From assembly GCA_029882995.1 (NCBI GenBank), contig JAOUJV010000001.1, forward strand, positions 11,668-75,667: 64,000 bases of DNA. The letters are read 5' to 3'. Numbering within the stretch: position 1 is the first letter of the stretch; the number at the start of each line of letters is the position of its first letter. The translations under genes were made by a program, and so were the position numbers. This document shows positions 1 through 64,000 of this stretch, piece after piece. The DNA is from Gammaproteobacteria bacterium (lineage in GTDB: Bacteria > Pseudomonadota > Gammaproteobacteria > DAOVJZ01). The notes under the pieces were generated by a model that was not told where the DNA came from, made no database searches, and worked only from the letters and a program-made list of their open reading frames with translations.

Positions 1-162
1 AATCAGTCTTATCCCCCGTTCGTCCTGAGTTTTATCGAAGGACGGACGGGTATCTCATCCAGTTAACACTTGTCAGGAAATAAATACCCGTCATTCCGGC
101 TTATGAACCGGAATCTCGCACAGATTTCTTTGTTGTGCCAATTAAAAACAGGAATCTTATAA

Positions 163-217
163 CTTAAAATCCCTCGGTGGCAACACCGTGCCGGTTCAAA
201 TCCGGCTCTAGGCACCA
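163..217 (+). tRNA. tRNA-Leu(UAA)-like 3' portion (anticodon loop cttaaaa, long variable arm, T-arm, acceptor 3' strand, CCA); the matching 5' half is not in the window
   Basis: Sequence cttaaaatccctcggtggcaacaccgtgccggttcaaatccggctctaggcacca has a TAA anticodon loop, a class II variable stem-loop, a GGTTCAAATCC T-arm and CCA. The 5' acceptor strand (gcctaga) is not found in nt 1-162. Upstream nt 1-160 contain stable hairpins. Confidence 0.5.
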
Positions 218-423
218 TTTAAAACCAATGAGTTACGATTGGTTTTTCAATTCTAAATATCCCCTAATAAGCACTAAAAATTTCTATGTAGGCCTATAGT
301 AGTCAGGTAGAATAAAAAATATCTTGCTTTGTCATATTCTCTATATACACCCTTTATTTATGGTAATCTCAATTAGAATTTAATAAACCACACTCATTCT
401 GTTTTTAAAGCAAGATTTTATAT

Positions 424-3309
424 ATGAACAATAAGCACTTAAATAGAATCACTATTTCCCTAGTGAAATCCAAAAAAGCAAGAAATTTACTCAGAGGGAT
501 GATAGGCGAAACTGAACATTACAAAGTAAAAAATACGCTTAGAAAAATAAAAAATAATTGTTCATCTATCGAATATAAGAAGTCAATAGAGGTCATTAGG
601 GCGGCGGAATTATTTGAACACAACTCTGTTTCCAGAGATTTTAATAAAGTATGCCCAAATACCTTGCCTGATTTAATGAGATTTACTGAAAATGAAATCA
701 TAGACAAAATCAACTCCCAAGAGGATCGAATAAACAAATTGCTTCACTTATATCGAGACTTGTTAGTTTCGATACAGGAAATGAAGATTCGCGATTCATT
801 AAAATTATGCCGATCAATTATTGAGCATAAAGGTGTTTCATGCTGCTTAATTAGAATTCTGTTTTATATTAAAAATCACGCGGACGATTATGATGATTAC
901 GATGATGCGCAAGAAGGTGTGGAAGATATTTTTCGCAAAATAGAGATGAGTAACATTGGTTATTTAGATAACGCAATAAAGGAGTTAAGTAATTCAAGGA
1001 CGGATTATTTTAACATATGTAAAAAAATAAATGGAGATCAAAACAAAACCCCTTTGAATCTTATTGCAAGAGATTTTATTTCTCACGTCACAAGCGATGA
1101 GATCGTTTTCTTGAACACATTAAACGCATACTATACGTTTTCATTGCTAGACTCTTTTCTTTATATTTCTAGTGTAAATAGATTAAAGTTACCCTTAACA
1201 AAGGGTGTGAAAAACATCAAATCAAGCTTGATGGATTCGTTTTATTCGCTAAGCAATATTAAAGTTAATACTAAATTGTATTTGAATGAATATTATGATG
1301 ATTTGGATATCAATTTATTCAGAGAAAGTTTCTTATTGATAGAGCTTGACGAGCTATTTAAATATAAAACCATTCACGGAGCCCTTTATAACACTAGTGA
1401 AAAAAAGGAAGATGTAAGATTACCCGTTGAAAAGCGATTATTGAGTGATTATTTTGAGAGTATTAAGTCGCTATCTGACCTGCGCAATCATGAAAACGGG
1501 GGTAACGGAATCAGCATGGATAAATACGATTCGGAAAAGTGTAGTCACTTCGAAAACTCGAGCGCTTTATTGTACTACATAGAAAAAAATGACGCTAATA
1601 TTTCTGGTGAGGAGAAAATATTTATAGAGTTAATGTCATACACTAGAGATATCGGATATACCTGCCCAAGCCATTACATTAAGAAAATTCAACACAATGC
1701 AGATAGTGATGAGCTTAGGTTAGTTCTGGCGTGTTTGATATCTATAAAAGACAAAAGCCAGATCGCCGATCATGAATTAAGAAGGGTAATGCAAAAATTA
1801 GCCACATCAAAGTTCGATTCAAAGATTAAATATCTTGTTAGGTATCTTTATGATATCTCCCCCTCCGTAACTCACCACTTGATGCAAGTGTGTGATGAAA
1901 CATTTCTGAGTAAGCTTTTTCATTTAACAGAAAAGCCAAACAAGGCAATTGAAGACAGGGCCGACATGCTAGAATGGTATGGGGAACAAATCAAAGATCT
2001 CTCCTACATTGAGAGAGCCAAAAACCTAAGAATTGATGTTCAAATAAATAAAGAAAAAGGAATGATTGACGACTCAAGGATTTATGTTGACCCCCTTAAG
2101 TTTACTCAGTGGATTAATGATAACATCCTCAATGATATTACTCTTCTTCTGGAGGCAAAAGAAAATAAAAACGAATTCACTGCGCAACCTCTTGACTGGA
2201 GAAAAGTACAAAACGGAATATCGAACGATGAGCAAATAGCCTCATTATTATTAAAGTGCTATTCGGAATTTTGTAACAACAAACTTTTTGGAATAGCTTC
2301 ATATCTTGGTCGGCGCATACGCCATGGTACATTTAAAGGGACAGCATTAAAGGAAGTAAAGGACTTTTCTTCAAACAAAAAATATGAGGATATTTTCAAT
2401 GACCGTGATCTTTCGGATTGTTATAATGACTGGTTAAAATGTTACGAGAACATGTTGGAGGAATTAAAGAAATCTTATTTGCATATAAAAAGCAAAAAAA
2501 AGCCACTAGGCCTGATTCATTCCAATATAGGCACCACCTCAAAAAATATAATTGCAAATCATATGCTTCATGATATTTTGAAATCATATAATAAAAACGG
2601 AACCTCCTTGGAGGTGCCGTACCTTGTAACAGAATATTGCTGGAGATTTATTGAGGAAGATTTAGCGAATATCAGAAAGCGTCTTATGGAGTATAAGTCA
2701 AAACATGCTGTGTTTGGATTCAGACTTAATTATTCAAGACTGCTAAAAAGAAAGCATATTAACGAATTCTGCCAAGAATTGAATTCTGTAACAGCTGAAA
2801 AATTTAGAACAATATCTTCTTGGTTTAATAAGCCCTCTATTGCATCACCTTCAGCCAATCTCACCTTATTATTTAAGGCAGTAATATCTGAGATAAAAGG
2901 ATTTTTTACACTATTTGAGCCTACAATCATACACAAGGAAAGTGATTTTAATATTAGTGGCGGCCTTTATTTTGTTATATATGATGCTTTATATATATTG
3001 ATTTATAATGCCGCAAAATATGGCAAAGAGAATAGTGAGCTTGAATTCAAGGTTATACCCCATAGTGAACACCAAGTGATTAATATTTCAATAACGTCTG
3101 AAGCAAAAAATAGTAAAAGTTTAGCTGAATCTAAGCGTTTGATAAATGCGGCCTTAAACGCTGATTTTGAAAACGCCCACATAGAAGAGGGTAAAAGCGG
3201 AATAAAGAAATTAAGAAGAATGGCGAATGATCAATATATTAGCAATGTGAGATATACTTTCCCTTCTAACAAAATAACTGCCTCATTTGACTTTAGCGTG
3301 GAATTTTAG
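424..3309 (+). CDS. Large cytoplasmic sensor protein with C-terminal histidine-kinase-like ATPase domain (N-box-like IYNAAKYG); Detocs DtcA-like
   Basis: 961 aa ORF with no TM segments and AT-rich codon usage. The C-terminus has HATPase_c-like motifs. Its stop lies 2 nt before a receiver-only gene. Confidence 0.6.
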   Translation: MNNKHLNRITISLVKSKKARNLLRGMIGETEHYKVKNTLRKIKNNCSSIEYKKSIEVIRAAELFEHNSVSRDFNKVCPNTLPDLMRFTENEIIDKINSQEDRINKLLHLYRDLLVSIQEMKIRDSLKLCRSIIEHKGVSCCLIRILFYIKNHADDYDDYDDAQEGVEDIFRKIEMSNIGYLDNAIKELSNSRTDYFNICKKINGDQNKTPLNLIARDFISHVTSDEIVFLNTLNAYYTFSLLDSFLYISSVNRLKLPLTKGVKNIKSSLMDSFYSLSNIKVNTKLYLNEYYDDLDINLFRESFLLIELDELFKYKTIHGALYNTSEKKEDVRLPVEKRLLSDYFESIKSLSDLRNHENGGNGISMDKYDSEKCSHFENSSALLYYIEKNDANISGEEKIFIELMSYTRDIGYTCPSHYIKKIQHNADSDELRLVLACLISIKDKSQIADHELRRVMQKLATSKFDSKIKYLVRYLYDISPSVTHHLMQVCDETFLSKLFHLTEKPNKAIEDRADMLEWYGEQIKDLSYIERAKNLRIDVQINKEKGMIDDSRIYVDPLKFTQWINDNILNDITLLLEAKENKNEFTAQPLDWRKVQNGISNDEQIASLLLKCYSEFCNNKLFGIASYLGRRIRHGTFKGTALKEVKDFSSNKKYEDIFNDRDLSDCYNDWLKCYENMLEELKKSYLHIKSKKKPLGLIHSNIGTTSKNIIANHMLHDILKSYNKNGTSLEVPYLVTEYCWRFIEEDLANIRKRLMEYKSKHAVFGFRLNYSRLLKRKHINEFCQELNSVTAEKFRTISSWFNKPSIASPSANLTLLFKAVISEIKGFFTLFEPTIIHKESDFNISGGLYFVIYDALYILIYNAAKYGKENSELEFKVIPHSEHQVINISITSEAKNSKSLAESKRLINAALNADFENAHIEEGKSGIKKLRRMANDQYISNVRYTFPSNKITASFDFSVEF

Positions 3310-3311
3310 AT

Positions 3312-3758
3312 ATGAATATACTTGTTGTTGAAGATGATTCGTTTAAATTTTCAAAAATAGAGACTCTTATTGAAAACACTTTGGGTAAAGTGAAAATAAC
3401 AAGGTTCGATAATATTCATGACACTGTTATTTATTTCGAGTCCAACATCCCGGACAAAATAATTTTGGATATGTCACTACCTAGTCATGCAGCCAAAGTG
3501 GGCGAGGGAAGCCCCTTGTCAATGCCTGCTGGAGGGATTGAAATTATACTTGAGTTAAAAAGTCTAAACATGATAGATATACCGATTCTAATACTAACCC
3601 AATACCCTGAAATTGAAATTGAAAATGAATACTATTCTATAGACGAGTCTGGGATTGAAATTAAAAATATTTACGGCATAAATAATCTGGCCGTTGTTCT
3701 TTATGAGAATGATTCATCTGACTGGAAGGATGAAGCTGTTGATTTTTTGAGGTTATAA
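3312..3758 (+). CDS. Stand-alone receiver (REC) domain protein; Detocs DtcB-like buffer
   Basis: 148 aa. N-terminus ILVVEDD and phospho-acceptor context ILDMSLP are typical of CheY-like receivers. There is no output domain. Confidence 0.6.
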   Translation: MNILVVEDDSFKFSKIETLIENTLGKVKITRFDNIHDTVIYFESNIPDKIILDMSLPSHAAKVGEGSPLSMPAGGIEIILELKSLNMIDIPILILTQYPEIEIENEYYSIDESGIEIKNIYGINNLAVVLYENDSSDWKDEAVDFLRL

Positions 3759-4928
3759 ATGAATATTTTATTAATTGAAGATCAAGAAAATAAAATCACT
3801 CTGGTTGAAGAGTTGATACGTGACAATGTTGAAGGCGATCAGTGTGTAATAATAAAAGCGAAATGTTTGGAGCAAGCGAGAAGAGAGATAATAGGAAAAT
3901 CCTTTGATCTTATTATTTTTGATATCTACCTCCCTTTGACGCCCGAGACTAACTCTGAAGTTGTTGATATATCGTTAGACATTATTAACGAATTTTCACA
4001 GAGCGCCAATAACTACCAAGCTGAAACTATAGCAATAACACAATACGATATTGAAGATATCGACAATATGGCCCTTTTTAATCAAGCAGGAGTTCCTGTT
4101 GTCCATTTTTCAGAGGAAGATGAAAAATGGAAAGACCCCCTTAGATTAAAGATAAAAAAAATCACTGATAGAGTGAAGTATGATTTTTTAATTTTTTGCG
4201 CTTTAAGCAAAGAGCGTTTAGCATTTTCAAATACAAATGCAGAAATGGGAGTGTTGAGAACAATGTATGGCCTTAACTGCCAAGATATAAAAATTGGAGG
4301 CTGCAATGGATTATGTATCACTCCGAACAATATGGGTCTCATTAATATGGCTATTTCAGCCTCAAAAGCAATAGAACACTTTCAACCAAAGATCGTTTCC
4401 ATGAGCGGAATTTGTGCCGGAGTTGAAGGAGAGGCAAATTTATTGGACGTAATCATTGGTGATCTTTGCTGGGAATATCAGACAGGAAAATTCAAAGATA
4501 ATGAATTTAAGCAAGAACCATATCAATCACCGATTGACGGCCGTATTAAAGTAGAGCTTGAGCAACTATGTGAGTCTGCTGAGATGCTGAACAATATTAA
4601 GAGAGGACTTTTTGAAACGGAGTTAAAAGACTCCAAGGTGTTTCTAGGTCCAATATCATCTGGTTCCGCCGTAATAGCCGATGCGAAAAAGATGGCAGAA
4701 ATAGGATTGCAACATCGAAAAATGGCCGGCCTTGAAATGGAAATGTATTCTTTATATGAGGCAGCAAGACAATCATTGTGTAGGCCTTTGTATTTTGGTG
4801 CTAAGACTGTTGTCGATTTAGGTAATACTATAAAAGGGGACACCCTTCATTCTACAGGTTCAACCCTTTCTGCAAGGCTAGTAACACATTATTTAGAATC
4901 TAAGTTGCCTGTTTTAAATATGGATTAA
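3759..4928 (+). CDS. Receiver domain fused to PNP_UDP_1 (purine nucleoside phosphorylase / MTA-nucleosidase-like) domain; Detocs DtcC-like effector
   Basis: 389 aa. N-terminus has ILLIEDQ ... DLIIFDIYLP (REC). The C-terminal half has GICAGVEGEANLLDVIIGD and AGLEMEMYSLYEAA, resembling the Pfs/PNP catalytic (v)EME motif. The start codon abuts the previous stop (taa-atg). Confidence 0.6.
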   Translation: MNILLIEDQENKITLVEELIRDNVEGDQCVIIKAKCLEQARREIIGKSFDLIIFDIYLPLTPETNSEVVDISLDIINEFSQSANNYQAETIAITQYDIEDIDNMALFNQAGVPVVHFSEEDEKWKDPLRLKIKKITDRVKYDFLIFCALSKERLAFSNTNAEMGVLRTMYGLNCQDIKIGGCNGLCITPNNMGLINMAISASKAIEHFQPKIVSMSGICAGVEGEANLLDVIIGDLCWEYQTGKFKDNEFKQEPYQSPIDGRIKVELEQLCESAEMLNNIKRGLFETELKDSKVFLGPISSGSAVIADAKKMAEIGLQHRKMAGLEMEMYSLYEAARQSLCRPLYFGAKTVVDLGNTIKGDTLHSTGSTLSARLVTHYLESKLPVLNMD

Positions 4929-4973
4929 CGAATATTTGAGCCCAGAGTAAACCTCGAATTTCATTAACCAAAC

Positions 4974-5432
4974 TCAACCAAACTTCTTATCCGCACTCAA
5001 TCCTGCCAGTCTTGTATGCAGTTCTTCATACATTGCCATTAACTGTTGTCCTATTTCCTGTTCGGACGTGCCAAGCAGTTTGTTCATTTCATAAAATTCA
5101 ACGGTGTCTTTGCGAAAGGATTTCATGAGCGGTGAGTCCCTGTTTTCGTGGTATAGCTTCATGCGTTCACGCACTTCTTCAAACGGCATCTCTGGTGGGC
5201 CAATATAGATCAATTCGCCGTAGGCCATTGCACGACTGCCGTTGCCTTCGACATTTGGCCCAATACGCTTGCCTTCGGCTCCGGGCATGAATTTTGACTG
5301 ACTGCTGATGGTGATTGTGTCCGTGTGCGGCAATTTCTCACCGCTGGTGTGGTGTGATTTGTCCGGCGGTGTTTGCGGATTGGTGACCGGATCGTAGGCG
5401 GCAGGTGGTTTTATGGCATTTATGCTCATCAA
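4974..5432 (-). CDS. hypothetical protein
   Basis: 152 aa ORF with normal GC content and no recognizable motif. Confidence 0.4.
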   Translation of the reverse strand: MMSINAIKPPAAYDPVTNPQTPPDKSHHTSGEKLPHTDTITISSQSKFMPGAEGKRIGPNVEGNGSRAMAYGELIYIGPPEMPFEEVRERMKLYHENRDSPLMKSFRKDTVEFYEMNKLLGTSEQEIGQQLMAMYEELHTRLAGLSADKKFG

Positions 5433-5487
5433 ATATCCCTCTGTGGCGGGTTATTTGTATTAAGCATTATTTATGCTAATAAGACTA

Positions 5488-5531
5488 AAAGACCTCAGAG
5501 CAATCGTTTTTAATCACTCTGAGGTCTTTGG
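5488..5531 (-). terminator. Rho-independent terminator hairpin (aaagacctcagag ... ctctgaggtcttt)
   Basis: Perfect 13 bp inverted repeat immediately downstream of the minus-strand ORF 5540-5749. Confidence 0.5.
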
Positions 5532-5539
5532 TATGGCGG

Positions 5540-5749
5540 TTAGTTCATGCGGTGCAAGCCCGGCAAACGGATGAGGTAGGTTGTCCAGTAGGGAATGCTT
5601 GCATTGCCGTCCACCGAACGCAGCATCAGACCTTCGCGTTCTCCATGGACTTCCCAAACATTCTCGTTTTCGTCGATCCAGTGTTCATGTATATTCGCTT
5701 CGCCATTGGTAAGTACTTCAGCAATACTGCCTTTAATAGAATGTGACAT
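5540..5749 (-). CDS. small hypothetical protein
   Basis: 69 aa ORF followed by the terminator hairpin. Confidence 0.35.
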   Translation of the reverse strand: MSHSIKGSIAEVLTNGEANIHEHWIDENENVWEVHGEREGLMLRSVDGNASIPYWTTYLIRLPGLHRMN

Positions 5750-6003
5750 GTCGTTTACCTCCCACAGTAAATTTCAATAGCATTCTGATTTGTTCCCACT
5801 CTTCCAGTATAGATCACATCATTTGTCATTCGTGAGCTATGTTGTGCTAATAACGGCGTATTTTATGAGGTTATATTGCCGGAAAAGAAGGCGGGGTTAT
5901 GTTCGGGCTTTCCGGGTTTTTATCTGGGCATTCTGTGTTTCAGGTGCGTATTTTGTCTGTAAAGTGAGCTATAAACCCTGCTTGAAAAGGGTATACTAGC
6001 CAG

Positions 6004-6633
6004 ATGAAAAATACATTCTTATTCAAGCTGTTTCTCGTGTTTGTTTCGTATGCCCTGGTGTTTTCTGCCCATGGAAATTCCGATATCGGGCGGTTGAATC
6101 AGTTGTTGTCCGGCATTACCACGCTGGAATCGACTTTCAAGCAGCTTTTGCTGGATGAGAAAGGGGAAACCATTCAGGAATCGTCCGGCATATTTCAGTT
6201 ACAGCGCCCGGGCAAGTTTCGCTGGGATTACACCAAGCCTTATGAACAGCTCATTATCGCTGATGGCCGCAAGCTGTGGGTTTATGACGCCGATCTGGAA
6301 CAGGTGACAGTCAAGAAACAGGAAACCGCATTGGGCAATACACCGGCGCTGTTGTTAACGAGCAGTCGTGATGTGGAAAAGGATTTTAATGTGCAAGGCA
6401 AGGGCATACAGGAAGGGCTGGAGTGGTTTGAACTAAAACCCAAAGACAAGGAAAGCAGTTTTATTAAAATCAATCTTGCCTTTGGTCAAAACAAGCTCAA
6501 GCAAATGGAGCTGATAGACGGCTTTGGGCAAACCACCCGATTAACGTTTGATGGGATTGTGGTTAATAAAAGTATCGCTTCCGGCCAGTTTGTTTTTAAT
6601 CCACCACGCGGTGTTGACGTTATTAAAGACTAA
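6004..6633 (+). CDS. lolA: Outer-membrane lipoprotein carrier protein LolA
   Basis: 209 aa with a signal peptide and LolA-like sequence. It lies in the conserved lolA-rarA-serS order. Confidence 0.8.
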   Translation: MKNTFLFKLFLVFVSYALVFSAHGNSDIGRLNQLLSGITTLESTFKQLLLDEKGETIQESSGIFQLQRPGKFRWDYTKPYEQLIIADGRKLWVYDADLEQVTVKKQETALGNTPALLLTSSRDVEKDFNVQGKGIQEGLEWFELKPKDKESSFIKINLAFGQNKLKQMELIDGFGQTTRLTFDGIVVNKSIASGQFVFNPPRGVDVIKD

Positions 6634-6638
6634 TCATC

Positions 6639-7967
6639 ATGACAACACAGGCTGATATTTTTGAATCAGAAGTGGTCGCCGAACGACCATTGGCCGATCG
6701 GATGCGTCCGCAAACCGTAGACGAGGTTTTTGGTCAGCAACATTTACTGGCGCAAGACAAACCACTGCGCAAGGCGATTGAGTCCGGTCATTTGCATTCC
6801 ATGATCTTCTGGGGCCCGCCGGGCACCGGCAAGACCACGATGGCGCGTTTGATCGCCCACTCTTCAGATGCTCAGTTCTTAAGTTTGTCTGCTGTTTTTT
6901 CCGGTGTGAAGGATATTCGTGAGGCGATCAGTACCGCCAAAAGTACGCGTGCCGAGTTTGGTAAGGACACGGTGCTGTTTGTCGATGAGGTGCATCGTTT
7001 TAACAAATCACAGCAAGACGGGTTTTTGCCCTACATAGAAGACGGCACCATTATTTTTATTGGTGCGACCACCGAGAACCCGTCGTTTGAATTAAATAAT
7101 GCCTTGTTATCCCGTGCGCGGGTTTATGTCTTGCGCAGTCTCAGTGACGAGGATATGCAGCACGTCATTAAAACGGCATTGGTTTCAGAAAAAGGGTTAG
7201 CAGAACGCGGCCTGATGATTGAAGAGGCGGCTTGTACATTATTGGCGCAGGCGGCGGATGGCGATGCGAGACGGGCGTTAAACCTGCTCGAAATCGCGGC
7301 GGATTTATCTGAACAAAGCCAGATCACCGAATCGGCGATTAAGGAAGTGGTGGCCGGTGGTGTCTTGCGCCGTTTCGATAAAGGCGGCGAGGCCTTTTAT
7401 GATCAGATATCGGCATTGCATAAATCGGTACGTGGCTCGGATCCGGATGCGGCGTTGTATTGGTTATGCCGGATGATCGATGGCGGGTGTGACCCCTTGT
7501 ATATTGCCCGACGGGTAGTACGCATGGCTTCAGAGGATATTGGTAATGCCGACCCGCGCGGCCTGCAACTCGCGCTTGATGCATGGGAAGTACAGGAACG
7601 GCTCGGCAGTCCGGAAGGGGAGCTGGCGATTGCACAGGCGGTGGTTTATCTGGCCAGTGCACCCAAGAGTAATGCGGTATACAAGGCCTTTAATCAGGCC
7701 ATGGCGGCAGCAAAGTCATCCGGCTCGCTGGAAGTGCCTCTGCATCTTCGCAATGCCCCGACCCGGCTCATGAAAGAGCTCGATTATGGCAAGGAATACC
7801 GTTATGCCCATGATGAACCCGAGGGATATGCCGCCGGTGAAAATTATTTTCCAGAAGAGATGAAACAGCCGCATAATTACTATCAGCCTGTTGATAGAGG
7901 GCTGGAGCAAAGGATCGCAGCCCGACTTCAATATCTGCGTGAGCTGGACAAAAAACAGGGTCGCTGA
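6639..7967 (+). CDS. rarA: Replication-associated recombination protein A (AAA+ ATPase RarA/MgsA)
   Basis: Walker A FWGPPGTGKTT and Walker B VLFVDEVHRFNK. 442 aa. Confidence 0.9.
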   Translation: MTTQADIFESEVVAERPLADRMRPQTVDEVFGQQHLLAQDKPLRKAIESGHLHSMIFWGPPGTGKTTMARLIAHSSDAQFLSLSAVFSGVKDIREAISTAKSTRAEFGKDTVLFVDEVHRFNKSQQDGFLPYIEDGTIIFIGATTENPSFELNNALLSRARVYVLRSLSDEDMQHVIKTALVSEKGLAERGLMIEEAACTLLAQAADGDARRALNLLEIAADLSEQSQITESAIKEVVAGGVLRRFDKGGEAFYDQISALHKSVRGSDPDAALYWLCRMIDGGCDPLYIARRVVRMASEDIGNADPRGLQLALDAWEVQERLGSPEGELAIAQAVVYLASAPKSNAVYKAFNQAMAAAKSSGSLEVPLHLRNAPTRLMKELDYGKEYRYAHDEPEGYAAGENYFPEEMKQPHNYYQPVDRGLEQRIAARLQYLRELDKKQGR

Positions 7968-8002
7968 TAAAATTTAACCCATTGTATTTTAAGGTAAAAT
8001 AA

Positions 8003-8377
8003 TTGAATCAAATTTTGGTAATTGCAGCGGGTGGGGCACTGGGTGCCCTGTTTCGTTTCTGGGTATCGGGAATGACCTACGCTGCATTTGGTCGTGATTT
8101 TCCTTATGGTACTTTGATGGTGAATGTCACCGGCAGTCTTTTGATTGGTTTGTTTTATGTGTTGTTGATTGAAAAACTGCCGGACACACATCTGTTGAGA
8201 ATGTTTGTTTTGATTGGCGTACTGGGTGCATTTACCACCTTCTCAACATTTACAATGGAAACATTTACCTTGTTTGAACAAGGCGCCTATATAAAGGTGG
8301 TTGCAAATATTTTTGCCAGCGTCAGTCTTTGTTTGATTGCCACCTGGTTTGGTGTTGTCGTGGGGAGACAGTTATGA
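8003..8377 (+). CDS. crcB: Fluoride ion channel CrcB/FluC
   Basis: 124 aa, four TM helices, N-terminus MNQILVIAAGGALGALFRFWVSG typical of CrcB. Confidence 0.8.
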   Translation: MNQILVIAAGGALGALFRFWVSGMTYAAFGRDFPYGTLMVNVTGSLLIGLFYVLLIEKLPDTHLLRMFVLIGVLGAFTTFSTFTMETFTLFEQGAYIKVVANIFASVSLCLIATWFGVVVGRQL

Positions 8378-8679
8378 ATAAAGCCGAAGTCACCATGGTC
8401 AGGGTTTACCTGACTGAAGCTGAAGCCCATCTTGAAACGCTGATGAAACGATTGCATGACTGGGAAAAAGTACAGGGTGTGACTGTGTTTCGTGGCATCA
8501 GCGGTTTTGGAAAGTCGGGCGATATTCATTCGGCAGCCTTGCTTGATTTGGCCTTTGATTTACCCGTTGTTGTTGAGTTTTTTGATGAACCGGAAAAAGT
8601 GGAAAAAATTCTGGAACATTTAAGCAAGGAAATAGAGCCCGGCCATATTGTGAGCTGGAATGCACAAGTCAATATTTAA
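8374..8679 (+). CDS. DUF190-family protein (commonly co-encoded with crcB)
   Basis: ATG at 8374 overlaps the crcB stop (ATGA). The ~100 aa product starts MNKAEVTMVRVYLTEAEA. The longer 8329 ORF is an out-of-context upstream extension. Confidence 0.5.
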   Translation: MNKAEVTMVRVYLTEAEAHLETLMKRLHDWEKVQGVTVFRGISGFGKSGDIHSAALLDLAFDLPVVVEFFDEPEKVEKILEHLSKEIEPGHIVSWNAQVNI

Positions 8680-8693
8680 TAAAAGTGATTTAA

Positions 8694-9974
<1,281 letters not shown>

Positions 9975-9983
9975 GAGTTTCCT

Positions 9984-11363
9984 ATGGATTATTTTCCGCT
10001 TTTTTATCAAATCAAAAATCGACCCTGTCTGGTTGTTGGTGGCGGTGAAGTGGCGTCACGCAAAGTGGCTTTATTACTTAAGGCCAATGCTGATGTGACT
10101 GTGGTATCTCCCGAGCTGGGCGCAACACTGGAACAATGGAAATCAGAAGGCACGATAAAACATATTGCCGGGAAATTCTCACCTGAACAGATCGAAGGAC
10201 AGGTATTGATTATTGCCTGCACAGACGATGAAGCCACCAACAAGCTGGTGCATGAAACGGCAGTAAAAAATAATATTCCGGTCAATGTTGTTGATAACCC
10301 GAAGTTGTGTACCTTTATCGTCCCTTCAATCCTCGATCGTTCGCCCTTGGTGGCGGCTATTTCAACCGGTGGCGCGTCACCGGTACTGGCAAGGTTGTTA
10401 CGGGCACGACTCGAGACTGTAATACCGGCAGGCTATGGCAAACTGGCGGCATTGGCAGGTTCTTTCCGTGACAAGGTAAAACAAAGATTTAGCAACCCGG
10501 CAGATCGCCGTATTTTCTGGGAAAACATGTTGCAGAGTCCGATTGCCGAAATGGTGTTCAGTGGCAAGGACAAAGAGGCAAAAGAAGCGATTGAAAAGGC
10601 ACTGGTCGACGCAGACGAGGTGACCACCGGTGAAGTGTATCTGGTTGGCGCAGGGCCGGGTGATCCTGATTTACTTACATTCCGTGCATTACGTTTAATG
10701 CAGCAGGCCGACGTGATTGTTAATGATCGTCTGGTTTCGAAAGAAATTATGGAGCTATGCCGTCGTGACGCAGAAATAATCTATGTCGGTAAGGAAAGGG
10801 ATAAACATGCTGTTCCGCAGGAAGACATTAACCAGATTCTGGTCAGACTGGCGAAAGAGGGCAAGCGTGTTTGTCGTTTAAAGGGTGGTGATCCTTTTAT
10901 CTTTGGTCGTGGCGGTGAAGAAATCGAAACATTGGCTGCTGAGCAAGTGCCGTTTCAGGTGGTGCCCGCTATTACAGCCGCCTCCGGTGCGGCTTCTTAT
11001 GCCGGTATTCCACTGACACACCGTGATTACTCACAGTCAGTAACCTTCGTGACCGGTAATCGTAAGGATGGTACGGTTGATCTGAACTGGAAGGCACTAG
11101 CACATAAAAACCAGACTATTGTATTTTACATGGGGCTGATGGGAATCGAGATTATCTGCAAGCAAATGATCGCTCACGGTTTACCTGAAACAACACCGGT
11201 TGCACTCGTTCAAAAGGCAACCACACCGGAACAAAAAGTCTTTATTGCCGATCTCGCATCAATGCCTGATCTGGTTAAGTCCTCTGATATTCAACCACCA
11301 ACACTGATTATTGTTGGCGAGGTTGTTAACCTTCACAAGAAACTCTCCTGGTTTCATTCATAA
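9984..11363 (+). CDS. cysG: Siroheme synthase (precorrin-2 dehydrogenase/sirohydrochlorin ferrochelatase + uroporphyrinogen-III C-methyltransferase)
   Basis: 459 aa. N-terminal NAD-binding VVGGGEVASRKV, C-terminal methyltransferase GAGPGDPDLLT. Confidence 0.9.
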   Translation: MDYFPLFYQIKNRPCLVVGGGEVASRKVALLLKANADVTVVSPELGATLEQWKSEGTIKHIAGKFSPEQIEGQVLIIACTDDEATNKLVHETAVKNNIPVNVVDNPKLCTFIVPSILDRSPLVAAISTGGASPVLARLLRARLETVIPAGYGKLAALAGSFRDKVKQRFSNPADRRIFWENMLQSPIAEMVFSGKDKEAKEAIEKALVDADEVTTGEVYLVGAGPGDPDLLTFRALRLMQQADVIVNDRLVSKEIMELCRRDAEIIYVGKERDKHAVPQEDINQILVRLAKEGKRVCRLKGGDPFIFGRGGEEIETLAAEQVPFQVVPAITAASGAASYAGIPLTHRDYSQSVTFVTGNRKDGTVDLNWKALAHKNQTIVFYMGLMGIEIICKQMIAHGLPETTPVALVQKATTPEQKVFIADLASMPDLVKSSDIQPPTLIIVGEVVNLHKKLSWFHS

Positions 11364-11409
11364 CCTTTTATTTCGACATATAAGTCTTTACTTAATAAGA
11401 TTTTGCTAA

Positions 11410-11423
11410 TTGATATTAGTCAA
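11410..11423 (+). promoter_or_regulatory. FNR/Dnr-type box TTGATattaGTCAA upstream of the molybdoenzyme operon
   Basis: Exact TTGAT-N4-GTCAA palindrome in the AT-rich intergenic region ~200 nt upstream of the 11621 start. A further TTGAC lies at ~11445. Confidence 0.35.
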
Positions 11424-11620
11424 CAGATCAGCAAATGATCGATGTTGACTTCTATAAAGGCGTTTATACTCCATCAGCTGTTAATTAAAGAGTTATTAAC
11501 TAATGTCGTTTGGTATGTAATCTGTTGTATTAGTGCAGCATAAATGGCTTGTAGATTAATTTATGGGTTCTGTCAGCAGGTTGTTGTATTGGATTAGTTC
11601 TATAGAAATTATTTTATTAC

Positions 11621-12523
11621 ATGGCTTCAGACAATAATAAGAAATCATCTTCAGAGAACGGCAAAACCGAGACTAAAAATCATCGCCGTACTTACGGTAT
11701 TCAGACTCCCGGGACCAAAGGTATTGCAGGAACAAAGCGTTATGCAATGGTTGTTGATCTCCGGAAATGCATTGGATGTATGTCTTGCGTAGTAGCATGC
11801 AAATCCGAGTTCGGTGTTCCTTTAGGTGTTTGGCGAACCTGGGTTAAGGTTTCAGATAAAGGAACATATCCAAATACAAAGCGGATGTTCATGCCGCGTC
11901 TTTGTAATCACTGTGACTATCCGGTTTGTGTACGTAACTGTCCAACTCAGGCCACCTTCAAGCATAAGGATGGTTTTGTGTTACAGCGATACAATCGTTG
12001 TATAGGTTGTCGCACCTGTATTGTTGCCTGTCCTTATAATGCACGCCATATTTTGCCTGCAAAGCGCAGTGACAAGAATCTTCCCTATGAAGTTGTAGAT
12101 AAATGCACTTTTTGTTTTCACAGAGTGAAAAAAGGACTGGTTCCTGCATGTGTTCAGGCCTGTGTTGGTGGTGCACGAATTTTTGGTGATTTGAATGATC
12201 CTAAAAGCGAAATAGCCAGAATTGTAGCAGGAGAGACAGTAACTGTCTTGAAGCCGGAGCTCGGTACACAGCCATCTGTTTTTTATATTGGTGCAGATTG
12301 GGAAATGATGGATGAGACGCACAGTTACAATAATCGAACAGTTCAGCTTAAGCAGGAGTTTAATGACTTCAAGAGAAACCATGTCGTGGATGGATATGGT
12401 GATATTGTTGAAGGTGAATCGACTATGCGTCAGGTTGGAAAGAATATGGGTGATTTCCTGAATTCAATACCACATAAGGCTTCTGAGGTTGTCAAGGCCT
12501 TTAAGAAACTCCTTTTTGAATAG
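11621..12523 (+). CDS. 4Fe-4S ferredoxin-type electron-transfer subunit of a CISM molybdoenzyme (TtrB/PsrB-like)
   Basis: 300 aa with four Cys clusters (CIGCMSCVVAC, CNHCDYPVCVRNCP, CIGCRTCIVACP, CTFC...C). Confidence 0.75.
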   Translation: MASDNNKKSSSENGKTETKNHRRTYGIQTPGTKGIAGTKRYAMVVDLRKCIGCMSCVVACKSEFGVPLGVWRTWVKVSDKGTYPNTKRMFMPRLCNHCDYPVCVRNCPTQATFKHKDGFVLQRYNRCIGCRTCIVACPYNARHILPAKRSDKNLPYEVVDKCTFCFHRVKKGLVPACVQACVGGARIFGDLNDPKSEIARIVAGETVTVLKPELGTQPSVFYIGADWEMMDETHSYNNRTVQLKQEFNDFKRNHVVDGYGDIVEGESTMRQVGKNMGDFLNSIPHKASEVVKAFKKLLFE

Positions 12524-12532
12524 GAATTATTA

Positions 12533-13465
12533 ATGGGGTATGCGTTAACAACAATGGCAGAAAGTAGCGTAGTTATTGCGAATGCGTTTCATCATGTCGC
12601 ATGGGGAACGCCTATTTCTGTTTATTTCTGGCTTGTTGGTGCAAGCGCAGGCTCATTTGTGATTTCAAGTTTTGGCTGGGTATTTGGTATTAAGCGATAC
12701 AAGCCTCTGGCTATGACAGCATCATTGCAGGCGATTGTTCTTTTATTGATTGTGCCAATTTTATTAATCTGGGATCTGGGGAAACCGGTTCGGTTTATTT
12801 ACCTGATGTTACCGGGTTACTGGCATAGCACTGGCCCCATGGCATGGGGTTCTCTGTTGATTTTTTCTTATCCTATTTCCATGATCGTGTATGTCTGGTT
12901 TGTAATGAAGAATGATCTGTTCTGGGCCAAAACAACGGGTATTATTGCGATTGTATTGGCTATATCTACTCACTGGTATACAGGTGTGGTAATGGAACTT
13001 AATCCAGGACGATTCATTAACCATACTGCACTGGCTCCGTTACTTTTCCTTACCGGTGCATTTATATCTGGCATCGGATTGTTGATCCTGATCCTCTGGG
13101 TTCAAAATATGATCGTTGCAGTTAAAAAGCGGATCGACTGGTCACTGATGGAGGAGATGGCTCAATACATGATGTATGGCATTGTGTTTGACTGTTTTCT
13201 GCTTTTCCTTGAATTTATGCAGACATTTTATGGTAACCAGCATGAGCTTGAAGGTCATGAAACGGTGCTTATGGGTATATTCAGATTCCCTTACCTTTGG
13301 TTAGAACTGGTAATAGGTTTGATTATTCCTTTTTTCATTCTTGTTTCACCACTCAAAAGAAATAAATACGGGATCATACTCGCATCTTTCCTCGTCGCCA
13401 TAGGTGTTTATGGCATGAGGGTCTGGTGGGTAATGGGTGGCCAATATATGCAAACATTCTTTTAA
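12533..13465 (+). CDS. NrfD/PsrC-type integral membrane quinol-interacting anchor subunit (TtrC-like)
   Basis: 310 aa polytopic membrane protein located between the FeS and catalytic subunits. Confidence 0.65.
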   Translation: MGYALTTMAESSVVIANAFHHVAWGTPISVYFWLVGASAGSFVISSFGWVFGIKRYKPLAMTASLQAIVLLLIVPILLIWDLGKPVRFIYLMLPGYWHSTGPMAWGSLLIFSYPISMIVYVWFVMKNDLFWAKTTGIIAIVLAISTHWYTGVVMELNPGRFINHTALAPLLFLTGAFISGIGLLILILWVQNMIVAVKKRIDWSLMEEMAQYMMYGIVFDCFLLFLEFMQTFYGNQHELEGHETVLMGIFRFPYLWLELVIGLIIPFFILVSPLKRNKYGIILASFLVAIGVYGMRVWWVMGGQYMQTFF

Positions 13466-13476
13466 GGGAAAAGTCA

Positions 13477-15837
13477 GTGCCAAAGATTAATAGACGTGAT
13501 TTTCTGAAAGCAGGTACAGCAATTACAACTGCTGTTGCCTGTCCCGGTATTGTCACTTCAATGGAGCTCGAACTTGGTGGTTCAGACTTTCATCAGATCA
13601 GAACATTCCATCCCCGTGAACGTAATCCCTATCTGTGTACCATGTGTCCGTATTTTGATGGTGGCTTCACTTATGGTGAGGCTGGCAGGATTATGAAGGT
13701 TGAAGGAAACCCTGATCATATTGCATCACGAGGGAAATTTTGTTCAAAAGGTCTTGCATCGTTCTTTAGTGCTGTCGATCCTGACAGGATTCTTGCTCCA
13801 TTAAAGCGAGTAGGTGCGCGTGGAGAAGGTAAATGGGAAGAAATCAGCTGGGAGCAGGCAATCAAGGAAGTATCCGAGAAAGTAGAACAGGCCATGAAGG
13901 TGGGCGCTGATACGGTCTGTCTCAACGAAGGGGCGTTCAAGGAAACTGGTACGATCCGTTTTATGGATACTATCGGTTCACGGTCAGTAGTTCGCAGTCG
14001 GTTTCCATCAGTGAGTAGTACAACAAAACAAATGGTGCTTAAAAAGGCACTTGGAGTTGATTTTGTTTTACCCGATCTTGAGCATACAAAATATGTATTG
14101 AGCTTTGGTGGAAATATTCTTGAAACGGCATTTCCGCTCGCACAGCGATTGACAGATGGAATTGTAAATAATCGATTGAAGCTGGTGACATTTGATGTGC
14201 GACTTTCAAATACGGCCGGCAAGAGTAATGAGTGGATTCCTGTTTTTCCCGGTAGCGATGGTATCGTTGCAATGACAATGGCCAATGTCATTATGCAGGA
14301 AGGATTGGCTGATACCGGATTTATTGACAGGTGGACCAATCTTTCAAGTAAAGCATTGGCGAAAGGATTGGCAAAATATACACCGGCTATAGCAGAGCAA
14401 GCCAGCGGTGTTCCTGCAGAAAGTATCAGACGTATTGCGATTGAGTTTGCAAGTGAGAAATCAGGAGCAATTTTTACTCAAAATGGTATCAGTTATCATC
14501 AGAATTCTGTTGATAATGAAATGGCTTGTTTTCTGCTGTCTGTTATTACAGGCAATATTGATAATAAAGGTGGCAACTGTCTTCCAAGACAATTTGATAT
14601 TGCTTCATTCAAACCGGTACCTGCCAAAAAGGGAAGTGTGGTAAGAAAACTAAATCATAGTTTCCCATTTGAAGTGAAAGAAGGGTCACGCAAGGTTCAG
14701 GTGTTGTTTAATCATATGAGTAATCCTGTTTATTCATCGCCTGCTTCAAGTGTATGGCGTGAAGTATTGAAGGATGAATCACAAATCCCGTTCATCGTTG
14801 ACTTTAGTCCTTTCATGAGTGAAACATCAGAGCTCGCAGATATTATTTTGCCGGACGTTGTTGCTACAGAACGTGATGATGTGGCGAGTAGTCCGACAGC
14901 ACTTTTGCCATGGGCAAGCATGACCATTCCTGGAGTAAAGCCACAAGGAAAGGTGCAGGATGTCAGGATAACACTCAAGAAAATTATTGAGGCACTTGAC
15001 CCGGACGGTACACGAGGAATGAAAAAATACTGGGATTTTGCCAACACAAGAGAATGGGTGAAAAAAGAGGTAGAAGCAACCAGGGGTCTTGAGGATGGAT
15101 ATAAAAAGTTAAAGTCATCAGGGGTTTGGCCAGATTATGGAAAAATTGATCTGACAACAAGACAAATCATGAATAAGGGGCAGCCGATTACGGGTGAATA
15201 CAATACGTATACTAAAAGCGGGTTTAAAACTGCTTCCGGAAAAATTGAAATTAAAATACCTGTATGGACGCCAAATCCACGCCATGCACAAATGCAGCCA
15301 AACGAGTTTGTACTGAGCACATTCAAGGTTGCTTATCATACTAATTCAATGACATCGAATCTCAAATATCTCTCGGAAATATGGCATTCCAATCCGCTCT
15401 GGATTAATAAACAAACCGCAGCAAAACTCGGAATTGGTGATGGTGGATTGGTAAGAGTCACAAGCGATGCAGGATACATGGTGACAAAAGCATGGTTGAC
15501 ACAGGGTATTCATCCACAGGTGGTTGGTATGTCTACTTCAGTTGGACGCTCAGCATATGGGCGTGTTGCTCAGGCTGATCCTGATGCCGAACTTGCATTT
15601 CCGGGATCAGGACAACAAAACGATCCGGATATTGATGAAAATATATGGTGGCGTGATACTGGAATCAATCCGAACGACATTATTCCAATTTCACTTGATC
15701 CGGAAACTGGTGTTCAGACGTGGAACGATACAGTTGTTACGGTTACCCCTGCTGAAGCAGGAGATCAATATGGTGATATTAAGGCAGATAACGACCGTCA
15801 TTTTGCTATTTACAAAAAAATGCTTGGGAAGGTCTGA
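13477..15837 (+). CDS. Molybdopterin oxidoreductase catalytic subunit with Tat signal (TtrA/PsrA-family)
   Basis: Probable GTG start at 13477 with an RBS. Twin-arginine motif NRRDFLKAG. N-terminal Cys motif CTMCPYF...C of Mo-bisPGD enzymes. ~786 aa. Confidence 0.75.
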   Translation: MPKINRRDFLKAGTAITTAVACPGIVTSMELELGGSDFHQIRTFHPRERNPYLCTMCPYFDGGFTYGEAGRIMKVEGNPDHIASRGKFCSKGLASFFSAVDPDRILAPLKRVGARGEGKWEEISWEQAIKEVSEKVEQAMKVGADTVCLNEGAFKETGTIRFMDTIGSRSVVRSRFPSVSSTTKQMVLKKALGVDFVLPDLEHTKYVLSFGGNILETAFPLAQRLTDGIVNNRLKLVTFDVRLSNTAGKSNEWIPVFPGSDGIVAMTMANVIMQEGLADTGFIDRWTNLSSKALAKGLAKYTPAIAEQASGVPAESIRRIAIEFASEKSGAIFTQNGISYHQNSVDNEMACFLLSVITGNIDNKGGNCLPRQFDIASFKPVPAKKGSVVRKLNHSFPFEVKEGSRKVQVLFNHMSNPVYSSPASSVWREVLKDESQIPFIVDFSPFMSETSELADIILPDVVATERDDVASSPTALLPWASMTIPGVKPQGKVQDVRITLKKIIEALDPDGTRGMKKYWDFANTREWVKKEVEATRGLEDGYKKLKSSGVWPDYGKIDLTTRQIMNKGQPITGEYNTYTKSGFKTASGKIEIKIPVWTPNPRHAQMQPNEFVLSTFKVAYHTNSMTSNLKYLSEIWHSNPLWINKQTAAKLGIGDGGLVRVTSDAGYMVTKAWLTQGIHPQVVGMSTSVGRSAYGRVAQADPDAELAFPGSGQQNDPDIDENIWWRDTGINPNDIIPISLDPETGVQTWNDTVVTVTPAEAGDQYGDIKADNDRHFAIYKKMLGKV

Positions 15838-15872
15838 ATGTGTGATGTAAATAATAAAAGAGGCTTTCTATT

Positions 15873-16541
15873 GTGAAACTTCCTGCCACCAGGAACGGGA
15901 TTATTGTACTTGCGGTTGCAGGTATTATTCTCTTGTTTATCATTCTTGTCCTTTCCTGGAGTAGTACACGTTTTACCAGAATCAGTGTTTGCGAAACCTG
16001 TCATGAAATATTTGTTGATTATAATGAATATAAGCCAATAGGCGAGGTGAGCAAGTCAGTAGAAGATTACAATCCATCTAAAGAATATGACCCCGGCTTA
16101 TTTAATGTAACAGTAGGTTGCGCTGAATGTCATGCTTATCCATATAATGAATACAAAGAGTCACCTCATTACGATAATGAGAAGAATGTGCGCCCAGGTT
16201 GTGTAGGGTGTCATGAGCCACATAGTGTACGTGAAATTCTTAGCTGGAAGTTTTTCTATATAAACTCAGGCAGTTTGGGAGAAAGCCCGTTTCATGCCAT
16301 TTCAAATAGTTTGAGAGATGTTGGCGAATGGGAAGACTTGCGCATTAAACTGGCGAAACGAGTACGCGAAAAAATGGTTTCTGATAAAAGTGTCAAATGT
16401 CAAGCGTGCCACAAAACCGAAAGTGAATGGTTTAATAATATAGCGCGTCATAAAACGATGAAAGAAAGTGGCAAAACCTGTATTAATTGTCATTACAACC
16501 TTGTTCATGACGATGTGGAATGGCACGATAAAGATGAATAA
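15873..16541 (+). CDS. NapC/NirT/TorC-family membrane-anchored multiheme cytochrome c (five CxxCH motifs)
   Basis: N-terminal TM helix and motifs CETCH, CAECH, CVGCH, CQACH, CINCH. GTG start with an AAAAGAGG RBS. Confidence 0.75.
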   Translation: MKLPATRNGIIVLAVAGIILLFIILVLSWSSTRFTRISVCETCHEIFVDYNEYKPIGEVSKSVEDYNPSKEYDPGLFNVTVGCAECHAYPYNEYKESPHYDNEKNVRPGCVGCHEPHSVREILSWKFFYINSGSLGESPFHAISNSLRDVGEWEDLRIKLAKRVREKMVSDKSVKCQACHKTESEWFNNIARHKTMKESGKTCINCHYNLVHDDVEWHDKDE

Positions 16542-16941
16542 CAGTTTGCAAATGCTGGTATCGTCTGTTGCTGCCGAGACTAAGGGATATGCTGTTATTA
16601 ACAAGATAGAGGCCCGGTTTTATCAAAAGCTGATGCGATTATCCAGAAATCAACTTGCCGCGATCAAAAAGAGGCTGGCAGGTGATGCAGGCAAGTGGGA
16701 TACCTTTGTGTTTTTGATTAGAAATAGAAGTATAAAAAAAATCATTCTAAAAATTATTAATATAAAAGAGGCAAGAATTGGTGAACAAGCACTCCCTGAG
16801 ATGATGGATGATTATCGAAATATTGAAGCAGACAAAAAAAACTGGAAGGGAGTGAGTAAAGAAGAACTCGATTATATTCGTGCCATGGTCCACGGCTTAA
16901 GAGATGTAACTGAGGGCGATGTAAATCAGCCTCCAGAATAG
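16534..16941 (+). CDS. hypothetical protein
   Basis: ATG overlaps the upstream stop (ATGAATAA). 135 aa, no recognizable motif. Confidence 0.35.
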   Translation: MNNSLQMLVSSVAAETKGYAVINKIEARFYQKLMRLSRNQLAAIKKRLAGDAGKWDTFVFLIRNRSIKKIILKIINIKEARIGEQALPEMMDDYRNIEADKKNWKGVSKEELDYIRAMVHGLRDVTEGDVNQPPE

Positions 16942-17076
16942 CAGTTTTAGGGGGATTGTATTTTGTTATAAAACAGTGCCTTTTCCAGTGTCACAGGACT
17001 TTGGTGAGGCACATACCATTGAAATAGAATCGTTGAAACGGTCAAAATGGTATTAACCATCATGAGGAAATGGAAA

Positions 17077-18660
17077 ATGAAAAAACTATTAACTGGGATA
17101 TCAACGATTATTACGACAAGCGTTTTAATCACAGGGGTGGCAACTGCTGCAAAATTACAGCCGGTACCAACGCTATCTAAGGCGGAAATGGAAAAATCAT
17201 CGGCAATCTATTTTGATCGCTGTTCTGGTTGTCATGGTGTATTAAGAGGTGGTGCAACAGGCCCTGATATCACACCAGAAAAAACTCGCAAGAAAAAGCT
17301 GAAATCGCTGGAAAGAATTCTGTATGAAGGTACTGATGGTGGTATGCCGGGTTGGGGTAAAGATGGCTATATAACTAAAGCCGAAACCAAAATGTTAGCA
17401 AAATATTTGCAGATTAAACCACCCATTCCACCCGAATGGGATATGAAAAAAACCATGGCTTCCTGGAAAGTCCATGTTCCAGTCAGTAAACGCCCTACCA
17501 AAGCACCTAATACAAACTGGCAGAATTATTTTGGTGTGGTTCAGCGTGATGCCGGATTAGTCACTATTGTTGATGGCGATACCAAGGAAAAAATCGTTAC
17601 CTTAAAATCAGGCTTTGCTACTCATATTTTGAGGTCATCTTCAACAGGTCGTTATATGTATGCAATTGGCCGTGATGGTAAAGCCAGCATGATGGATATG
17701 TGGGCAACCCCTCCTAATCTTGTTGCTGAAGTTAGAACTGGTATTGATGCGCGTTCTATTGACACAAGTAAATATAAAGGCTTCGAGGACAAGTATGTAA
17801 TTGTAGGTAACTACTGGCCTTCTCATTATATGATCCTGAAAGGTGACACACTGGAACCTATCAAGATTGTGGGCACTTCCGGTTATACACATGACACAAA
17901 TGAGTACCGTTTAGAATCACGTGTTGCTGCTATCGTAGCTTCACATCATGCACCTGAGTGGCTTCTTAACCTGAAAGAACTGGGTATAGTGATGCTGGTC
18001 GATTACAGTAAGGTTGACCATGGCACTGTGACTGAAACCATGATTGATGCTGAGCGTGCCTTGCATGATGGTGGTTGGGATTCAACCAAGCGTTATTTTC
18101 TGGCAGCTGCGAACATGCGTGATACTATTTCAGTTATTGATACTGTAGAACGCAAGCTGGTTAAAAATATCAAGGTAGGCACCAAGCCACATCCTGGTCG
18201 TGGTGCAAACTGGATTGACCCTGAATTTGGCCGTGTTTGGGCAACCGTTCATCTTGGTGAAGGACTGGTTTCTATTATAAGCACCGACCCTTCAAAGAAA
18301 TATGCCTGGACGGTAGTAAGAGAGTGGGAACTGGATGGGAACTCACTATTTATTAAAACCCACGATAACAGTGAGTGGGTATATTGTGATAATACTATTA
18401 ACAAGGAAAAGAGTAAGACGCTGACCATCTTCAATAAGAACAATCCAGATGCCAAGCCAAAAGAAATCACCTTTGAGAAAAATGTTGTGCATATGGAATA
18501 TAACAAGGCAGGTGATGAAGTATGGGTTTCTCTTTGGGACGCAGAGGGTGAAGTTGTTGTGATTGATGATAAAACTCTTAATATCAAAAAGAGAATTAAA
18601 GGGCTTGATTCACCAACTGGTAAATTCAATGTCTATAATACAACGCATGATATTTACTAG
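17077..18660 (+). CDS. nirS: Cytochrome cd1 nitrite reductase family protein (NirS/NirN-like: c-heme domain + d1 beta-propeller)
   Basis: Signal peptide MKKLLTGIST..., heme-c site CSGCHGVLRGGATGPD, ~527 aa. GAGGA RBS before the 17077 ATG. Confidence 0.7.
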   Translation: MKKLLTGISTIITTSVLITGVATAAKLQPVPTLSKAEMEKSSAIYFDRCSGCHGVLRGGATGPDITPEKTRKKKLKSLERILYEGTDGGMPGWGKDGYITKAETKMLAKYLQIKPPIPPEWDMKKTMASWKVHVPVSKRPTKAPNTNWQNYFGVVQRDAGLVTIVDGDTKEKIVTLKSGFATHILRSSSTGRYMYAIGRDGKASMMDMWATPPNLVAEVRTGIDARSIDTSKYKGFEDKYVIVGNYWPSHYMILKGDTLEPIKIVGTSGYTHDTNEYRLESRVAAIVASHHAPEWLLNLKELGIVMLVDYSKVDHGTVTETMIDAERALHDGGWDSTKRYFLAAANMRDTISVIDTVERKLVKNIKVGTKPHPGRGANWIDPEFGRVWATVHLGEGLVSIISTDPSKKYAWTVVREWELDGNSLFIKTHDNSEWVYCDNTINKEKSKTLTIFNKNNPDAKPKEITFEKNVVHMEYNKAGDEVWVSLWDAEGEVVVIDDKTLNIKKRIKGLDSPTGKFNVYNTTHDIY

Positions 18661-18688
18661 ATAACTGTAAAGATGCTATAAGCAACAA

Positions 18689-18718
18689 GGGCTAAGGCTG
18701 TCGCCTTAGCCCATTTTT
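18689..18718 (+). terminator. Rho-independent terminator (gggctaaggc tgtc gccttagccc + T-run)
   Basis: 10 bp perfect stem followed by ttttt immediately after the nirS-like stop. Confidence 0.55.
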
Positions 18719-18733
18719 AGAGAGGTGTGAAAT

Positions 18734-19171
18734 ATGAAAATTAAAAACCTAATTTATTATTCTGTTGGGATAACACTGGTGGCAGCAAGCATGGTGACTC
18801 ATGCGGCAGATCGAAAAATAGAAACGGCCCCACCTGAGTTTCTTAAAATGAGTAATCCAAATGATGTGGATGATGTTGATAAGAAAATCATGAAAAATGC
18901 CAAGAAGCTGTATAAAATGAAATGTAAAAAATGCCATGGTTCAGATGGAGATGGAAAAGGCTCAGCTGCGGATGATATGGAAGTCAAGCCTACAGCATTT
19001 AACAAACCGGGTTACCTTAAAACAAGAAAAGACGGGCAACTATTCTGGATATTGAAAAAGGGAAGTAAAGGTAGTGAAATGGAGGGATTCGGCCCAGGTA
19101 CAGATGCTAATTTGTCTGATGAAGAAATGTGGGGAATAATTACTTATATGCGCTCTGAATTTACTAAATAA
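18734..19171 (+). CDS. Class I c-type monoheme cytochrome (c55x-like, probable electron donor to cd1 nitrite reductase)
   Basis: 145 aa with a signal peptide and a single CKKCHG motif. Confidence 0.7.
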   Translation: MKIKNLIYYSVGITLVAASMVTHAADRKIETAPPEFLKMSNPNDVDDVDKKIMKNAKKLYKMKCKKCHGSDGDGKGSAADDMEVKPTAFNKPGYLKTRKDGQLFWILKKGSKGSEMEGFGPGTDANLSDEEMWGIITYMRSEFTK

Positions 19172-19194
19172 CGTTTAATCTGCTGTACAAATCA

Positions 19195-19231
19195 CCTGTC
19201 CTGATTATTTGTCAGGACAGGTTTTATTTTT
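19195..19231. terminator. Bidirectional terminator hairpin between convergent genes
   Basis: cctgtcctgattatttgtcaggacagg flanked by T-runs on both strands. Confidence 0.55.
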
Positions 19232-19871
19232 GAATCAACCCCTGTTCCACAGCAAAGACTGCCGCTTCAACACGCGAATGCATATTCAGTTTTCTTAAAA
19301 TGGCCTTAACATGAAGTTTAACTGTGCCATCCGAAATACCGAGGTTGCGTGCAATAATCTTGTTGCTGTGACCTTCAGCCAGCTGCCCAAGAATTTCTGT
19401 TTCACGTGGCGTTAAGTCAGAAAGGGGAGAATCAATAACCGGTTCTGATTCAGGCGAGGGGCCTCTGATGACTTTCGCCATTATGCTGGCCAACTCTGGC
19501 GCGACCACCATTCCTCCCTGTTCAATCTCACGCAGTGCCTTGACCAGATCGTCTGGTTCCATATCTTTTAGCAGATAACCTTGTGCACCGCTTTTCAGGC
19601 AGTTGATTAAATCCTGTTCCTCTATGCTGGTGGTGAGCATGGCAATAGGCATGGTTAATCCGTTTTCACGTAAGGTTTTCAGTGCAGATAAACCATCCAT
19701 GTCTGGCATACGTAAATCCAGCAGGATGATTTCCGGCCCAAGTTCTTTGGCCAAATCAATTCCTTCGCTAGCGCGGCTGACCGAGGCAACAACCGTGATC
19801 CCACGTCTTTCCAGCAATGTTTCCAGTCCGGCGCGGAAAAGGGCGTGATCATCAACAAGTAAAATACGCAT
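19224..19871 (-). CDS. narL: NarL/FixJ-family response regulator (REC + LuxR HTH)
   Basis: MRILLVDDHALFRAGL receiver; C-terminal LTPRETEILGQLAEGHSNKIIARNLGISDGTVKLHV. Confidence 0.8.
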   Translation of the reverse strand: MRILLVDDHALFRAGLETLLERRGITVVASVSRASEGIDLAKELGPEIILLDLRMPDMDGLSALKTLRENGLTMPIAMLTTSIEEQDLINCLKSGAQGYLLKDMEPDDLVKALREIEQGGMVVAPELASIMAKVIRGPSPESEPVIDSPLSDLTPRETEILGQLAEGHSNKIIARNLGISDGTVKLHVKAILRKLNMHSRVEAAVFAVEQGLIQK

Positions 19872-19894
19872 TAATACAAATTTCCTTTCTTCTG

Positions 19895-21502
19895 TTATTC
19901 CGGATAATTAAATGACAATATGACCTGCGTGCCTTCACCGGGCTCGCTTTCAATAGTCAATGTTGCCTTGATACGTTGTGCGCGTTCCTGCATCACAGAT
20001 TGACCAATATGATGACCTCCAGATGAAAGTGATGTTTCTTCCTCTACAACGCCGACACCATCATCTTCAATCAAAATACGATACTGACCTTTGCCATTAC
20101 AGTGAAGCATAATGCGGGCAGTGTGAGCCTGACTGTGTTTTTTAATATTGGCCAATGATTCCTGAATAATACGTAATATCTGCACTTCATAATCAGGTGG
20201 TAAATCTATATCACGACAATCTTTATGCAAGAACACCTTTATGTCTGTTTGTTTTTCAAACTGACTGACAATTTCCTCAAGTGCCGGCACAAGACCGCGC
20301 TCATCCATTCGAATACGGAAGTGGGACATGAGTTCACGCAATTCTTTGTTGGCATGCTCAAGTCCATTTTCGATTTTTTCAATTTCTTCAAGTGCCATTT
20401 TATTATCTACTTGCTGGAGTGTCATATCGAGCATGCGCACCTGAAAGCGTAAGCTGGCAAAGGTTTGCGCCAGTGAATCATGTAGTTCGTTTGCCAGCAT
20501 GGCGCGTTCCTGCATGATTGAAAGACGCTGTGTTTCATGGTCAAGTCGTGATTTTTCGATTGCCAGCCCCAGATGTCGACCCAGACCGGTTAAGAGTTCC
20601 TGAATATCTTTATCGTTGGCGCTGGAATCTGACTCAACAAATAATTTACAAATGCCGACGTTTTTGTCGTGATGCTGAAGTGGTACTGCAATCATGCGCA
20701 GTAACTTTCCTTTATGCAGGGGTTGCGCAATATTGACGGGATAATTTTTCAGTTTTGTATGGCTGAGGATTTCACCTTCTGAAATCTGGTTACCTATCAT
20801 ACAGGCTTCGGAACTGATTAACTGGAATTTTTCGACAATGTCCTTTTCCAGCCCCTTGCTGGCGAGCAGTTTCAGTTTTCCTTCCGGTGTCAGTAATCGA
20901 ATACTGCCAGCGCGCGCAGACACAATATCCATTAACGTATCAAGCGTTCTTTCAAGCAGGTCATTCAGATCTCGGGATACATTTAATCTGGCTGCGACAT
21001 CATATAACACTTCCAGCGATCGTGTTTTTTGTGCCAGATTGCTGGTTTGCATGGCAACCATTTCATCTACATTATAAACAAGTGCGCTGTATTCCTTGCC
21101 GAAACGATTGAGTTCATCAATCAGATCCCACAGATGGCCTTTCTCATCCTGATCAATTTGTGCAAAGAACTCACCACCATGCATGCTGTGCGCCCATCTT
21201 TGAATGTCACGCAACGGGTGCAATAGATATTTGTATATACGATAGATAATAAGTGCGGTGATACCGAGCAAGCCTATGGTTGCTGTCATTAACAGCGGTA
21301 TGAATATCTCTGTACTGTTATTGTAAAAAACCTGCAGTGAGGCAATGGTGATTACCAGTAACAATAGTGAGAATACGATTAACGGTTGTGCCAGACGTGA
21401 TTTGACTATCCAGTCGTGAATAATATTTCTGGCATCACTGTTTTTTTGCCAGGCATTGACCTGAATTTCAGAATTTACTGGCTTTCCATCGACTGAGGGC
21501 AT
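19895..21502 (-). CDS. narX: NarX/NarQ-like nitrate/nitrite sensor histidine kinase (HisKA_3 + HATPase)
   Basis: Two N-terminal TM helices and H-box ANELHDSLAQTFASLRF. The ATPase domain carries GxGxG boxes. Adjacent to narL. Confidence 0.75.
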   Translation of the reverse strand: MPSVDGKPVNSEIQVNAWQKNSDARNIIHDWIVKSRLAQPLIVFSLLLLVITIASLQVFYNNSTEIFIPLLMTATIGLLGITALIIYRIYKYLLHPLRDIQRWAHSMHGGEFFAQIDQDEKGHLWDLIDELNRFGKEYSALVYNVDEMVAMQTSNLAQKTRSLEVLYDVAARLNVSRDLNDLLERTLDTLMDIVSARAGSIRLLTPEGKLKLLASKGLEKDIVEKFQLISSEACMIGNQISEGEILSHTKLKNYPVNIAQPLHKGKLLRMIAVPLQHHDKNVGICKLFVESDSSANDKDIQELLTGLGRHLGLAIEKSRLDHETQRLSIMQERAMLANELHDSLAQTFASLRFQVRMLDMTLQQVDNKMALEEIEKIENGLEHANKELRELMSHFRIRMDERGLVPALEEIVSQFEKQTDIKVFLHKDCRDIDLPPDYEVQILRIIQESLANIKKHSQAHTARIMLHCNGKGQYRILIEDDGVGVVEEETSLSSGGHHIGQSVMQERAQRIKATLTIESEPGEGTQVILSFNYPE

Positions 21503-21630
21503 AGTGCTACGCTAACTCGTTGTATCAGAAAAGGAATTTTAGCAGATTATGAGGTTTGCGGCTTCAGCCTGTATGTTGCTGTTTTTGTTACCAGAACTGG
21601 CCAAAAATAACTCAGATTCAGAGAGTTACC

Positions 21631-21957
21631 TTAGGTTGAGGTGTTTTCTTCTGATACGGTTTGTTGGGCAGGGTCATTAGGGTTGATAAAAATGAACTGG
21701 AACTCGCCCGGCGTTAACTCAACAAAATCCAGGGTTGTACCACGCAGGAGTGGAACATGTTCGTCATAGATAATCACTTCGATTTCTTCTGAAACCACTT
21801 CCATATCGCTCGGGCCTTTGTCATCAAAACCCATTCCATACTCAATCGCACCTTCCTGATTCTTTTTCGCGGCCAGTCGCAGGGACATTTTTTCCATATT
21901 GCCTTCTTTCGCAGCGGTGCGAATCTGGGCAGCAGCTTGAGGTGTAATCGTAATCAT
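21631..21957 (-). CDS. dsrR: DsrR (IscA/HesB-like A-type carrier homolog lacking the conserved cysteines)
   Basis: Starts MITITPQAAAQIRTAA with an IscA-like fold signature but no Cys. Last gene of the dsr operon, directly after dsrN. Confidence 0.7.
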   Translation of the reverse strand: MITITPQAAAQIRTAAKEGNMEKMSLRLAAKKNQEGAIEYGMGFDDKGPSDMEVVSEEIEVIIYDEHVPLLRGTTLDFVELTPGEFQFIFINPNDPAQQTVSEENTST

Positions 21958-21961
21958 GTGT

Positions 21962-23344
21962 CTATTGTAACCTTTCCTGTTTAATTTTTCGCGCAAAGTT
22001 GATAAATCGTTCAGCCCAATGATTGCTTTCAACATCTCGCAGATGCAAATAGCAGGCTGTCATATTCTTGTGTACGATACCGTCATTTCTGCCATTAACG
22101 CCATATCCACGCAGGATCTTGTAGCTATATCGGGTGTTAATAGGCAGTTTTTCCAGACCTGAGTAATGAAACTCATGCGCTGAATACTCTTTTGATTCCG
22201 ATTCTGAATCCCACAAACCCTTACCGGTTTCGCGTATTCGCACATAACCACGTCCTTGTGGTTTTTCATGCATTACAGTATCGGCCGGTATAACACCGAC
22301 CATGTCGGCGGTCTTGCCGTTCCAGCTTATGGAGCGGGACAGGTACATTAAACCACCACATTCTGCATAAGTCGGTAACCCGGCCTCAATTTTATCGTAA
22401 ATTTCCTTTTTGAGCGATGTGTTGGCTGCCAGAGAGTCCATGTGAGTTTCAGGGAATCCTCCGCCAATAAAGAGGGCATCAATATCAGGGAGGTGAGTAT
22501 CTTTTAAGGTATTGAACGGAACAAATTCAGCGCCGGCATTTTTGAGTGCTTCCAGATCACCGTCATAGTAAAAACCGAATGATTCATCCATGGCAATACC
22601 GAGCTTGATATCGGGGGCATGCGTCTGCACAGACTGTGCTGTGACTGAACTGATATCGGGTGAGGTTTTCTGCGCAATGGCATCGAGGCTATCCAGATCA
22701 ACCTGTTGCTCAATCAGATGACAAATTTCATTAATGCGTTGATCCGATGTTTGTTCCTCGTTACTCGGAATAAGCCCCAGATGACGTTCAACGATATTGA
22801 GTTTTTTATCGTAATGCACAGCACCTAATACTGGCACATCAGTGTAGTGTTCAATGACAGCCCTAAGCTTGGATTCATGCCGTGAACCGCCGAGATTGTT
22901 AAGGATCACACCATTTATATTAATGTCCTTGTCGAAATCCTGATAACCACGAATAAGTGGTGCAACACCACGCGTCATACCACGTGCATCTATCACCAGA
23001 ATAACCGGTGCCTTTAGAAGATGGGCAAGGGCGGCATTACTATTACTGCCGTCCAGATCGAGACCGTCATAGAGTCCTTTGTTGCCTTCGATAATACTGA
23101 TATCAGACTGGGTGTCGAAGCGATTAAACGTAGCGAGAATTTCTTCATTCGACATGAGGTAAAAATCGAGATTATGACAAGGGCGATTTGCCGCCTTTTT
23201 CAGCCACATGGGATCAATATAATCCGGGCCTTTTTTAAAGGGCTGAACAATTTTTCCACGTCGGGTAAAAGCAGCACACAGGCCAAGCGACACGGTAGTT
23301 TTACCGGATGATTTATGTGCGGCTGAAATGAGCAGTCGGGACAT
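21962..23344 (-). CDS. dsrN: DsrN, cobyrinic acid a,c-diamide synthase (CbiA/CobB) homolog (siroheme amidase)
   Basis: 460 aa with a P-loop SSGKTTVSLGL and a C-terminal glutamine amidotransferase domain. Position in the dsr operon. Confidence 0.85.
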   Translation of the reverse strand: MSRLLISAAHKSSGKTTVSLGLCAAFTRRGKIVQPFKKGPDYIDPMWLKKAANRPCHNLDFYLMSNEEILATFNRFDTQSDISIIEGNKGLYDGLDLDGSNSNAALAHLLKAPVILVIDARGMTRGVAPLIRGYQDFDKDININGVILNNLGGSRHESKLRAVIEHYTDVPVLGAVHYDKKLNIVERHLGLIPSNEEQTSDQRINEICHLIEQQVDLDSLDAIAQKTSPDISSVTAQSVQTHAPDIKLGIAMDESFGFYYDGDLEALKNAGAEFVPFNTLKDTHLPDIDALFIGGGFPETHMDSLAANTSLKKEIYDKIEAGLPTYAECGGLMYLSRSISWNGKTADMVGVIPADTVMHEKPQGRGYVRIRETGKGLWDSESESKEYSAHEFHYSGLEKLPINTRYSYKILRGYGVNGRNDGIVHKNMTACYLHLRDVESNHWAERFINFARKIKQERLQ

Positions 23345-23443
23345 GGTGTCTTGTTTCCTGTTATAAGTTATTTACAGCCTTTCGATAGCTGCGGGTCTCA
23401 GACAAAAGACCGTATTAACAGGAACTAAGTATAGTACGTATGA

Positions 23444-24652
23444 TTACGCTGTTTTATGGTGAGGGTCTACGTCTGAATCAGCCAAAGAAGCAGGCAGGAA
23501 TGGCATTATTTTGATAGCGAATGTCACTGCTGCCAATGCCAGTGCAATACCACCAATACCAAGTCCGATTTCATAAATGCTTGGTGTGTAGCTGTTGATG
23601 ACACCATCATAAAATGAGCTGGTTATTTCCTTGCCTGGGAACAGTATCAATGGATAGGCTTGTCCACCAATGATAATGGTATACATAAGTGCAAGACCAC
23701 CAAGAACAACCAGTATCGCGCCTAATGCAACCAGTGTGCGATTCTTACCCATTGGGCTATAAAAAATGGCAAGCGGAATGAGACCACCGATGACAACAGC
23801 ACCCAACCAGAATATCTGTGTATAAATTCCGCCATTCATCAGAATAAAGGCTTCAACACCATGGTGTTCAGTGGCATATAGATTAGTCAGATGATAGGCC
23901 AGCAGGAAGTAGAGCACAGCGGCCACAAACACGCCCAGCAGGTTCTTCAGTCGATGGAAGACAGCATCGCCCAGTTGACGACCTGTCCAGCCATAGGCGG
24001 CCATAAGAACCAGCATAAAGATAGCCAGACCATATGAGAATGACATGATAATAAACATCGGGGCCATAATGGCAGCATCATAACCCTGACGAGCAACAAG
24101 GAAGCCAAAGATAGAACCAGTACCTGTTGTCAGGATAAGACGCCAGATAAAGGCGCTGACACCGGCTTTATGTGAATGTTTGTTCATGCGGCGTTCCATC
24201 ATGGTCCAGAGATAAATGGCCACAATTACGAAAAAGCCGTTATACAGAATAATGTTCCAGGCAAAAATAGATTTGAAATTATAATTGGTCATCGCAACGA
24301 TCAGGCGATCAGGGCGACCTAAATCAAGCACCAGTACCGCCAGCCCGCCTGCCAGCAATGTAAGGGCAAGTAATGCAGACAGTCTGCTCAAAGGTTTATA
24401 CATTGGTTTACCAAACACAGACGCAATGGATGCAACATTAAGTGCACCGGATGCAGCGACAATCAGGAACACAGCAAAAACGTGAGGAGTGCCCCAGACG
24501 ATCTGGTTATTCATGCCAGAGATATAGTGACCATGGTGCTCCATCATATAGAAGGCAATGCCGGCCAGACCCATAATGGCACCAAAGATGGCTAACAAGG
24601 CCCAGTAACCTAAACTGTCGCCTTCAATGGAGGTATAAGTAACATGTTTCAT
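23444..24652 (-). CDS. dsrP: DsrP, NrfD-type integral membrane protein of the DsrMKJOP complex
   Basis: 402 aa polytopic membrane protein following dsrO. Confidence 0.85.
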   Translation of the reverse strand: MKHVTYTSIEGDSLGYWALLAIFGAIMGLAGIAFYMMEHHGHYISGMNNQIVWGTPHVFAVFLIVAASGALNVASIASVFGKPMYKPLSRLSALLALTLLAGGLAVLVLDLGRPDRLIVAMTNYNFKSIFAWNIILYNGFFVIVAIYLWTMMERRMNKHSHKAGVSAFIWRLILTTGTGSIFGFLVARQGYDAAIMAPMFIIMSFSYGLAIFMLVLMAAYGWTGRQLGDAVFHRLKNLLGVFVAAVLYFLLAYHLTNLYATEHHGVEAFILMNGGIYTQIFWLGAVVIGGLIPLAIFYSPMGKNRTLVALGAILVVLGGLALMYTIIIGGQAYPLILFPGKEITSSFYDGVINSYTPSIYEIGLGIGGIALALAAVTFAIKIMPFLPASLADSDVDPHHKTA

Positions 24653-24676
24653 AAATATCTCCGGAATCCCTGTTTA

Positions 24677-25444
24677 TTATATGCCGCGGTAACGAACACC
24701 AGTGTTCAAACCAAGGTCGGCGCGAATCTGAGCACTGTTGTACTCGCGCAGTTGTTTTGATATTTCGCTGTTAGGGTCATTCAAGTTACCAAACACAATC
24801 GCGTTATGACCGGCTTTTGAACAGGCTTCCGCACAGGCTGTAGTACGACCGGCATCGACACGGTGGACACACATAGTGCAGGATTCAACAGTTCCCTTGC
24901 CACGTGGTGCATGTTCTTTTTGATCAGTAATAGTCTCGTGTATGAATGAACGTGCTTTATACGGGCAGGCCATCATGCAATATCGACAGCCGATACAGAT
25001 ATGCTTGTCTACAAGCACGATACCATCCGCACGTTTCATTGAAGCGCCAGTTGGGCAAACATCGACACAAGGTGGTGTTTCGCAATGCTGACACATCACA
25101 GGCAAGCTGGTTGTTTTGCCGGTTTGATTGTCTTTTAAATCAACTTTTCGAATCCATTGTGGATCTGTAAGAGGGCGATCATTTGTGCCAACACCGTTTT
25201 CGGTATGGCATGCAGTGACACAGTCATTACAGTCAGAAGCACATTTATTGGCATCAATCAGCATTCCCCAACGGTTTTCACTTGATGCACCTTTACCGTC
25301 AATTTTGACTGACTCACCAACATGCGCATGAGCTACAGAGTAGAGCATGACGCCGGGTGCGATAGCTACAGTTGCAGCTGCACCGGTTGCTTTACCTAAA
25401 AATTCACGTCTGTTCGGGTCGTGTTTTTTTACGTTGCTACTCAT
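24677..25444 (-). CDS. dsrO: DsrO, periplasmic ferredoxin-like FeS protein with Tat signal
   Basis: RREFLGKATGAAA twin-arginine motif and multiple CxxCxxCxxxCP clusters. Confidence 0.85.
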   Translation of the reverse strand: MSSNVKKHDPNRREFLGKATGAAATVAIAPGVMLYSVAHAHVGESVKIDGKGASSENRWGMLIDANKCASDCNDCVTACHTENGVGTNDRPLTDPQWIRKVDLKDNQTGKTTSLPVMCQHCETPPCVDVCPTGASMKRADGIVLVDKHICIGCRYCMMACPYKARSFIHETITDQKEHAPRGKGTVESCTMCVHRVDAGRTTACAEACSKAGHNAIVFGNLNDPNSEISKQLREYNSAQIRADLGLNTGVRYRGI

Positions 25445-25447
25445 ATA

Positions 25448-25909
25448 TTAATTATCCGTTGTGTTCTGGTTCTGGACCAGTTTATTTAACAGAACCGAGT
25501 CATTGTCGTTATGAGAATGACTCATATCATGCGAGCCTTGTTGAGGCTTTGTTGCATGACACTCGAAACAGTCAAGTTTGACGCTGGCATAACTGTGACA
25601 GCTTTGACAGAACTGACCTTCATCTGTAATCGAAACAAATTGTCCTGCATCGTCTTTCTTGGCATGGCAGGCAATACATTCTTTAAGGCTGAATTCCTTT
25701 GTGCGTACACCTTCGCGCAATGTCTTGTCACGCTTGTGCGACAGATAATGCATGTGGTTTTTACGCATATCATCAGCAGGTCTAACGCATTGCTCACCTT
25801 TGCCCTTGGTGATTTCAGGCATTGGAACACGACTGTTCTCGGCAACTGCTGGCAGACTGGCAAAAACCAGTCCGAGCAGCGCGATAAAAAATAGTCGTAT
25901 ATTTTTCAT
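25448..25909 (-). CDS. dsrJ: DsrJ, triheme periplasmic cytochrome c
   Basis: Start MKNIRLFFIALLG (signal peptide) chosen because the longer ORF would overlap dsrL. Three heme sites CIACH, CQSCH, CFECH. Confidence 0.8.
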   Translation of the reverse strand: MKNIRLFFIALLGLVFASLPAVAENSRVPMPEITKGKGEQCVRPADDMRKNHMHYLSHKRDKTLREGVRTKEFSLKECIACHAKKDDAGQFVSITDEGQFCQSCHSYASVKLDCFECHATKPQQGSHDMSHSHNDNDSVLLNKLVQNQNTTDN

Positions 25910-25910
25910 T

Positions 25911-27908
25911 TTATTCACCAAGACCCATCTGGATATAGCCAGTCGGGCAGACTTCAGCACAGATGTGACAACCGATACAGCGGTTGTAGTCAGTGTAAAC
26001 ATAACGACCCATTGTTGATTCGTTCTTCGGTGTTTTGTGAACGGCATCTTGTGGGCAGTAGATGACACAGTTGTCACACTCAAAACACATACCACAGCTC
26101 ATACAACGACCAGCTTCGGCTTGTGCCTGTTCTTCTGTCAGACCTTCTACACGTTCTTCAAAGTGACCAAGGACTTCTTCTGAAGATGGAACATTCTCTA
26201 CACGCTTGTTGCGTTCTTCAAATGAGAAGTGACCAAGGAAAAGATCCTTCGCCTTGATGATTTGACTGCCTGAACGGTCATCATAGTTATGTACCGCGTA
26301 ACCACCAACAGCCTTACCTTCTTCTGAAGTACCGCGACGACCACGATCAATGGCGCGTACACTTGGATCACCTTCGGGATCAAACTGAGCTGGCTCATGA
26401 CCGGTTTCACGTAGTTTGTCGAGTAGATTGAAGTGGTGCACATCTACTTTTGGACGTTTGCCAGTTGCTTCATTCTTGAAGTAATGATCAATGCTGTCTG
26501 CAGCAACCGATGCCTGACCAATCACAGTAGTGAGCAGGTGAGGGCGTACAATATCACCACATACAAAATAACCTGGCTTGTTAGGAACCTGGAAGTGGCT
26601 ATCAGCGTCAATCAGACCGCGATCATTACCAAAGCTTTCAAATCCTTCAAGATTACCGGACTGACCAATAGCAGAAACAATCAGTTCAGCAGGGATATCA
26701 AATTCTGAACCTTCAATAACTTCACCCTTGCCATTGGAGTAATCCATCTTGGCAACACGCAGGGCAGTCGCGCGACCGTCTGCACCCATGATAACTTCAA
26801 CCGGGTTCAGCGAGCCCTGAATTTCAACACCTTCACGCAGTGCATCATCAATTTCATGTTGTGCAGCGTTCATTTTTTCAATTGGCTGACGTGAAATCAG
26901 CATTACTTCGGCACCGGATTTCTTCGCAACAGTAGCTGCATCATGTGCAGTCTGTCCAAGAATAATATGCTCGGCACGTTCATTTTCATTTTTAGCTGTG
27001 ATGTTACCGATACGACGGGCAACAGAGGCAACGTCGATAGATGTATCACCACCACCGACAACAACTACCTTGCCGGAAACAGCTTGCAGACGGCCTTCGT
27101 TAAATGCAGCCAGGAAAGAGACGCCGCTAATACAGTTAACAGCATCAGCGCCTGGAATTGGCAGACCACGACCAGCTTGTGCGCCAATAGCAAACAGAAC
27201 CGCATCAAATTCTTTTTCGATATCTTCAAGTTTGACGTCTGTACCAACACGAGTGTTCATGCGTGTTTCAACACCCATATCGATAATACGGTTCATTTCA
27301 CCATGAAGAACATCACGTGGAGTACGGTAACCAGGAATTCCGTACATCATCATTCCGCCGAGTTCCTTGTGATCGTCAAAAATAGTGGCGCCATGACCCA
27401 TGCGACGTAATTGATAGGCCGCGGCCAGACCAGCAGGACCACCACCTATAATGGCTACTTTTTTACCTGTGTCTTTTCCAGCAGTGAACTTCAGCTTGTT
27501 TTCTAGCGCTGAGTCACCAATAAACTGTTCGATAGAGTTGATTCCAACAAAATCTTCAACTTCATTACGATTACAACCATCCTGACATGGTGCCGGACAA
27601 ACACGACCCATAACAGACGGGAACGGGTTGGCATTGGTTGAACGACGGAATGCATATTCCTGCCAGCTCATGTCACCTGTTGGTTTTTCTATACCACGAA
27701 CAATATTCAACCAGCCGCGAATATCTTCACCTGAAGGACAACTGCCCTGACAAGGTGGTGTCTGGTGAATATAGGTCGGGCATTTGTGAGAAGTATCTGC
27801 GACAAAAATCTTGTCATGCATTGATCCCCACTGATGATCGCCATCCTCATATTTACGAAATGTAAATCCTTCGAGGTTCTTTTCCATATCTTTCTTTGAA
27901 GTTGCCAT
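25911..27908 (-). CDS. dsrL: DsrL, NAD(P)H:acceptor oxidoreductase (GltD-like flavoprotein with FeS and ferredoxin domains)
   Basis: 665 aa with GGGPAGLAAA dinucleotide motifs and C-terminal CIGCHICAEVCP. Confidence 0.85.
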   Translation of the reverse strand: MATSKKDMEKNLEGFTFRKYEDGDHQWGSMHDKIFVADTSHKCPTYIHQTPPCQGSCPSGEDIRGWLNIVRGIEKPTGDMSWQEYAFRRSTNANPFPSVMGRVCPAPCQDGCNRNEVEDFVGINSIEQFIGDSALENKLKFTAGKDTGKKVAIIGGGPAGLAAAYQLRRMGHGATIFDDHKELGGMMMYGIPGYRTPRDVLHGEMNRIIDMGVETRMNTRVGTDVKLEDIEKEFDAVLFAIGAQAGRGLPIPGADAVNCISGVSFLAAFNEGRLQAVSGKVVVVGGGDTSIDVASVARRIGNITAKNENERAEHIILGQTAHDAATVAKKSGAEVMLISRQPIEKMNAAQHEIDDALREGVEIQGSLNPVEVIMGADGRATALRVAKMDYSNGKGEVIEGSEFDIPAELIVSAIGQSGNLEGFESFGNDRGLIDADSHFQVPNKPGYFVCGDIVRPHLLTTVIGQASVAADSIDHYFKNEATGKRPKVDVHHFNLLDKLRETGHEPAQFDPEGDPSVRAIDRGRRGTSEEGKAVGGYAVHNYDDRSGSQIIKAKDLFLGHFSFEERNKRVENVPSSEEVLGHFEERVEGLTEEQAQAEAGRCMSCGMCFECDNCVIYCPQDAVHKTPKNESTMGRYVYTDYNRCIGCHICAEVCPTGYIQMGLGE

Positions 27909-27941
27909 GTTTTCTTCTCCTACTATCAGGAAAACTATAAG

Positions 27942-29441
27942 TTATTCTTTGGTTCCCAGCTGAATAGCATTGCTAACCAGCGCATGCAAACTGCCAATCA
28001 TGTGCATAGGGAAATTGTAATAGGGTAATGTTTTGCTGAACTGACTCTTGCAAATCGCGCAAATTGCGACGAGATGATTGACGTCATGATCATCAACAAC
28101 CTGTTTTAGTGCCTGCATACGTGGCATTGCACCTTTCACACGTAATTCCATAAGGTCATCAGTCAACAGACCGCCGCCACCGCCACAACAGAAGGTGCTT
28201 TCGTGAATTGTTTCAGGAGCCATATCAAAGAAATTATTGGCCACTGCTTTAATTACTTCACGCGGAAGTTTGAATTGACCGCCTGGCATATTACCCATGC
28301 GTGAGGCACGTGCAACATTACAGGAGTCATGGAAAGTGATTCTGAGATGATCGTTGGCTGATTTATCAAAATTAAGAGCGCCACGCTGGATCAAATCATG
28401 TGTTACCTCAACAATGTGTTGGGGAACCGGATATTTGGGGTCAAGAAAATCAAACGGACCTGCCAGTGTATTCAGGAAGCTGTATGCAACACGCCATGCG
28501 TGACCACATTCACCAATAACGATACGTTTAACTTTTAGTTCAATTGCCGCCTCACGAATACGCATGGCAACCTTGCGCATGTTGTCATAACTGCCGATAA
28601 ACATACCAAAGTTTGCTGCTTCAGAAGCATGAGAACTGACAGTCCAGCTGATACCCGCCTGATGGAAGACCTTGCCATAACCAATCAATCCGTCAACATG
28701 TGGTTCTGCAAAGAAGTCAGCAGAAGGGGTGACCAGTAATACATCAGCACCTACGACATCAACAGGATACTTAACATCTATTCCAGTGTCGTCCTTAACT
28801 TCTTCTTCCAGGCCTTCCATTGTATCTATGAGAGCAGGACCCGGCAGACCAAGGTTGTTACCAATCTTGTATACCTTGCCAATAATTTCATTACAGTATT
28901 TTTGACCCATGCCAATGCTATCAAGAATTTCACGTGCTGCCATTGATACTTCGGCAGTATCAATACCGTAAGGACAGAAGACAGAACAACGACGGCATTG
29001 TGAGCATTGATGGAAATAACTGTACCAGTCATCAAGCACTTCTTTGGTTAAGTCGACCGCACCAACCAGTTTTGGAAAATACTTGCCGGCAAAGGTGAAA
29101 TAACGACGATAAACAGCACGCAACAGGTCCTGACGTGCTACAGGCATGTTTTTCGGATCACCAGTACCGAGGAAGTAGTGACACTTGTCAGTACAGGCAC
29201 CACACTTTACGCAACTATCCAGGTATACCTGCAGACTGCGATATTTCTTTAAAAGCTCGCCCATCTTGGCGATAACTTTGTCTTTCCAGTCATCAGGTAG
29301 CTCGCCGGGAAAGCCGAGATCTTCCTGAAACTCTGCCTTGGCAATAAACGGTTTGCTGTGCGCCATTGAACCGACCTGTATTGCCGGTATCTCAGGGAAT
29401 TCCTTCAGTTCTGGAGTTTCAAATTCAGCCTTCGCCACCAT
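27942..29441 (-). CDS. dsrK: DsrK, HdrD-like catalytic FeS subunit (CCG domains)
   Basis: 499 aa with Cys-rich CCG motifs (CxxCxxC..., FCCGGGGG). Confidence 0.88.
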   Translation of the reverse strand: MVAKAEFETPELKEFPEIPAIQVGSMAHSKPFIAKAEFQEDLGFPGELPDDWKDKVIAKMGELLKKYRSLQVYLDSCVKCGACTDKCHYFLGTGDPKNMPVARQDLLRAVYRRYFTFAGKYFPKLVGAVDLTKEVLDDWYSYFHQCSQCRRCSVFCPYGIDTAEVSMAAREILDSIGMGQKYCNEIIGKVYKIGNNLGLPGPALIDTMEGLEEEVKDDTGIDVKYPVDVVGADVLLVTPSADFFAEPHVDGLIGYGKVFHQAGISWTVSSHASEAANFGMFIGSYDNMRKVAMRIREAAIELKVKRIVIGECGHAWRVAYSFLNTLAGPFDFLDPKYPVPQHIVEVTHDLIQRGALNFDKSANDHLRITFHDSCNVARASRMGNMPGGQFKLPREVIKAVANNFFDMAPETIHESTFCCGGGGGLLTDDLMELRVKGAMPRMQALKQVVDDHDVNHLVAICAICKSQFSKTLPYYNFPMHMIGSLHALVSNAIQLGTKE

Positions 29442-29448
29442 GAGCTCC

Positions 29449-30183
29449 TTAGTTCTTTGATTCCAGTTGTGCTGCCCAGGGAGATAAATGGCGCTGTTCG
29501 CGTGGGTTATCTACCTGATTACGTGTTGGACTAAAGAAAACGCCCGGTGCGTGAAGCAACTTACTGATAGGGAAAATAATCATGAGTAATGCAACTGACG
29601 CCAGATGAACCATAAGAATTGGATCTTCAGGCATTGGTTGAATATCAAAATAAACAAGACCCAGTGTATAGGCCTTAACAGCAACAATGTCAGTGTGCTC
29701 AACAAACTTCATCAGCAACCCGGTTACAGCGATACCAATAATAAGGAGCAGCATAAGATAATCAGACGGGGCTGAAATGTAGCGAATACGCTCTACAAAA
29801 ATACGGCGGCCAAACAGACCGATAAGGCCAATCAACATGCCAAACCCGGCGTAAATACCGATTGGCTGTATCAATGTAATCAGGCCTGCAACTGGCTCCA
29901 TGAAATAACGTAAGTGACGAGCAAGTACCGCCCACATTGCCATGTGGAAAGTCCATCCGAAAAGCCATATCCATTTATTGGACTTAAACAGGCTCTCAAA
30001 CAGAATAACTTCTCGCAACAATCTGTAAACAACACCTGATCTTGTCGTTGGAGCAGGGGTTGTAGGAATCTTTAAAGGCGCCGGGGCCGAAGCAAATATA
30101 TATATTTTACGAGCAACACCCACAATAAGGATTGCTGTCGCAAAATAAAATAAAACTGTATATATAGTCGTTATCAATGACAT
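29449..30183 (-). CDS. dsrM: DsrM, membrane di-heme cytochrome b (NarI/HdrE-like)
   Basis: ATG at 30183 (MSLITTIYT) preceded by a GGAG RBS. The longer ORF extension is implausible. ~244 aa, five TM helices. Confidence 0.8.
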   Translation of the reverse strand: MSLITTIYTVLFYFATAILIVGVARKIYIFASAPAPLKIPTTPAPTTRSGVVYRLLREVILFESLFKSNKWIWLFGWTFHMAMWAVLARHLRYFMEPVAGLITLIQPIGIYAGFGMLIGLIGLFGRRIFVERIRYISAPSDYLMLLLIIGIAVTGLLMKFVEHTDIVAVKAYTLGLVYFDIQPMPEDPILMVHLASVALLMIIFPISKLLHAPGVFFSPTRNQVDNPREQRHLSPWAAQLESKN

Positions 30184-30253
30184 CTGGTCATGATCTCCGC
30201 GCAAAATTAGAAGCGGGGGCAGTGTTTTTGCCCCCGATATCAATAGGCTGTGA

Positions 30254-30589
30254 TTATACGCAACCTGTTGGCTTTGGAAGGCCAGCGTACTTACATGCTT
30301 GCTTCGCAGGGCCGTATGGGAACAGTTCGTACAGGTACTTGCTGTTACCTTTATCTGGACCCAGTTTCTTGCCAATTGCCTTGGTCAGAACGCGAACCGC
30401 AGGAGCAATTTGATATTCTTCATAATATTCACGCAGGAAATTAATAACTTCCATATGGTTATCGGTCAGCTCACAGTCATCCAGCTTGGCCATTGCTTCA
30501 CCAATTTCCATAGTCCAATCAGCACGGTTTTCCAGATAACCTTCTTCATCTACTGCAATACTTTTACCGCCAACTTCAATAGTAGCCAT
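30254..30589 (-). CDS. dsrC: DsrC, sulfur-carrier substrate of DsrAB/DsrK
   Basis: 111 aa ending [13 protein letters not shown] with both conserved C-terminal cysteines. Confidence 0.92.
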   Translation of the reverse strand: MATIEVGGKSIAVDEEGYLENRADWTMEIGEAMAKLDDCELTDNHMEVINFLREYYEEYQIAPAVRVLTKAIGKKLGPDKGNSKYLYELFPYGPAKQACKYAGLPKPTGCV

Positions 30590-30625
30590 GTTTAAATCTC
30601 CTCATCAACAAAACAAATTATTCAA

Positions 30626-30931
30626 TTAAAGCCAGGACTGCACTTTGTCATATTCAACAGTCAAATCGACAAAGCCGTTATAGTCAACTAACTGTATACC
30701 ATCTATTACTCGACCCTTGATGCCACGTGAGTCAAGGTCAGCTTCAAGCGCATAGATTTTTACATCTTTCATTGCGCCTTTTACCTTGTCTTCAATGACA
30801 GAGCCCTTGATTCCGCCATAAACGCCATCTTCAATAAGCAGAATAGCGCTGCCTTTATCACATGTACGCATGCAACGCTCGAGAGAGTTGCGATCAAATG
30901 GTGATTTATTCACTGTATGTAACATATTCAA
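30626..30931 (-). CDS. dsrH: DsrH
   Basis: 101 aa in the conserved dsrEFH position; DsrH/TusB-like. Confidence 0.8.
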   Translation of the reverse strand: MNMLHTVNKSPFDRNSLERCMRTCDKGSAILLIEDGVYGGIKGSVIEDKVKGAMKDVKIYALEADLDSRGIKGRVIDGIQLVDYNGFVDLTVEYDKVQSWL

Positions 30932-30937
30932 TATCCC

Positions 30938-31312
30938 CTAGAAATTAAGAAGCACATCCATTTCAGTCATCATTTTGGTGACTTCTTCATTACTCTTGAC
31001 TTCAACAGGGATGATTAAGTCATCTGCTGTGAGCCCACGTACTTCCATGGATTCCTTTTCAACATAGATTTTTTCAACATCGTACATTTCAAGGGCACGG
31101 TAAGTAGGAGAAAAATTCTTTACTCCAAGTGCTTTTGTGTCCTGTTCTTTCTTTAACTGGAACACACCATCATCCAGAAACATCATGTAAACATCTTGCT
31201 CGAATGCCGCACCGATGAGTACAACTTCAAGTGCTTCAAGTGCGTATATAGTACCGTAAGGTGCTTTACGGTTTACATACATAATCTTTTTAGTCTCGCC
31301 AGCTTCTTCCAT
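30938..31312 (-). CDS. dsrF: DsrF
   Basis: 124 aa DsrF/TusC-like protein in the dsrEFH position. Confidence 0.8.
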   Translation of the reverse strand: MEEAGETKKIMYVNRKAPYGTIYALEALEVVLIGAAFEQDVYMMFLDDGVFQLKKEQDTKALGVKNFSPTYRALEMYDVEKIYVEKESMEVRGLTADDLIIPVEVKSNEEVTKMMTEMDVLLNF

Positions 31313-31332
31313 TAGTATGTCTCCCGTATCAA

Positions 31333-31725
31333 TTAATCACCAAACACAACCATGCGATCTGCCTGAATACTTGCTTCAAGCAATTGCCCCAGTCCCGAAA
31401 TGCGAAACCCTGGTGCAATATTATCTGCATCTTTACCATTACGTTTGGATTCATCTGCATCAGCAATGCCACGACGTTGCGCGGCGGCAACACAAATTAC
31501 AAGATCGATTTCGTGCTTTTCAGCCAACGCACTCCAGCGATTGACAATATTTCGATCGTCCTGCGGTGGTGTTGTCAGGCGAGTGCCATTATTAACACCA
31601 TCATGATAGAAAAAGATGCGATAGATCTCGTGGCCCTTTTCCAGAGCTGCCGCAACAAAGTTGTATGCTGAGTCCGACGCCTGATGCGTGTACGGACCTT
31701 CATTAACCATAATGCCGAACTTCAT
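31333..31725 (-). CDS. dsrE: DsrE, sulfurtransferase subunit with active-site Cys
   Basis: 130 aa starting MKFGIMVNEGPY with the ICVAAA active-site Cys motif; DsrE/TusD family. Confidence 0.85.
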   Translation of the reverse strand: MKFGIMVNEGPYTHQASDSAYNFVAAALEKGHEIYRIFFYHDGVNNGTRLTTPPQDDRNIVNRWSALAEKHEIDLVICVAAAQRRGIADADESKRNGKDADNIAPGFRISGLGQLLEASIQADRMVVFGD

Positions 31726-31774
31726 ATACTATCCCCTAGTACGTTTAGTTTAAGAGCTGAATGCTGCACAAATC

Positions 31775-32848
31775 CTAGAAACGGATATGTGCAGATGCAT
31801 TCAGACTGTTACGAGCGCCACGCCAGTTATCGATGTGGAACTTCGTAAACGGCAGTTCAGTTAGTTCAAAGAAGCGTGGCCAGCCAATACGTTCAACCCA
31901 GTCACCGATACGCTCCCAATCCTGAGCATCCTTTTTATAGACGGCAAGGATGTTCTTGACGATTTCAGCAACCTCAGGCCAGCGAGGTGCATTGTTAGGA
32001 ATGCCTGCTGCCACAAGTTTATGGAACATTGGTTTGCTACGCGCATTTGAATGTTTACCACCAATCCAGATAGCCAGCTTGGTGAATTCAGAATCATTAA
32101 TCTGCATAGGAGGGCATGGAGGGAAACATGCACCGCAACAGATACATTTCTTCTCATCAACTTCAAGTGAAGGCTTGCCGTTAACCATGGCAGGACGAAT
32201 CGCAGCTACCGGGCAACGTGCAACAACTGATGGACGTTCACATGCATTAGCTACCAGATCATGATTAATCTTTGGTGGCTTTGTGTGTTGAACGTTAATC
32301 GCGATATCACCCTGACCACCACAGTTAATCTGGCAGCAGGAAGTAGTGATATGAACGCGGTTAGGCATTGTTTCATTAGTATATTCTTCATACAGCTCAT
32401 CCATCAGTGCCTTAACAACACCAGATGCGTCTGTACCAGGAATGTCACAGTGCAACCAGCCCTGTGTGTGAGAGATCATTGTCACTGAAGGACCAGTACC
32501 ACCAACAGGGTAACCGGCATCTTCGATGGCCTTAATCAAAGGTTCAACCTTTGCTTCATCAGTTACCATGATTTCCATGTTACTGCGGATTGTAAAGTGA
32601 ACATAACCTTCACCGAATTCATCAGCGATATCACACAGAAGGTTGATTTCGTATGGACCTAATTGACGCTGGGTACCGAAACGAACTGTCCATACCTTGT
32701 CGCCGCTTTTCGCAACGTGCATAAGTACACCAGGACGTAAACGCTCATGATATGACCATGCGCCATAGTTATTAAGGAACACCGGGTGCATGTATTGAAA
32801 TGCATCTGGTACACCACTTTCGATTGGATGACGAGGAGTTTCTGCCAT
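31775..32848 (-). CDS. dsrB: Dissimilatory sulfite reductase beta subunit (reverse, oxidative type)
   Basis: Start MAETPRHP with a GGAGG RBS. Siroheme/FeS Cys motifs and a ferredoxin insert CPVAAIRP...CICCGACF. ~357 aa. Confidence 0.92.
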   Translation of the reverse strand: MAETPRHPIESGVPDAFQYMHPVFLNNYGAWSYHERLRPGVLMHVAKSGDKVWTVRFGTQRQLGPYEINLLCDIADEFGEGYVHFTIRSNMEIMVTDEAKVEPLIKAIEDAGYPVGGTGPSVTMISHTQGWLHCDIPGTDASGVVKALMDELYEEYTNETMPNRVHITTSCCQINCGGQGDIAINVQHTKPPKINHDLVANACERPSVVARCPVAAIRPAMVNGKPSLEVDEKKCICCGACFPPCPPMQINDSEFTKLAIWIGGKHSNARSKPMFHKLVAAGIPNNAPRWPEVAEIVKNILAVYKKDAQDWERIGDWVERIGWPRFFELTELPFTKFHIDNWRGARNSLNASAHIRF

Positions 32849-32928
32849 TATTGCCTCCCAAATTATACGTTTGTAATCTTTGTTTAATGGCCTGCAGACA
32901 AGCAGGCCATTCACTCATTAGTAATTAA

Positions 32929-34245
32929 TTAGCCAGCCTTGCGAGCTTTCCACTTTTCAGCTTCAGCATCCCAATCGTCCATACGGACATAAGAACTCTG
33001 ACGTGCACTGCTAATCATGTTTGGATCCGGCTCAATACCGATACCTTCCAGGAAGTTAACCAGACCAATACGCTCAATTGTTTCACCAGTACGTTCGTGC
33101 TCAAGCGCATTTTCCGCCCAGAAATCAATGATTGTTTCAGCTAGTTCTTTCAGTGCTTCATAATCATCATCAGATTCCAGCTTCATGAATGGAACAAGAA
33201 CTGTACCCATAGTGTCACCAATCTTCAGGGTACGCTTACCACCCAGCAGAATTGTTACACCCTTGTCATCACCCGGGCTCAGTGCCTTGGTCATAACGTT
33301 GATACAATGCATGCAACGTACACAGTTACGGTTATCAACAGCCAGTGTGTCGTCATCATTCAATGACAATGCTTTAGTCGGGCAACGACTTACAACGTTA
33401 TCAACAATGTATTTACGACCCTTGTCAGCAACGTACTTCTTGACTTCTGCCTGATCAACTTTCATATCATCACGCCATGTACCAATTACAGCGAAGTCAG
33501 AACGCTGAATTGAGTTCATGCAGTCATTCGGGCAACCGGATACCTTGAACTTGAATTTGTATGGAAGAGCAGGGCGATGCATGTCATCCATAAAGTTATT
33601 AACAAGCAGACGGTGAATTTTTTGTTCGTCACAATTTGATTGTTCACAACGTGCTGCACCGATACAGGACATACCAGTACGTACGCATGGGCCGGCACCA
33701 CCAAGGTCCCAACCGTATTCGTTGATTTCATCAAAGAATGTTTGCACGTTCTGAGTAGTTGTACCGATAAACATAATGTTGCCTGTCTGTCCGTGGAATG
33801 CAATCAGACCAGAACCATGCTTATCCCATGAATCGGAAAGCTGGCGTAACATTTTTGTAGAGTAGTGATTACCAGCAGGTGGTTGCACACGAATAGTGTG
33901 GAACTCTTTAGATTCTGGGAACATAGGTTTGCCATCTGTACCCATCAATTCTGTAAAGCGAGGAATAATACCGCCGCCGTAACCAAAGACAGAAACCGTA
34001 CCACCTTTCCAGTAACCAAGACGTGTCTTGTAGGAATGCTCCAGCTGTCCAAGAAGGTCAACCATCATATTGCCAAACTTGTCTTGCATTGCCAGGCGCT
34101 TAAGACCTGTTACAAAGCTTGGCCAAGGACCTTTTTCCAGCTCATCCAGATTAGGAGTATTGTGGAATGGCTTGGATGATTTCTTCTCTGAAGGAAGATA
34201 AGTACAGTGCTTCTCAGGATTCTTTGGTTTGTCTGTTGCACTCAT
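32929..34245 (-). CDS. dsrA: Dissimilatory sulfite reductase alpha subunit (reverse, oxidative type)
   Basis: ATG at 34245 with an AGGAGG RBS. ~438 aa with siroheme-FeS binding Cys motifs. First gene of the operon. Confidence 0.92.
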   Translation of the reverse strand: MSATDKPKNPEKHCTYLPSEKKSSKPFHNTPNLDELEKGPWPSFVTGLKRLAMQDKFGNMMVDLLGQLEHSYKTRLGYWKGGTVSVFGYGGGIIPRFTELMGTDGKPMFPESKEFHTIRVQPPAGNHYSTKMLRQLSDSWDKHGSGLIAFHGQTGNIMFIGTTTQNVQTFFDEINEYGWDLGGAGPCVRTGMSCIGAARCEQSNCDEQKIHRLLVNNFMDDMHRPALPYKFKFKVSGCPNDCMNSIQRSDFAVIGTWRDDMKVDQAEVKKYVADKGRKYIVDNVVSRCPTKALSLNDDDTLAVDNRNCVRCMHCINVMTKALSPGDDKGVTILLGGKRTLKIGDTMGTVLVPFMKLESDDDYEALKELAETIIDFWAENALEHERTGETIERIGLVNFLEGIGIEPDPNMISSARQSSYVRMDDWDAEAEKWKARKAG

Positions 34246-34655
34246 TAGCAACTACCTCCTGTTTCAATTCGTTATTAACGTTATATAAACGGCGCGTACA
34301 GCACCCCATAAAAAAGCTGGGCGAATTGTAGTAAGTGTGTATGCCGCTTAGGAATTCATCTTTAGGGGTGTTTTACCTACCCCCTACCTATCCCAAACGG
34401 GATATAAGCAACCGATGTTTTGGAGTAATTGATTGATTTCAATAGTAATTACAGCAAAGCATCTTGAAGGCGCAGAATTATAGGTAAATCTTAAGGTTAT
34501 TGCACGCATTATTTCACTGGGTATTATGAGGGGGATTATATTGAGCAGGCAGTAATAATAGACGTCGTTCCAATTCCTGAGTAAAATGTTAGGGTATATT
34601 AGTTGTCATATATTTTAAGTGAGCTATATATGCCATTGTTAATAAAGAAGATATT

Positions 34656-35576
34656 ATGTCGCCAGTAGTCCAGATAAAGGTAGCGCCACCCCAAATTGAC
34701 AGCCCGTTTCATCTTGATAATGAAAAGGGGTATCAACTTTGGCGCGAGCAAAAACGGGATAACTACCCGTCAAAACCGGAAGAGTTGTTGGTTTCTGTCT
34801 CTGATCCCTTCCATATCACTGTCGACGAGCGAGGGCAGATTTTGTCGCTGTGCAGTAAGACAAATATCTCTATATATAGAACCTCACTTGAAGGAGTAGC
34901 TGATAAGGAGATCCCCAGAGCTATTGGCCATGCCTTTGGCCTGAATCGACTTGACCCGAATATGTTGGCAGATGATGATGGCATTACTTCATTGCAGGTT
35001 GTGGCCGGCAAGTCTGTGCGTGGCTACATACCGTATTCAAATAAACGGCTACTGTGGCATACCGATGGCTACTACAATACGACTGAACAGCAGATACGCT
35101 CTATTATTCTGCATTGTGTCACTCCGGCATCTGGTGATGGGGGCGAAAACGGGTTATTGGATCATGAAATGGCCTATATCCTGCTTCGAGACAGAAACCC
35201 CGACTTTATTCAGGCATTGATGGCACCGGATGCAATGACAATTCCGGCAAATGAGGAAGCGGCTGAACAGGACAGAAAATCAGTTACAGGCCCGGTGTTT
35301 TCGGTTGATTCTTCCGATGGCAGTCTCCATATGAGATATACAGCCCGTACCCGCAGTATCATATGGAAAGATAATGAAGTCACCCGTAAGGCAGTTGCGT
35401 TTTTAGGCGACTTACTCGAAAACGGCAATGACTATATATTCAATTACAAGTTGCGCGCAGGAGAAGGACTGATTTGTAACAATGTCCTGCACAAAAGAAC
35501 TGCATTTGAAAATACAGAAGGTGCAGATCGTTTGTTATATCGTGCGCGTTATTATGACCGTATCAAGCATACATAA
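34656..35576 (+). CDS. TauD/TfdA-family Fe(II)/2-oxoglutarate-dependent dioxygenase
   Basis: 306 aa with LLWHTDGYYN (HxD iron ligands) and a distal His. Divergent from dsrA. Confidence 0.6.
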   Translation: MSPVVQIKVAPPQIDSPFHLDNEKGYQLWREQKRDNYPSKPEELLVSVSDPFHITVDERGQILSLCSKTNISIYRTSLEGVADKEIPRAIGHAFGLNRLDPNMLADDDGITSLQVVAGKSVRGYIPYSNKRLLWHTDGYYNTTEQQIRSIILHCVTPASGDGGENGLLDHEMAYILLRDRNPDFIQALMAPDAMTIPANEEAAEQDRKSVTGPVFSVDSSDGSLHMRYTARTRSIIWKDNEVTRKAVAFLGDLLENGNDYIFNYKLRAGEGLICNNVLHKRTAFENTEGADRLLYRARYYDRIKHT

Positions 35577-35606
35577 TTTGATGTACAACAAATTGGACAA
35601 AAGAAC

Positions 35607-35810
35607 ATGTTATACCTGAGCGAAATATTAATGCAGCACCATGAAATAAACACTTTTGAAGAATTGCTTAAGATCATTCCTGTGGTTGCAAAAGAAAAAG
35701 GCGAAATATTTATGCATATTGATGTTAAACCACAATATGCTGATGTGCCTGCAAACTGGGAAGATAAATTAGAGGGCGCGTTTGCTGGTGTTCACTCAGT
35801 TACAAATTAA
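35607..35810 (+). CDS. small hypothetical protein
   Basis: 67 aa ORF in the same orientation between the dioxygenase and downstream genes. Confidence 0.3.
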   Translation: MLYLSEILMQHHEINTFEELLKIIPVVAKEKGEIFMHIDVKPQYADVPANWEDKLEGAFAGVHSVTN

Positions 35811-35835
35811 AAAAATTTTAAAACAGGATTTGCAA

Positions 35836-36543
35836 ATGAAATATTTAAACAGAGATCAGTCAATCATCGATGCCGATGATGCCAGTGATGCCGAGGTGCC
35901 GACTGCACAATTTGAGGCAAAAGTGCAGGCATTACAAGAACAGATGCTTTCATTACCCCCGGGACATCATCCTATGGAGAAGGCAAGGTTACAACTTGAT
36001 ATTGGTCCTTTGCTGTTAGGTCTTGAAAAAAATGAAGACGCATGGGATATCGCAAGAGATGCATTTGATGTTTATGTTGAAAATGAATCATGGGAAGGTG
36101 CTGTTATTGCCTGTGAAATTATGTTTAATGCAGATCAGACAGATTCGCTCGCAGCGTTGGGGCAAGGGGTCTGGCTGGGAGTCACTTTCCCGGATGTTGA
36201 TCCTGAACTAACTGTTGTCATGCTTGATCACATTATTGATGAAACACCGGAAGATTCAGATGGGGCGGCACTGGCCGCTGCAACAGCGAGTTATATTGTC
36301 GATTTTCGTACAGAAGGGAAGAAGCATGAAGATCTGCAGTTTTTTACAAGCCAAAGACTGGCAGAAGTTGCTCGCCGTCACAGTAATGTGGAGACGCAGG
36401 AGTCTTTTGATAAATGGGTTGAAAAGCTCGAACTAAATGACCCTGAAAAATTTCTTGTGCGTTTAAGAAATGTAGTTGATGTATTGGTGCAGGAAAGCTG
36501 GTGGATTGATCGTGAAGCTATCTGGGCAAAGCTGCCGCACTAA
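35836..36543 (+). CDS. hypothetical acidic protein
   Basis: ATG at 35836 with an AGGA RBS (MKYLNRDQSIID). ~235 aa, no recognizable motif. Confidence 0.4.
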   Translation: MKYLNRDQSIIDADDASDAEVPTAQFEAKVQALQEQMLSLPPGHHPMEKARLQLDIGPLLLGLEKNEDAWDIARDAFDVYVENESWEGAVIACEIMFNADQTDSLAALGQGVWLGVTFPDVDPELTVVMLDHIIDETPEDSDGAALAAATASYIVDFRTEGKKHEDLQFFTSQRLAEVARRHSNVETQESFDKWVEKLELNDPEKFLVRLRNVVDVLVQESWWIDREAIWAKLPH

Positions 36544-36549
36544 CTGATT

Positions 36550-37242
36550 ATGTTTTGGCAAGAAGACGATGATAAGCCCGCAGTTGCGATAACAGATGAT
36601 ATCGTTGAACTGATTTTTAAAATCAAGTGTCAGGCGATACCGGTTGATCATGCATATGCATTATCCCAATCTGTGTTAAAGGTGCTGCCGTGGCTTGAAG
36701 AAGATGGCGCCGGCTTGCATACCATTCATGTTGTCACATCCGGTAACGGCTGGATGCGCCCTGAAAACCCTGATGAGTTGCTTTATCCGTCAAAACGTAC
36801 CCGGTTTTCCTTGCGTGTCCCCAAAGAAAGAATTTCAGATGCAGAAAAACTGGATGGTGTAGAGCTTGGTATTGCCGGCAACTCACTCATTGTCAGTGAA
36901 ATGAAAATCAAGCAAATTGAACCGCATGAAACCCTTTTTTCCCGCTATCTGATAACAGATGAAATTGAAGACGAAGAAAAATTTCTGGAAGGCATTTTTG
37001 AGCAGCTGAAGTCAATGGATATACATGTCCGTAAAATGATGTGTGGCAAGGAAAATAGAATCAAAACAAATGACGGAACAATCAAAACGCGCAGCATGAT
37101 GCTGGCAGATCTGGATGATGAGGCCTCCTTAAAGCTTCAGAAAACAGGTTTAGGTTCACTCCAACACATGGGTTGTGGCCTCTTTATCCCGCATAGAGGC
37201 ATCAAGGCGGTATCCTCAATACCTTCAAGTAGCGAAAAATAG
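36550..37242 (+). CDS. Hypothetical protein with Cas6-type glycine-rich loop (GLGSLQHMGCGLFIP) near C-terminus; possible orphan Cas6f/Csy4-like RNA endonuclease
   Basis: 230 aa. The C-terminal GhGxxxxxGhG followed by hydrophobic-Pro matches the Cas6 G-rich loop signature. The N-terminal beta-alpha region (IVELIFKIKCQ ... ALSQSVLKVL) resembles the Csy4 ferredoxin fold. No CRISPR array or other cas genes in the window. Confidence 0.35.
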   Translation: MFWQEDDDKPAVAITDDIVELIFKIKCQAIPVDHAYALSQSVLKVLPWLEEDGAGLHTIHVVTSGNGWMRPENPDELLYPSKRTRFSLRVPKERISDAEKLDGVELGIAGNSLIVSEMKIKQIEPHETLFSRYLITDEIEDEEKFLEGIFEQLKSMDIHVRKMMCGKENRIKTNDGTIKTRSMMLADLDDEASLKLQKTGLGSLQHMGCGLFIPHRGIKAVSSIPSSSEK

Positions 37243-37354
37243 AGGATTTTTTCTATAGGGTTGGGATAGAGACAAAAATTGGATTAGAATATGCGCCTGT
37301 TAAATCACTGGCAGTATTTGGAATTTGTAATCTGGAGTAACAAGAGAGGAAACA

Positions 37355-37693
37355 ATGGCTTACGAAATTGATGGTAAAACTATTGAAACAGACAAGAATG
37401 GCTATCTGGTTGAAATAACCGACTGGACTGAAAATGTTGCACAAGCAATTGCCAAGGAAGAAGGTATTGAGCTAACAGATAAACATTGGGATCTGATTAA
37501 TTTCTTACGTGATGAGTACATTAACAATGGCGGCAATCAGCCCAACACACGCAAGATTGTAAAAGCGATGTCTGATAAATGGGGAGAAAACCTGGCGCAG
37601 AAAGATATCTATGCACTTTTCCCTAAAGACCCGTCCAAGCAAGGTGGTCGTATCGGTGGCTTACCTGAAAGCCGCAGAAAGGGTGGTTACTAA
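37355..37693 (+). CDS. DsrC/TusE-family protein lacking both C-terminal cysteines
   Basis: 112 aa aligning to DsrC (…WDLINFLRDEY…) but ending GGLPESRRKGGY instead of PKPTGCV. Confidence 0.65.
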   Translation: MAYEIDGKTIETDKNGYLVEITDWTENVAQAIAKEEGIELTDKHWDLINFLRDEYINNGGNQPNTRKIVKAMSDKWGENLAQKDIYALFPKDPSKQGGRIGGLPESRRKGGY

Positions 37694-37705
37694 TCACTTT
37701 ATATA

Positions 37706-37735
37706 AAAGGGCTACATTAGTAGCCCTTTGTTTTT
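37706..37735 (+). terminator. Rho-independent terminator (aagggctac atta gtagccctt + T-run)
   Basis: Perfect hairpin plus tgtttttt after the stop at 37693. Confidence 0.5.
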
Positions 37736-37750
37736 TGGAATTTCCTAAGA

Positions 37751-38605
37751 ATGTCATATACATCACTTGTTAGCACCGATGTGCTGGCGGATCATCTTTC
37801 TGATCCTGACTGGATCGTTTTTGATTGTCGATTTACCCTGACCGCACCTGATTCCGGATATGAACAATATCTGCAAGAACATATTGATGGTGCACGCTAT
37901 GCACATCTGGATAATGATCTTTCATCACCCATTGCAGAATTAACGGGTCGCCATCCATTGCCGGACAAGAATAAATTCGTGCAATGGTTAAGAAATAACG
38001 GTGTAAACAATAACTCACAAGTTGTGGTCTATGATGAAAGTTTTGGTGCTGTGGCTGGTCGTTTATGGTGGTTATTAAAATGGGCAGGACATGATGCGGT
38101 TGCACTACTGGATGGCAGTTATCCCAAATGGCGTCGTGAAGGGCACAAGACAAGTCATGATCTCCCTGTGATTACTGAATCTGATTTTAAAGCTGATTTC
38201 AAAGATGAAATGATTGCAAGTTCTGACGAGGTCCATGAGTTTGTAAAAGGTAATAAACAAGCTGTCCTTATTGATGCGCGTGCAGAAGAACGTTTTAGTG
38301 GTGAAATCGAACTGCTGGACAAGGTGGCCGGGCATATCCCTGGGGCTATCAACTTTATGTATGAAGATAATCTCGATATGGGAGGGAATCTTCTTCCTGC
38401 CGATGAATTAAAAGAACAGTTTGAAGGTTTAATGAGCGGTGTTAAACCTGAACAAGTTATCCATATGTGTGGTTCCGGAGTGACAGCTTGTCATAATATG
38501 ATCGCAATGGAAGCTGCCGGCTTATATGGCAGTAAACTTTATATCGGATCATGGAGTGAATGGATAACTGCTCCTGATCGCCCTGTTGCTACGGGTGATG
38601 AATAG
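37751..38605 (+). CDS. sseA: Tandem-rhodanese thiosulfate/3-mercaptopyruvate sulfurtransferase (SseA-like)
   Basis: 284 aa with two rhodanese domains and the active-site loop CGSGVTA. Confidence 0.8.
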   Translation: MSYTSLVSTDVLADHLSDPDWIVFDCRFTLTAPDSGYEQYLQEHIDGARYAHLDNDLSSPIAELTGRHPLPDKNKFVQWLRNNGVNNNSQVVVYDESFGAVAGRLWWLLKWAGHDAVALLDGSYPKWRREGHKTSHDLPVITESDFKADFKDEMIASSDEVHEFVKGNKQAVLIDARAEERFSGEIELLDKVAGHIPGAINFMYEDNLDMGGNLLPADELKEQFEGLMSGVKPEQVIHMCGSGVTACHNMIAMEAAGLYGSKLYIGSWSEWITAPDRPVATGDE

Positions 38606-38836
38606 ACTGCACCAATAATGCTCCTCCTGTTTGCCGAAAAATCCCCTTCTCACTACTAATTTAATACATACAGTATTTACTCAATAAAAACAGCAGGTTA
38701 TAAAATACTTAGAGCTGTTCAAAATCTTATTTCCTGTTTTTCCCGCACATTTTCTAATAGTTGTCTATAAAATTCCGATAGAAATACGTGGGTATATAAA
38801 AATGATCATTATTTGTGTGGAGAAGGACATCACTGC

Positions 38837-41800
38837 ATGGTTTCAGGCTTGCTCAATTTTGTAAAAAGGCGTGATATTAGCAAATATCATGTTGTCATCA
38901 TGGTGACAACAGTTTTGCTTGTGAGTCTTTACTGGAAGTACAACCACAACATAGAGGTCCTAAAAGAAAAATTCATTGCGCTAAGCACCAGCGAAAATCA
39001 TCAGACTGTTGATTCTATACGACATCAGTTTCGTGTGATTGAGCAGGGGCTCAGAACTATTTCACGTCTCCCTGAAATAAAAAGGATTTCACATCATAAC
39101 CCTCATCTAAGCAAAGAAACAACAATCACAGTTAATGAAATATACAGCTCGTTAACTGAGAATGTTGCAGTTTCAGAAATATACATAACTCTTGTAAATA
39201 ATAAACTCAAAAAGGGTGAATTAGAAAGACCCATTCTTGAATTCGACAATAATATTCTTGAAAATGAACATAATAATGATAACGAAGATGAAGAATACAA
39301 AGTTATAAATAGCCATATATTAACCATAAAATCCAGATTCAGTAGTTATGATATGTATGAGATACCGGATCAGGTATTGTTAATAAGCGAGGAAGTTGAA
39401 GTATGCGATGTTTCCGAAAAAGGAGTGGCAATCGATGACGAGAAAAAAAAGGGCATAGTATTGTCAAAACCTGTTTTTAATGAACAAGGCAATGTAATAG
39501 GGGTTATCTCGGGAGTGTTACGTACTGATGTAATCAGGGGAATGTTATCAGACACAGATAGCTATATAACAAACGAAAAAAACGACTTTATTATTTCTCG
39601 ATCATCGAAGATAAACGAGGAAATAAAAAATAAATCAACCGACGTTCTTTCTGGTAATAAAAATACAGTTTACTACGAGAAAATAAAAATCCCGGTAAAC
39701 TCGCTTGGTTCAGACTGGTATTTTATATCAAGCCACCCTGATAATTATTTCTGGGATCAGATATACGTAAAGCATGAGAATTTATTTTTTGCTTATTCAT
39801 CATTTGTAATAATTCTGTTAAGTGGTTTTGCCATGATTTACTTACACAGAAGAGAAACAATAAGAAGGGCGGAAGAGGAAACGCTTCGTCAAGCATCACA
39901 CTTAAGCGCAGTATTCAATACGGTTCTTGAATCAATAATAACAATTGATGAAAAGGGTACAATTATAGATTGCAATCCTGCGATTGAGTTTTTATCAGGC
40001 TATATGGTTGAGGAGCTAAAAGGGTGTAATGTAAACATGCTGATGCCTCAATCAATTGCCAAACATCATGACTTATATCTTAAGAATTATATAAAGACTG
40101 GCGTTCCTGGAATAATTGGTGTTGGAAGAGAAGTTGAACTACGTCATAAAGATGGTCACCTTGTCCCCGTCGACCTTTCAGTGACCGAGTTTAAAAAAGG
40201 TGATACTAATTATTTTGTCGGCACCCTCAAAGACATATCCGTACAAAAAGAAATGATCGGCATCGTAGAAAAAGCCCGTGATACTGCGCTCGAATCTTCC
40301 AGAATTAAATCTGAATTCTTGTCCAACATGAGCCATGAATTACGCACACCGATGAATGGCATCATTGGCTTTATACAGCTTCTGGAAGATACAAAGCTCG
40401 ATGATGAGCAGAAGGCCTATCTGGATACAATTCTGGATTCAGCAAATGGCCTGATGACAATCATTAATGATGTACTGGATTTTACTCGCCTAGGTGCCGG
40501 GAAGATACGTATAGAAAACACTGATTTTAATTTAAGAATGACCGTCGACAGCCTTGTAGACTTTTTTAAATATCAGACTGAGTGCAGCAGAATAAAACTA
40601 CAGGGACAAATATCATCAAGAGTGCCCATGCAGCTTGTTGGTCCGCCGGGAAGATTGCGACAGATACTGGTGAATTTCATCAGTAACGCATTTAAATACA
40701 CTGAGCAGGGAGAGATAAATATCAGAGTAAATATGCTGGAAGAGCATGATGATTATGTTTTATTAATCACTGAAGTCGAGGATACAGGCGTTGGTATTAC
40801 AGAAGAAAATCAGAAGCTCATTTTTGATTCATTCAGGCAGGTTGACAGCTCTATAACCAGGCAACATCAGGGGCTTGGGCTTGGGTTGGCAATTACAAAA
40901 TCACTGGTTGAAATGATGGGGGGGGAAATCGGGGTTAAAAGCGAACCGGGAAAAGGAAGTACATTTTGGTTTACTATGCAACTAGGGAAGGCAGATCTGC
41001 CTTCATATAACAATGAATCCATATCATTGCTAAATGGTAAGTCGATTCTTGTTATTGACGATGATGCTGAATCGGCAGAATCATTACAATACAAACTTGG
41101 TACCTGTCATGCAATCACAGAAACAGTTTTTTCTCCTCTAGATGCCATTCAATTACTACGCGACAAATCCATTACCGAACACCCGTTTGACATGATTATT
41201 ATTGACGTTAAATCAGGATTGATAGATTGGCGCGATATTGTAACTACGATTAATAAAGATGAACTAATCAAGCCTGTTCGAAAGGTAGTGCTGACCTCTT
41301 CCGGGCAAAGAGGTTTTGGTGATCTTGCAAAACAAATTGGTGTTATGGCTTATATTACAAAACCGGTCGATGATAATGGCTTATTGACTGCCTTGAGTAT
41401 GGTGCTTAACAAGGAGCCGGATGACACGAGTTCGCTGATAACTAAATACACGATAAGTGAATATTGTGCGAAGCAATCTGGCCGCATACTGGTTGTTGAT
41501 GACAATATCACCTCGCAGAAAGAGGTGACACATGTGCTTTTAACAGATGGATTACGTTCAGATGTTGCTTGTTCAGATGCGGATGCGCTATTGTCACTTG
41601 ATCATATTGAATACAGCATGATAATCATTAATTCCGCATCGGGACAGGTCAATATTGAGGAATTTGTTTCTAATGTTCGAATTCACGACAAAGTCAGTAA
41701 CATTTCACACCCCATTATTGCACTGGTCGATAAAAATGACAGCATTATGACAGAACGGTGTATGAAGGCCGGGGTGGATGATGTCCTGATGTACCCCTTT

Positions 41801-41854
41801 AATGCAGAGCAGTTCAATGCAAAAATGCTAAATTTAATGAGCAAGGCAAGCTGA
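38837..41854 (+). CDS. Hybrid sensor histidine kinase (periplasmic/TM sensor, PAS, HisKA, HATPase, two receiver domains)
   Basis: H-box [20 protein letters not shown] boxes, PAS ([16 protein letters not shown]), and two C-terminal REC-like domains. AT-rich. The 38837 ATG has a GGAGAAGG RBS; 38813 is an alternative start. Confidence 0.75.
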
Positions 41855-41920
41855 TTTACTATTCAATAGCCCTCTGTTTTCGTATATTATCTTTTTTCAA
41901 TAGCAAAAACCGGTCTGATT

Positions 41921-42592
41921 ATGCTCGTTAAAATTCCATCCGTTTTGAACGAATCACAACTTTCAAGAATTCAGGGCATATTATCCAATGCCAGTTTTGT
42001 CGATGGTAAATTGTCTGCCGGAATGGCGGCACAACGTGTTAAAAACAATGAAGAGATTGATGTGCGATCTCGTGAAGTCGAAATGTTAAATGAGATTGTC
42101 ATGAATAGCCTTGTTTCACATCCTTTGTATAAAGCAGCTGCCATGCCACTCAGGGTGGCTGCGCCATATTACGCGCGCTATCAACATGGAAAATACTATG
42201 GTGATCATATTGATGATCCGATCATGTTTGCCGGTTCTCCTTATCGCTCTGATGTATCAACAACTGTATTTTTGACTGACCCTGCTGATTATGAAGGAGG
42301 GGAGCTTGTTGTTAGAACCACATTCGGCGATACCGAAGTAAAATTACCTGCAGGTCATGCCGTTGTTTATCCTTCAGCCAGTATTCATCATGTTAATGAA
42401 GTGACAAAAGGTGAGCGCATTGTTGCCGTCACCTGGGCGCAAAGCATGGTCAGAGATCCGGCAAAGCGGGAAATACTGTTTGATCTTTATCATGCGCGTG
42501 AAAAGATGCTTGTTGAAATGGCAGGAAAGGAAGAGACCGATCAGATTGACCGGTCGTATGTTAATCTGGTCAGAATGTGGTCGGAGTTATGA
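41921..42592 (+). CDS. PKHD-type Fe(II)/2-oxoglutarate hydroxylase (PiuC/YbiX family)
   Basis: 223 aa with HIDD...HHV iron ligands and a double-stranded beta-helix fold signature. Confidence 0.65.
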   Translation: MLVKIPSVLNESQLSRIQGILSNASFVDGKLSAGMAAQRVKNNEEIDVRSREVEMLNEIVMNSLVSHPLYKAAAMPLRVAAPYYARYQHGKYYGDHIDDPIMFAGSPYRSDVSTTVFLTDPADYEGGELVVRTTFGDTEVKLPAGHAVVYPSASIHHVNEVTKGERIVAVTWAQSMVRDPAKREILFDLYHAREKMLVEMAGKEETDQIDRSYVNLVRMWSEL

Positions 42593-43024
42593 CATAGCGT
42601 CTGCTTTTTTGTACCACTCCTGTGCCTTTTCTGCACTTTGTTCAACTCCCTGACCTTGTTCATACATCATACCCAATGTCATGGCAGAACCGGCCAGACC
42701 TTGTTCAGCCGCCTTTTCAAACCATTCAGCTGCTTTTGATTCATCTTTTGCAATACATTCACCATGAAGGTACATGAAACCAAGCCCATGCTGGGCAAGT
42801 GCATGACCGGCTCCGGCGGCCTTTTGCATATACTCAAGTGCACGTGTTTCGTCTTTTACTAATCCAAGTCCATTTTGAAACATAATGGCCATTCGATGCA
42901 TGGCATCGGGGTGTCCATCCTGTGCATATGGGGAAAGCAGTTGTTTGGCACGTGAAAATTCCTTGGCTTCAAATGCGGCCATCCCGCTTGCAAGATCCAT
43001 ATCCAGTCCTGACATATCACGCAT
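42587..43024 (-). CDS. Sel1-repeat (TPR-like) protein
   Basis: 145 aa with several Sel1 repeats (A.G...A...LG.MY..G.GV..D...A..W..KAA). Confidence 0.7.
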   Translation of the reverse strand: MRDMSGLDMDLASGMAAFEAKEFSRAKQLLSPYAQDGHPDAMHRMAIMFQNGLGLVKDETRALEYMQKAAGAGHALAQHGLGFMYLHGECIAKDESKAAEWFEKAAEQGLAGSAMTLGMMYEQGQGVEQSAEKAQEWYKKADAMS

Positions 43025-43174
43025 CGTTATTCTCCTGTGGAATAAATTCAGGCTATTTTACCTGTTTCTATTGTTGATAGAATCAAAAATAGCCATAAAT
43101 CTTCTACCAATTTTAGAAAATTAGCATTTGTGTTGTATATACTAGACCCCGGAACACATTGAATGAGGTAGCAA

Positions 43175-43741
43175 ATGAAACTGGAAGTAATTATTGAAGG
43201 CAACCGATATCATCTGAATATCCCACAGGATATGCTGGATGAGGGGCATTCTTTCTTCGATAAAATGGATGCGGATATGGATAAGGGCTGGCAAGTAGGG
43301 CGTGTGTTTATAGAAAATCCGGACATAAATGTACGATGCCGTATTGTGGCTGATCGTATTTTAACCGCGATGGAGAATGAAGATAAAACCATGGCATTAT
43401 TAATGTCTGCTTACATCGTAACGCGCATGCCGGAAGTCTCTGCGCTGGATATAGACGTATCTGGTGAAATGGACACCCGAATTATTCGACAGCAGGATGA
43501 TAAGCCTGAATTAACGAGTTTATCGCCAAAGGAAGCAATGGCTCAAACAGAAAAAGATGTGGCACGTGTTTACAAGGTAGGGAAGGTATACCGTTTTGCT
43601 ACATTCAACCACATCAAAAAAGAATGGATTGAATCGCCGCCATTTGAAACTGAAGAAGAAGCAAAGGATGCACGTTTGCAGGCCATGAATGTCCGTTATG
43701 AAGAATTAACGGGGGCTCAGGATAAACCCAAACTACATTAA
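43175..43741 (+). CDS. hypothetical protein
   Basis: 188 aa, no recognizable motif. Confidence 0.4.
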   Translation: MKLEVIIEGNRYHLNIPQDMLDEGHSFFDKMDADMDKGWQVGRVFIENPDINVRCRIVADRILTAMENEDKTMALLMSAYIVTRMPEVSALDIDVSGEMDTRIIRQQDDKPELTSLSPKEAMAQTEKDVARVYKVGKVYRFATFNHIKKEWIESPPFETEEEAKDARLQAMNVRYEELTGAQDKPKLH

Positions 43742-43749
43742 GCTAATGG

Positions 43750-44793
43750 CTACAGATATATCTTTGCAATATATTCCTCAATAGGTTCCACAGCGTTAGT
43801 ATTATGCTGTTTAAATAGCGCAAGCATATTGTTTGCTACCTGATACCAGTGTTCTTCTCCTGTTTTGCAAACAGTTTCCAGTGTGGCCAGTTTTCCACTC
43901 GATAGCCACTCCTGATAGCCCTTGATGAGTTGTGGAAACAGCAGCTTTCTCAGCCCGGTCATGTTGGAAAAATAAAAATGTAATGATGCCTGATTTTGAG
44001 TTTCGATCAGCTCAGGTAGTGTGGAAATACAATCTGCCAGATGATCACGCACAGCACGCGCCTTGAATTCAGCTTTTGTACACGAAAGAGTGGCCAGCAT
44101 TTGCTCCCATTCGTCTCCCAGTAATTTACCTGCACGCGCTTCACCAATTTCATGCAAGATGGTGTTTTCCGTCTCATTATCAACAAATGCGTTTAAGAGT
44201 GCCTCCATATCACCATGATGCGGATAACATTCAATGACCTGCGCCATTGGCACATCTGTACGTTTATTCCATTTCCATTCTTCTATCTTTTCCCATAAGA
44301 ACCGCTTTAACGATTCGCGGCTAATGAAAATAGTCTGGTTCAAAAATGTCGCTGGCGGCGCAACCAGATCACGTGCATATTCGAATTGCGAGATCAAAAT
44401 AGAAATATTTTCCCGCACCTCATGTTTGAGAAGTTTACCCAGAGAAAAATGCGGTTTTGAAAAGATACCACGTCCACTGTTGTAGATATAACCATGTGGT
44501 AGCAGTTTTTCATTTATCCCTTGTGTATCAAACGGGTCAAATGATTCATTGTCAATCACAAGCTGGCTATAGGCTTCATTTTCAAGTGGTTCCCATGATT
44601 GTTCACGATGCACCATCCATGAGCCAACATCATCACGCGGGATTTTTCCGGAAAGAGGGATTTTTTGTTCCCAGCGATAATATTCGCGCATTTTGAGTAA
44701 AAAAGTACACATGGAATAATTGCCCGCATATTGTGCATCTGAAATAGCACAATTATGCTGAACTGTTTTGACCAACTCTTGCAGATACTGCAT
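43750..44793 (-). CDS. hypothetical protein
   Basis: 347 aa, no recognizable motif. Confidence 0.4.
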   Translation of the reverse strand: MQYLQELVKTVQHNCAISDAQYAGNYSMCTFLLKMREYYRWEQKIPLSGKIPRDDVGSWMVHREQSWEPLENEAYSQLVIDNESFDPFDTQGINEKLLPHGYIYNSGRGIFSKPHFSLGKLLKHEVRENISILISQFEYARDLVAPPATFLNQTIFISRESLKRFLWEKIEEWKWNKRTDVPMAQVIECYPHHGDMEALLNAFVDNETENTILHEIGEARAGKLLGDEWEQMLATLSCTKAEFKARAVRDHLADCISTLPELIETQNQASLHFYFSNMTGLRKLLFPQLIKGYQEWLSSGKLATLETVCKTGEEHWYQVANNMLALFKQHNTNAVEPIEEYIAKIYL

Positions 44794-44932
44794 GACTGTC
44801 TCCCGGCATTACAAAACAATTACTTTCAGTCTAGCATTACCATTCAAAAACGGGCTATTTCTGTATAAATTGACGGGGTATCGGAATGACCAGAAAAGAA
44901 GCTATACCCCCGAATATTATATATAATGAGCA

Positions 44933-45553
44933 TTGCATGATTATATCGAGTATAGAATGGCTCTCAGAATAAAGACAAAGTGGCACCGTTCCAATCGCAG
45001 TGAACGTAACAAGGCTGGCTCCAGCAAACAAAAAACCATCGAAGATCTGGCAGGTGTTATCGCCTTCAATATCTGGAAAGTTTCACAGGAAACCTACAAG
45101 CGCATGGAGAAAGAGGGGTTCCATTTCAGGGAAGACAAGCAGGTTTCGGATATTATCACTGAAGTAATTGCCTTTCTTGTTCAGGTTGCTGACCGTATGG
45201 TGTATGGCAAAATTGATGAGGAAGAGCGCACTCGTTTTGTAACCGCTCTGGCACAGGAACTGGGCAAGACACTGGACAGTAATTTACGGGATCTGTTTGG
45301 TAAGGGTGATTATATCCAGCCGTTCTTCAATACATTGAATGAACGCTTTGCCGATTATGCCGAATTTCCGTTTGAAGACAATCAGCCCAGCTATGGAGCA
45401 AAACGCTATCTGGGCGACAAGATTGCCGAACACATGAAAGCAACGGATAACAAGTGGGTGCTGGAACAGGTTATTGATATCGAAGTACCGGAAGCACTCA
45501 AGATTGTGCAGAGAATGGTGATTGATGTAATGGGACTGCGCGAAAGAAGCTAG
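44933..45553 (+). CDS. hypothetical protein
   Basis: 206 aa (alternative start 44957), no recognizable motif. Confidence 0.4.
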   Translation: MHDYIEYRMALRIKTKWHRSNRSERNKAGSSKQKTIEDLAGVIAFNIWKVSQETYKRMEKEGFHFREDKQVSDIITEVIAFLVQVADRMVYGKIDEEERTRFVTALAQELGKTLDSNLRDLFGKGDYIQPFFNTLNERFADYAEFPFEDNQPSYGAKRYLGDKIAEHMKATDNKWVLEQVIDIEVPEALKIVQRMVIDVMGLRERS

Positions 45554-45732
45554 ACCAGTTTTATCAATAGCATTACAAATAGCACAACTGCAATAATCGG
45601 GATCAAGACCCCCATCCATTCATTACCGCTGACTTTGGGGCTTTCTTTCAGCATCTGTTTGGCGCGCGGAAAAATAAACATAATCATCATGCCAAGCAAA
45701 AGTGCGTAACCGATTTTCATCCACATTTCCAT
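45550..45732 (-). CDS. small two-TM membrane protein
   Basis: 60 aa hydrophobic ORF followed by a terminator hairpin on the lower-coordinate side of the upstream gene. Confidence 0.3.
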   Translation of the reverse strand: MEMWMKIGYALLLGMMIMFIFPRAKQMLKESPKVSGNEWMGVLIPIIAVVLFVMLLIKLV

Positions 45733-45801
45733 CAGGTATCCTCACCACAAAAAACAAACCCCGAACAAGTCGGGGTTTGTAATTATAACTAAATAAATGT
45801 T

Positions 45802-46473
45802 TTAATCCCTGCCGCTGAAAGCACTCAACAGGTGCAACAGGTGAACAAAAATATTGTAAATACTCAGGTAAAGACCAACTGTCGCCATGACATAATTGGT
45901 TTCACCGCCATTCACGATACGGCTGGTATCATACAGAATAAAGCCGCTCATAATCAGGATGACAATAGAAGATATCGCCAGTGACAGAGCAGGAATTTCC
46001 ATAAAGATATTAGCCAGTGCTGCAACCAGTACCATCAACATACCGACAAACAGCATGCCACCGAGGAAGCTGAAGTTTTTACGGGTAACCAGCGCATAAC
46101 CTGACAGACCCAGAAAAATAGTAGCGGTACCACCAAAGGCAACCATAATGATCTGGGAACCATTTTGCAGGGCCAGATAGCTATTCAGCATCGGGCCAAG
46201 ACCAAAACCCAACAGACCGGTTATTGCGAAAACCACACCAATACCGGCAGCAGAATTCGCTGTGCGTGGCAATACAAGCCAGATCAAGGCAAATGCGCCG
46301 ATTAGTGTAAATAATGAAACCCCGTGTGAAACCTGCATGGTCATGGAAAGCCCAGCCATGAGCGCACTGAATAGCAGTGTTATTGATAACAGGGTATAGG
46401 TATTACGAATTAATTTGGTTGTCGCTAATGACGAAACTGCACCTTGTGTTAAAACACTCGGATTTGTATTCAT
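45802..46473 (-). CDS. yccA: Bax inhibitor-1/YccA family membrane protein (FtsH modulator)
   Basis: 223 aa with seven TM helices and BI-1 family sequence features. A terminator hairpin (aaaccccgaac aagt cggggttt) lies at ~45751-45775. Confidence 0.7.
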   Translation of the reverse strand: MNTNPSVLTQGAVSSLATTKLIRNTYTLLSITLLFSALMAGLSMTMQVSHGVSLFTLIGAFALIWLVLPRTANSAAGIGVVFAITGLLGFGLGPMLNSYLALQNGSQIIMVAFGGTATIFLGLSGYALVTRKNFSFLGGMLFVGMLMVLVAALANIFMEIPALSLAISSIVILIMSGFILYDTSRIVNGGETNYVMATVGLYLSIYNIFVHLLHLLSAFSGRD

Positions 46474-46651
46474 GTGAGAAATTCTCCCATTGGTTGAAAT
46501 TACTGACAGTATAGACGTAAAAGTCTGTATTTAGTTCAAAATCATACGGATCTGGGTAAAAATATCAACTGGTACAAGCTACTGTTTTTATATATAATTC
46601 GCGCCTCAAAACTCGGGGAAACCACAATCTTTGCCCTGATATATGAATTCT

Positions 46652-46739
46652 GGAGAGCTGGCTGAGTGGTCGAAAGCGGCGGTCTTGAAAACCGTTGAGG
46701 GGTAACCCTCCGGGGGTTCGAATCCCTCGCTCTCCGCCA
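46652..46739 (+). tRNA. tRNA-Ser(UGA)
   Basis: Class II tRNA with acceptor ggagagc/gctctcc, anticodon loop cttgaaa, long variable arm, T-loop GGTTCGAATCC and CCA. Confidence 0.85.
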
Positions 46740-46743
46740 AAAA

Positions 46744-46775
46744 TAAAAAAGGGTCCTATTGGACCCTTTTTTGTT
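46744..46775 (+). terminator. Rho-independent terminator (aaagggtcc tatt ggacccttt + T-run)
   Basis: Perfect 9 bp stem followed by tttttgttttt directly after tRNA-Ser. Confidence 0.6.
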
Positions 46776-47101
46776 TTTGTGAAGGTGACCGAGGTCTTGG
46801 TTCGACCCCCCAGGTTCGACAAATTTGTCGGGAACAAATTTGAACACCACGAAGTGGTGGCCCGTAAGGGCGGCGCACAGGGAAGTGCACCGTAATCCCG
46901 AGCTCTAACTCCCCTTGGGGTTTTACGCGAGATACTAGTACAGATAAAACCATGCCTAAAACTGTCAGCATTTTTTACAATTTCTTGTATTTAATCTCGG
47001 ACTAATAAACAAACACTATATGAATCAATGGATTAAATTTTGGGTACAAATTTTGCATGACTGCTTCTAATCATTGATTTCAATTATGGAGCAGGCAGGA
47101 C

Positions 47102-47899
47102 ATGAAGGTTTTAAGGAGTGTTTCACTAGCAGTATTTGCGATTGTATTGAGCAATTCGTTCATCTCACAAGCATCAGCAACACCGATCACAACCAGTTTC
47201 GAAACCACAGTTCAATCTACTTCGGGTATTCCGGGAGTTAATGTGGGGGACAATTTTTCTGCTTCTTTTACCTTTGATAACGATGAAACTGCAGCCAGCT
47301 CTGTTTTATCACCTATATGTGGTTTCGGTGGATGTTTTAAAACATATCGTTTTACAGATCCCGTTTATACAGGCAATGTATCTACACCAAGTTTAAATTA
47401 CAGCTCAGATGGTGGCATAGCAGTAGGTGTTTTTAACGACTTCACAATGCCATCAGGTCTTTTTGGTTCTAGCTATGAACTTGGCATTTTGGGCAATCCA
47501 GACATCTATGACTTCATCATGATTGGTGGCGGATGGGGAAGTATTGGGGAAAATATAGATTTATCAGGTAACACAACTAATATCTCTGAAATTGGATTTA
47601 GCTTATTATTTATTGGTAATTCAAATCTAATTTCTGATACTTCGTTGCCATTATCAATTGACGAATTATTATCTGATCCAGATTTTATTGGTTCTGCGCT
47701 TTTATTATCACTATATGAACTACAACAAGCTTCTTCTTTCTGCTCAGGTACTAATTCTTGTTTAGGTGGTGGAGGGGTTCCTGTTGAAATAGCCCATATA
47801 TACGGCGAAGAAGTCAGTGCAATACCCACACCCGCAACCCTGTTATTGATTGCGCCCGGTCTTCTGGCTCTGGTAAAATTGTCCAAGAGAAATAACTAA
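47102..47899 (+). CDS. PEP-CTERM sorting-domain secreted protein (exosortase substrate)
   Basis: Signal peptide and C-terminal IPTPATLLLIAPGLLALVKLSKRNN (P-[TE]-P motif, TM helix, basic tail). Ser/Gly/Thr-rich. AT-rich. Confidence 0.65.
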   Translation: MKVLRSVSLAVFAIVLSNSFISQASATPITTSFETTVQSTSGIPGVNVGDNFSASFTFDNDETAASSVLSPICGFGGCFKTYRFTDPVYTGNVSTPSLNYSSDGGIAVGVFNDFTMPSGLFGSSYELGILGNPDIYDFIMIGGGWGSIGENIDLSGNTTNISEIGFSLLFIGNSNLISDTSLPLSIDELLSDPDFIGSALLLSLYELQQASSFCSGTNSCLGGGGVPVEIAHIYGEEVSAIPTPATLLLIAPGLLALVKLSKRNN

Positions 47900-47912
47900 A
47901 GCAGGACTCAAG

Positions 47913-48188
47913 ATGTTTAAATGCCCTCATTGTGAAAAACCCGAAATAAAACCATTACGCAAAGCCATTCTTAGCCCAGGGTTGCTGGCTAAATGCGGCA
48001 TATGTTCTGGTGAATCAACGATTACTTACAAGGCATGGCTGACAGCCATGATACCAGGGTCAATTTTAATGTTGGCAACACTGGTGATGGATACCGGCGA
48101 GTGGGAAACAACACTGAATGTGGTTGGTTTTGCCTTAATGGTATTGCTCCCATTCCTGTTCGCACCATTAATAAAATTCAAAGACTGA
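47913..48188 (+). CDS. small zinc-ribbon/TM protein
   Basis: 91 aa with CPHCEK...CGIC and two TM helices. Followed by a terminator hairpin at ~48212-48241. Confidence 0.4.
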   Translation: MFKCPHCEKPEIKPLRKAILSPGLLAKCGICSGESTITYKAWLTAMIPGSILMLATLVMDTGEWETTLNVVGFALMVLLPFLFAPLIKFKD

Positions 48189-49661
48189 TTATTTCTGTGG
48201 TTCTATAAAAGCCCACCCCAGTTTCACGGGTGGGTTTTTTTCATTAAAGCGTCGCCATTTAAAGGTAACTGGCGTTTGTATTTCAATATTCGGGTATCGA
48301 TTAAGCCAGTCTACAGGTAGACTTTCGCCATCAATAGATACATCCCAAACCAGTACAGCGCCTTTGGTGAGAAAATCCTGTTTATCTATCCAGCCACTGC
48401 GTTTGTCTTCCATCTGAACATAAACAGAAGGTCGATCTTTCGAGTAAAAGGCAACATTACCACCAAGTGATAAACGTGCAACGACATATTCTAATGGTGC
48501 ATTAAATCGTTTATGCCATTCATTGGTAAAGAAAGTGCCGATTTCATTACCCGGGAAATGAGCGCGCTCGCGCAATTTAATAGTAAGTTGCGTAATGTAG
48601 GCGCTAACAATAAAGGCAGAAACAATCAGTAGGGTAATCAGAAAACGTTTAAAGTTTTTAATTCCAATATCCGGCCTGAAATAGATCATCAACAGTACGC
48701 CTGCAAGAAACCATGCCGGAGTGCCCCACATGGATTTCAGCCGCATTCCAAAAATAGCAGAAAGCAAAAGCATAATAACAAACGGTCCCAGGCCAATTAT
48801 CCATGGAAAAGGATCAGATTTTCCGGCACGTGGAAACGCAGGCTGTCCTGCTTTAAGGGCAATAAAGGCAATCAGGCAGAATAAAACAGCCAGTAATTGC
48901 GAGCCGGCGAACTTAATAGGGTAATACAGGTTGGCAAAGTCCGCTTTTTCTGCAGTTGATCGATCCAGTCCATAGGTAATGGTAGTGAAATCATTTTGCG
49001 TTACCCAGTAAAGGTGAGGGCTGATAATGAATATGCCTAATACGATGGCCAGATACAAACCAGGTTGTCTGAATGTTTTACGATAGGCGTGTGTGCTTAA
49101 TAAGACTGCAAACATGGAAAGAAACAAAAATGCAGTGTGGTATTTTGCCAGCACTGAAAGCCCTGCAAACAAACCACAAGCCAGCCAGTATTTTATATCA
49201 CCTCTTACCAGTGAATAACGAAATACCAGAACTGTCAGTGGCCATAATCCAAGCAATAATACATTGGGATTAAATTCAGGTGAGGTGAAGTTGTAATAAT
49301 AAACGCCTTCAAGCAATACCACGGCGATCAGTGAACGTGCCTCATTCAACCATTCATGTGCGAGCTTCCAGACCGCCCAGAAACCTGCCACGATACAAAG
49401 CTGACTTAACAGAAAATAGGACCAGAGCTGATTGCCGGATAATGTAACCGCTATTTCAGCCAGCCATGCAGAAAGTGGCGGGTGGCGTTCATAGCCAAGC
49501 TGCCATTCATGTCCCCATGTGATGGTTTCTGATGCATCAATGGGCATGTTGGGATGAAACAGAACTGGCAGCAAGGTCCAGACAATCAAATGCAGAATAA
49601 TAAAACGCCAGAATAGTTTTTGTGGATCACTATTAAGCGTTTGACAAAGCGCGTTAAACAT
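48189..49661 (-). CDS. GT-C family membrane glycosyltransferase (ArnT/PMT-like, GT39/GT83; candidate polyprenyl-phospho-arabinose-dependent arabinosyltransferase)
   Basis: 490 aa with ~11 TM helices. The N-terminal loop has the DxE-type motif region typical of ArnT/PMT enzymes. Located in a DPA-like pathway operon. Confidence 0.65.
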   Translation of the reverse strand: MFNALCQTLNSDPQKLFWRFIILHLIVWTLLPVLFHPNMPIDASETITWGHEWQLGYERHPPLSAWLAEIAVTLSGNQLWSYFLLSQLCIVAGFWAVWKLAHEWLNEARSLIAVVLLEGVYYYNFTSPEFNPNVLLLGLWPLTVLVFRYSLVRGDIKYWLACGLFAGLSVLAKYHTAFLFLSMFAVLLSTHAYRKTFRQPGLYLAIVLGIFIISPHLYWVTQNDFTTITYGLDRSTAEKADFANLYYPIKFAGSQLLAVLFCLIAFIALKAGQPAFPRAGKSDPFPWIIGLGPFVIMLLLSAIFGMRLKSMWGTPAWFLAGVLLMIYFRPDIGIKNFKRFLITLLIVSAFIVSAYITQLTIKLRERAHFPGNEIGTFFTNEWHKRFNAPLEYVVARLSLGGNVAFYSKDRPSVYVQMEDKRSGWIDKQDFLTKGAVLVWDVSIDGESLPVDWLNRYPNIEIQTPVTFKWRRFNEKNPPVKLGWAFIEPQK

Positions 49662-49666
49662 TTACT

Positions 49667-50404
49667 TTAGAGCTTCAGTTTCTTAAAGATGAATTCAGGG
49701 ATGTGCATAATAACTAACATAATAAAACGCCAGAACCACGGCAGGTAAACAACCTCTTTTTTCTTTTTAATAGCTCGGATGATGCCTTGGGCAATAGTTT
49801 CCGGTTTTGCCCATAATGGCCCTTTAGGAAATTCTTTTGTCATCGGTGTGTCAACAAATCCCGGCTTGATGGTTAAAACCTGTACATTACTGTCATGCAA
49901 ACGATTGCGTAATCCCTGCATAAAGATGGAAACAGCCCCCTTGGCAGTTCCGTAGATATAATTGCTCTGACGACCACGATCTCCGGCCACCGATGAGATA
50001 ACCGCAATCGTGCCGTTACGTTCATGTTCAAAATAATTGGCGCAGGATGTGAGCAATGAAAGAATGCTCAGACAGTTGGTATCCAGTTCCTTGTAGGTTT
50101 TATCCCATGATTGTTGGCAATCCGATTGATCGGGCAGGGTACCGTGTGCAACTAACACAATATCAAGGCCTGTCATGGCATCGACACATTCCTTAATTAA
50201 ATCCTCATGCTGTTCGCTGTCTGTCATATCCAGTACTTTTGTATGGACAGAAGCAGCACCGCGGGTCTTGAGATCAGTTGAAATGATGTCCAGTTTTTCA
50301 CTGTTGCGTGCAACCAGATATAAATCATTACCTTCAGAGGCAAATAATCGGGCTGTTGCGATAGCAATGGTGGAAGTAGCACCAATAATTAATATTTTAC
50401 TCAT
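49667..50404 (-). CDS. Short-chain dehydrogenase/reductase (DprE2-like decaprenylphospho-2-keto-ribose reductase candidate)
   Basis: 245 aa with Rossmann motif IIGATSTIAIATA and the catalytic YxxxK region. Immediately downstream of the DprE1-like gene. Confidence 0.65.
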   Translation of the reverse strand: MSKILIIGATSTIAIATARLFASEGNDLYLVARNSEKLDIISTDLKTRGAASVHTKVLDMTDSEQHEDLIKECVDAMTGLDIVLVAHGTLPDQSDCQQSWDKTYKELDTNCLSILSLLTSCANYFEHERNGTIAVISSVAGDRGRQSNYIYGTAKGAVSIFMQGLRNRLHDSNVQVLTIKPGFVDTPMTKEFPKGPLWAKPETIAQGIIRAIKKKKEVVYLPWFWRFIMLVIMHIPEFIFKKLKL

Positions 50405-51715
50405 CTATACAGTTACTCTACGCCAGAAGCTGGAAGAAAAATGGGGATCAATATATTGACTGAATTTTTCCCAGTTCGGATAAAAATGTTTGAAATTGTC
50501 GGCTGACATGCGTGCATCCTTGGCGGGGTATAGGCGTCCTCCCGCATTTTTTAAAAGTATATCGAGATTATCCAGCAGTTCGAATGTTTTTTTATACCGG
50601 TTAGGAAAGTCCAGTGCCAGTGTAATGCCGGGTTCCGGAAAGGACAGCATACCGGGCGAGCTAATATCACCAAACACTTTTAATACACTCAAAAAGGAGC
50701 CGGAACGGGCGCGACTGATCTCATTCAGGATATTACGTACAGCTTCCTTTCCATGTTCATGCGGAATAACACATTGGTACTGGAGAAATCCTGCCTTACC
50801 ATACATTCGATTCCAGTGATTGATGCCATCAAGCGGGTAAAAAAACGGTTCGTAATGCTGTGTGCCTTGCCAACGCCGCAGAAACTGTTTGTTGTAATAA
50901 AGCAGATTAAACGCCTTGAGTGTGTAGCTGTTTAATAATGAAAAAGGCAACTCAACAGGAAAACCCGGTTTTCTTCCCGGTGAACGTGGTGGATCAGAAC
51001 TCAGTTCAGTTGCATGATTGGCGCGTATGAAAAACCCGCGCCCCAATGCGTCACCTTTTGCCAGACAATCAATCCATGCCACGGTATATTCAAATAGATC
51101 ATTGGATTCTTCAGAGAGTTCAAAAAATTCGTCAAGGTTGGAAAAACGGATAGATTCCACGTTCATGTGAGGAGTATGTATTTTTTGTAACCGGAGCTCT
51201 GCCCAAAGGATAACGCCGGTTAAACCTAGCCCGCCAATTGTGGCTTCATACATCTCCTGGTTCTCGGGTGGAGAACATACCAGTCGTGTTCCATCTGAAC
51301 GCTGTAATTCAAATTGATTAACAAATCTTCCAAAAGTACCGTTGCGATGATGATTTTTGCCATGCACATCGTTGGCAATCGCGCCACCTACAGTGATAAA
51401 TCGGGTTCCGGGAGTAACAGGTAAAAACCATCCCTTGGGAACAATCAGCTCCAGAATCTCTGAAAGTAAAACACCTGCTTCACACCGTAATATGCCTGAT
51501 TCTGTATCAAAATGAATAAAGTGATCCAGTCCGCGTGCATCAAGCAGAATACCGTCATTATTTAAACATGAGTCACCATAACTGCGCCCATTACCAAATG
51601 GCAAAAGTGGTTTGTTTAAATAATTCGGCCAACTGTCTGTGAGCCAGTGCAGTTTATGTATTTCATGCTCTGCTCTGGGATAACCGCCCCATGATCGATA
51701 ACGCGAATCACTCAT
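50405..51715 (-). CDS. FAD-linked oxidase, DprE1/GlcD-like (decaprenylphosphoryl-beta-D-ribose 2'-oxidase candidate)
   Basis: Start MSDSRYRSWGGYP overlaps the UbiA stop (ATGA). Motif GNGRSYGDSCL with FAD_binding_4 and a C-terminal ALO-like domain. Confidence 0.65.
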   Translation of the reverse strand: MSDSRYRSWGGYPRAEHEIHKLHWLTDSWPNYLNKPLLPFGNGRSYGDSCLNNDGILLDARGLDHFIHFDTESGILRCEAGVLLSEILELIVPKGWFLPVTPGTRFITVGGAIANDVHGKNHHRNGTFGRFVNQFELQRSDGTRLVCSPPENQEMYEATIGGLGLTGVILWAELRLQKIHTPHMNVESIRFSNLDEFFELSEESNDLFEYTVAWIDCLAKGDALGRGFFIRANHATELSSDPPRSPGRKPGFPVELPFSLLNSYTLKAFNLLYYNKQFLRRWQGTQHYEPFFYPLDGINHWNRMYGKAGFLQYQCVIPHEHGKEAVRNILNEISRARSGSFLSVLKVFGDISSPGMLSFPEPGITLALDFPNRYKKTFELLDNLDILLKNAGGRLYPAKDARMSADNFKHFYPNWEKFSQYIDPHFSSSFWRRVTV

Positions 51716-52578
51716 GATGCCAACCAGAAAATAACAGCACCTATACAAGCTATCAAGATACTTGCGTAATCACGTAATGCAAACACCACCGGATCATCAT
51801 GCATTTCACCGCGATGTGTTTTGAGCCAGATTCGGCTTATCCAGTATAGAAAGAGAGGGCAAAGTAGCCAGACATACTCAGGATGTGTGTAGAGTATCTT
51901 GATATTGGGGCTGTCGATATAAAGCGCCAGGATCAGGACAGAAATAAATCCACTTCCAATACCCATTGTACGTAATAAGGATAGATCACCGGATTGATAT
52001 CCCCGACCGGCTAATTGACTCTTGTCAATGGACTGCATTAATAACAGTTCTGAGTAACGCTTGACCAACGCAAGACTAAAGAAAATAAAAATGGAAAAAT
52101 TCAGCAGCCAGAATGATAGCTCTATATTCACCACATAGGCACCGGCGATTATGCGTAGGGTGTATAAGCCTGCCAACAATAAAACATCAATTAATGCGAT
52201 AGATTTGAGTTTCAGTGAATAGCCCAATGTAACCGCAAAATAGAGACCAAGAACCATAAAAAACTGGATAGACAGTTGCATGGCAATAACGGTGCTTGCC
52301 AGCAACAATAAGGCCGCTATTATGATCCCGTGAATGACAGGAACACTGTTGGAAGCAAAGGGACGGTGACGTTTGGTAGGATGCTGTCTGTCCGCTTCCA
52401 GATCGGCCAGGTCATTAATCATATAAACTGCCGAGGCACAGAGTGAGAAAGAGAAAAAGGCCTCAATAAGTAAAATAACAGATTCTGTGTCAGCCAGCTT
52501 ATGTGCGGTGATCAAGGGCACAAACAATAAAAGATTCTTTACCCACTGATGAAAACGAAAAAGTTTTAAATAAGCCAT
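51712..52578 (-). CDS. UbiA-family prenyltransferase (decaprenyl-phosphate 5-phosphoribosyltransferase Rv3806c-like)
   Basis: 288 aa with eight TM helices and the UbiA motif NDLADLEADRQHPTKRHRPFAS. Confidence 0.65.
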   Translation of the reverse strand: MAYLKLFRFHQWVKNLLLFVPLITAHKLADTESVILLIEAFFSFSLCASAVYMINDLADLEADRQHPTKRHRPFASNSVPVIHGIIIAALLLLASTVIAMQLSIQFFMVLGLYFAVTLGYSLKLKSIALIDVLLLAGLYTLRIIAGAYVVNIELSFWLLNFSIFIFFSLALVKRYSELLLMQSIDKSQLAGRGYQSGDLSLLRTMGIGSGFISVLILALYIDSPNIKILYTHPEYVWLLCPLFLYWISRIWLKTHRGEMHDDPVVFALRDYASILIACIGAVIFWLAS

Positions 52579-52603
52579 AGAATGAATTATATGTTAGTTC
52601 CGT

Positions 52604-53542
52604 TTATTGTCCCGTTCTTCTTTCCAGTAGCAACATGAAAACTATACCGATAACAACAGCAAACCATAATGTGGCTATACGACATACCAGCGTTGCTGTA
52701 ATTGCGACAGGTATTGATACACCGGCAAGGATCAATAATCCTCCCATTGCCGCTTCGGCACTACCCAACCCACCGGGGATAAAGGAAATGGCGCCGGCAA
52801 TCATGCTGGCGCCATAAATACCGATGGCGACGGGTAAACTGATTTCAGCGCCCAAAAACTCAAGAATATAATAAAAGGCGACACCTTCGGCTCCCCACGC
52901 AATAATACCTGTCAATAATGAGCCAAGCAAAATCCGGCGTTTCATTAAATCCAGAGAATGCTGAGCCATGCCGAGTAAATTTCCTACCAGTGATTTTTCA
53001 GATAATCGCAAATGACGTGACAACCAAAACCTGACTTTATCCATGACAGGATCTGTTGCGAGAATAATCAGTAGGGCAAAGACAAGAAAGGCGAACAGGT
53101 AGAAGCCCCAGTTGAAATCTTCAACCCAGTAAATCAGCAGTGCCGCCAGAATGAGCACGGCAAACACATCCAGAATACGTTCGGTAATCAAGGCGGCCAG
53201 ACTTTGTTTATAACCGACGCCATATTGGTGTAAATACACGGAGCGAATTGCTTCACCTGCCTTCCCGGGTGTTGTTGTAAAAGCAAATCCCGCCAGATAA
53301 CACATCAAGTTTCTGGAAACGGGGATGTGATAACCAAGAGCACCAAGGTATATATGCCAGCGAAAAAAACGCAGTGCATAGTTAAAAATTGATAATCCAA
53401 AAACAAGGATCAACTGCAGGAATGTGAATGAATTCAGTTTTTCGGTGATTTGCTGGTGATCAGAAAGTGCTATGGATGCGGCATACATGGCCATAGCTAT
53501 AAGTGATGAAAAAATGAGCAACTGCCGCTTTTTCGTTTGCAC
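52604..53542 (-). CDS. UPF0104 / lysylphosphatidylglycerol-synthase-TM-like flippase-family membrane protein
   Basis: 312 aa polytopic membrane protein of the TIGR00374 type, commonly co-encoded with glycosyltransferases. Confidence 0.5.
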   Translation of the reverse strand: MQTKKRQLLIFSSLIAMAMYAASIALSDHQQITEKLNSFTFLQLILVFGLSIFNYALRFFRWHIYLGALGYHIPVSRNLMCYLAGFAFTTTPGKAGEAIRSVYLHQYGVGYKQSLAALITERILDVFAVLILAALLIYWVEDFNWGFYLFAFLVFALLIILATDPVMDKVRFWLSRHLRLSEKSLVGNLLGMAQHSLDLMKRRILLGSLLTGIIAWGAEGVAFYYILEFLGAEISLPVAIGIYGASMIAGAISFIPGGLGSAEAAMGGLLILAGVSIPVAITATLVCRIATLWFAVVIGIVFMLLLERRTGQ

Positions 53543-53676
53543 GCTAAAATCCGCTTAATTAATGGTTGTTATTATTTATATATATCAGCAAGTTACAATC
53601 GCTAGTTAAAGTGGTTCTGCCCTCAATAATTCATCATTCTAACCGATAACATACATATTAATACGATAAATCATGT

Positions 53677-54432
53677 GTGAACCTAAATACAGTAATGGTA
53701 CTCATAAGACTCATGACATTGAACGTCATTTATATACTGCGTTCTATTTACAGAAAGGCTCAACTCAAACCGTTGGGCCTGTTCTTTATTCTATGCGCCA
53801 GTTCTGTGTTTGCTGATGTCTATGGCATCAGTGAAAGTCTGCTCGATTACATAAACAGAAATTACGGCGATCAGGCTAAAACCAGACTGGTTGACTGGCG
53901 TGATATTATTCAGAAACAAAAATACAAAAGCCTGTCTGAGCAGGAAAAACTAAGTCTGGTGAATGACTTTTTTAATCAGGTCAGATTTGTAGATGATATT
54001 GATCACTGGAATAAAGAAGATTACTGGGCTACACCGATAGAAATGTTGTCAACCAATGGCGGCGATTGTGAGGACTTCTCAATTGCCAAATATTTTACGT
54101 TAAAGGCCTTGAACGTACCGGTTGACCGTATGCGTCTGACTTATGTTAAATCAATTGTGTTAAAACAGGCTCATATGGTGCTTGCCTATTACCCGACTCC
54201 TGATGCCGAACCCTTGATTCTGGATAACTTAATGGATGAAATTCGTCCTGCATCGAACAGAAAAGATCTGGTACCTGTTTACAGCTTTAATGGTGATGGC
54301 TTATGGTTGTCCAGAGAACGAGGAGAAGGTAAACGGGTCGGTGAGTCAAGTCGTCTGGGTTTATGGAATGAACTTGCAAAAAGGATGAAAAAAGAACAGG
54401 ATTCCAAACGTTTACCAGAGGGGAAAAAATGA
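53677..54432 (+). CDS. lapG: Bacterial transglutaminase-like cysteine proteinase (LapG-like periplasmic protease)
   Basis: Signal peptide with Cys NGGDCEDFSIAKY, His AHMVLAYY and an Asp triad. Overlaps the downstream lapD-like gene start. Confidence 0.7.
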   Translation: MNLNTVMVLIRLMTLNVIYILRSIYRKAQLKPLGLFFILCASSVFADVYGISESLLDYINRNYGDQAKTRLVDWRDIIQKQKYKSLSEQEKLSLVNDFFNQVRFVDDIDHWNKEDYWATPIEMLSTNGGDCEDFSIAKYFTLKALNVPVDRMRLTYVKSIVLKQAHMVLAYYPTPDAEPLILDNLMDEIRPASNRKDLVPVYSFNGDGLWLSRERGEGKRVGESSRLGLWNELAKRMKKEQDSKRLPEGKK

Positions 54433-56390
54433 GTTTGTTCAAAAAATTGGGGATTGTTATCTCACTGCTCTTCCTGATGGTGTTCACGGGTACCATGTTT
54501 ATCGGTGTTAATGCGACACGGATCTATATGCAGGAACAACTGACTTCCCATGCACAGGATGCCGCCACTTCTCTGGGCTTATCCATTACCCATGCTGTCA
54601 AAAGCAATGACAAGGCAACCATGGATACCATGGTGAATGCCATTTTTGACAGTGGCTATTATCGTGACCTGACGATCAAATCCATGAAAGACGAAGTGCT
54701 AATCAAAAAGGAATCGCCTGTCAGAATAGAAAATGTCCCGACCTGGTTCGTTAATGCGGTACCATTGGAGTCACCTCTCGGAACTTCCATAGTCATGGAT
54801 CAATGGTCACAGATAGCACAAATCGAAATTCACAGTCATCCTGGTTATGCCTACATCAGATTATGGAACACTGCGCTTGAAACACTGACATGGTTCGGGA
54901 TTGGGTGGTTAACAGCCATGCTTCTGGTAATGCTGGTGCTGAAAATCACGTTATTACCTCTGCGGCGCATGGAAGAACAGGCCATTTCAATCAGTAACCG
55001 TGATTTTGTTACAGTTGAAAAAATACCCGGCACAAGAGAATTCCGCCGTGTTGTAATGGCGATGAACAAGATGTCCGATTCCATCAAGACTATTGTTGAA
55101 CAGCAAATCAAGCTGAGTGAAAGAATGCGTCAGGAGGCCAATCAGGACTCTCTGACCATGCTGGCGAATCGGCGCAGTTTTAATGCCAGAATGAAACAGC
55201 TTCTGGATTCGCCAGATCAGTTTGTTTTCGGCGCATTGTTATTACTGCAATTACCAAAGTTCAAAAAGTTCAATGAGCAAAAAGGGCATGAAAGCGGTGA
55301 TGAATTACTGCGCAATATAGCCAAACAGTTAACTATTAATACTAAATTTCTCAGCAATCCTGTTATCGCAAGACTGGATGGCGCCAGTTTTGCAATTCTT
55401 GCCAGCGATTTAACACCACAGGAATCAGAGCAACTGGCTGAACAAATCAGGCAGGATTTAATTCGCATTCATAATATCAATGGTGAGTACGCAGCAAGCA
55501 ATATCGGTGTTGTTTATTATGATCGCCGTAAAGGTGATAAACACACAGTAAGTGAATTGTTGTCAGAAGCAGATATGGCAATGCGAGCAGCACAAAAGCG
55601 GGGGGCCGACTGCTGGCACATGTATGCCAGAGAAAATCTTGGACGGGATGAAATCTTTACGGCACGCAAATGGAAAGAGATACTGGAAAAAACCATTCAT
55701 TCACACGGGTTTACATTGCATGGGCAGCCGGTTGTTTCTGCCAAAACAGGTATTGCTCAACAGCGTGAGATATTTGCGCGTATTTCAGATGGCGATTCCC
55801 ATTTTGTTCCTGCCAATGTCTTCATGCCTATGGTGGAACGTTGGGATCTTTCTGTTGATCTCGATATGTCTATTATCGAATCTGTTATCAAGCACATGAA
55901 AAACAGACCAACGGAAAGCATCTGTTATTCAATTAATATTTCACCTTCGTCAATACGCAGTCGTCGTTTTGCAGACTGGCTGGCAAAAATTATTATTGAG
56001 TCCGGTATTGCACCTGACCGGCTGCATTTTGAATCATCAGAAAATGGTGCCATCATCGATCTTGAGGCCTTGCATGCCTTTGCAGGCAAGATTCGTGCGA
56101 CAGGTGTTGCATTTTCGCTTGATCACTTCGGTACCGGTTTCCGTTCATTTGGTTATTTGCGGGATCTCAAACTCTACTCAATCAAGATCGACGGCAGTTA
56201 TATTCATGATATTGACAAAAACAAGGATAACCAGTTCTTTGTGCAATCACTGGTAGAAATTGCGCATGGGCTTGGTATTAAGGTTATGGCTGAATCAGTG
56301 GAAACACCGAATGAATGGGAAGAGTTAAAACGCATTGGTGTCGATAATATTCAGGGCTATATTAACGGCAAACCGGAGCCGCTAAAATAA
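54429..56390 (+). CDS. lapD: LapD-like inner-membrane c-di-GMP receptor (TM-periplasmic domain-TM-HAMP-degenerate GGDEF-EAL)
   Basis: 653 aa with two TM helices flanking a periplasmic domain. GGDEF signature degenerated to RLDGASF. The EAL domain has DHFGTGFRSF and KIDGSYI. Confidence 0.7.
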   Translation: MSLFKKLGIVISLLFLMVFTGTMFIGVNATRIYMQEQLTSHAQDAATSLGLSITHAVKSNDKATMDTMVNAIFDSGYYRDLTIKSMKDEVLIKKESPVRIENVPTWFVNAVPLESPLGTSIVMDQWSQIAQIEIHSHPGYAYIRLWNTALETLTWFGIGWLTAMLLVMLVLKITLLPLRRMEEQAISISNRDFVTVEKIPGTREFRRVVMAMNKMSDSIKTIVEQQIKLSERMRQEANQDSLTMLANRRSFNARMKQLLDSPDQFVFGALLLLQLPKFKKFNEQKGHESGDELLRNIAKQLTINTKFLSNPVIARLDGASFAILASDLTPQESEQLAEQIRQDLIRIHNINGEYAASNIGVVYYDRRKGDKHTVSELLSEADMAMRAAQKRGADCWHMYARENLGRDEIFTARKWKEILEKTIHSHGFTLHGQPVVSAKTGIAQQREIFARISDGDSHFVPANVFMPMVERWDLSVDLDMSIIESVIKHMKNRPTESICYSINISPSSIRSRRFADWLAKIIIESGIAPDRLHFESSENGAIIDLEALHAFAGKIRATGVAFSLDHFGTGFRSFGYLRDLKLYSIKIDGSYIHDIDKNKDNQFFVQSLVEIAHGLGIKVMAESVETPNEWEELKRIGVDNIQGYINGKPEPLK

Positions 56391-56407
56391 AGTCCTTTTC
56401 AGTAGTC

Positions 56408-58102
56408 TTACTTAATCACTGAAGCACTTCCTTCGCCACGCGGGTCACTCGCTGCATAAACCTTATTCTCTTTTTTATCCCACATGATTGCCTGCATGTT
56501 GCCGTAACGCGCCTGATTATCACCATATGGAGATTGCAGTTTTTTTAACTCATGCCCCATTGCACCAAGTGTTTTGGCTTCATCCTCTGATATTGCATCA
56601 GGTTCATAAAAAATTATGTCTGGCAGGTATTGATGATGGTATCTTGACAAACTCACCCAGGAATCAGGTTTATTACCAGCCTTGAAATCGAGTGCGGCGA
56701 GTAAAACCATGGTTATGATGCGACTGCCGCCGGGAGTGCCAAGGATAGCCACACGATCATCCGTTTCCAGAAAGGTTGGAGTCATGCTTGAAAGAGGGCG
56801 TTTGTTTGCCGCAATTGCATTGGCTTCTGCGCCAATCAACCCATAGGCATTTGGTTCGCCGGGCTTGGCAGAGAAATCATCCATCTCATCGTTGAGCAAT
56901 ACACCACTGTCTCCGGCAACCAGGCCAGAGCCGAACGGATAATTAATTGTTAATGTGGCGGCAACACGGTTGCCTGATTTATCCAGAATTGAAAAATGGG
57001 TTGTGTGATGAGACGAATCCTTTGTTTTAATGCCCGGCAATGTATTGCTGGGCGTTGCTATGGTTGATTCAATACTCGAACGTAACCGGTCGGTGTATTC
57101 CTTGCTGAGTAATCGTGATGTCGGGATTTGTACAAAATCCGGGTCGCCCATATAAATCGCCCTGTCACGGTAAGCGCGGCGCATTGCTTCAACAACAAGG
57201 TGTTTTTTTTGTGCTGGTTCAGTTTTATCCAGATCATAACCGGAAAGTATATTAAGCATGCTCATGAGTACAATGCCGCCGGAAGAGGGCGGGGCTGCAG
57301 TGGTTACTTTTATTCCGTTGTAATTTCCTGTTACTGGTTCGCGTACCTTTAGCTGGTAGTTTTTTAAATCTGATAACTGCCAGATGCCGCCTGCATCACG
57401 AACGGCATCAACCATTTGTTTTGCCGTATCACCTTGATAAAAACTATGACCTTCGGTTTTGGCTATTTTTTCCAGTGTGCGTGCCAATTGATGTTGTTTA
57501 ATCACCCACCCAACCGGTGGCACCTGATTTTGATGCAAGAAGATCTGCGCTGTTGAAGGATAACGCTGAAGAAGCTTTAGTCGAAATTGCGCCCAACGGC
57601 GATAACGCTCTGTTACCTCAAAACCATCTTGTGCATATTTTATAGAAGGGGCTAAAGTAACTGAGAGAGGAAGGCGGCCAAAATGTTTTGCCATATAAAC
57701 AAGGGCGGCTGGCAATCCCGGTATACCCGCAGACAGCGGTCCTTCCATTGAAAGTGATGTGTTTACTTTACCTTCTTTATCGAGATACATATCACGACTG
57801 GACTTGGCAGGTGCGGTTTCGCGTGCATCAAGCATAACATTGTCGCCATCCTTATTTTGTAACAGGAAAAACCCACCTCCACCCAGGCCGGATGAATAAG
57901 GCTCCACAACTGCCAAAGCAGAGGAAATCGCGATAGCGGCATCAAACGCATTACCACCGGCACCAAGGATTTGCTCACCCACCTTTGTGGCCAATGGGTG
58001 GGCTGTTGCGATGGCGGCTGAAGGAGGGGACTGAGAATGACCGGAAACAGGTGTCAGTATCAGGAAAAATGCGTAAGATAATGTCAGTAATTTCTGGTGC
58101 AT
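56408..58102 (-). CDS. ggt: Gamma-glutamyltranspeptidase
   Basis: 564 aa with a signal peptide and the autoprocessing Thr region TTHFSILDKSGN. Confidence 0.88.
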   Translation of the reverse strand: MHQKLLTLSYAFFLILTPVSGHSQSPPSAAIATAHPLATKVGEQILGAGGNAFDAAIAISSALAVVEPYSSGLGGGGFFLLQNKDGDNVMLDARETAPAKSSRDMYLDKEGKVNTSLSMEGPLSAGIPGLPAALVYMAKHFGRLPLSVTLAPSIKYAQDGFEVTERYRRWAQFRLKLLQRYPSTAQIFLHQNQVPPVGWVIKQHQLARTLEKIAKTEGHSFYQGDTAKQMVDAVRDAGGIWQLSDLKNYQLKVREPVTGNYNGIKVTTAAPPSSGGIVLMSMLNILSGYDLDKTEPAQKKHLVVEAMRRAYRDRAIYMGDPDFVQIPTSRLLSKEYTDRLRSSIESTIATPSNTLPGIKTKDSSHHTTHFSILDKSGNRVAATLTINYPFGSGLVAGDSGVLLNDEMDDFSAKPGEPNAYGLIGAEANAIAANKRPLSSMTPTFLETDDRVAILGTPGGSRIITMVLLAALDFKAGNKPDSWVSLSRYHHQYLPDIIFYEPDAISEDEAKTLGAMGHELKKLQSPYGDNQARYGNMQAIMWDKKENKVYAASDPRGEGSASVIK

Positions 58103-58304
58103 ATCGGGGATTCTCGACTCATTATAAGCTCATAGTTGATGACATTAACCATAACATCCTGTTGTTGCAAGATAACTTACAATCTACAAATAACAGGCCT
58201 ATAATGGTTAAGGTTGTCAGGGAAATGATGGTTGCCAACATAATAACAAGCAAAACGGGCGGCAAGAAGGGACATAACCAGGGCAGTAATGAAGGTGGAG
58301 AAAC

Positions 58305-58979
58305 ATGATAAAAGTATTATTGGTTGATGATCATCATCTGGTTCGTACAGGGATTGTATATTTACTCAATGATGTGCCGGGGATGCAAGTAGTAGGTGAA
58401 GCTGATTCTGGCGAAGAAGCCATTGAAATTGTCAAAGATATTAAGCCGGATGTTATTTTGATGGATCTTAATATGCCCGGCATGGGGGGGCTTGAAGCAA
58501 CTCGCAAGCTACTTCATACCAATCCTGAACTTAAAATTATTATTGTTACCGTTTATGGCGAAGACCCGTTTCCTGCGCAACTCCTGAAAGCTGGGGCACA
58601 TGGTTATGTAACCAAGGATTGTGATGCAGGCGAACTGGTTAAAGCCATACGTCGTGTGAATGACGGACAACGCTATATCAGTTTTGAAGTCGCACAAAAA
58701 CTGGCACTAACCTATATCCCGGGACAGGAAAACACATCACCTGTTGAATTACTGACTCATCGTGAGCTTCAGGTCATGATGATGCTGGCAAAAGGACAAA
58801 AAACACAGGATATTTCCGATCAGCTTTGCATTAGTCCAAAAACAGTCAGCACCTACCGTTATCGTTTGTACGAAAAGCTGGGGGTTGAAACTGATGTCGA
58901 GCTTGCGCATCTGGCACTAAGACACGGCATTCTGGATAGCAACCCTGAAAAACCGGCAATAGAAGGTAATCGGTATTAA
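58305..58979 (+). CDS. uvrY: GacA/UvrY-type response regulator (NarL family)
   Basis: MIKVLLVDDHHLVRTGI with a LuxR-type HTH. Conserved position upstream of uvrC. Confidence 0.85.
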   Translation: MIKVLLVDDHHLVRTGIVYLLNDVPGMQVVGEADSGEEAIEIVKDIKPDVILMDLNMPGMGGLEATRKLLHTNPELKIIIVTVYGEDPFPAQLLKAGAHGYVTKDCDAGELVKAIRRVNDGQRYISFEVAQKLALTYIPGQENTSPVELLTHRELQVMMMLAKGQKTQDISDQLCISPKTVSTYRYRLYEKLGVETDVELAHLALRHGILDSNPEKPAIEGNRY

Positions 58980-59015
58980 AAATTTTCTCCCTGTTAAGGC
59001 ACAGGGTAATAAAAC

Positions 59016-59654
59016 ATGACTATCACTACCGGTTTTGATCAGAACTGCAAACGTTGTAAGCGACTGGCCGATTTTCTTCGCGACAGTAAAAACAAGTTTC
59101 CGGATTATCATTGTGCGCCTGTTGCTCCTTTTGGTCCCAAAAACATCAAATTACTTATCGTAGGTCTTGCGCCGGGCTTGCACGGAGCCAATGCAACAGG
59201 ACGTCCATTTACCGGAGACTTTGCCGGAATTCTGTTATATGAAACATTGCATAAGTTTGGTTATGGCAACAAGACTGTATCCGAGTCATTGAATGACGGT
59301 CTTAAGCTAAAAGACTGTCGTATTACCAATGCCGTTAAATGTGTGCCTCCTCAAAACAAACCCACAGGAGAGGAGATCAAGATTTGTAATGAATTCCTGC
59401 ACAATGAATTGGCCGAATTAAAACCGGGAACAGTCATTCTGGCACTGGGTGGTATCGCGCATGCTTCGGTATTGCGTGCGGCAGGCTTGAAACCTAAAGA
59501 CGGTAAATTTGGTCATGGCAATATCCATCATCTTCCTAATGAATTGATATTAATCGATTCATATCACTGTAGCCGCTACAATACCCAGACACGTCGTTTA
59601 ACTGAAAAAATGTTTCATGCCGTATTTGAAAAAATAGAATCACTTAAATCCTGA
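59016..59654 (+). CDS. Uracil-DNA glycosylase superfamily protein, family 4-like
   Basis: 212 aa with GLAPGLHGANATGRPFTGD and an N-terminal CxxC (4Fe-4S type UDG). Confidence 0.7.
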   Translation: MTITTGFDQNCKRCKRLADFLRDSKNKFPDYHCAPVAPFGPKNIKLLIVGLAPGLHGANATGRPFTGDFAGILLYETLHKFGYGNKTVSESLNDGLKLKDCRITNAVKCVPPQNKPTGEEIKICNEFLHNELAELKPGTVILALGGIAHASVLRAAGLKPKDGKFGHGNIHHLPNELILIDSYHCSRYNTQTRRLTEKMFHAVFEKIESLKS

Positions 59655-59655
59655 T

Positions 59656-61467
59656 ATGACCGACTGCAAGTTTGACGCCAAGGCTTTTGTCAAAACATTG
59701 CCGGGCAAGCCCGGTGTATATCGCATGCTTGATGAAAACGGAGGAGTGATATACATCGGTAAGGCACGTGATCTGAAAAAACGGGTATCCAGTTATTTTA
59801 CACGCGGTTCGCAAGGCGCAAAGACAAAGGCCATGGTGCGGCAAATATGCAATATCAACATCACGATCACCCATACTGAAAACGAAGCACTCATCCTTGA
59901 AAACAACCTCATCAAGGAGTCGCGACCCAAATACAATATCCTGCTACGTGATGATAAAAGCTATCCATTTATTTATCTTTCCGGCCATGATTTTCCACGA
60001 CTTGGTTTGCATCGAGGTACAAGAAAGGCAAAAGGGCGTTATTTTGGGCCATATCCAAGTGCCGGTGCGGTAAGAGAAAGCCTAAACCTGTTGCAGAAAC
60101 TGTTTCCAGTGCGTCAATGCGAAGACAGCTATTATAAAAATCGTACGCGGCCTTGTTTGCAATACCAAATCAAGCGATGCACGGCCCCTTGTGTTGGTCT
60201 GGTAGATAAATCCGGCTATGCCGATGATGTACGTCATGCCGTCATGTTTCTGGAAGGGAAAAGTCATGCGGTGATAGATGAGTTGGTCATGAAAATGGAG
60301 CGCGCATCTGATTCGCAGGATTATGAAGCGGCTGCCTGCTATCGTGATCAGATAGCATCGCTTAAACGAGTGCAGGAAAAACAATATGTCAGCGGTGATG
60401 ATGGTGATTTTGATGTTGTTACCTGTTATGTAAAAAACGGTATCGCCTGTGTGCAGGTCGTCTTTATTCGTGGTGGCCGTCATCTGGGTGATAAAACCTT
60501 TTTCCCTAAACTGACGCTGGAATCCACTGTGCAAAATGTGCTTGGGGTCTTTCTGGCGCAATATTATCTGGATAAAAACAAACCTCCCGTCATTTTGGTG
60601 AATGAGCCACCGGAAAATCAGACTATGCTGGAGCAAGTGCTCAGTGAACAGGAAAACAGGTCTGTCATCATCAAAGATAAATCACGTGGCGATCAGGCGC
60701 GCTGGGTCAAAATGGCGCTCACCAATACCGAACACGCCTTATTAAGATATCTGGCAAACAAAACTAATATTCTGCAACGTTTTGAGCATTTACAGGATGC
60801 ACTTAAACTGGCTAATCAGCCACAACGACTGGAATGTTTTGATATCAGTCATACCATGGGAGAAGCCACGGTTGCTTCCTGTGTTGTGTTTGATATTAAC
60901 GGGCCGGTCAAAGATGATTATCGTCGATTTAATATTGAAGACATTACACCGGGAGATGATTATGCCGCCATGCGGCAGGCCTTATCGCGTCGCTATAAAC
61001 GATTGAAAAATGGTGAAGGCAAATTGCCTGATATGCTTGTTATTGATGGTGGCAAGGGGCAGATTAGTCAGGCGCATTCGGTGCTGGAAGAATTACAAAT
61101 TAATGATGTATTGATTCTGGGTGTTGCAAAAGGGCCTGGCAGAAAGCCGGGGCTTGAGACGCTGTACTTGTCCGGTTCTGGCAAGCCAATTATACTGCCA
61201 GCCGATTCGCCGGCCCTGCATCTGATTCAGCAAATCAGGGATGAGGCACATCGATTTGCAATCACTGGGCATCGTCAAAAACGTTCACGTAGTCGCAAGA
61301 CTTCATCACTGGAAAGTATTCCGGGATTGGGACCAAAACGCAGACAACAGCTGCTAAACCAATTTGGCGGCTTGCAGGAAGTGGCACGAGCCGGGGTGGA
61401 AGATCTGGCAAATGTGAAAGGGATCAGTAAACAGTTGGCACAAAAGATCTATGATGTATTTCATTGA
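59656..61467 (+). CDS. uvrC: Excinuclease ABC subunit C
   Basis: 603 aa with GIY-YIG (GVYRMLDENGGVIYIGKA), a UvrBC-interacting region and C-terminal RNaseH-like/HhH domains. Confidence 0.93.
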   Translation: MTDCKFDAKAFVKTLPGKPGVYRMLDENGGVIYIGKARDLKKRVSSYFTRGSQGAKTKAMVRQICNINITITHTENEALILENNLIKESRPKYNILLRDDKSYPFIYLSGHDFPRLGLHRGTRKAKGRYFGPYPSAGAVRESLNLLQKLFPVRQCEDSYYKNRTRPCLQYQIKRCTAPCVGLVDKSGYADDVRHAVMFLEGKSHAVIDELVMKMERASDSQDYEAAACYRDQIASLKRVQEKQYVSGDDGDFDVVTCYVKNGIACVQVVFIRGGRHLGDKTFFPKLTLESTVQNVLGVFLAQYYLDKNKPPVILVNEPPENQTMLEQVLSEQENRSVIIKDKSRGDQARWVKMALTNTEHALLRYLANKTNILQRFEHLQDALKLANQPQRLECFDISHTMGEATVASCVVFDINGPVKDDYRRFNIEDITPGDDYAAMRQALSRRYKRLKNGEGKLPDMLVIDGGKGQISQAHSVLEELQINDVLILGVAKGPGRKPGLETLYLSGSGKPIILPADSPALHLIQQIRDEAHRFAITGHRQKRSRSRKTSSLESIPGLGPKRRQQLLNQFGGLQEVARAGVEDLANVKGISKQLAQKIYDVFH

Positions 61468-62051
61468 GACAAGGGCACTATACTACTGTGATGAATTTAC
61501 CCAATAGCCTGACATTATTCCGAATCGCACTGATTCCGGTATTTGTCGTGGTTTTCTACCTGCCATTTAACTGGTCCTACGTAGCCACGGCCTTTATTTT
61601 TGCGCTTGCCGCCTCAACAGACTGGCTTGATGGTTATTTGGCCAGAAGCATGAATCAGACCTCGGCCTTTGGTGCTTTTCTCGACCCGGTTGCCGATAAA
61701 CTCATGGTGGCCACTGCACTGGTTTTGCTTGTCCAGCAGGAATCCACTGCCTGGCTAACTATTCCGGCACTCATCATTATTGGTCGGGAAATTGCGATTT
61801 CCGCTCTCAGGGAGTGGATGTCGACACTGGGGGAGAGCGCCAGTGTGGCGGTTTCCTATATCGGCAAAATCAAGACATTCGCTCAAATGTTGGCCATTTT
61901 CCTGCTTTTACTCCATAACCCGGTAGCTGATTTTCCTGTTCGGGAAGTGGGCTATGTACTGATCTATGCCGCCGCGGCGCTGACACTCTGGTCAATGGTC
62001 ATTTATTTACGGGCGGCATGGCCAAAACTACTTGGAAATTCGGATAATTAG
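61464..62051 (+). CDS. pgsA: CDP-diacylglycerol--glycerol-3-phosphate 3-phosphatidyltransferase
   Basis: 195 aa with the CDP-alcohol phosphatidyltransferase motif D..DG..AR...........G..LD...D. Start overlaps the uvrC stop. Confidence 0.9.
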   Translation: MRQGHYTTVMNLPNSLTLFRIALIPVFVVVFYLPFNWSYVATAFIFALAASTDWLDGYLARSMNQTSAFGAFLDPVADKLMVATALVLLVQQESTAWLTIPALIIIGREIAISALREWMSTLGESASVAVSYIGKIKTFAQMLAIFLLLLHNPVADFPVREVGYVLIYAAAALTLWSMVIYLRAAWPKLLGNSDN

Positions 62052-62138
62052 TTCATTTTTGGTTATTTTTTTAAGTTTCAGTCTTGCCTGAACCCTGCTA
62101 TATCCGTAGAATGGCGCCTCCAATATTTTGGATGATTT

Positions 62139-62214
62139 GCGGGAATAGCTCAGCTGGTAGAGCACAACCTTGCCAAGGTTGGGGTCGCGAGTTCGAATCT
62201 CGTTTCCCGCTCCA
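62139..62214 (+). tRNA. glyW: tRNA-Gly(GCC)
   Basis: gcgggaatagctcagctggtagagcacaaccttgccaaggttggggtcgcgagttcgaatctcgtttcccgctcca. Near-identical to E. coli tRNA-Gly with anticodon GCC. Confidence 0.95.
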
Positions 62215-62256
62215 GATTTAAGTGGGGACAGATATTTCTGTCCCCATTCTGTTTAT

Positions 62257-62330
62257 GGCTGAGTGGCAGAATGGCTATGCAGCGGATTGCAAATCCGTGG
62301 ACCTCGGTTCGACTCCGGGCTCAGCCTCCA
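62257..62330 (+). tRNA. cysT: tRNA-Cys(GCA)
   Basis: Anticodon loop ggattgcaaatcc, T-loop GGTTCGACTCC, CCA end. 74 nt. Confidence 0.9.
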
Positions 62331-62549
62331 CTTTTGCCCTGACTCATCGGAGATGAGTAGGGTTGCCTTGACCCGGAAGGGTAAGGTACTCATAACGAAC
62401 CTCGAAGAGGTTCTATGAGCTGTCGCTCAATTACTCCCCCATACCAACCCTTCCAGCAAACATTGTCTACTGCATTCAATCAAATGTTAATGTAAACTAC
62501 GCCCGTCATCTGCAGCCCGGGTGGCGAAATTGGTAGACGCAAGGGACTT

Positions 62550-63242
62550 AAACATTTTGAGCACCCGTTTCGGAAACGATCGGTGTGAATGGAGTCAAAT
62601 TCGGGGAAACCTCAGCATTTATGATAGTGGCAATCCCGAGCTAAGTTCTGGATTTATTTTTACCCCTGTAAGTAGGGGTGAGGGCGTGGCAATTAGGACA
62701 TAGAAGACGAAGATTTTTTAAATCGTTATCTTTATTGTTGCCATTGATGTGGTCAAGCTCAAGCGGAATTGGCTTATTAAGCCATGAAGTACCATAACAA
62801 CATGCACATTTATGCTTAAATATCCCTTCTTTCAAGAGACGGTTCTTAAGCTTGAATGATTGAATGGCTAGTTCGTTATTAAGGTATTTTTCCAAAGGAA
62901 CTTTGGCAGGGAGATTCTTGCCTTTATTCCATGCTTGCCCCCTGAAATGGGATATATCTAATTCAAAGTGATTTATCGCTTTTTTGAGGATACTGTAATT
63001 GCCTCCGTAAGGAGATACATTGAGCTTTAATAATACTTGCCTAAGGGATGTTGAATTTTGTACAGCATTCTGAAGGGCTGTTTCAGTATATTTATAAAGC
63101 TTCATATGGATACTCCTTTATCCAGAAAAAGTGTAGAGACTTGACGGCTCCTGCCTAAGTTATGTGATATAGCATAATACGGTAAAGAGAAAGTCCAGAC
63201 CACAAACGTAGGAATACGGCAGTGAAAACTGTAGCGGGTAAG
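62550..63242 (+). mobile_element. Putative group I intron in tRNA-Leu(UAA) carrying an antisense HNH endonuclease ORF
   Basis: Insertion after U34 as in cyanobacterial/plastid trnL and Azoarcus tRNA introns. Candidate internal guide GAGTC (62592-62596) pairs with the 5' exon end GACUU with a terminal U-G wobble. The intron ends in G (63242). The structured GC-rich ends flank an AT-rich ORF. Confidence 0.5.
62641..63105 (-). CDS. HNH homing-endonuclease-like protein
   Basis: 154 aa with ELDHINGNNKDNDLKNLRLLCPNCH (HNH motif with a Cys zinc knuckle). Located inside the tRNA-Leu intervening sequence, antisense to the tRNA. Confidence 0.7.
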   Translation of the reverse strand: MKLYKYTETALQNAVQNSTSLRQVLLKLNVSPYGGNYSILKKAINHFELDISHFRGQAWNKGKNLPAKVPLEKYLNNELAIQSFKLKNRLLKEGIFKHKCACCYGTSWLNKPIPLELDHINGNNKDNDLKNLRLLCPNCHALTPTYRGKNKSRT

Positions 63243-63544
63243 AAAATCCCTCGGATGAATAATCCGTGCCGGTTCGACTCCGGCCCCGGGCACCATCTCT
63301 TCTTAAAACTCCACGATTAAGCCATTCCTGCTACAGTATTTTTTCGAATGGTAATTTGGCTTAAAACGTGTGAAACATGCAAATTTAGGCTTGGTCATGG
63401 CCATGTTATAACTACCACACAAAATACCATGCAATATAACGGGTTTACCCAACCAAAATAGTAGGTTATTATATACCCATATATTATTGCTGACAGTGGG
63501 TCAGCATATGATTTTGGTATATGAGATAACAAGGGGACAAGATT

Positions 63545-63835
63545 ATGGAATTACAAGTTGATGGTGAAGGTTTTTTGGTTAACCGTGATGACTGGAGCGA
63601 AGAAGTAGCACGTGAAATGGCTGCGCGTGATGGTATTGAAGCGACAGATGAAATCATGAATTACATTATTGAAGCCAGAAAGATGTTTGAAGAAAATGGT
63701 GTGGTACCGCCAATCCGTAAATTCTCAAAGGCGATGAATACTGACAGCAAGCACCTTTATGAGGTTTTTCAAAAAGGTCCTATGAAGCTAATCTGTAAAT
63801 GGGGTGCCTTGCCCAAGCCAACCGGTTGCGTCTAG
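63545..63835 (+). CDS. DsrC/TusE-family protein with both conserved C-terminal cysteines (second dsrC-like copy)
   Basis: 96 aa ending [14 protein letters not shown]. Compare operon Dsr[14 protein letters not shown]. Confidence 0.75.
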
Positions 63836-63859
63836 TTTAGGCTTAATTCTTCTGATGAA

Positions 63860-63892
63860 ACCTCGCACCATTCACCGGGTGCGAGGTTTTTT
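63860..63892 (+). terminator. Rho-independent terminator (cctcgcacc ... ggtgcgagg + T-run)
   Basis: 9 bp stem and tttttt following the stop at 63835. Confidence 0.55.
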
Positions 63893-64000
63893 ATTGTCAG
63901 GTTGCCGATTGAATACCTGATCAATCTCAGAGTAGGGTGACCAATAGCCGCCGTCATGCGTCTAACCTGACGATTTTTTCCTTCACGTATTGATAATTCG

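Follow-up and report, generated by a model that had tools for sequence, protein, structure and literature searches.

A pair of overlapping genes that encode a LapG-like protease and a LapD-like receptor was identified in a 64-kb stretch of DNA (hereafter, the window) from an uncultured, dsr-carrying, sulfur-oxidising marine gammaproteobacterium of sediment, the nearest genome to the lineage of which is a Granulosicoccaceae MAG. The two genes most likely make up a functional lapG-lapD operon and encode a canonical Lap "inside-out" switch, the substrate of which is encoded elsewhere in the genome; the probability of this reading is estimated at about 0.8.

Organization of the lapGD Locus

The features of the locus are listed in Table 1. 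An alternative start of lapG, the ATG at 53,695, gives a product of 245 aa and is the one chosen by metagenome gene callers. As read from the sequence, the stop codon of lapG and the start codon of lapD share a 4-bp ATGA overlap, and a Shine-Dalgarno-like run (GAGGGG) is found just 5' of it. Based on this overlap, both genes are predicted to be encoded in one operon, which agrees with the coupling of the protease and membrane-protein genes proposed in the preliminary description of this DNA, where the two ORFs had been delimited identically. The order lapG then lapD was observed in 12 out of 12 related loci examined.

A consensus promoter scan of the + strand yielded no convincing lapGD promoter, and promoter-like sites were fewer than in shuffled sequences; therefore, the presumed promoter was placed by position only. 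The terminator-like matches obtained in a scan of the locus fall inside genes, and are uninformative.

Table 1. Features of the lapGD locus (positions in the 64-kb window).
Feature	Position	Strand	Description
Intergenic region between lapG and the divergent flippase-like gene	53543..53676	.	134 bp, A+T-rich; presumed lapGD operon promoter region
lapG-like gene	53677..54432	+	GTG start, 251 aa; Ca-dependent transglutaminase-like cysteine protease, predicted periplasmic (BTLCP, Peptidase_C93)
Predicted Sec signal peptide of LapG	53677..53814	+	Basic n-region RSIYRKAQLK, hydrophobic core PLGLFFILCASSVFA, likely cleavage after A46
Catalytic triad codons of LapG	54067..54225	+	C131, 54067-54069 (GDCED); H166, 54172-54174; D183, 54223-54225
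lapD-like gene	54429..56390	+	653 aa; predicted inner-membrane c-di-GMP receptor
LapD_MoxY_N, predicted periplasmic output domain	54498..54866	+	aa 24-146; Pfam 8e-43, 145.7 bits
HAMP	54942..55088	+	aa 172-220; Pfam E = 3.8e-5, 24.4 bits, just under the 25-bit cut-off; expected position
Degenerate GGDEF	55137..55607	+	aa 237-393; Pfam 5e-28; signature DGASF at aa 317-321
EAL	55680..56375	+	aa 418-649; Pfam 1e-54

The LapG-Like Protease

The preliminary description had recognised a LapG/LapD architecture in the two proteins, an assignment that is borne out by Pfam, by the top NCBIfam models, and by the PDB matches. LapG belongs to the Peptidase_C93 family of Pfam (E = 4e-12; 46.6 bits against a gathering cut-off of 27). 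Its best and only NCBIfam match is the LapG model (1e-70; model positions 38–215 of 221), with a score of 237.2 bits, which is below the equivalog cut-off of 320 ("cysteine protease LapG"). Comparison with the LapG structures in PDB gave values of 9e-56 and 1e-53, and the protein is 52% identical to LapG of Pseudomonas fluorescens (4u65_E) and 48% identical to LapG of Legionella pneumophila (4fgo_A), the latter being presumably Lpg0828.

The C-H-D triad described for LapG (PMC4359373) corresponds here to C131, H166 and D183, and both of these proteins, which have been characterised biochemically as well as crystallised, have the same residues at the aligned positions. C131 is located within the motif GGDCEDF (aa 128–134), and H166 within AHMVLAYY (aa 165–172). 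The acidic, presumably calcium-binding cluster GDCED and the upstream pattern D..D.W...DYW.TPIE are also common to both crystallised LapGs, a correspondence that applies to the cluster as a whole. A hydropathy scan and reading of the sequence revealed a hydrophobic core at aa 30–46, which ends with VFA and suggests the presence of a signal peptide. By analogy with its homologues, LapG would be expected to cleave the di-alanine site of an adhesin in a Ca-dependent manner.

The LapD-Like Receptor

The product of lapD has the domain order TM, LapD_MoxY_N, TM, HAMP, degenerate GGDEF, and EAL. The LapD model is its best NCBIfam match (2e-152; model positions 1–646 of 647), with 508.5 bits being reached against an equivalog cut-off of 1020 ("cyclic di-GMP receptor LapD"), and the cytoplasmic module best matches P. 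fluorescens LapD (3pjw; 7e-52). The CsrD-like and MoxY-like assignments were rejected, because the score of the LapD model is double that of CsrD, the second-best NCBIfam match (257 bits), and because lapG overlaps the start of lapD. Escherichia coli CsrD, a degenerate TM-HAMP-GGDEF-EAL protein, resembles the window LapD in overall architecture, but controls the decay of sRNA and has no partner protease, whereas the gene of the window protein is overlapped by that of LapG. According to the literature, a Lap system is operationally defined by the combination of C93 and LapD_MoxY_N (PMC10990149), and both domains are present in the pair.

Hydropathy analysis placed the LapD_MoxY_N domain between hydrophobic segments within aa 1–30 and 152–181. 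The best PDB match of this domain is CdgS9 of L. pneumophila (4u64; 8e-29), followed by LapD (3pjv; 1e-25). The anchor Trp of LapD, W126 (codon 54,804–54,806), aligns with the residue of the same number in CdgS9 and with W125 of P. fluorescens LapD, and an equivalent Trp is invariant in 121 relatives. Other residues with equivalents in P. fluorescens LapD include S230 (S229), D263 (E262) and R451 (R450). The loop that carries the anchor, GWxQ, has been called strictly conserved in LapD (PMC4359373). In the window protein it reads QWSQ, as opposed to the full GWxQ of P. fluorescens LapD and the canonical GWMQ of CdgS9. The Gly is found in 113 out of 121 relatives, and in the closest clade (79–100% identity) its position is occupied by Q, N, G or K. 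By homology, LapD would be expected to capture LapG.

The GGDEF and EAL Domains

The GGDEF domain carries the sequence RLDGASF at aa 315–321, and the RxxD I-site is absent directly upstream of the DGASF signature. Among the 121 relatives, GG[DE]EF is absent from the 15 variants of the signature that occur most often. The EAL domain was compared by alignment to two GGDEF-EAL proteins of Pseudomonas aeruginosa, PA0861 and a "motility regulator", and to LapD. It contains DHFGTG (aa 565–570) and KIDGSY (aa 586–591); these two motifs, as well as the protease and GGDEF motifs cited above, were all found in the proteins for which the preliminary description had reported them.

That EAL domain had been said to retain c-di-GMP binding motifs. 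The motifs are indeed present, yet the statement falls short of the actual conservation, since all of the seven catalytic and Mg positions that serve as the criterion of an intact EAL (PMC2952852) are kept as well (E447, N503, E535, E538, D565, K586 and E622), along with R451, D588 and Q642. The c-di-GMP contact positions Q433, R451 and D588 are conserved, while the fourth recognition position is H566 (codon 56,124–56,126), where His replaces the second Asp of DDFG, the sole change noted. Two of the seven positions are missing from P. fluorescens LapD, which has KVL in place of EAL and QRFGGR in place of DDFGTG, so that the site of the window protein (EIF and DHFGTG) is much less degenerate. 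In Vibrio cholerae LapD, the Glu of the EAL motif is kept, as in the window, and D-N is found at the DDFG position.

Such complete conservation is what an active or conditionally active c-di-GMP phosphodiesterase would display, and a "trigger enzyme" of this kind, which would also control LapG, was considered as an alternative to a pure receptor; it appears unlikely. The Asp replaced by His in the window protein opens the conserved DFG(T/A)GYSS loop, and the equivalent of this residue (D296) is never Asp in the 121 relatives, which have His (104), Asn (7), Gln (5) or Arg (5) instead, while the remaining catalytic and binding positions of EAL are nearly invariant. The consistent lack of Asp amid conserved surroundings suggests that the catalytic configuration has been selected against, and favours a catalytically inactive EAL domain in the window protein as well. 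Moreover, characterised LapD proteins are devoid of catalytic activity (PMC3032553). Taken with the degenerate GGDEF, the pattern seen in the relatives is the one expected of a receptor, not an enzyme. Since the window LapD has all seven positions and differs solely at the second Asp of DDFG, its receptor-only status is a role that we infer, and the EAL domain would be predicted to bind c-di-GMP.

Search for the LapG Substrate

The statement of the preliminary description that neither a large repeat adhesin nor a type I secretion system (T1SS) occurs in the window was upheld by two approaches. Pfam analysis of ORFs of at least 150 aa in the whole 64 kb detected no ABC-exporter, HlyD/AprE, OEP/TolC or adhesin-repeat domains, and tblastn searches of the window with the adhesin, ABC, MFP and OMP proteins of a relative gave no match. 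The use of a two-partner-secretion (TPS)/ShlB pair, a small RTX protein and a 412–414-aa protein encoded next to lapD in other loci as tblastn queries against the window revealed no candidate substrate. In a scan of window ORFs of at least 100 aa for [TAP]AA[GV], the sole match was located in a spurious antisense ORF inside dsrA.

The absence of a neighbouring adhesin is a common and already documented arrangement of lapGD. Among approximately 10 sampled lineages of relatives, an adhesin and/or T1SS is adjacent in four, a TPS protein with a C-terminal PAAG is found nearby in one, and neither adhesin nor secretion genes are nearby in five. A classical locus is represented by L012 (41% identity), with a 1933-aa cadherin/Big_9 adhesin, the N-terminal site of which reads ...GEATAAGAGSG, and ABC, MFP and OMP genes. 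In L013 (44% identity), a TPS/ShlB pair is located nearby, and its passenger contains one PAAG 42 residues from the C terminus, followed by two Cys, like CdrA-type substrates. It is most likely that the substrate gene of the window LapG lies elsewhere in the genome and encodes either a type I secreted LapA-like adhesin or a CdrA-like TPS adhesin.

With no canonical substrate in the window, it is conceivable that LapG cuts a non-canonical, Sec-exported protein, either a nearby protein of 265 aa (47102..47899) or a surface protein that the arabinose-lipid/GT-C glycosylation cluster would modify. The former had been put forward in the preliminary description as a speculative target, and does combine a signal peptide with a PEP-CTERM-like tail. 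Nevertheless, its candidacy proved to be unsupported: it has no Pfam or NCBIfam match and no [TAP]AA[GV] site (the closest sequence being TAAS), and in a relative of 79% identity only residues 4–104 are conserved (57%), whereas neighbouring genes are 74–82% identical. The glycosylation cluster, which is divergently transcribed, adjoins lapGD in both the window and the 79% relative, but this synteny is confined to very close relatives and is thus of little weight. In two relatives, represented by loci L011 and L016, lapGD immediately precedes a polysaccharide-export locus, where EpsL-like, Wzc-like and exosortase-associated-ligase-like genes were recognised with scores below their cut-offs. However, the 412–414-aa protein that is conserved after lapD in these two loci has no homologue in the 64-kb window. 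A non-canonical substrate is considered very unlikely.

Equally improbable is the view that the pair is a decaying evolutionary leftover with no substrate in the genome. Besides the failure to find a substrate within 64 kb, it could draw on the relaxation of the GWxQ Gly, which is specific to the closest clade. Against this, both ORFs are intact and occur as identical copies in four metagenome assemblies, relatives at 79–82% identity keep the full length and every key residue other than this Gly, and the apparently orphan pair of P. aeruginosa acts on a distal target. The samples in which the exact genes occur include ENA ERZ27296342 and ERZ27296354 and JGI 3300022205 and 3300022223; among the matches listed, the contigs that encode the exact protein are all metagenomic and no longer than 16 kb, and a scan of genome contigs yielded only an 80% relative, on a contig of 5.4 kb.

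Comparison with Known Lap Systems

The LapG/LapD pair of P. fluorescens Pf0-1 (Pfl01_0130/0131; PDB 3pjt–3pjx, 4u65) shares with the window pair the lapG-lapD operon and the domain order, the triad and acidic cluster of the protease, and the anchor Trp, the degenerate GGDEF and the S229, E262 and R450 equivalents of the receptor. The two loci differ in that the Pf0-1 pair adjoins lapA and lapEBC, which have no counterparts in the window.

The best precedent for the arrangement seen in the window is P. aeruginosa, where LapG and LapD (PA1434/PA1433) are likewise encoded by a lapGD operon that is not accompanied by a gene for a LapA homologue. The species as a whole lacks such a homologue, and experimental work has identified the target of its LapG as CdrA, an adhesin encoded elsewhere (PMC4694147). 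CdrA belongs to the TPS class, whereas among the relatives of the window pair only the 44% locus has a TPS protein close by that carries PAAG near its C terminus.

The adhesin genes are also distant from lapGD (VCA1081/VCA1082-3) in V. cholerae, a second system that has been resolved experimentally. Cleavage by LapG of this species requires Ca and takes place at PAAG and AAAG sites, its adhesins are FrhA and CraA, and frhA is located on the other chromosome from lapGD (PMC6890996). Unlike the window genes, lapGD of V. cholerae is flanked by lapB- and lapC-like T1SS genes (VCA1080 and VCA1084), and lapD of the El Tor biotype is split into two genes, while that of the window is a single gene. 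In Desulfovibrio vulgaris, which has the pair DvhG/DvhD, a LapG-like protease that is under c-di-GMP control frees a LapA-like adhesin (PMC10990149); DvhD has a degenerate HD-GYP domain and lacks LapD_MoxY_N, whereas the window protein is of the classical LapD type. For the Desulfovibrio system, heterologous complementation in P. fluorescens has been carried out (PMC10990149).

Proposed Mechanism and Implications

According to the canonical Lap model, c-di-GMP at high cytoplasmic levels would bind to the EAL domain of LapD and release the autoinhibited arrangement of S-helix, GGDEF and EAL. The signal would then pass via HAMP to the periplasmic domain, and LapG would be captured through W126. 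A drop in c-di-GMP would free LapG, and the Ca-dependent cysteine protease would cut the di-alanine site of a surface adhesin, which would be shed, with the cell detaching as a result. The adhesin may be either a type I secreted LapA-like protein with an N-terminal retention module or a CdrA-like TPS protein. Both this proteolysis and the class of the substrate are deduced here by analogy with the characterised systems.

It may also be asked whether, in the Granulosicoccaceae-like lineage, LapG/LapD has become uncoupled from type I secreted adhesins and governs another class of envelope proteins, the relaxed Gly reflecting a re-tuned LapD-LapG interface. If true, the switch would act on, for example, a Sec-exported PEP-CTERM-type protein or a glycosylated surface protein tied to the arabinose-lipid/GT-C cluster, but the chances of this are slim.

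If the pair acts as a canonical Lap switch, one more uncultured sulfur oxidiser of sediments can be predicted to control its attachment by c-di-GMP-gated periplasmic proteolysis, an unsurprising result that is of value for annotation. The QWSQ loop and the EAL signature leave the understanding of the Lap system unchanged. It would follow from the former that at least one clade can do without the "strictly conserved" Gly of GWxQ, and the latter, a single EAL position that is never Asp across 121 environmental relatives, would provide a clean and testable signature of the conversion of an enzyme into a receptor.

Organization and genomic surroundings of the lapG–lapD gene pair

Both genes of the pair are present in the ORF list where the preliminary description had placed them, and the motifs quoted from their products were all found (LapG residues 128–134 and 165–172; LapD residues 315–321, 565–570 and 586–591). 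On four metagenome contigs with identical DNA, gene callers start lapG at the ATG at position 53695, which gives a protein of 245 aa. A four-base overlap (ATGA) joins lapG to lapD, and the lapD start is closely preceded by a GAGGGG run. Thus, co-transcription and translational coupling, the latter previously put forward as a fact, are plausible. The G+C content of lapG (0.41) and lapD (0.44) is similar to that of the window (0.43), and therefore gives no sign of recent transfer.

The divergent five-gene cluster on the upstream side appears to encode a gammaproteobacterial glycosylation pathway of the polyprenyl-phospho-arabinose type, and it stays beside lapGD in L010, the locus of a relative with 79% LapD identity. 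A convergent gamma-glutamyltransferase gene lies 3′ of lapD, followed by a uvrY-like regulator, a UDG-family gene, uvrC, pgsA and tRNA genes.

Coordinates of the features discussed in the text
Feature	Coordinates	Strand	Remarks
lapG-like ORF	53677..54432	+	GTG start, 251 aa
lapD-like ORF	54429..56390	+	653 aa
Divergent cluster, five genes	48189..53542	-	adjoins lapG; flippase-like protein (LPG_synthase_TM), UbiA-type decaprenyl-phosphate phosphoribosyltransferase-like protein, DprE1-like protein, DprE2-like protein, GT-C (PMT_2) glycosyltransferase
265-aa secreted protein	47102..47899		directly after tRNA-Ser(TGA)
Cas6-family protein	36550..37242		Pfam Cas6, 7e-60
253-aa ORF	35782..36543		just 5′ of Cas6 gene
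dsrAB-like sulfite reductase subunits	31775..34251	-	
dsrMKJOP-like genes	23444..30375	-	
NapC/NirT-type cytochrome and cytochrome cd1 nitrite reductase	15873..18660		
Molybdopterin oxidoreductase set	11621..15837		
A+T-rich island	424..4928		G+C 0.33–0.34
961-aa ORF	424..3309		PDC-M60A match, 3e-22
148-aa ORF	3312..3758		
389-aa ORF	3759..4928		PDC-M60C match, 8e-67
L013 TPS-domain passenger	17415..21269	-	1284 aa
L011 conserved secreted protein	12154..13398		
L016 conserved secreted protein	14495..15733		

Other features of the window

The source gammaproteobacterium carries dsrAB and nirS in the window, and among the genomes of the species collection a Granulosicoccaceae MAG (80% identity) comes closest to it. 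Because of the sulfur and nitrogen energy-metabolism genes at 11621..34251, the organism is predicted to be a sulfur-oxidising denitrifier. The A+T-rich island (window G+C, 0.43) looks like a candidate anti-phage system. Its 961-aa and 389-aa ORFs match PADLOC candidate defence proteins; the former has no Pfam or NCBIfam match, the latter contains a PNP_UDP_1 nucleosidase-type domain, and the 148-aa ORF between them is probably M60B. Around the Cas6 gene, no CRISPR-like direct repeats were found in 34200..38900, no other cas genes were recognised nearby, and the 253-aa ORF has no family match.

The LapG-like protease

The LapG-like protein contains a Peptidase_C93 (BTLCP) domain (Pfam; E-value, 4e-12), and its sole NCBIfam match is "cysteine protease LapG" (1e-70; model positions 38–215 of 221). 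Based on alignment to the two solved LapG structures used, those of P. fluorescens (4u65_E; 9e-56, 52% identity) and L. pneumophila (4fgo_A; 1e-53, 48% identity), the Cys-His-Asp triad consists of C131, H166 and D183. The acidic residues flanking the nucleophile (GDCED and an upstream D/E-rich stretch) are kept; the catalytic triad and calcium site of LapG have been described (PMC4359373). At the N terminus, basic residues precede a hydrophobic core that terminates with VFA at position 46, and this region resembles a Sec signal peptide.

The LapD-like receptor

The LapD-like protein has a periplasmic LapD_MoxY_N domain (8e-43) with hydrophobic segments on either side (within residues 1–30 and 152–181), followed by a HAMP match marginally below the 25-bit cut-off (24.4 bits), GGDEF (5e-28) and EAL (1e-54) domains (Pfam). 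The top NCBIfam model, "cyclic di-GMP receptor LapD", covers the whole length with 508 bits, about twice the score of CsrD. The cytoplasmic part best matches P. fluorescens LapD in the PDB (3pjw, 7e-52), and the periplasmic part matches the output domains of CdgS9 and LapD. Thus, Pfam, NCBIfam and PDB matches all point to LapG and LapD, in agreement with the original assignment. Because both proteins score under the NCBIfam strict equivalog cut-offs, they are named LapG-like and LapD-like, and are, on sequence grounds, regarded as family members and not equivalogs of the Pseudomonas proteins.

Residues were mapped by ungapped alignment to 3pjw in P. fluorescens numbering, the offset being checked on F222, S229, E230, L232 and M252 (PMC3032553). 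S229, the occluding E262, R450 of the c-di-GMP site and the LapG-anchoring W125 correspond to S230, D263, R451 and W126, respectively. The GGDEF signature reads DGASF. Aligned to the P. aeruginosa GGDEF-EAL protein PA0861 and "motility regulator" chains, the EAL domain is only slightly degenerate. It keeps E447, N503, E535, E538, D565, K586 and E622, equivalents of the seven RocR positions needed for an "intact" EAL site (PMC2952852), as well as R451, D588 and Q642, more than the c-di-GMP binding motifs noted earlier. The one residue not kept is the second Asp in DDFG, which is replaced by H566. In an alignment with the 120 best database relatives (37–100% identity; 121 sequences counted), this position is occupied by His (104), Asn (7), Gln (5) or Arg (5), never by Asp, while the seven other catalytic positions are all kept in 105 sequences. 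A pocket that is otherwise conserved, with a single position that is consistently not Asp, agrees with a receptor that binds the ligand but does not hydrolyse it. That the protein is instead an active phosphodiesterase, as its complete set of RocR positions might suggest, appears quite unlikely given this pattern; the alternative is kept because the pattern fits a receptor but is no proof of one.

The GWxQ motif in the LapG-binding loop of the output domain has been called strictly conserved (PMC4359373); in the LapD-like receptor it reads QWSQ (residues 125–128; window 54801..54812). Trp was found in all 121 LapD sequences and Gly in 113, the Gly position varying between Q, N, G and K inside the 79–100% identical clade.

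Search for a substrate

No ABC exporter, membrane-fusion protein, TolC-like protein or repeat adhesin was found in the 64 kb, the two largest ORFs of which encode a hybrid histidine kinase and a defence-island protein. A tblastn search with the adhesin and T1SS genes of a relative gave no match, and a scan of ORFs of at least 100 aa for the LapG consensus [TAP]AA[GV] revealed no genuine ORF with a site. Domain annotation, tblastn and motif scan thus uphold the initial view that the window holds no LapA-type adhesin or T1SS.

The 265-aa protein, previously offered as a speculative LapG target, carries a signal peptide, and its tail resembles a PEP-CTERM sorting signal (IPTPATLLLIAPGLLALVKLSKRNN; IPTP, a hydrophobic helix, then KLSKRNN). 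This candidacy is counted against by three results: no Pfam or NCBIfam model matched, the protein reads TAAS and has no consensus site, and conservation in the 79% relative is confined to residues 4–104 (57%), against 74–82% identity for the neighbouring genes.

lapGD loci in relatives

The context was surveyed up to 10 kb on either side of lapD. L010 and L005 (80% LapD identity) share the arrangement of the window. L008 (42%, a Nitrospinota MAG) and L015 (39%) have no T1SS or adhesin within about 10 kb, and L011 (45%) and L016 (39%) have a polysaccharide-export locus within that distance. L013 (44%) carries a ShlB/TPS pair 3.7–9 kb from lapGD. L012 (41%) encodes a 1933-aa adhesin (N-terminal ...GEATAAGAGSG) with ABC, MFP and OMP genes, L014 (40%) an RTX protein and T1SS, L006 (36%) an ABC exporter, and L007 (27%) an OMP and adhesin-like repeats. 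In total, about ten lineages comprise four with an adjacent T1SS or adhesin, one with a TPS candidate and five with neither; thus, an "orphan" lapGD pair is not unusual.

The L013 passenger adjoins the ShlB-type transporter and has one PAAG at residue 1243, then two Cys, a layout like that of CdrA-type, LapG-cleavable type Vb substrates. In L011 and L016, a conserved secreted protein (412–414 aa, 48% mutual identity) stands 5′ of the polysaccharide-export locus, 195 bp downstream of lapD in the former and about 2.5 kb downstream in the latter, with a GGDEF-EAL gene between. It has no Pfam or NCBIfam match and no homologue in the window. That lapGD adjoins such export loci in these two relatives hints slightly at a common role in biofilms; it is not evidence for the 265-aa protein as a LapG substrate.

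Proposed mode of action

From the gene structure, domain architecture, key residues and conservation shown above, we infer that the LapD-like protein binds c-di-GMP and sequesters LapG, which would otherwise proteolyse a substrate. At high c-di-GMP, binding to the EAL domain would release autoinhibition, HAMP would pass the change through the membrane, and the periplasmic LapD dimer would hold LapG via W126. At low c-di-GMP, LapG would be free to cut a di-alanine site, and the adhesin would be shed. This canonical Lap mechanism, with a T1SS or TPS adhesin encoded elsewhere as substrate, is given a probability of roughly 80%. Precedents for an orphan pair have been settled by experiment: P. aeruginosa has lapGD without a LapA homologue, and its target was found to be CdrA (PMC4694147); in V. 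cholerae, frhA and lapGD are on different chromosomes (PMC6890996). For Lap systems lacking an obvious LapA, Navarro et al. had already predicted different substrates (PMC3032553). The lapGD pair is an unremarkable and uncharacterised representative of a system that is well understood, and its genomic arrangement is common and already documented.

Follow-up and report, generated by a model that had tools for sequence, protein, structure and literature searches.

Group I introns of bacterial tRNA genes are textbook ribozymes that are thought almost always to lack an open reading frame and, because of this, to be poorly mobile. The tRNA-fMet intron of Synechocystis PCC 6803 does encode a protein, the tRNA-gene-specific homing endonuclease I-Ssp6803I (PMC3073962, PMC3984707). 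Among 333 tRNA introns from complete genomes, only 12 contained an endonuclease gene (PMC13011429), and an HNH-encoding tRNA-Leu(UAA) intron is described from Bacteroidota (mSystems 2026, PMC13011429). Endonuclease genes antisense to the ribozyme are known from nuclear rDNA group I introns of eukaryotes, namely the His-Cys box genes of I-DirII (Didymium iridis S956-2) and I-DsqI (D. squamulosum L2066) (PMC3073962, PMC9548176). A tRNA-Leu(UAA) intron in Beggiatoaceae is noted in a passage of PMC4853749 that cites MacGregor 2013.

The stretch analysed here, referred to as the window, comprises 64,000 nt of a gammaproteobacterial contig (JAOUJV010000001.1). It is confirmed that its tRNA-Leu(UAA) gene at 62515-63295 is split by a group I intron with an antisense HNH gene. 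In ARAGORN's intron mode the gene occupies 62515..63295 and carries a 693-nt intron at gene position 36, between U34 and A35, with the borders gactt-intron-aaaat. The 5′ exon identified by ARAGORN (62515..62549, plus strand) supplies the acceptor, the D arm, the 5′ anticodon stem and C32-U33-U34, and the 3′ exon (63243..63295, plus strand) supplies A35-A36, the 3′ anticodon stem, the long variable arm, the T arm, the acceptor and CCA. Joined, the 35 and 53 nt fold into an 88-nt tRNA-Leu that is canonical for class II and has its CCA encoded. The predicted ligated-exon junction is GGGACUU followed by AAAAUCCC (also given as GGGACUU followed by AAAAUCCCUCGGAUGAAUAAUCCG), and the variable arm CGGAUGAAUAAUCCGUG is specific to this split gene. 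The initial annotation, made from the sequence, had placed the split exactly between U34 and A35, had found the joined exons canonical and had described an insert of about 690 nt ending in G; all of this holds, the G being at 63242. Standard tRNA scans run without intron mode do not detect the gene. The gene order 5′ of it, uvrC-pgsA-tRNA-Gly(GCC)-tRNA-Cys(GCA), is that of the E. coli uvrC-pgsA-Gly-Cys-Leu array, in agreement with the pgsA-tRNA-Gly-tRNA-Cys-tRNA-Leu order noticed at the outset.

The identical split allele is present on 7 metagenome contigs and is fixed on all 7 of this population. The organism occurs in the samples JGI 3300022204/05/23 and ENA ERZ272963xx. Split tRNA-Leu genes with matching architecture recur in dozens of independent genomes, and the architecture is therefore far beyond chance. 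UUA is used at 17-19 per 1000 codons, so that a UUA-reading tRNA is needed. A second, complete tRNA-Leu(UAA) was looked for in the 64-kb window and 10 kb upstream and was not found, and thus the uninterrupted copy that would have spoken against dependence on the split gene is absent from this region. The sequence at 160-218, followed up as a possible second copy, is no gene but an orphan 3′ half that lacks its 5′ half; it derives from a different tRNA-Leu(UAA), begins in the anticodon loop and, between ftsK and lolA, marks the junction of an island. The suggested search for intron-less alleles was successful in part. Such alleles exist on contigs L135 (2110-2197) and L136, the exons of the split gene are 100% identical to them, and they would offer the enzyme a natural substrate; nevertheless they belong to a co-occurring but different organism, whose pgsA DNA is 66% identical, and none from the same species was found. 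Ongoing homing is not observed for this reason.

The insert (62550..63242, plus strand, as are all ribozyme elements below) is a 693-nt group I intron of the classical tRNA-Leu type, of the IC3 'Leu.3Ug' class; the class assignment and the type definition, insertion between U34 and A35 with GNRA-capped P2 and P9 in a compact core, follow bioRxiv 10.1101/2020.01.27.920355. In P1 (62547..62561, from the Rfam alignment), exon CUU and intron AAA (62547-62552) pair with UUUGAG (62556-62561), with a U-1·G wobble at 62549/62559. The three exon pairs of P1, the U·G included, are invariant in 56/56 sequences. The internal guide is thus UUUGAG, intron nt 7-12, and not the GAGTC 43 nt into the insert to which the initial annotation had assigned this role. 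GAGTC belongs to the 5′ strand of P3, GGAGUC (62591..62596), which pairs with the 3′ strand GGCUCC (63146..63151) in 56/56 sequences (100% paired) and covaries, with A-U, C-G and G-C found at one position. P2 (62562..62587) is a hairpin with a GAAA tetraloop and shows compensatory changes in 8/9 pairs.

The stretch 62597..62640 holds, by the Rfam alignment, J3/4 (AAA), P4 (62600-62606 / 62634-62640) and P5 (62610-62630). P4 is 100% paired and invariant save one G·U/G-C position, and P5 carries a receptor-like internal loop. This core presumably resembles the Anabaena and Azoarcus core sequences. The strands of P6, UUCUGGAU (62646..62653) and AUCCAGAA (63120..63127), pair perfectly, with covariation at 8/8 P6 pairs in the family. 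In introns that lack an ORF, P6 forms a plain hairpin; in HNH-bearing introns its loop holds the ORF. The 5′ strand of P7, G(A)GACUU with a bulged A (63136..63142), pairs with the 3′ strand AAGUCC (63191..63196); P7 is invariant in 56 sequences, 100% paired, and forms a pseudoknot with P3. At the level of sequence, it carries the G-C pair expected of the guanosine-binding site next to the bulged A. P8 (63152..63184) contains a CCUAAG...UACGG tetraloop-receptor-like motif and has compensatory changes in 8/9 pairs. The P9 domain (63199..63239) consists of an outer stem ACC/GGU, 100% paired, and a hairpin GCAGU-GAAA-ACUGU (63219-63232), with 4/5 P9 pairs covarying. The GAAA loops of P2 and P9 may dock to the receptor-like motifs. 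The terminal guanosine (omega G) at 63242 marks the 3′ splice site, and such a G ends 74/74 of the tRNA-Leu(UAA) introns collected.

Across 61 intron pairs and 56 distinct sequences, the P1-P9 model gives 93.8% standard pairs, and 35 pairs show double changes. Slid alignments reach only 30-46% pairing, and 0/500 shuffles reach the observed values. The HNH-bearing introns alone (n=17) are 95.8% paired with 26 compensatory pairs. P4, P5 and P7 neither support nor contradict the model, since no compensatory change occurs in them. The window intron has 0 deviations at 121 near-invariant family positions. The Rfam search and P1-P9 folding proposed at the outset were both run and the P3-P7 core is detectable. 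Against Intron_gpI (RF00028) the window reaches 32.3 bits (E = 3.8e-6) in an alignment limited to P1-P6, and at the gathering score of 50 bits the whole window yields no group I match, because the 465-nt antisense HNH ORF splits the model. The compact ORF-less homologues L019, L022 and L047 score 63.2, 57.8 and 57.2 bits against the same gathering score, and compact ORF-less homologues are 73-77% identical to the window's ribozyme once its ORF is deleted. The model, its covariation and the terminal G support the first annotation, in which the classical trnL(UAA) site was read as occupied by a group I intron. A terminator-like hairpin on the tRNA strand within the intron (62905-62922) might have blocked tRNA-Leu expression, but this reading was discarded, because its T-run is a coding constraint for the invariant WNKG motif, its stem is not conserved in relatives and the site count is within shuffle expectation.

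The loop of P6 carries, antisense to the tRNA, a gene for an HNH homing endonuclease of 154 aa (62641..63105, minus strand), preceded by AAGGAG 7 nt upstream of the ATG. Its stop codon and final codons overlap J5/6-P6, the complement of the P6 5′ strand encoding the latter. The initial annotation had read a 154-aa HNH ORF on the opposite strand, and both the match to PHROG 10822 (8e-48) and the invariant motif support that reading; the Pfam HNH_3 and HNH scores (20.2 and 18.9 bits) fall below the cut-offs of 24.8 and 21.4. In 30 HNH sequences the motif DH...N...N...CPNCH is invariant, with H119, N127, N131 and H140, together with C100, C103, C136 and C139, four Cys that by sequence form a putative Cys4 zinc site. 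The AlphaFold model (pLDDT 83.6) has two domains, an N-terminal three-helix domain and a C-terminal HNH domain with a ββα core (strands 116-119 and 132-135 plus a helix). Neither a sequence search of solved structures nor Foldseek of the model against the PDB gave a significant match; the only hits, all weak, were HNH nucleases, among them McrA, Gme HNH and Cap5. The dN/dS of about 0.1, obtained from 12 pairs since dS is saturated in 108/120, indicates purifying selection. At E <= 1e-5 the HNH family numbers 7,710 proteins, and all close relatives with an inspected genomic context are located in a tRNA-Leu intron of this kind. A gene-finder call upstream of the HNH gene, a 64-aa ORF at 63102-63296 on the minus strand, is probably spurious, because it is antisense to exon and ribozyme and the open frames differ between relatives.

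Neither the pre-tRNA nor the excised intron can serve as mRNA for the HNH protein, and therefore the gene requires its own promoter on the other strand. Scans of the intron and its flank revealed no convincing promoter for it. A candidate built into the intron, TAGGCA-16-TACACT (8/12; 63130..63157, minus strand), is the reverse complement of the invariant J6/7-P7-P3′-P8 core, with the end of its -10 situated 24 nt before the HNH ATG. In a relaxed scan, motifs of this type occur 15-29 nt upstream of the start codon in 16/18 scorable HNH-bearing introns, a conserved position that is inseparable from, and an unavoidable by-product of, ribozyme conservation; the standard promoter scan finds no site inside the intron, as TAGGCA-16-TACACT lies below its threshold. 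The best consensus-like promoter, CTGTCA-17-TATAAT (10/12; 63468..63496, minus strand), lies in flanking host DNA, 362 nt upstream of the ATG, is not portable with the intron and has no positional counterpart in other hosts. It is possible, though we think it rather doubtful, that the antisense layout is an adaptation in which the reverse-complemented ribozyme core serves as a portable promoter for an element shuttling between phage tRNA arrays and chromosomes. TAGGCA-16-TACACT would then act as promoter and the complement of the P6 stem as ribosome-binding region, so that selection on the ribozyme would automatically keep the endonuclease expressed. Production of the enzyme would not be tied to the strong transcription of the tRNA operon, and the ribozyme would fold without ever being crossed by a ribosome. 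A single HNH lineage would have entered the intron on two or more occasions, antisense in P6 and sense in P1/P2.

The intron type is not rare in Gammaproteobacteria. When species-representative genomes were scanned for one exact 19-nt core string, GTCAAATTCGGGGAAACCT (within 62597..62640, J3/4-P4-P5), which makes the counts lower bounds, at least 119 loci matched, and at least 69 of those are tRNA-Leu(UAA) introns, mostly of Gammaproteobacteria. At least 50 introns with this core are ORF-less, of 212-333 nt, including that of the cultured Thiohalophilus thiocyanatoxydans DSM 16326. Vepritskiy et al. 2002 reportedly found a tRNA-Leu(UAA) intron in a deep-subsurface gamma-proteobacterium. The bacterial intron loci lie downstream of pgsA-Gly-Cys in every case, and the HNH gene is antisense in the P6 loop in every bacterial copy examined. 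On phage contigs, some relatives lie antisense in P6, some lie in sense orientation in P1/P2, and others are free-standing genes before the tRNA; the HNH copies in phage tRNA arrays are 53-59% identical, and these arrays carry tRNA-Leu(UAA) genes. The antisense HNH is thus a conserved and recurrent architecture that is widespread in environmental Gammaproteobacteria and phages, and not a one-off. The initial suggestion that such an element would be uncommon in a gammaproteobacterium stands for the antisense HNH, which is unusual, but not for the intron, in view of the 69 or more tRNA-Leu(UAA) introns.

For the same host pairs, the median HNH identity is 70.8% against 58.5% for PgsA, and the two are uncorrelated (Spearman rho -0.18); PgsA identity among HNH-bearing hosts is only 53-74%. 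In relatives the gene is found intact, frameshifted, start-less, truncated or as a remnant only, the 3′ end of HNH being left in the P6 loop of L044, L076, L079, L089 and L090. In a neighbour-joining tree of the ribozyme drawn with no bootstrap, a single clade contains all introns that bear HNH or a remnant of it. The conservation of the HNH, its decoupling from the host and its decay or loss in some lineages fit a mobile homing endonuclease.

We consider it highly probable that the locus holds a functional, mobile-type IC3 'Leu.3Ug' intron with an HNH homing endonuclease encoded on the opposite strand in the P6 loop. The tRNA operon downstream of pgsA would be transcribed, and the intron would then fold. 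With the U34·G wobble presented by P1, an exogenous guanosine held in P7 would attack the 5′ splice site, and the freed U34 3′-OH would attack after the terminal G, joining the exons into a UUA-reading tRNA. The HNH gene would be transcribed from its own opposite-strand promoter, either the motif in the reverse complement of the ribozyme core or the flank promoter. The most probable action of the protein is to nick or cut tRNA-Leu(UAA) genes that lack the intron, close to the insertion site, and repair would therefore copy in the intron and the endonuclease gene (homing). In such a life cycle, an older ORF-less intron would have been invaded and would have spread across hosts, probably via phage tRNA arrays, and eventually the endonuclease gene would decay and be deleted while the ribozyme is kept.

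Alternatively, a free-standing selfish HNH gene may have landed in an old intron and killed it, leaving a tRNA-Leu pseudogene whose task is carried out by another tRNA-Leu(UAA). The window copy does score below the Rfam gathering score, and the orphan half at 160-218 shows that another tRNA-Leu(UAA) sequence is present in the genome. However, that half lacks a 5′ half and sits at the ftsK/lolA island junction, and the window and the 10 kb upstream hold no second complete gene. The identity of the exons with functional-looking intron-less alleles, the retention of pairing with 26 compensatory pairs in HNH-bearing ribozymes whose hosts' PgsA proteins have diverged to 53-74% identity, and the 0 deviations at 121 conserved columns all argue against a dead ribozyme and make this explanation very improbable. 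The simple inactivating HNH insertion that the initial annotation had named as contrary evidence is likewise at odds with so conserved a ribozyme. It is scarcely credible that intron and HNH have descended purely vertically in Gammaproteobacteria with the endonuclease as an inactive relic. The constant position downstream of pgsA-Gly-Cys agrees with vertical descent, yet is equally predicted by homing to a single target site, and a relic would not be expected to keep a dN/dS of about 0.1 with invariant catalytic and zinc residues, to be more conserved than the essential PgsA and uncorrelated with it, or to have 53-59% identical copies in phage tRNA arrays.

The intron may also be functional with an HNH that is not, or never was, a homing enzyme and is kept for a role beneficial to the host, for instance in cutting intron-less tRNA-Leu(UAA) genes or attP sites of phages and integrative elements, with an anticodon-loop attachment site being broken up by the intron. 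The strong purifying selection and long-term retention of HNH, the fixation of the element on all 7 contigs, the tRNA-Leu(UAA) genes in phage tRNA arrays and the fragment at the island junction, which starts in the anticodon loop and shows that elements use this sequence, would all agree with such a role. Nevertheless, repeated decay and loss in related introns is the signature of a selfish homing-endonuclease gene and not of a beneficial one, and the distribution of HNH is uncoupled from host phylogeny, which leaves a host-beneficial role improbable. The functional intron with a homing HNH remains our preferred reading.

The locus is one of a large population that had not been charted before, found in uncultured Gammaproteobacteria and in phage tRNA arrays, and every stage of the homing-endonuclease life cycle can be seen within this one intron family. 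Because of the intron, the tRNA that decodes UUA escapes standard annotation in these genomes, and the HNH, at 154 aa, is a compact candidate for a tRNA-gene-specific nuclease. The locus also raises a testable question, open for nuclear rDNA introns as well, of how a gene can be transcribed antisense to an essential RNA without interference. While the intron type is classical, the antisense endonuclease arrangement appears undescribed in bacteria, and we could find no earlier bacterial case in which an intron endonuclease is encoded antisense.

With the classical trnL(UAA) introns of cyanobacteria and plastids, the window intron shares the host gene, the site between U34 and A35 (CUU/a...g/AAAA), the 5′ U·G, the terminal G and a compact core with the same J3/4-P4-P5 and J6/7-P7 sequences. 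The classical introns lack an ORF and measure about 200-300 nt, whereas this gammaproteobacterial one reaches 693 nt because P6 carries a protein gene. The ORF-less gammaproteobacterial tRNA-Leu(UAA) introns have the same gene, site and ribozyme but no endonuclease gene. The Synechocystis intron is likewise a bacterial tRNA anticodon-loop group I intron bearing a homing endonuclease; in contrast, I-Ssp6803I is a PD-(D/E)XK nuclease encoded in the sense direction in P1, overlapping P1/P2. I-HmuI (SPO1), I-BasI and I-PfoP3I resemble the window HNH in combining a ββα-metal HNH with a DNA-binding module and in lying in an intron loop, but they are encoded in sense within introns of protein-coding genes, and the window protein has its HNH domain C-terminal to a three-helix N-terminal domain. 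Free-standing phage HNH genes share its full-length architecture (PMC3428280). The Bacteroidota intron belongs to another phylum, and the text and supplementary tables of PMC13011429 do not state the orientation or insertion loop of its HNH gene. Similar to I-DirII and I-DsqI, the window gene lies in a peripheral loop opposite to the ribozyme, needs its own promoter and faces the problem of antisense interference. The two differ in being eukaryotic, with a Pol II promoter, a spliceosomal intron, polyadenylation, an rRNA host and P9/P2 loops, and the separation of nucleolus from nucleoplasm in their hosts is unavailable to a bacterium. With an HNH protein and a bacterial host, the window gene is not a member of that group, and the resemblance is in gene orientation only.

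ARAGORN, when introns are allowed, places a tRNA-Leu(UAA) gene at 62515–63295, and its intron mode puts a 693-nt interruption (62550–63242) between U34 and A35, confirming the split proposed in the initial annotation. The joined exons give the canonical tRNA that had been claimed, an 88-nt class II molecule with encoded CCA. Standard tRNA scans find near the site only tRNA-Gly(GCC) (62139–62214) and tRNA-Cys(GCA) (62257–62330) and miss the tRNA-Leu. Upstream of the tRNAs lie uvrC and pgsA; the conserved pgsA-tRNA-Gly-tRNA-Cys-tRNA-Leu array is likewise upheld, the uvrC-pgsA-Gly-Cys-Leu order being identical in E. coli, and the antisense 154-aa ORF is indeed present in the insert (62641–63105, minus strand). 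A terminator-like hairpin (62221–62248, plus strand), with a 12-bp stem followed by CTGTTTAT, sits between tRNA-Gly and tRNA-Cys, inside a presumed single tRNA operon. The spacer between tRNA-Cys and tRNA-Leu (62331–62514) is 184 nt long versus about 60 nt in relatives (L008–L013). Several strong hairpins are predicted in it (MFE −54.5 kcal/mol), and no further copy occurs elsewhere in the window; the spacer may represent either a processing element or a small insertion.

Sequence, structure and homology identify the interruption as a group I intron belonging to the classical "Leu.3Ug" IC3 type of tRNA-Leu introns (class defined in bioRxiv 10.1101/2020.01.27.920355), and from its sequence we infer that it would be catalytic. 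Under permissive settings, the Rfam Intron_gpI search that had been suggested gives a match at 62540–62842 in which P1–P6 are correctly aligned before the register is lost inside the ORF, with a score of 32.3 bits (E = 3.8e-6) against a gathering score of 50 bits for RF00028. Three compact ORF-less introns (L019, L022 and L047), 73–77% identical to the window's ribozyme after removal of the P6 loop, score 57–63 bits against the same gathering score; the closest ORF-less relative among the matches listed (L090) is 86% identical on the same basis. In P1, exon CUU and intron AAA (62547–62552) pair with UUUGAG (62556–62561), with a wobble between U34 and G. The GAGTC at intron nt 43, initially taken as the guide, is rejected in that role, as it belongs to the 5′ strand of P3, GGAGUC (62591–62596), which pairs with GGCUCC (63146–63151).

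Relatives were gathered by two routes, via the HNH protein (13 loci) and by scanning one-genome-per-species contigs for the invariant core 19-mer GTCAAATTCGGGGAAACCT (at least 119 loci). Together these yielded at least 74 tRNA-Leu(UAA) introns, numbers that correct the expectation that such an intron would be uncommon; the terminal G noted for the insert is found in 74 of 74. A P1–P9 model including the P3/P7 pseudoknot was built for the window copy and then applied to 56 distinct aligned sequences. Standard pairs account for 93.8% across 61 intron pairs, with both sides changed in 35 of them. When the 3′ partner was slid by 1–3 columns only 30–46% were paired, and none of 500 column shuffles attained any observed measure. 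The HNH-bearing introns alone (n = 17) are 95.8% paired, with 26 compensatory pairs. Covariation is heavy in P2, P6, P8 and P9 and found at one position in P3; P4, P5 and P7 show no compensatory change among the 56 sequences and are therefore uninformative. In the window copy all modelled pairs are formed, and it agrees with the other 55 sequences at every one of the 121 columns where these are at least 95% conserved.

The ORF occupies the loop of P6. ORF-less introns have a plain P6 hairpin of 14–99 nt between the P4′/J5-6 anchor and J6/7; the long introns keep the P6 stem, with a P6 segment of 474–492 nt. In the window the two strands are UUCUGGAU (62646–62653) and AUCCAGAA (63120–63127). 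In every bacterial copy examined the HNH gene runs antisense, with the end of its reading frame (last codons and stop) overlapping P6 on the 5′ strand and its start lying 15–29 nt from the invariant J6/7 sequence. One ORF-less tRNA-Leu(UAA) intron of 414 nt (L112) has about 90 additional nt near its 5′ end, so that the core begins at nt 189 versus about 95 usually, and a palindromic P6 segment of 99 nt; it may hold a small inverted-repeat element.

Pfam HNH models match the 154-aa protein only below their cut-offs; PHROG 10822 ("HNH endonuclease") matches it over its full length (8e-48). Of the 7,710 relatives that a search of 5.8 billion proteins returned at E ≤ 1e-5, the top 120 are all about 152–219 aa long (mostly 154 aa), about 67–75% identical and, where named, mostly from gammaproteobacterial MAGs. 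Residues H119, N127, N131 and H140 and four cysteines are invariant. The AlphaFold model (pLDDT 83.6) predicts a three-helix domain at the N terminus, joined by a flexible linker to a ββα core at the C terminus, and no significant match was found among the solved structures searched. For 16 distinct intact intron HNH genes (120 pairs, synonymous sites saturated in 108), dN/dS has a median of 0.10 and a maximum of 0.14 in the 12 usable pairs.

In the window, AAGGAG stands 7 nt upstream of the HNH ATG. A standard promoter scan found one suitable site, CTGTCA-17-TATAAT (63496–63468, minus strand), 362 nt upstream of the gene; since it is located in the host flank, it would not travel with the intron. 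With a relaxed scan, 16 of 18 scorable HNH-bearing introns have TAGGCA-16-TACACT ending 15–29 nt before the start codon, and we hypothesize that it is a candidate built-in HNH promoter. Because the invariant catalytic core yields this motif as its reverse complement, ORF-less introns carry it equally. Gene callers also report a 64-aa ORF (63102–63296, minus strand) on the strand opposite the 3′ exon and the ribozyme's 3′ half, with an ATGA overlap between its stop and the HNH start. Since relatives have different frames open, this ORF is probably spurious; if the flank promoter is used, it could permit translational coupling to the HNH gene.

Decay of the gene, one of the marks of a selfish element, is seen at several loci: it is frameshifted in L082, its start is changed from ATG to ATA in L125, only N-terminal fragments persist in the 475-nt intron of L087, and a short remnant of the 3′ end alone is left in the P6 loop of L044, L076, L079, L089 and L090. 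By neighbour-joining without bootstrap, HNH-bearing and remnant introns all fall within one of two major ribozyme clades, and the short-P6 clade is free of ORFs. For the same host pairs, HNH identity (63–81%, median 70.8%) exceeds that of PgsA (53–74%, median 58.5%), the product of an essential neighbouring gene, and shows no correlation with it (Spearman −0.18, p = 0.18). Hosts of HNH-bearing introns include Porticoccaceae, Azotimanducaceae, Thioalkalispiraceae, Thiohalomonadales, Aestuariirhabdus and "Muproteobacteria". An identical 19-nt core is found in introns of tRNA-Arg(UCU) in cultured strains of Vibrio, Enterovibrio, Psychromonas and Celerinatantimonas (L021, L061, L065, L110, L119) and in a Pseudomonadota MAG (L054), the L021 intron scoring 61.9 bits on RF00028; further loci have the core in tRNA-Ile, tRNA-Met and tRNA-Arg genes from Rhodobacterales, Saccharibacteria and other groups.

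On viral contigs, tRNA-Leu genes of phage tRNA arrays contain the same ribozyme core, and the phage HNH genes, 44–59% identical to the window's, occur in three layouts. The gene lies antisense within P6 in L147, L151 and L145; in L145 the interrupted gene is a tRNA-Leu(UAG) (1159–1960; HNH 45% identical), which suggests that the element moved to another isoacceptor. L149 and the 595-kb phage LR756511 (L143) carry it in the sense orientation, upstream of P3. In L154 a free-standing HNH gene (8254–8754, 54% identical), on the tRNA's strand, lies directly upstream of a split tRNA-Leu(UAA) (8788–9075) with an ORF-less intron of 202 nt, which may represent a precursor state or "collaborative homing". 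This pattern fits a history in which an HNH lineage, free-standing in phages, entered an older ORF-less intron on repeated occasions before spreading and decaying. Adjacent intron-split tRNAs occur in the viral arrays of L164 (5401–7261), L150 (3526–5058) and L161 (784–2316): Arg(UCU), Met(CAU) and Leu(UAA) are split in L164, each with the core 19-mer, and L150 and L161 have Arg(UCU), Leu(UAA) and a tca-anticodon tRNA with a 189-nt insert.

UUA makes up 17–19 per 1000 codons, or 18–20% of Leu codons, in the long ORFs of the window. No second complete tRNA-Leu(UAA) was found in the window and 10 kb upstream, so that for complete genes the split copy is, as proposed, the only one of this region; the host likely depends on splicing for this tRNA. 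The identical split allele is present in seven metagenome contigs. A scan for the intron-less junction with the lineage's variable arm found five contigs, with no intron-less/intron-bearing polymorphism within the window's species. Intron-less alleles, which the initial annotation had recommended seeking, thus exist outside the window's species: L135 and L136 have exons 100% identical to the window's and come from a different organism, because their pgsA DNA is only 66% identical. Both belong to the same sample series as intron-bearing contigs, so that possible targets for homing are present alongside the intron.

At 160–218 (plus strand) lies the 3′ half of a different tRNA-Leu(UAA), an orphan lacking any 5′ half. 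It begins in an uninterrupted anticodon loop (aCTT|AAAATCCCT...CCA), is 81–84% identical to the 3′ exon of the split gene, and sits at the left edge of an AT-rich insert of about 5.8 kb (219 to ~5900) between ftsK and lolA, which interrupts the conserved ftsK-lolA-rarA-serS order and encodes a 961-aa Y4jQ-family protein, a receiver-like protein and a receiver/PNP_UDP-like protein. The orphan half looks like the attachment-site remnant of an element whose integration site is the anticodon loop of tRNA-Leu(UAA); the intron would disrupt that site. Downstream of the intron-less allele of L135 (Ga0224506_10000012), there are three more copies of the tRNA 3′ end, 25–29 nt long and spaced by about 171 nt (2347–2371, 2518–2542, 2689–2717); they may represent attachment-site-like repeats in tandem, or the tRNA end may have seeded a repeat array.

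ORF-less tRNA-Leu introns in Gammaproteobacteria were already noted (PMC4853749), and the intron class of the window is classical. A 2014 review of bacterial group I introns does not mention an antisense endonuclease gene (PMC3984707), and in a 2026 survey of complete genomes just 12 of 333 tRNA introns have endonuclease genes, among them an HNH in Bacteroidota tRNA-Leu(UAA) with orientation unstated (PMC13011429). No description of a bacterial tRNA-Leu intron with an antisense P6-loop HNH was found in the open-access literature. The overall reading of the initial annotation, a group I intron with an antisense HNH gene, was essentially right once P1 and rarity were corrected: the tRNA-Leu group I intron is of a classical kind, and its P6 loop carries a conserved HNH homing-endonuclease gene in antisense orientation. 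This HNH belongs to a large, uncharted family common to phages and bacteria. The only well-studied endonuclease of a bacterial tRNA intron, that of the tRNA-fMet intron, is a sense-oriented PD-(D/E)XK enzyme (PMC3073962), whereas the gene studied here is antisense and HNH; in orientation it resembles the endonuclease genes of myxomycete nuclear rDNA introns, which are antisense and have Pol II promoters (PMC3073962, PMC9548176).
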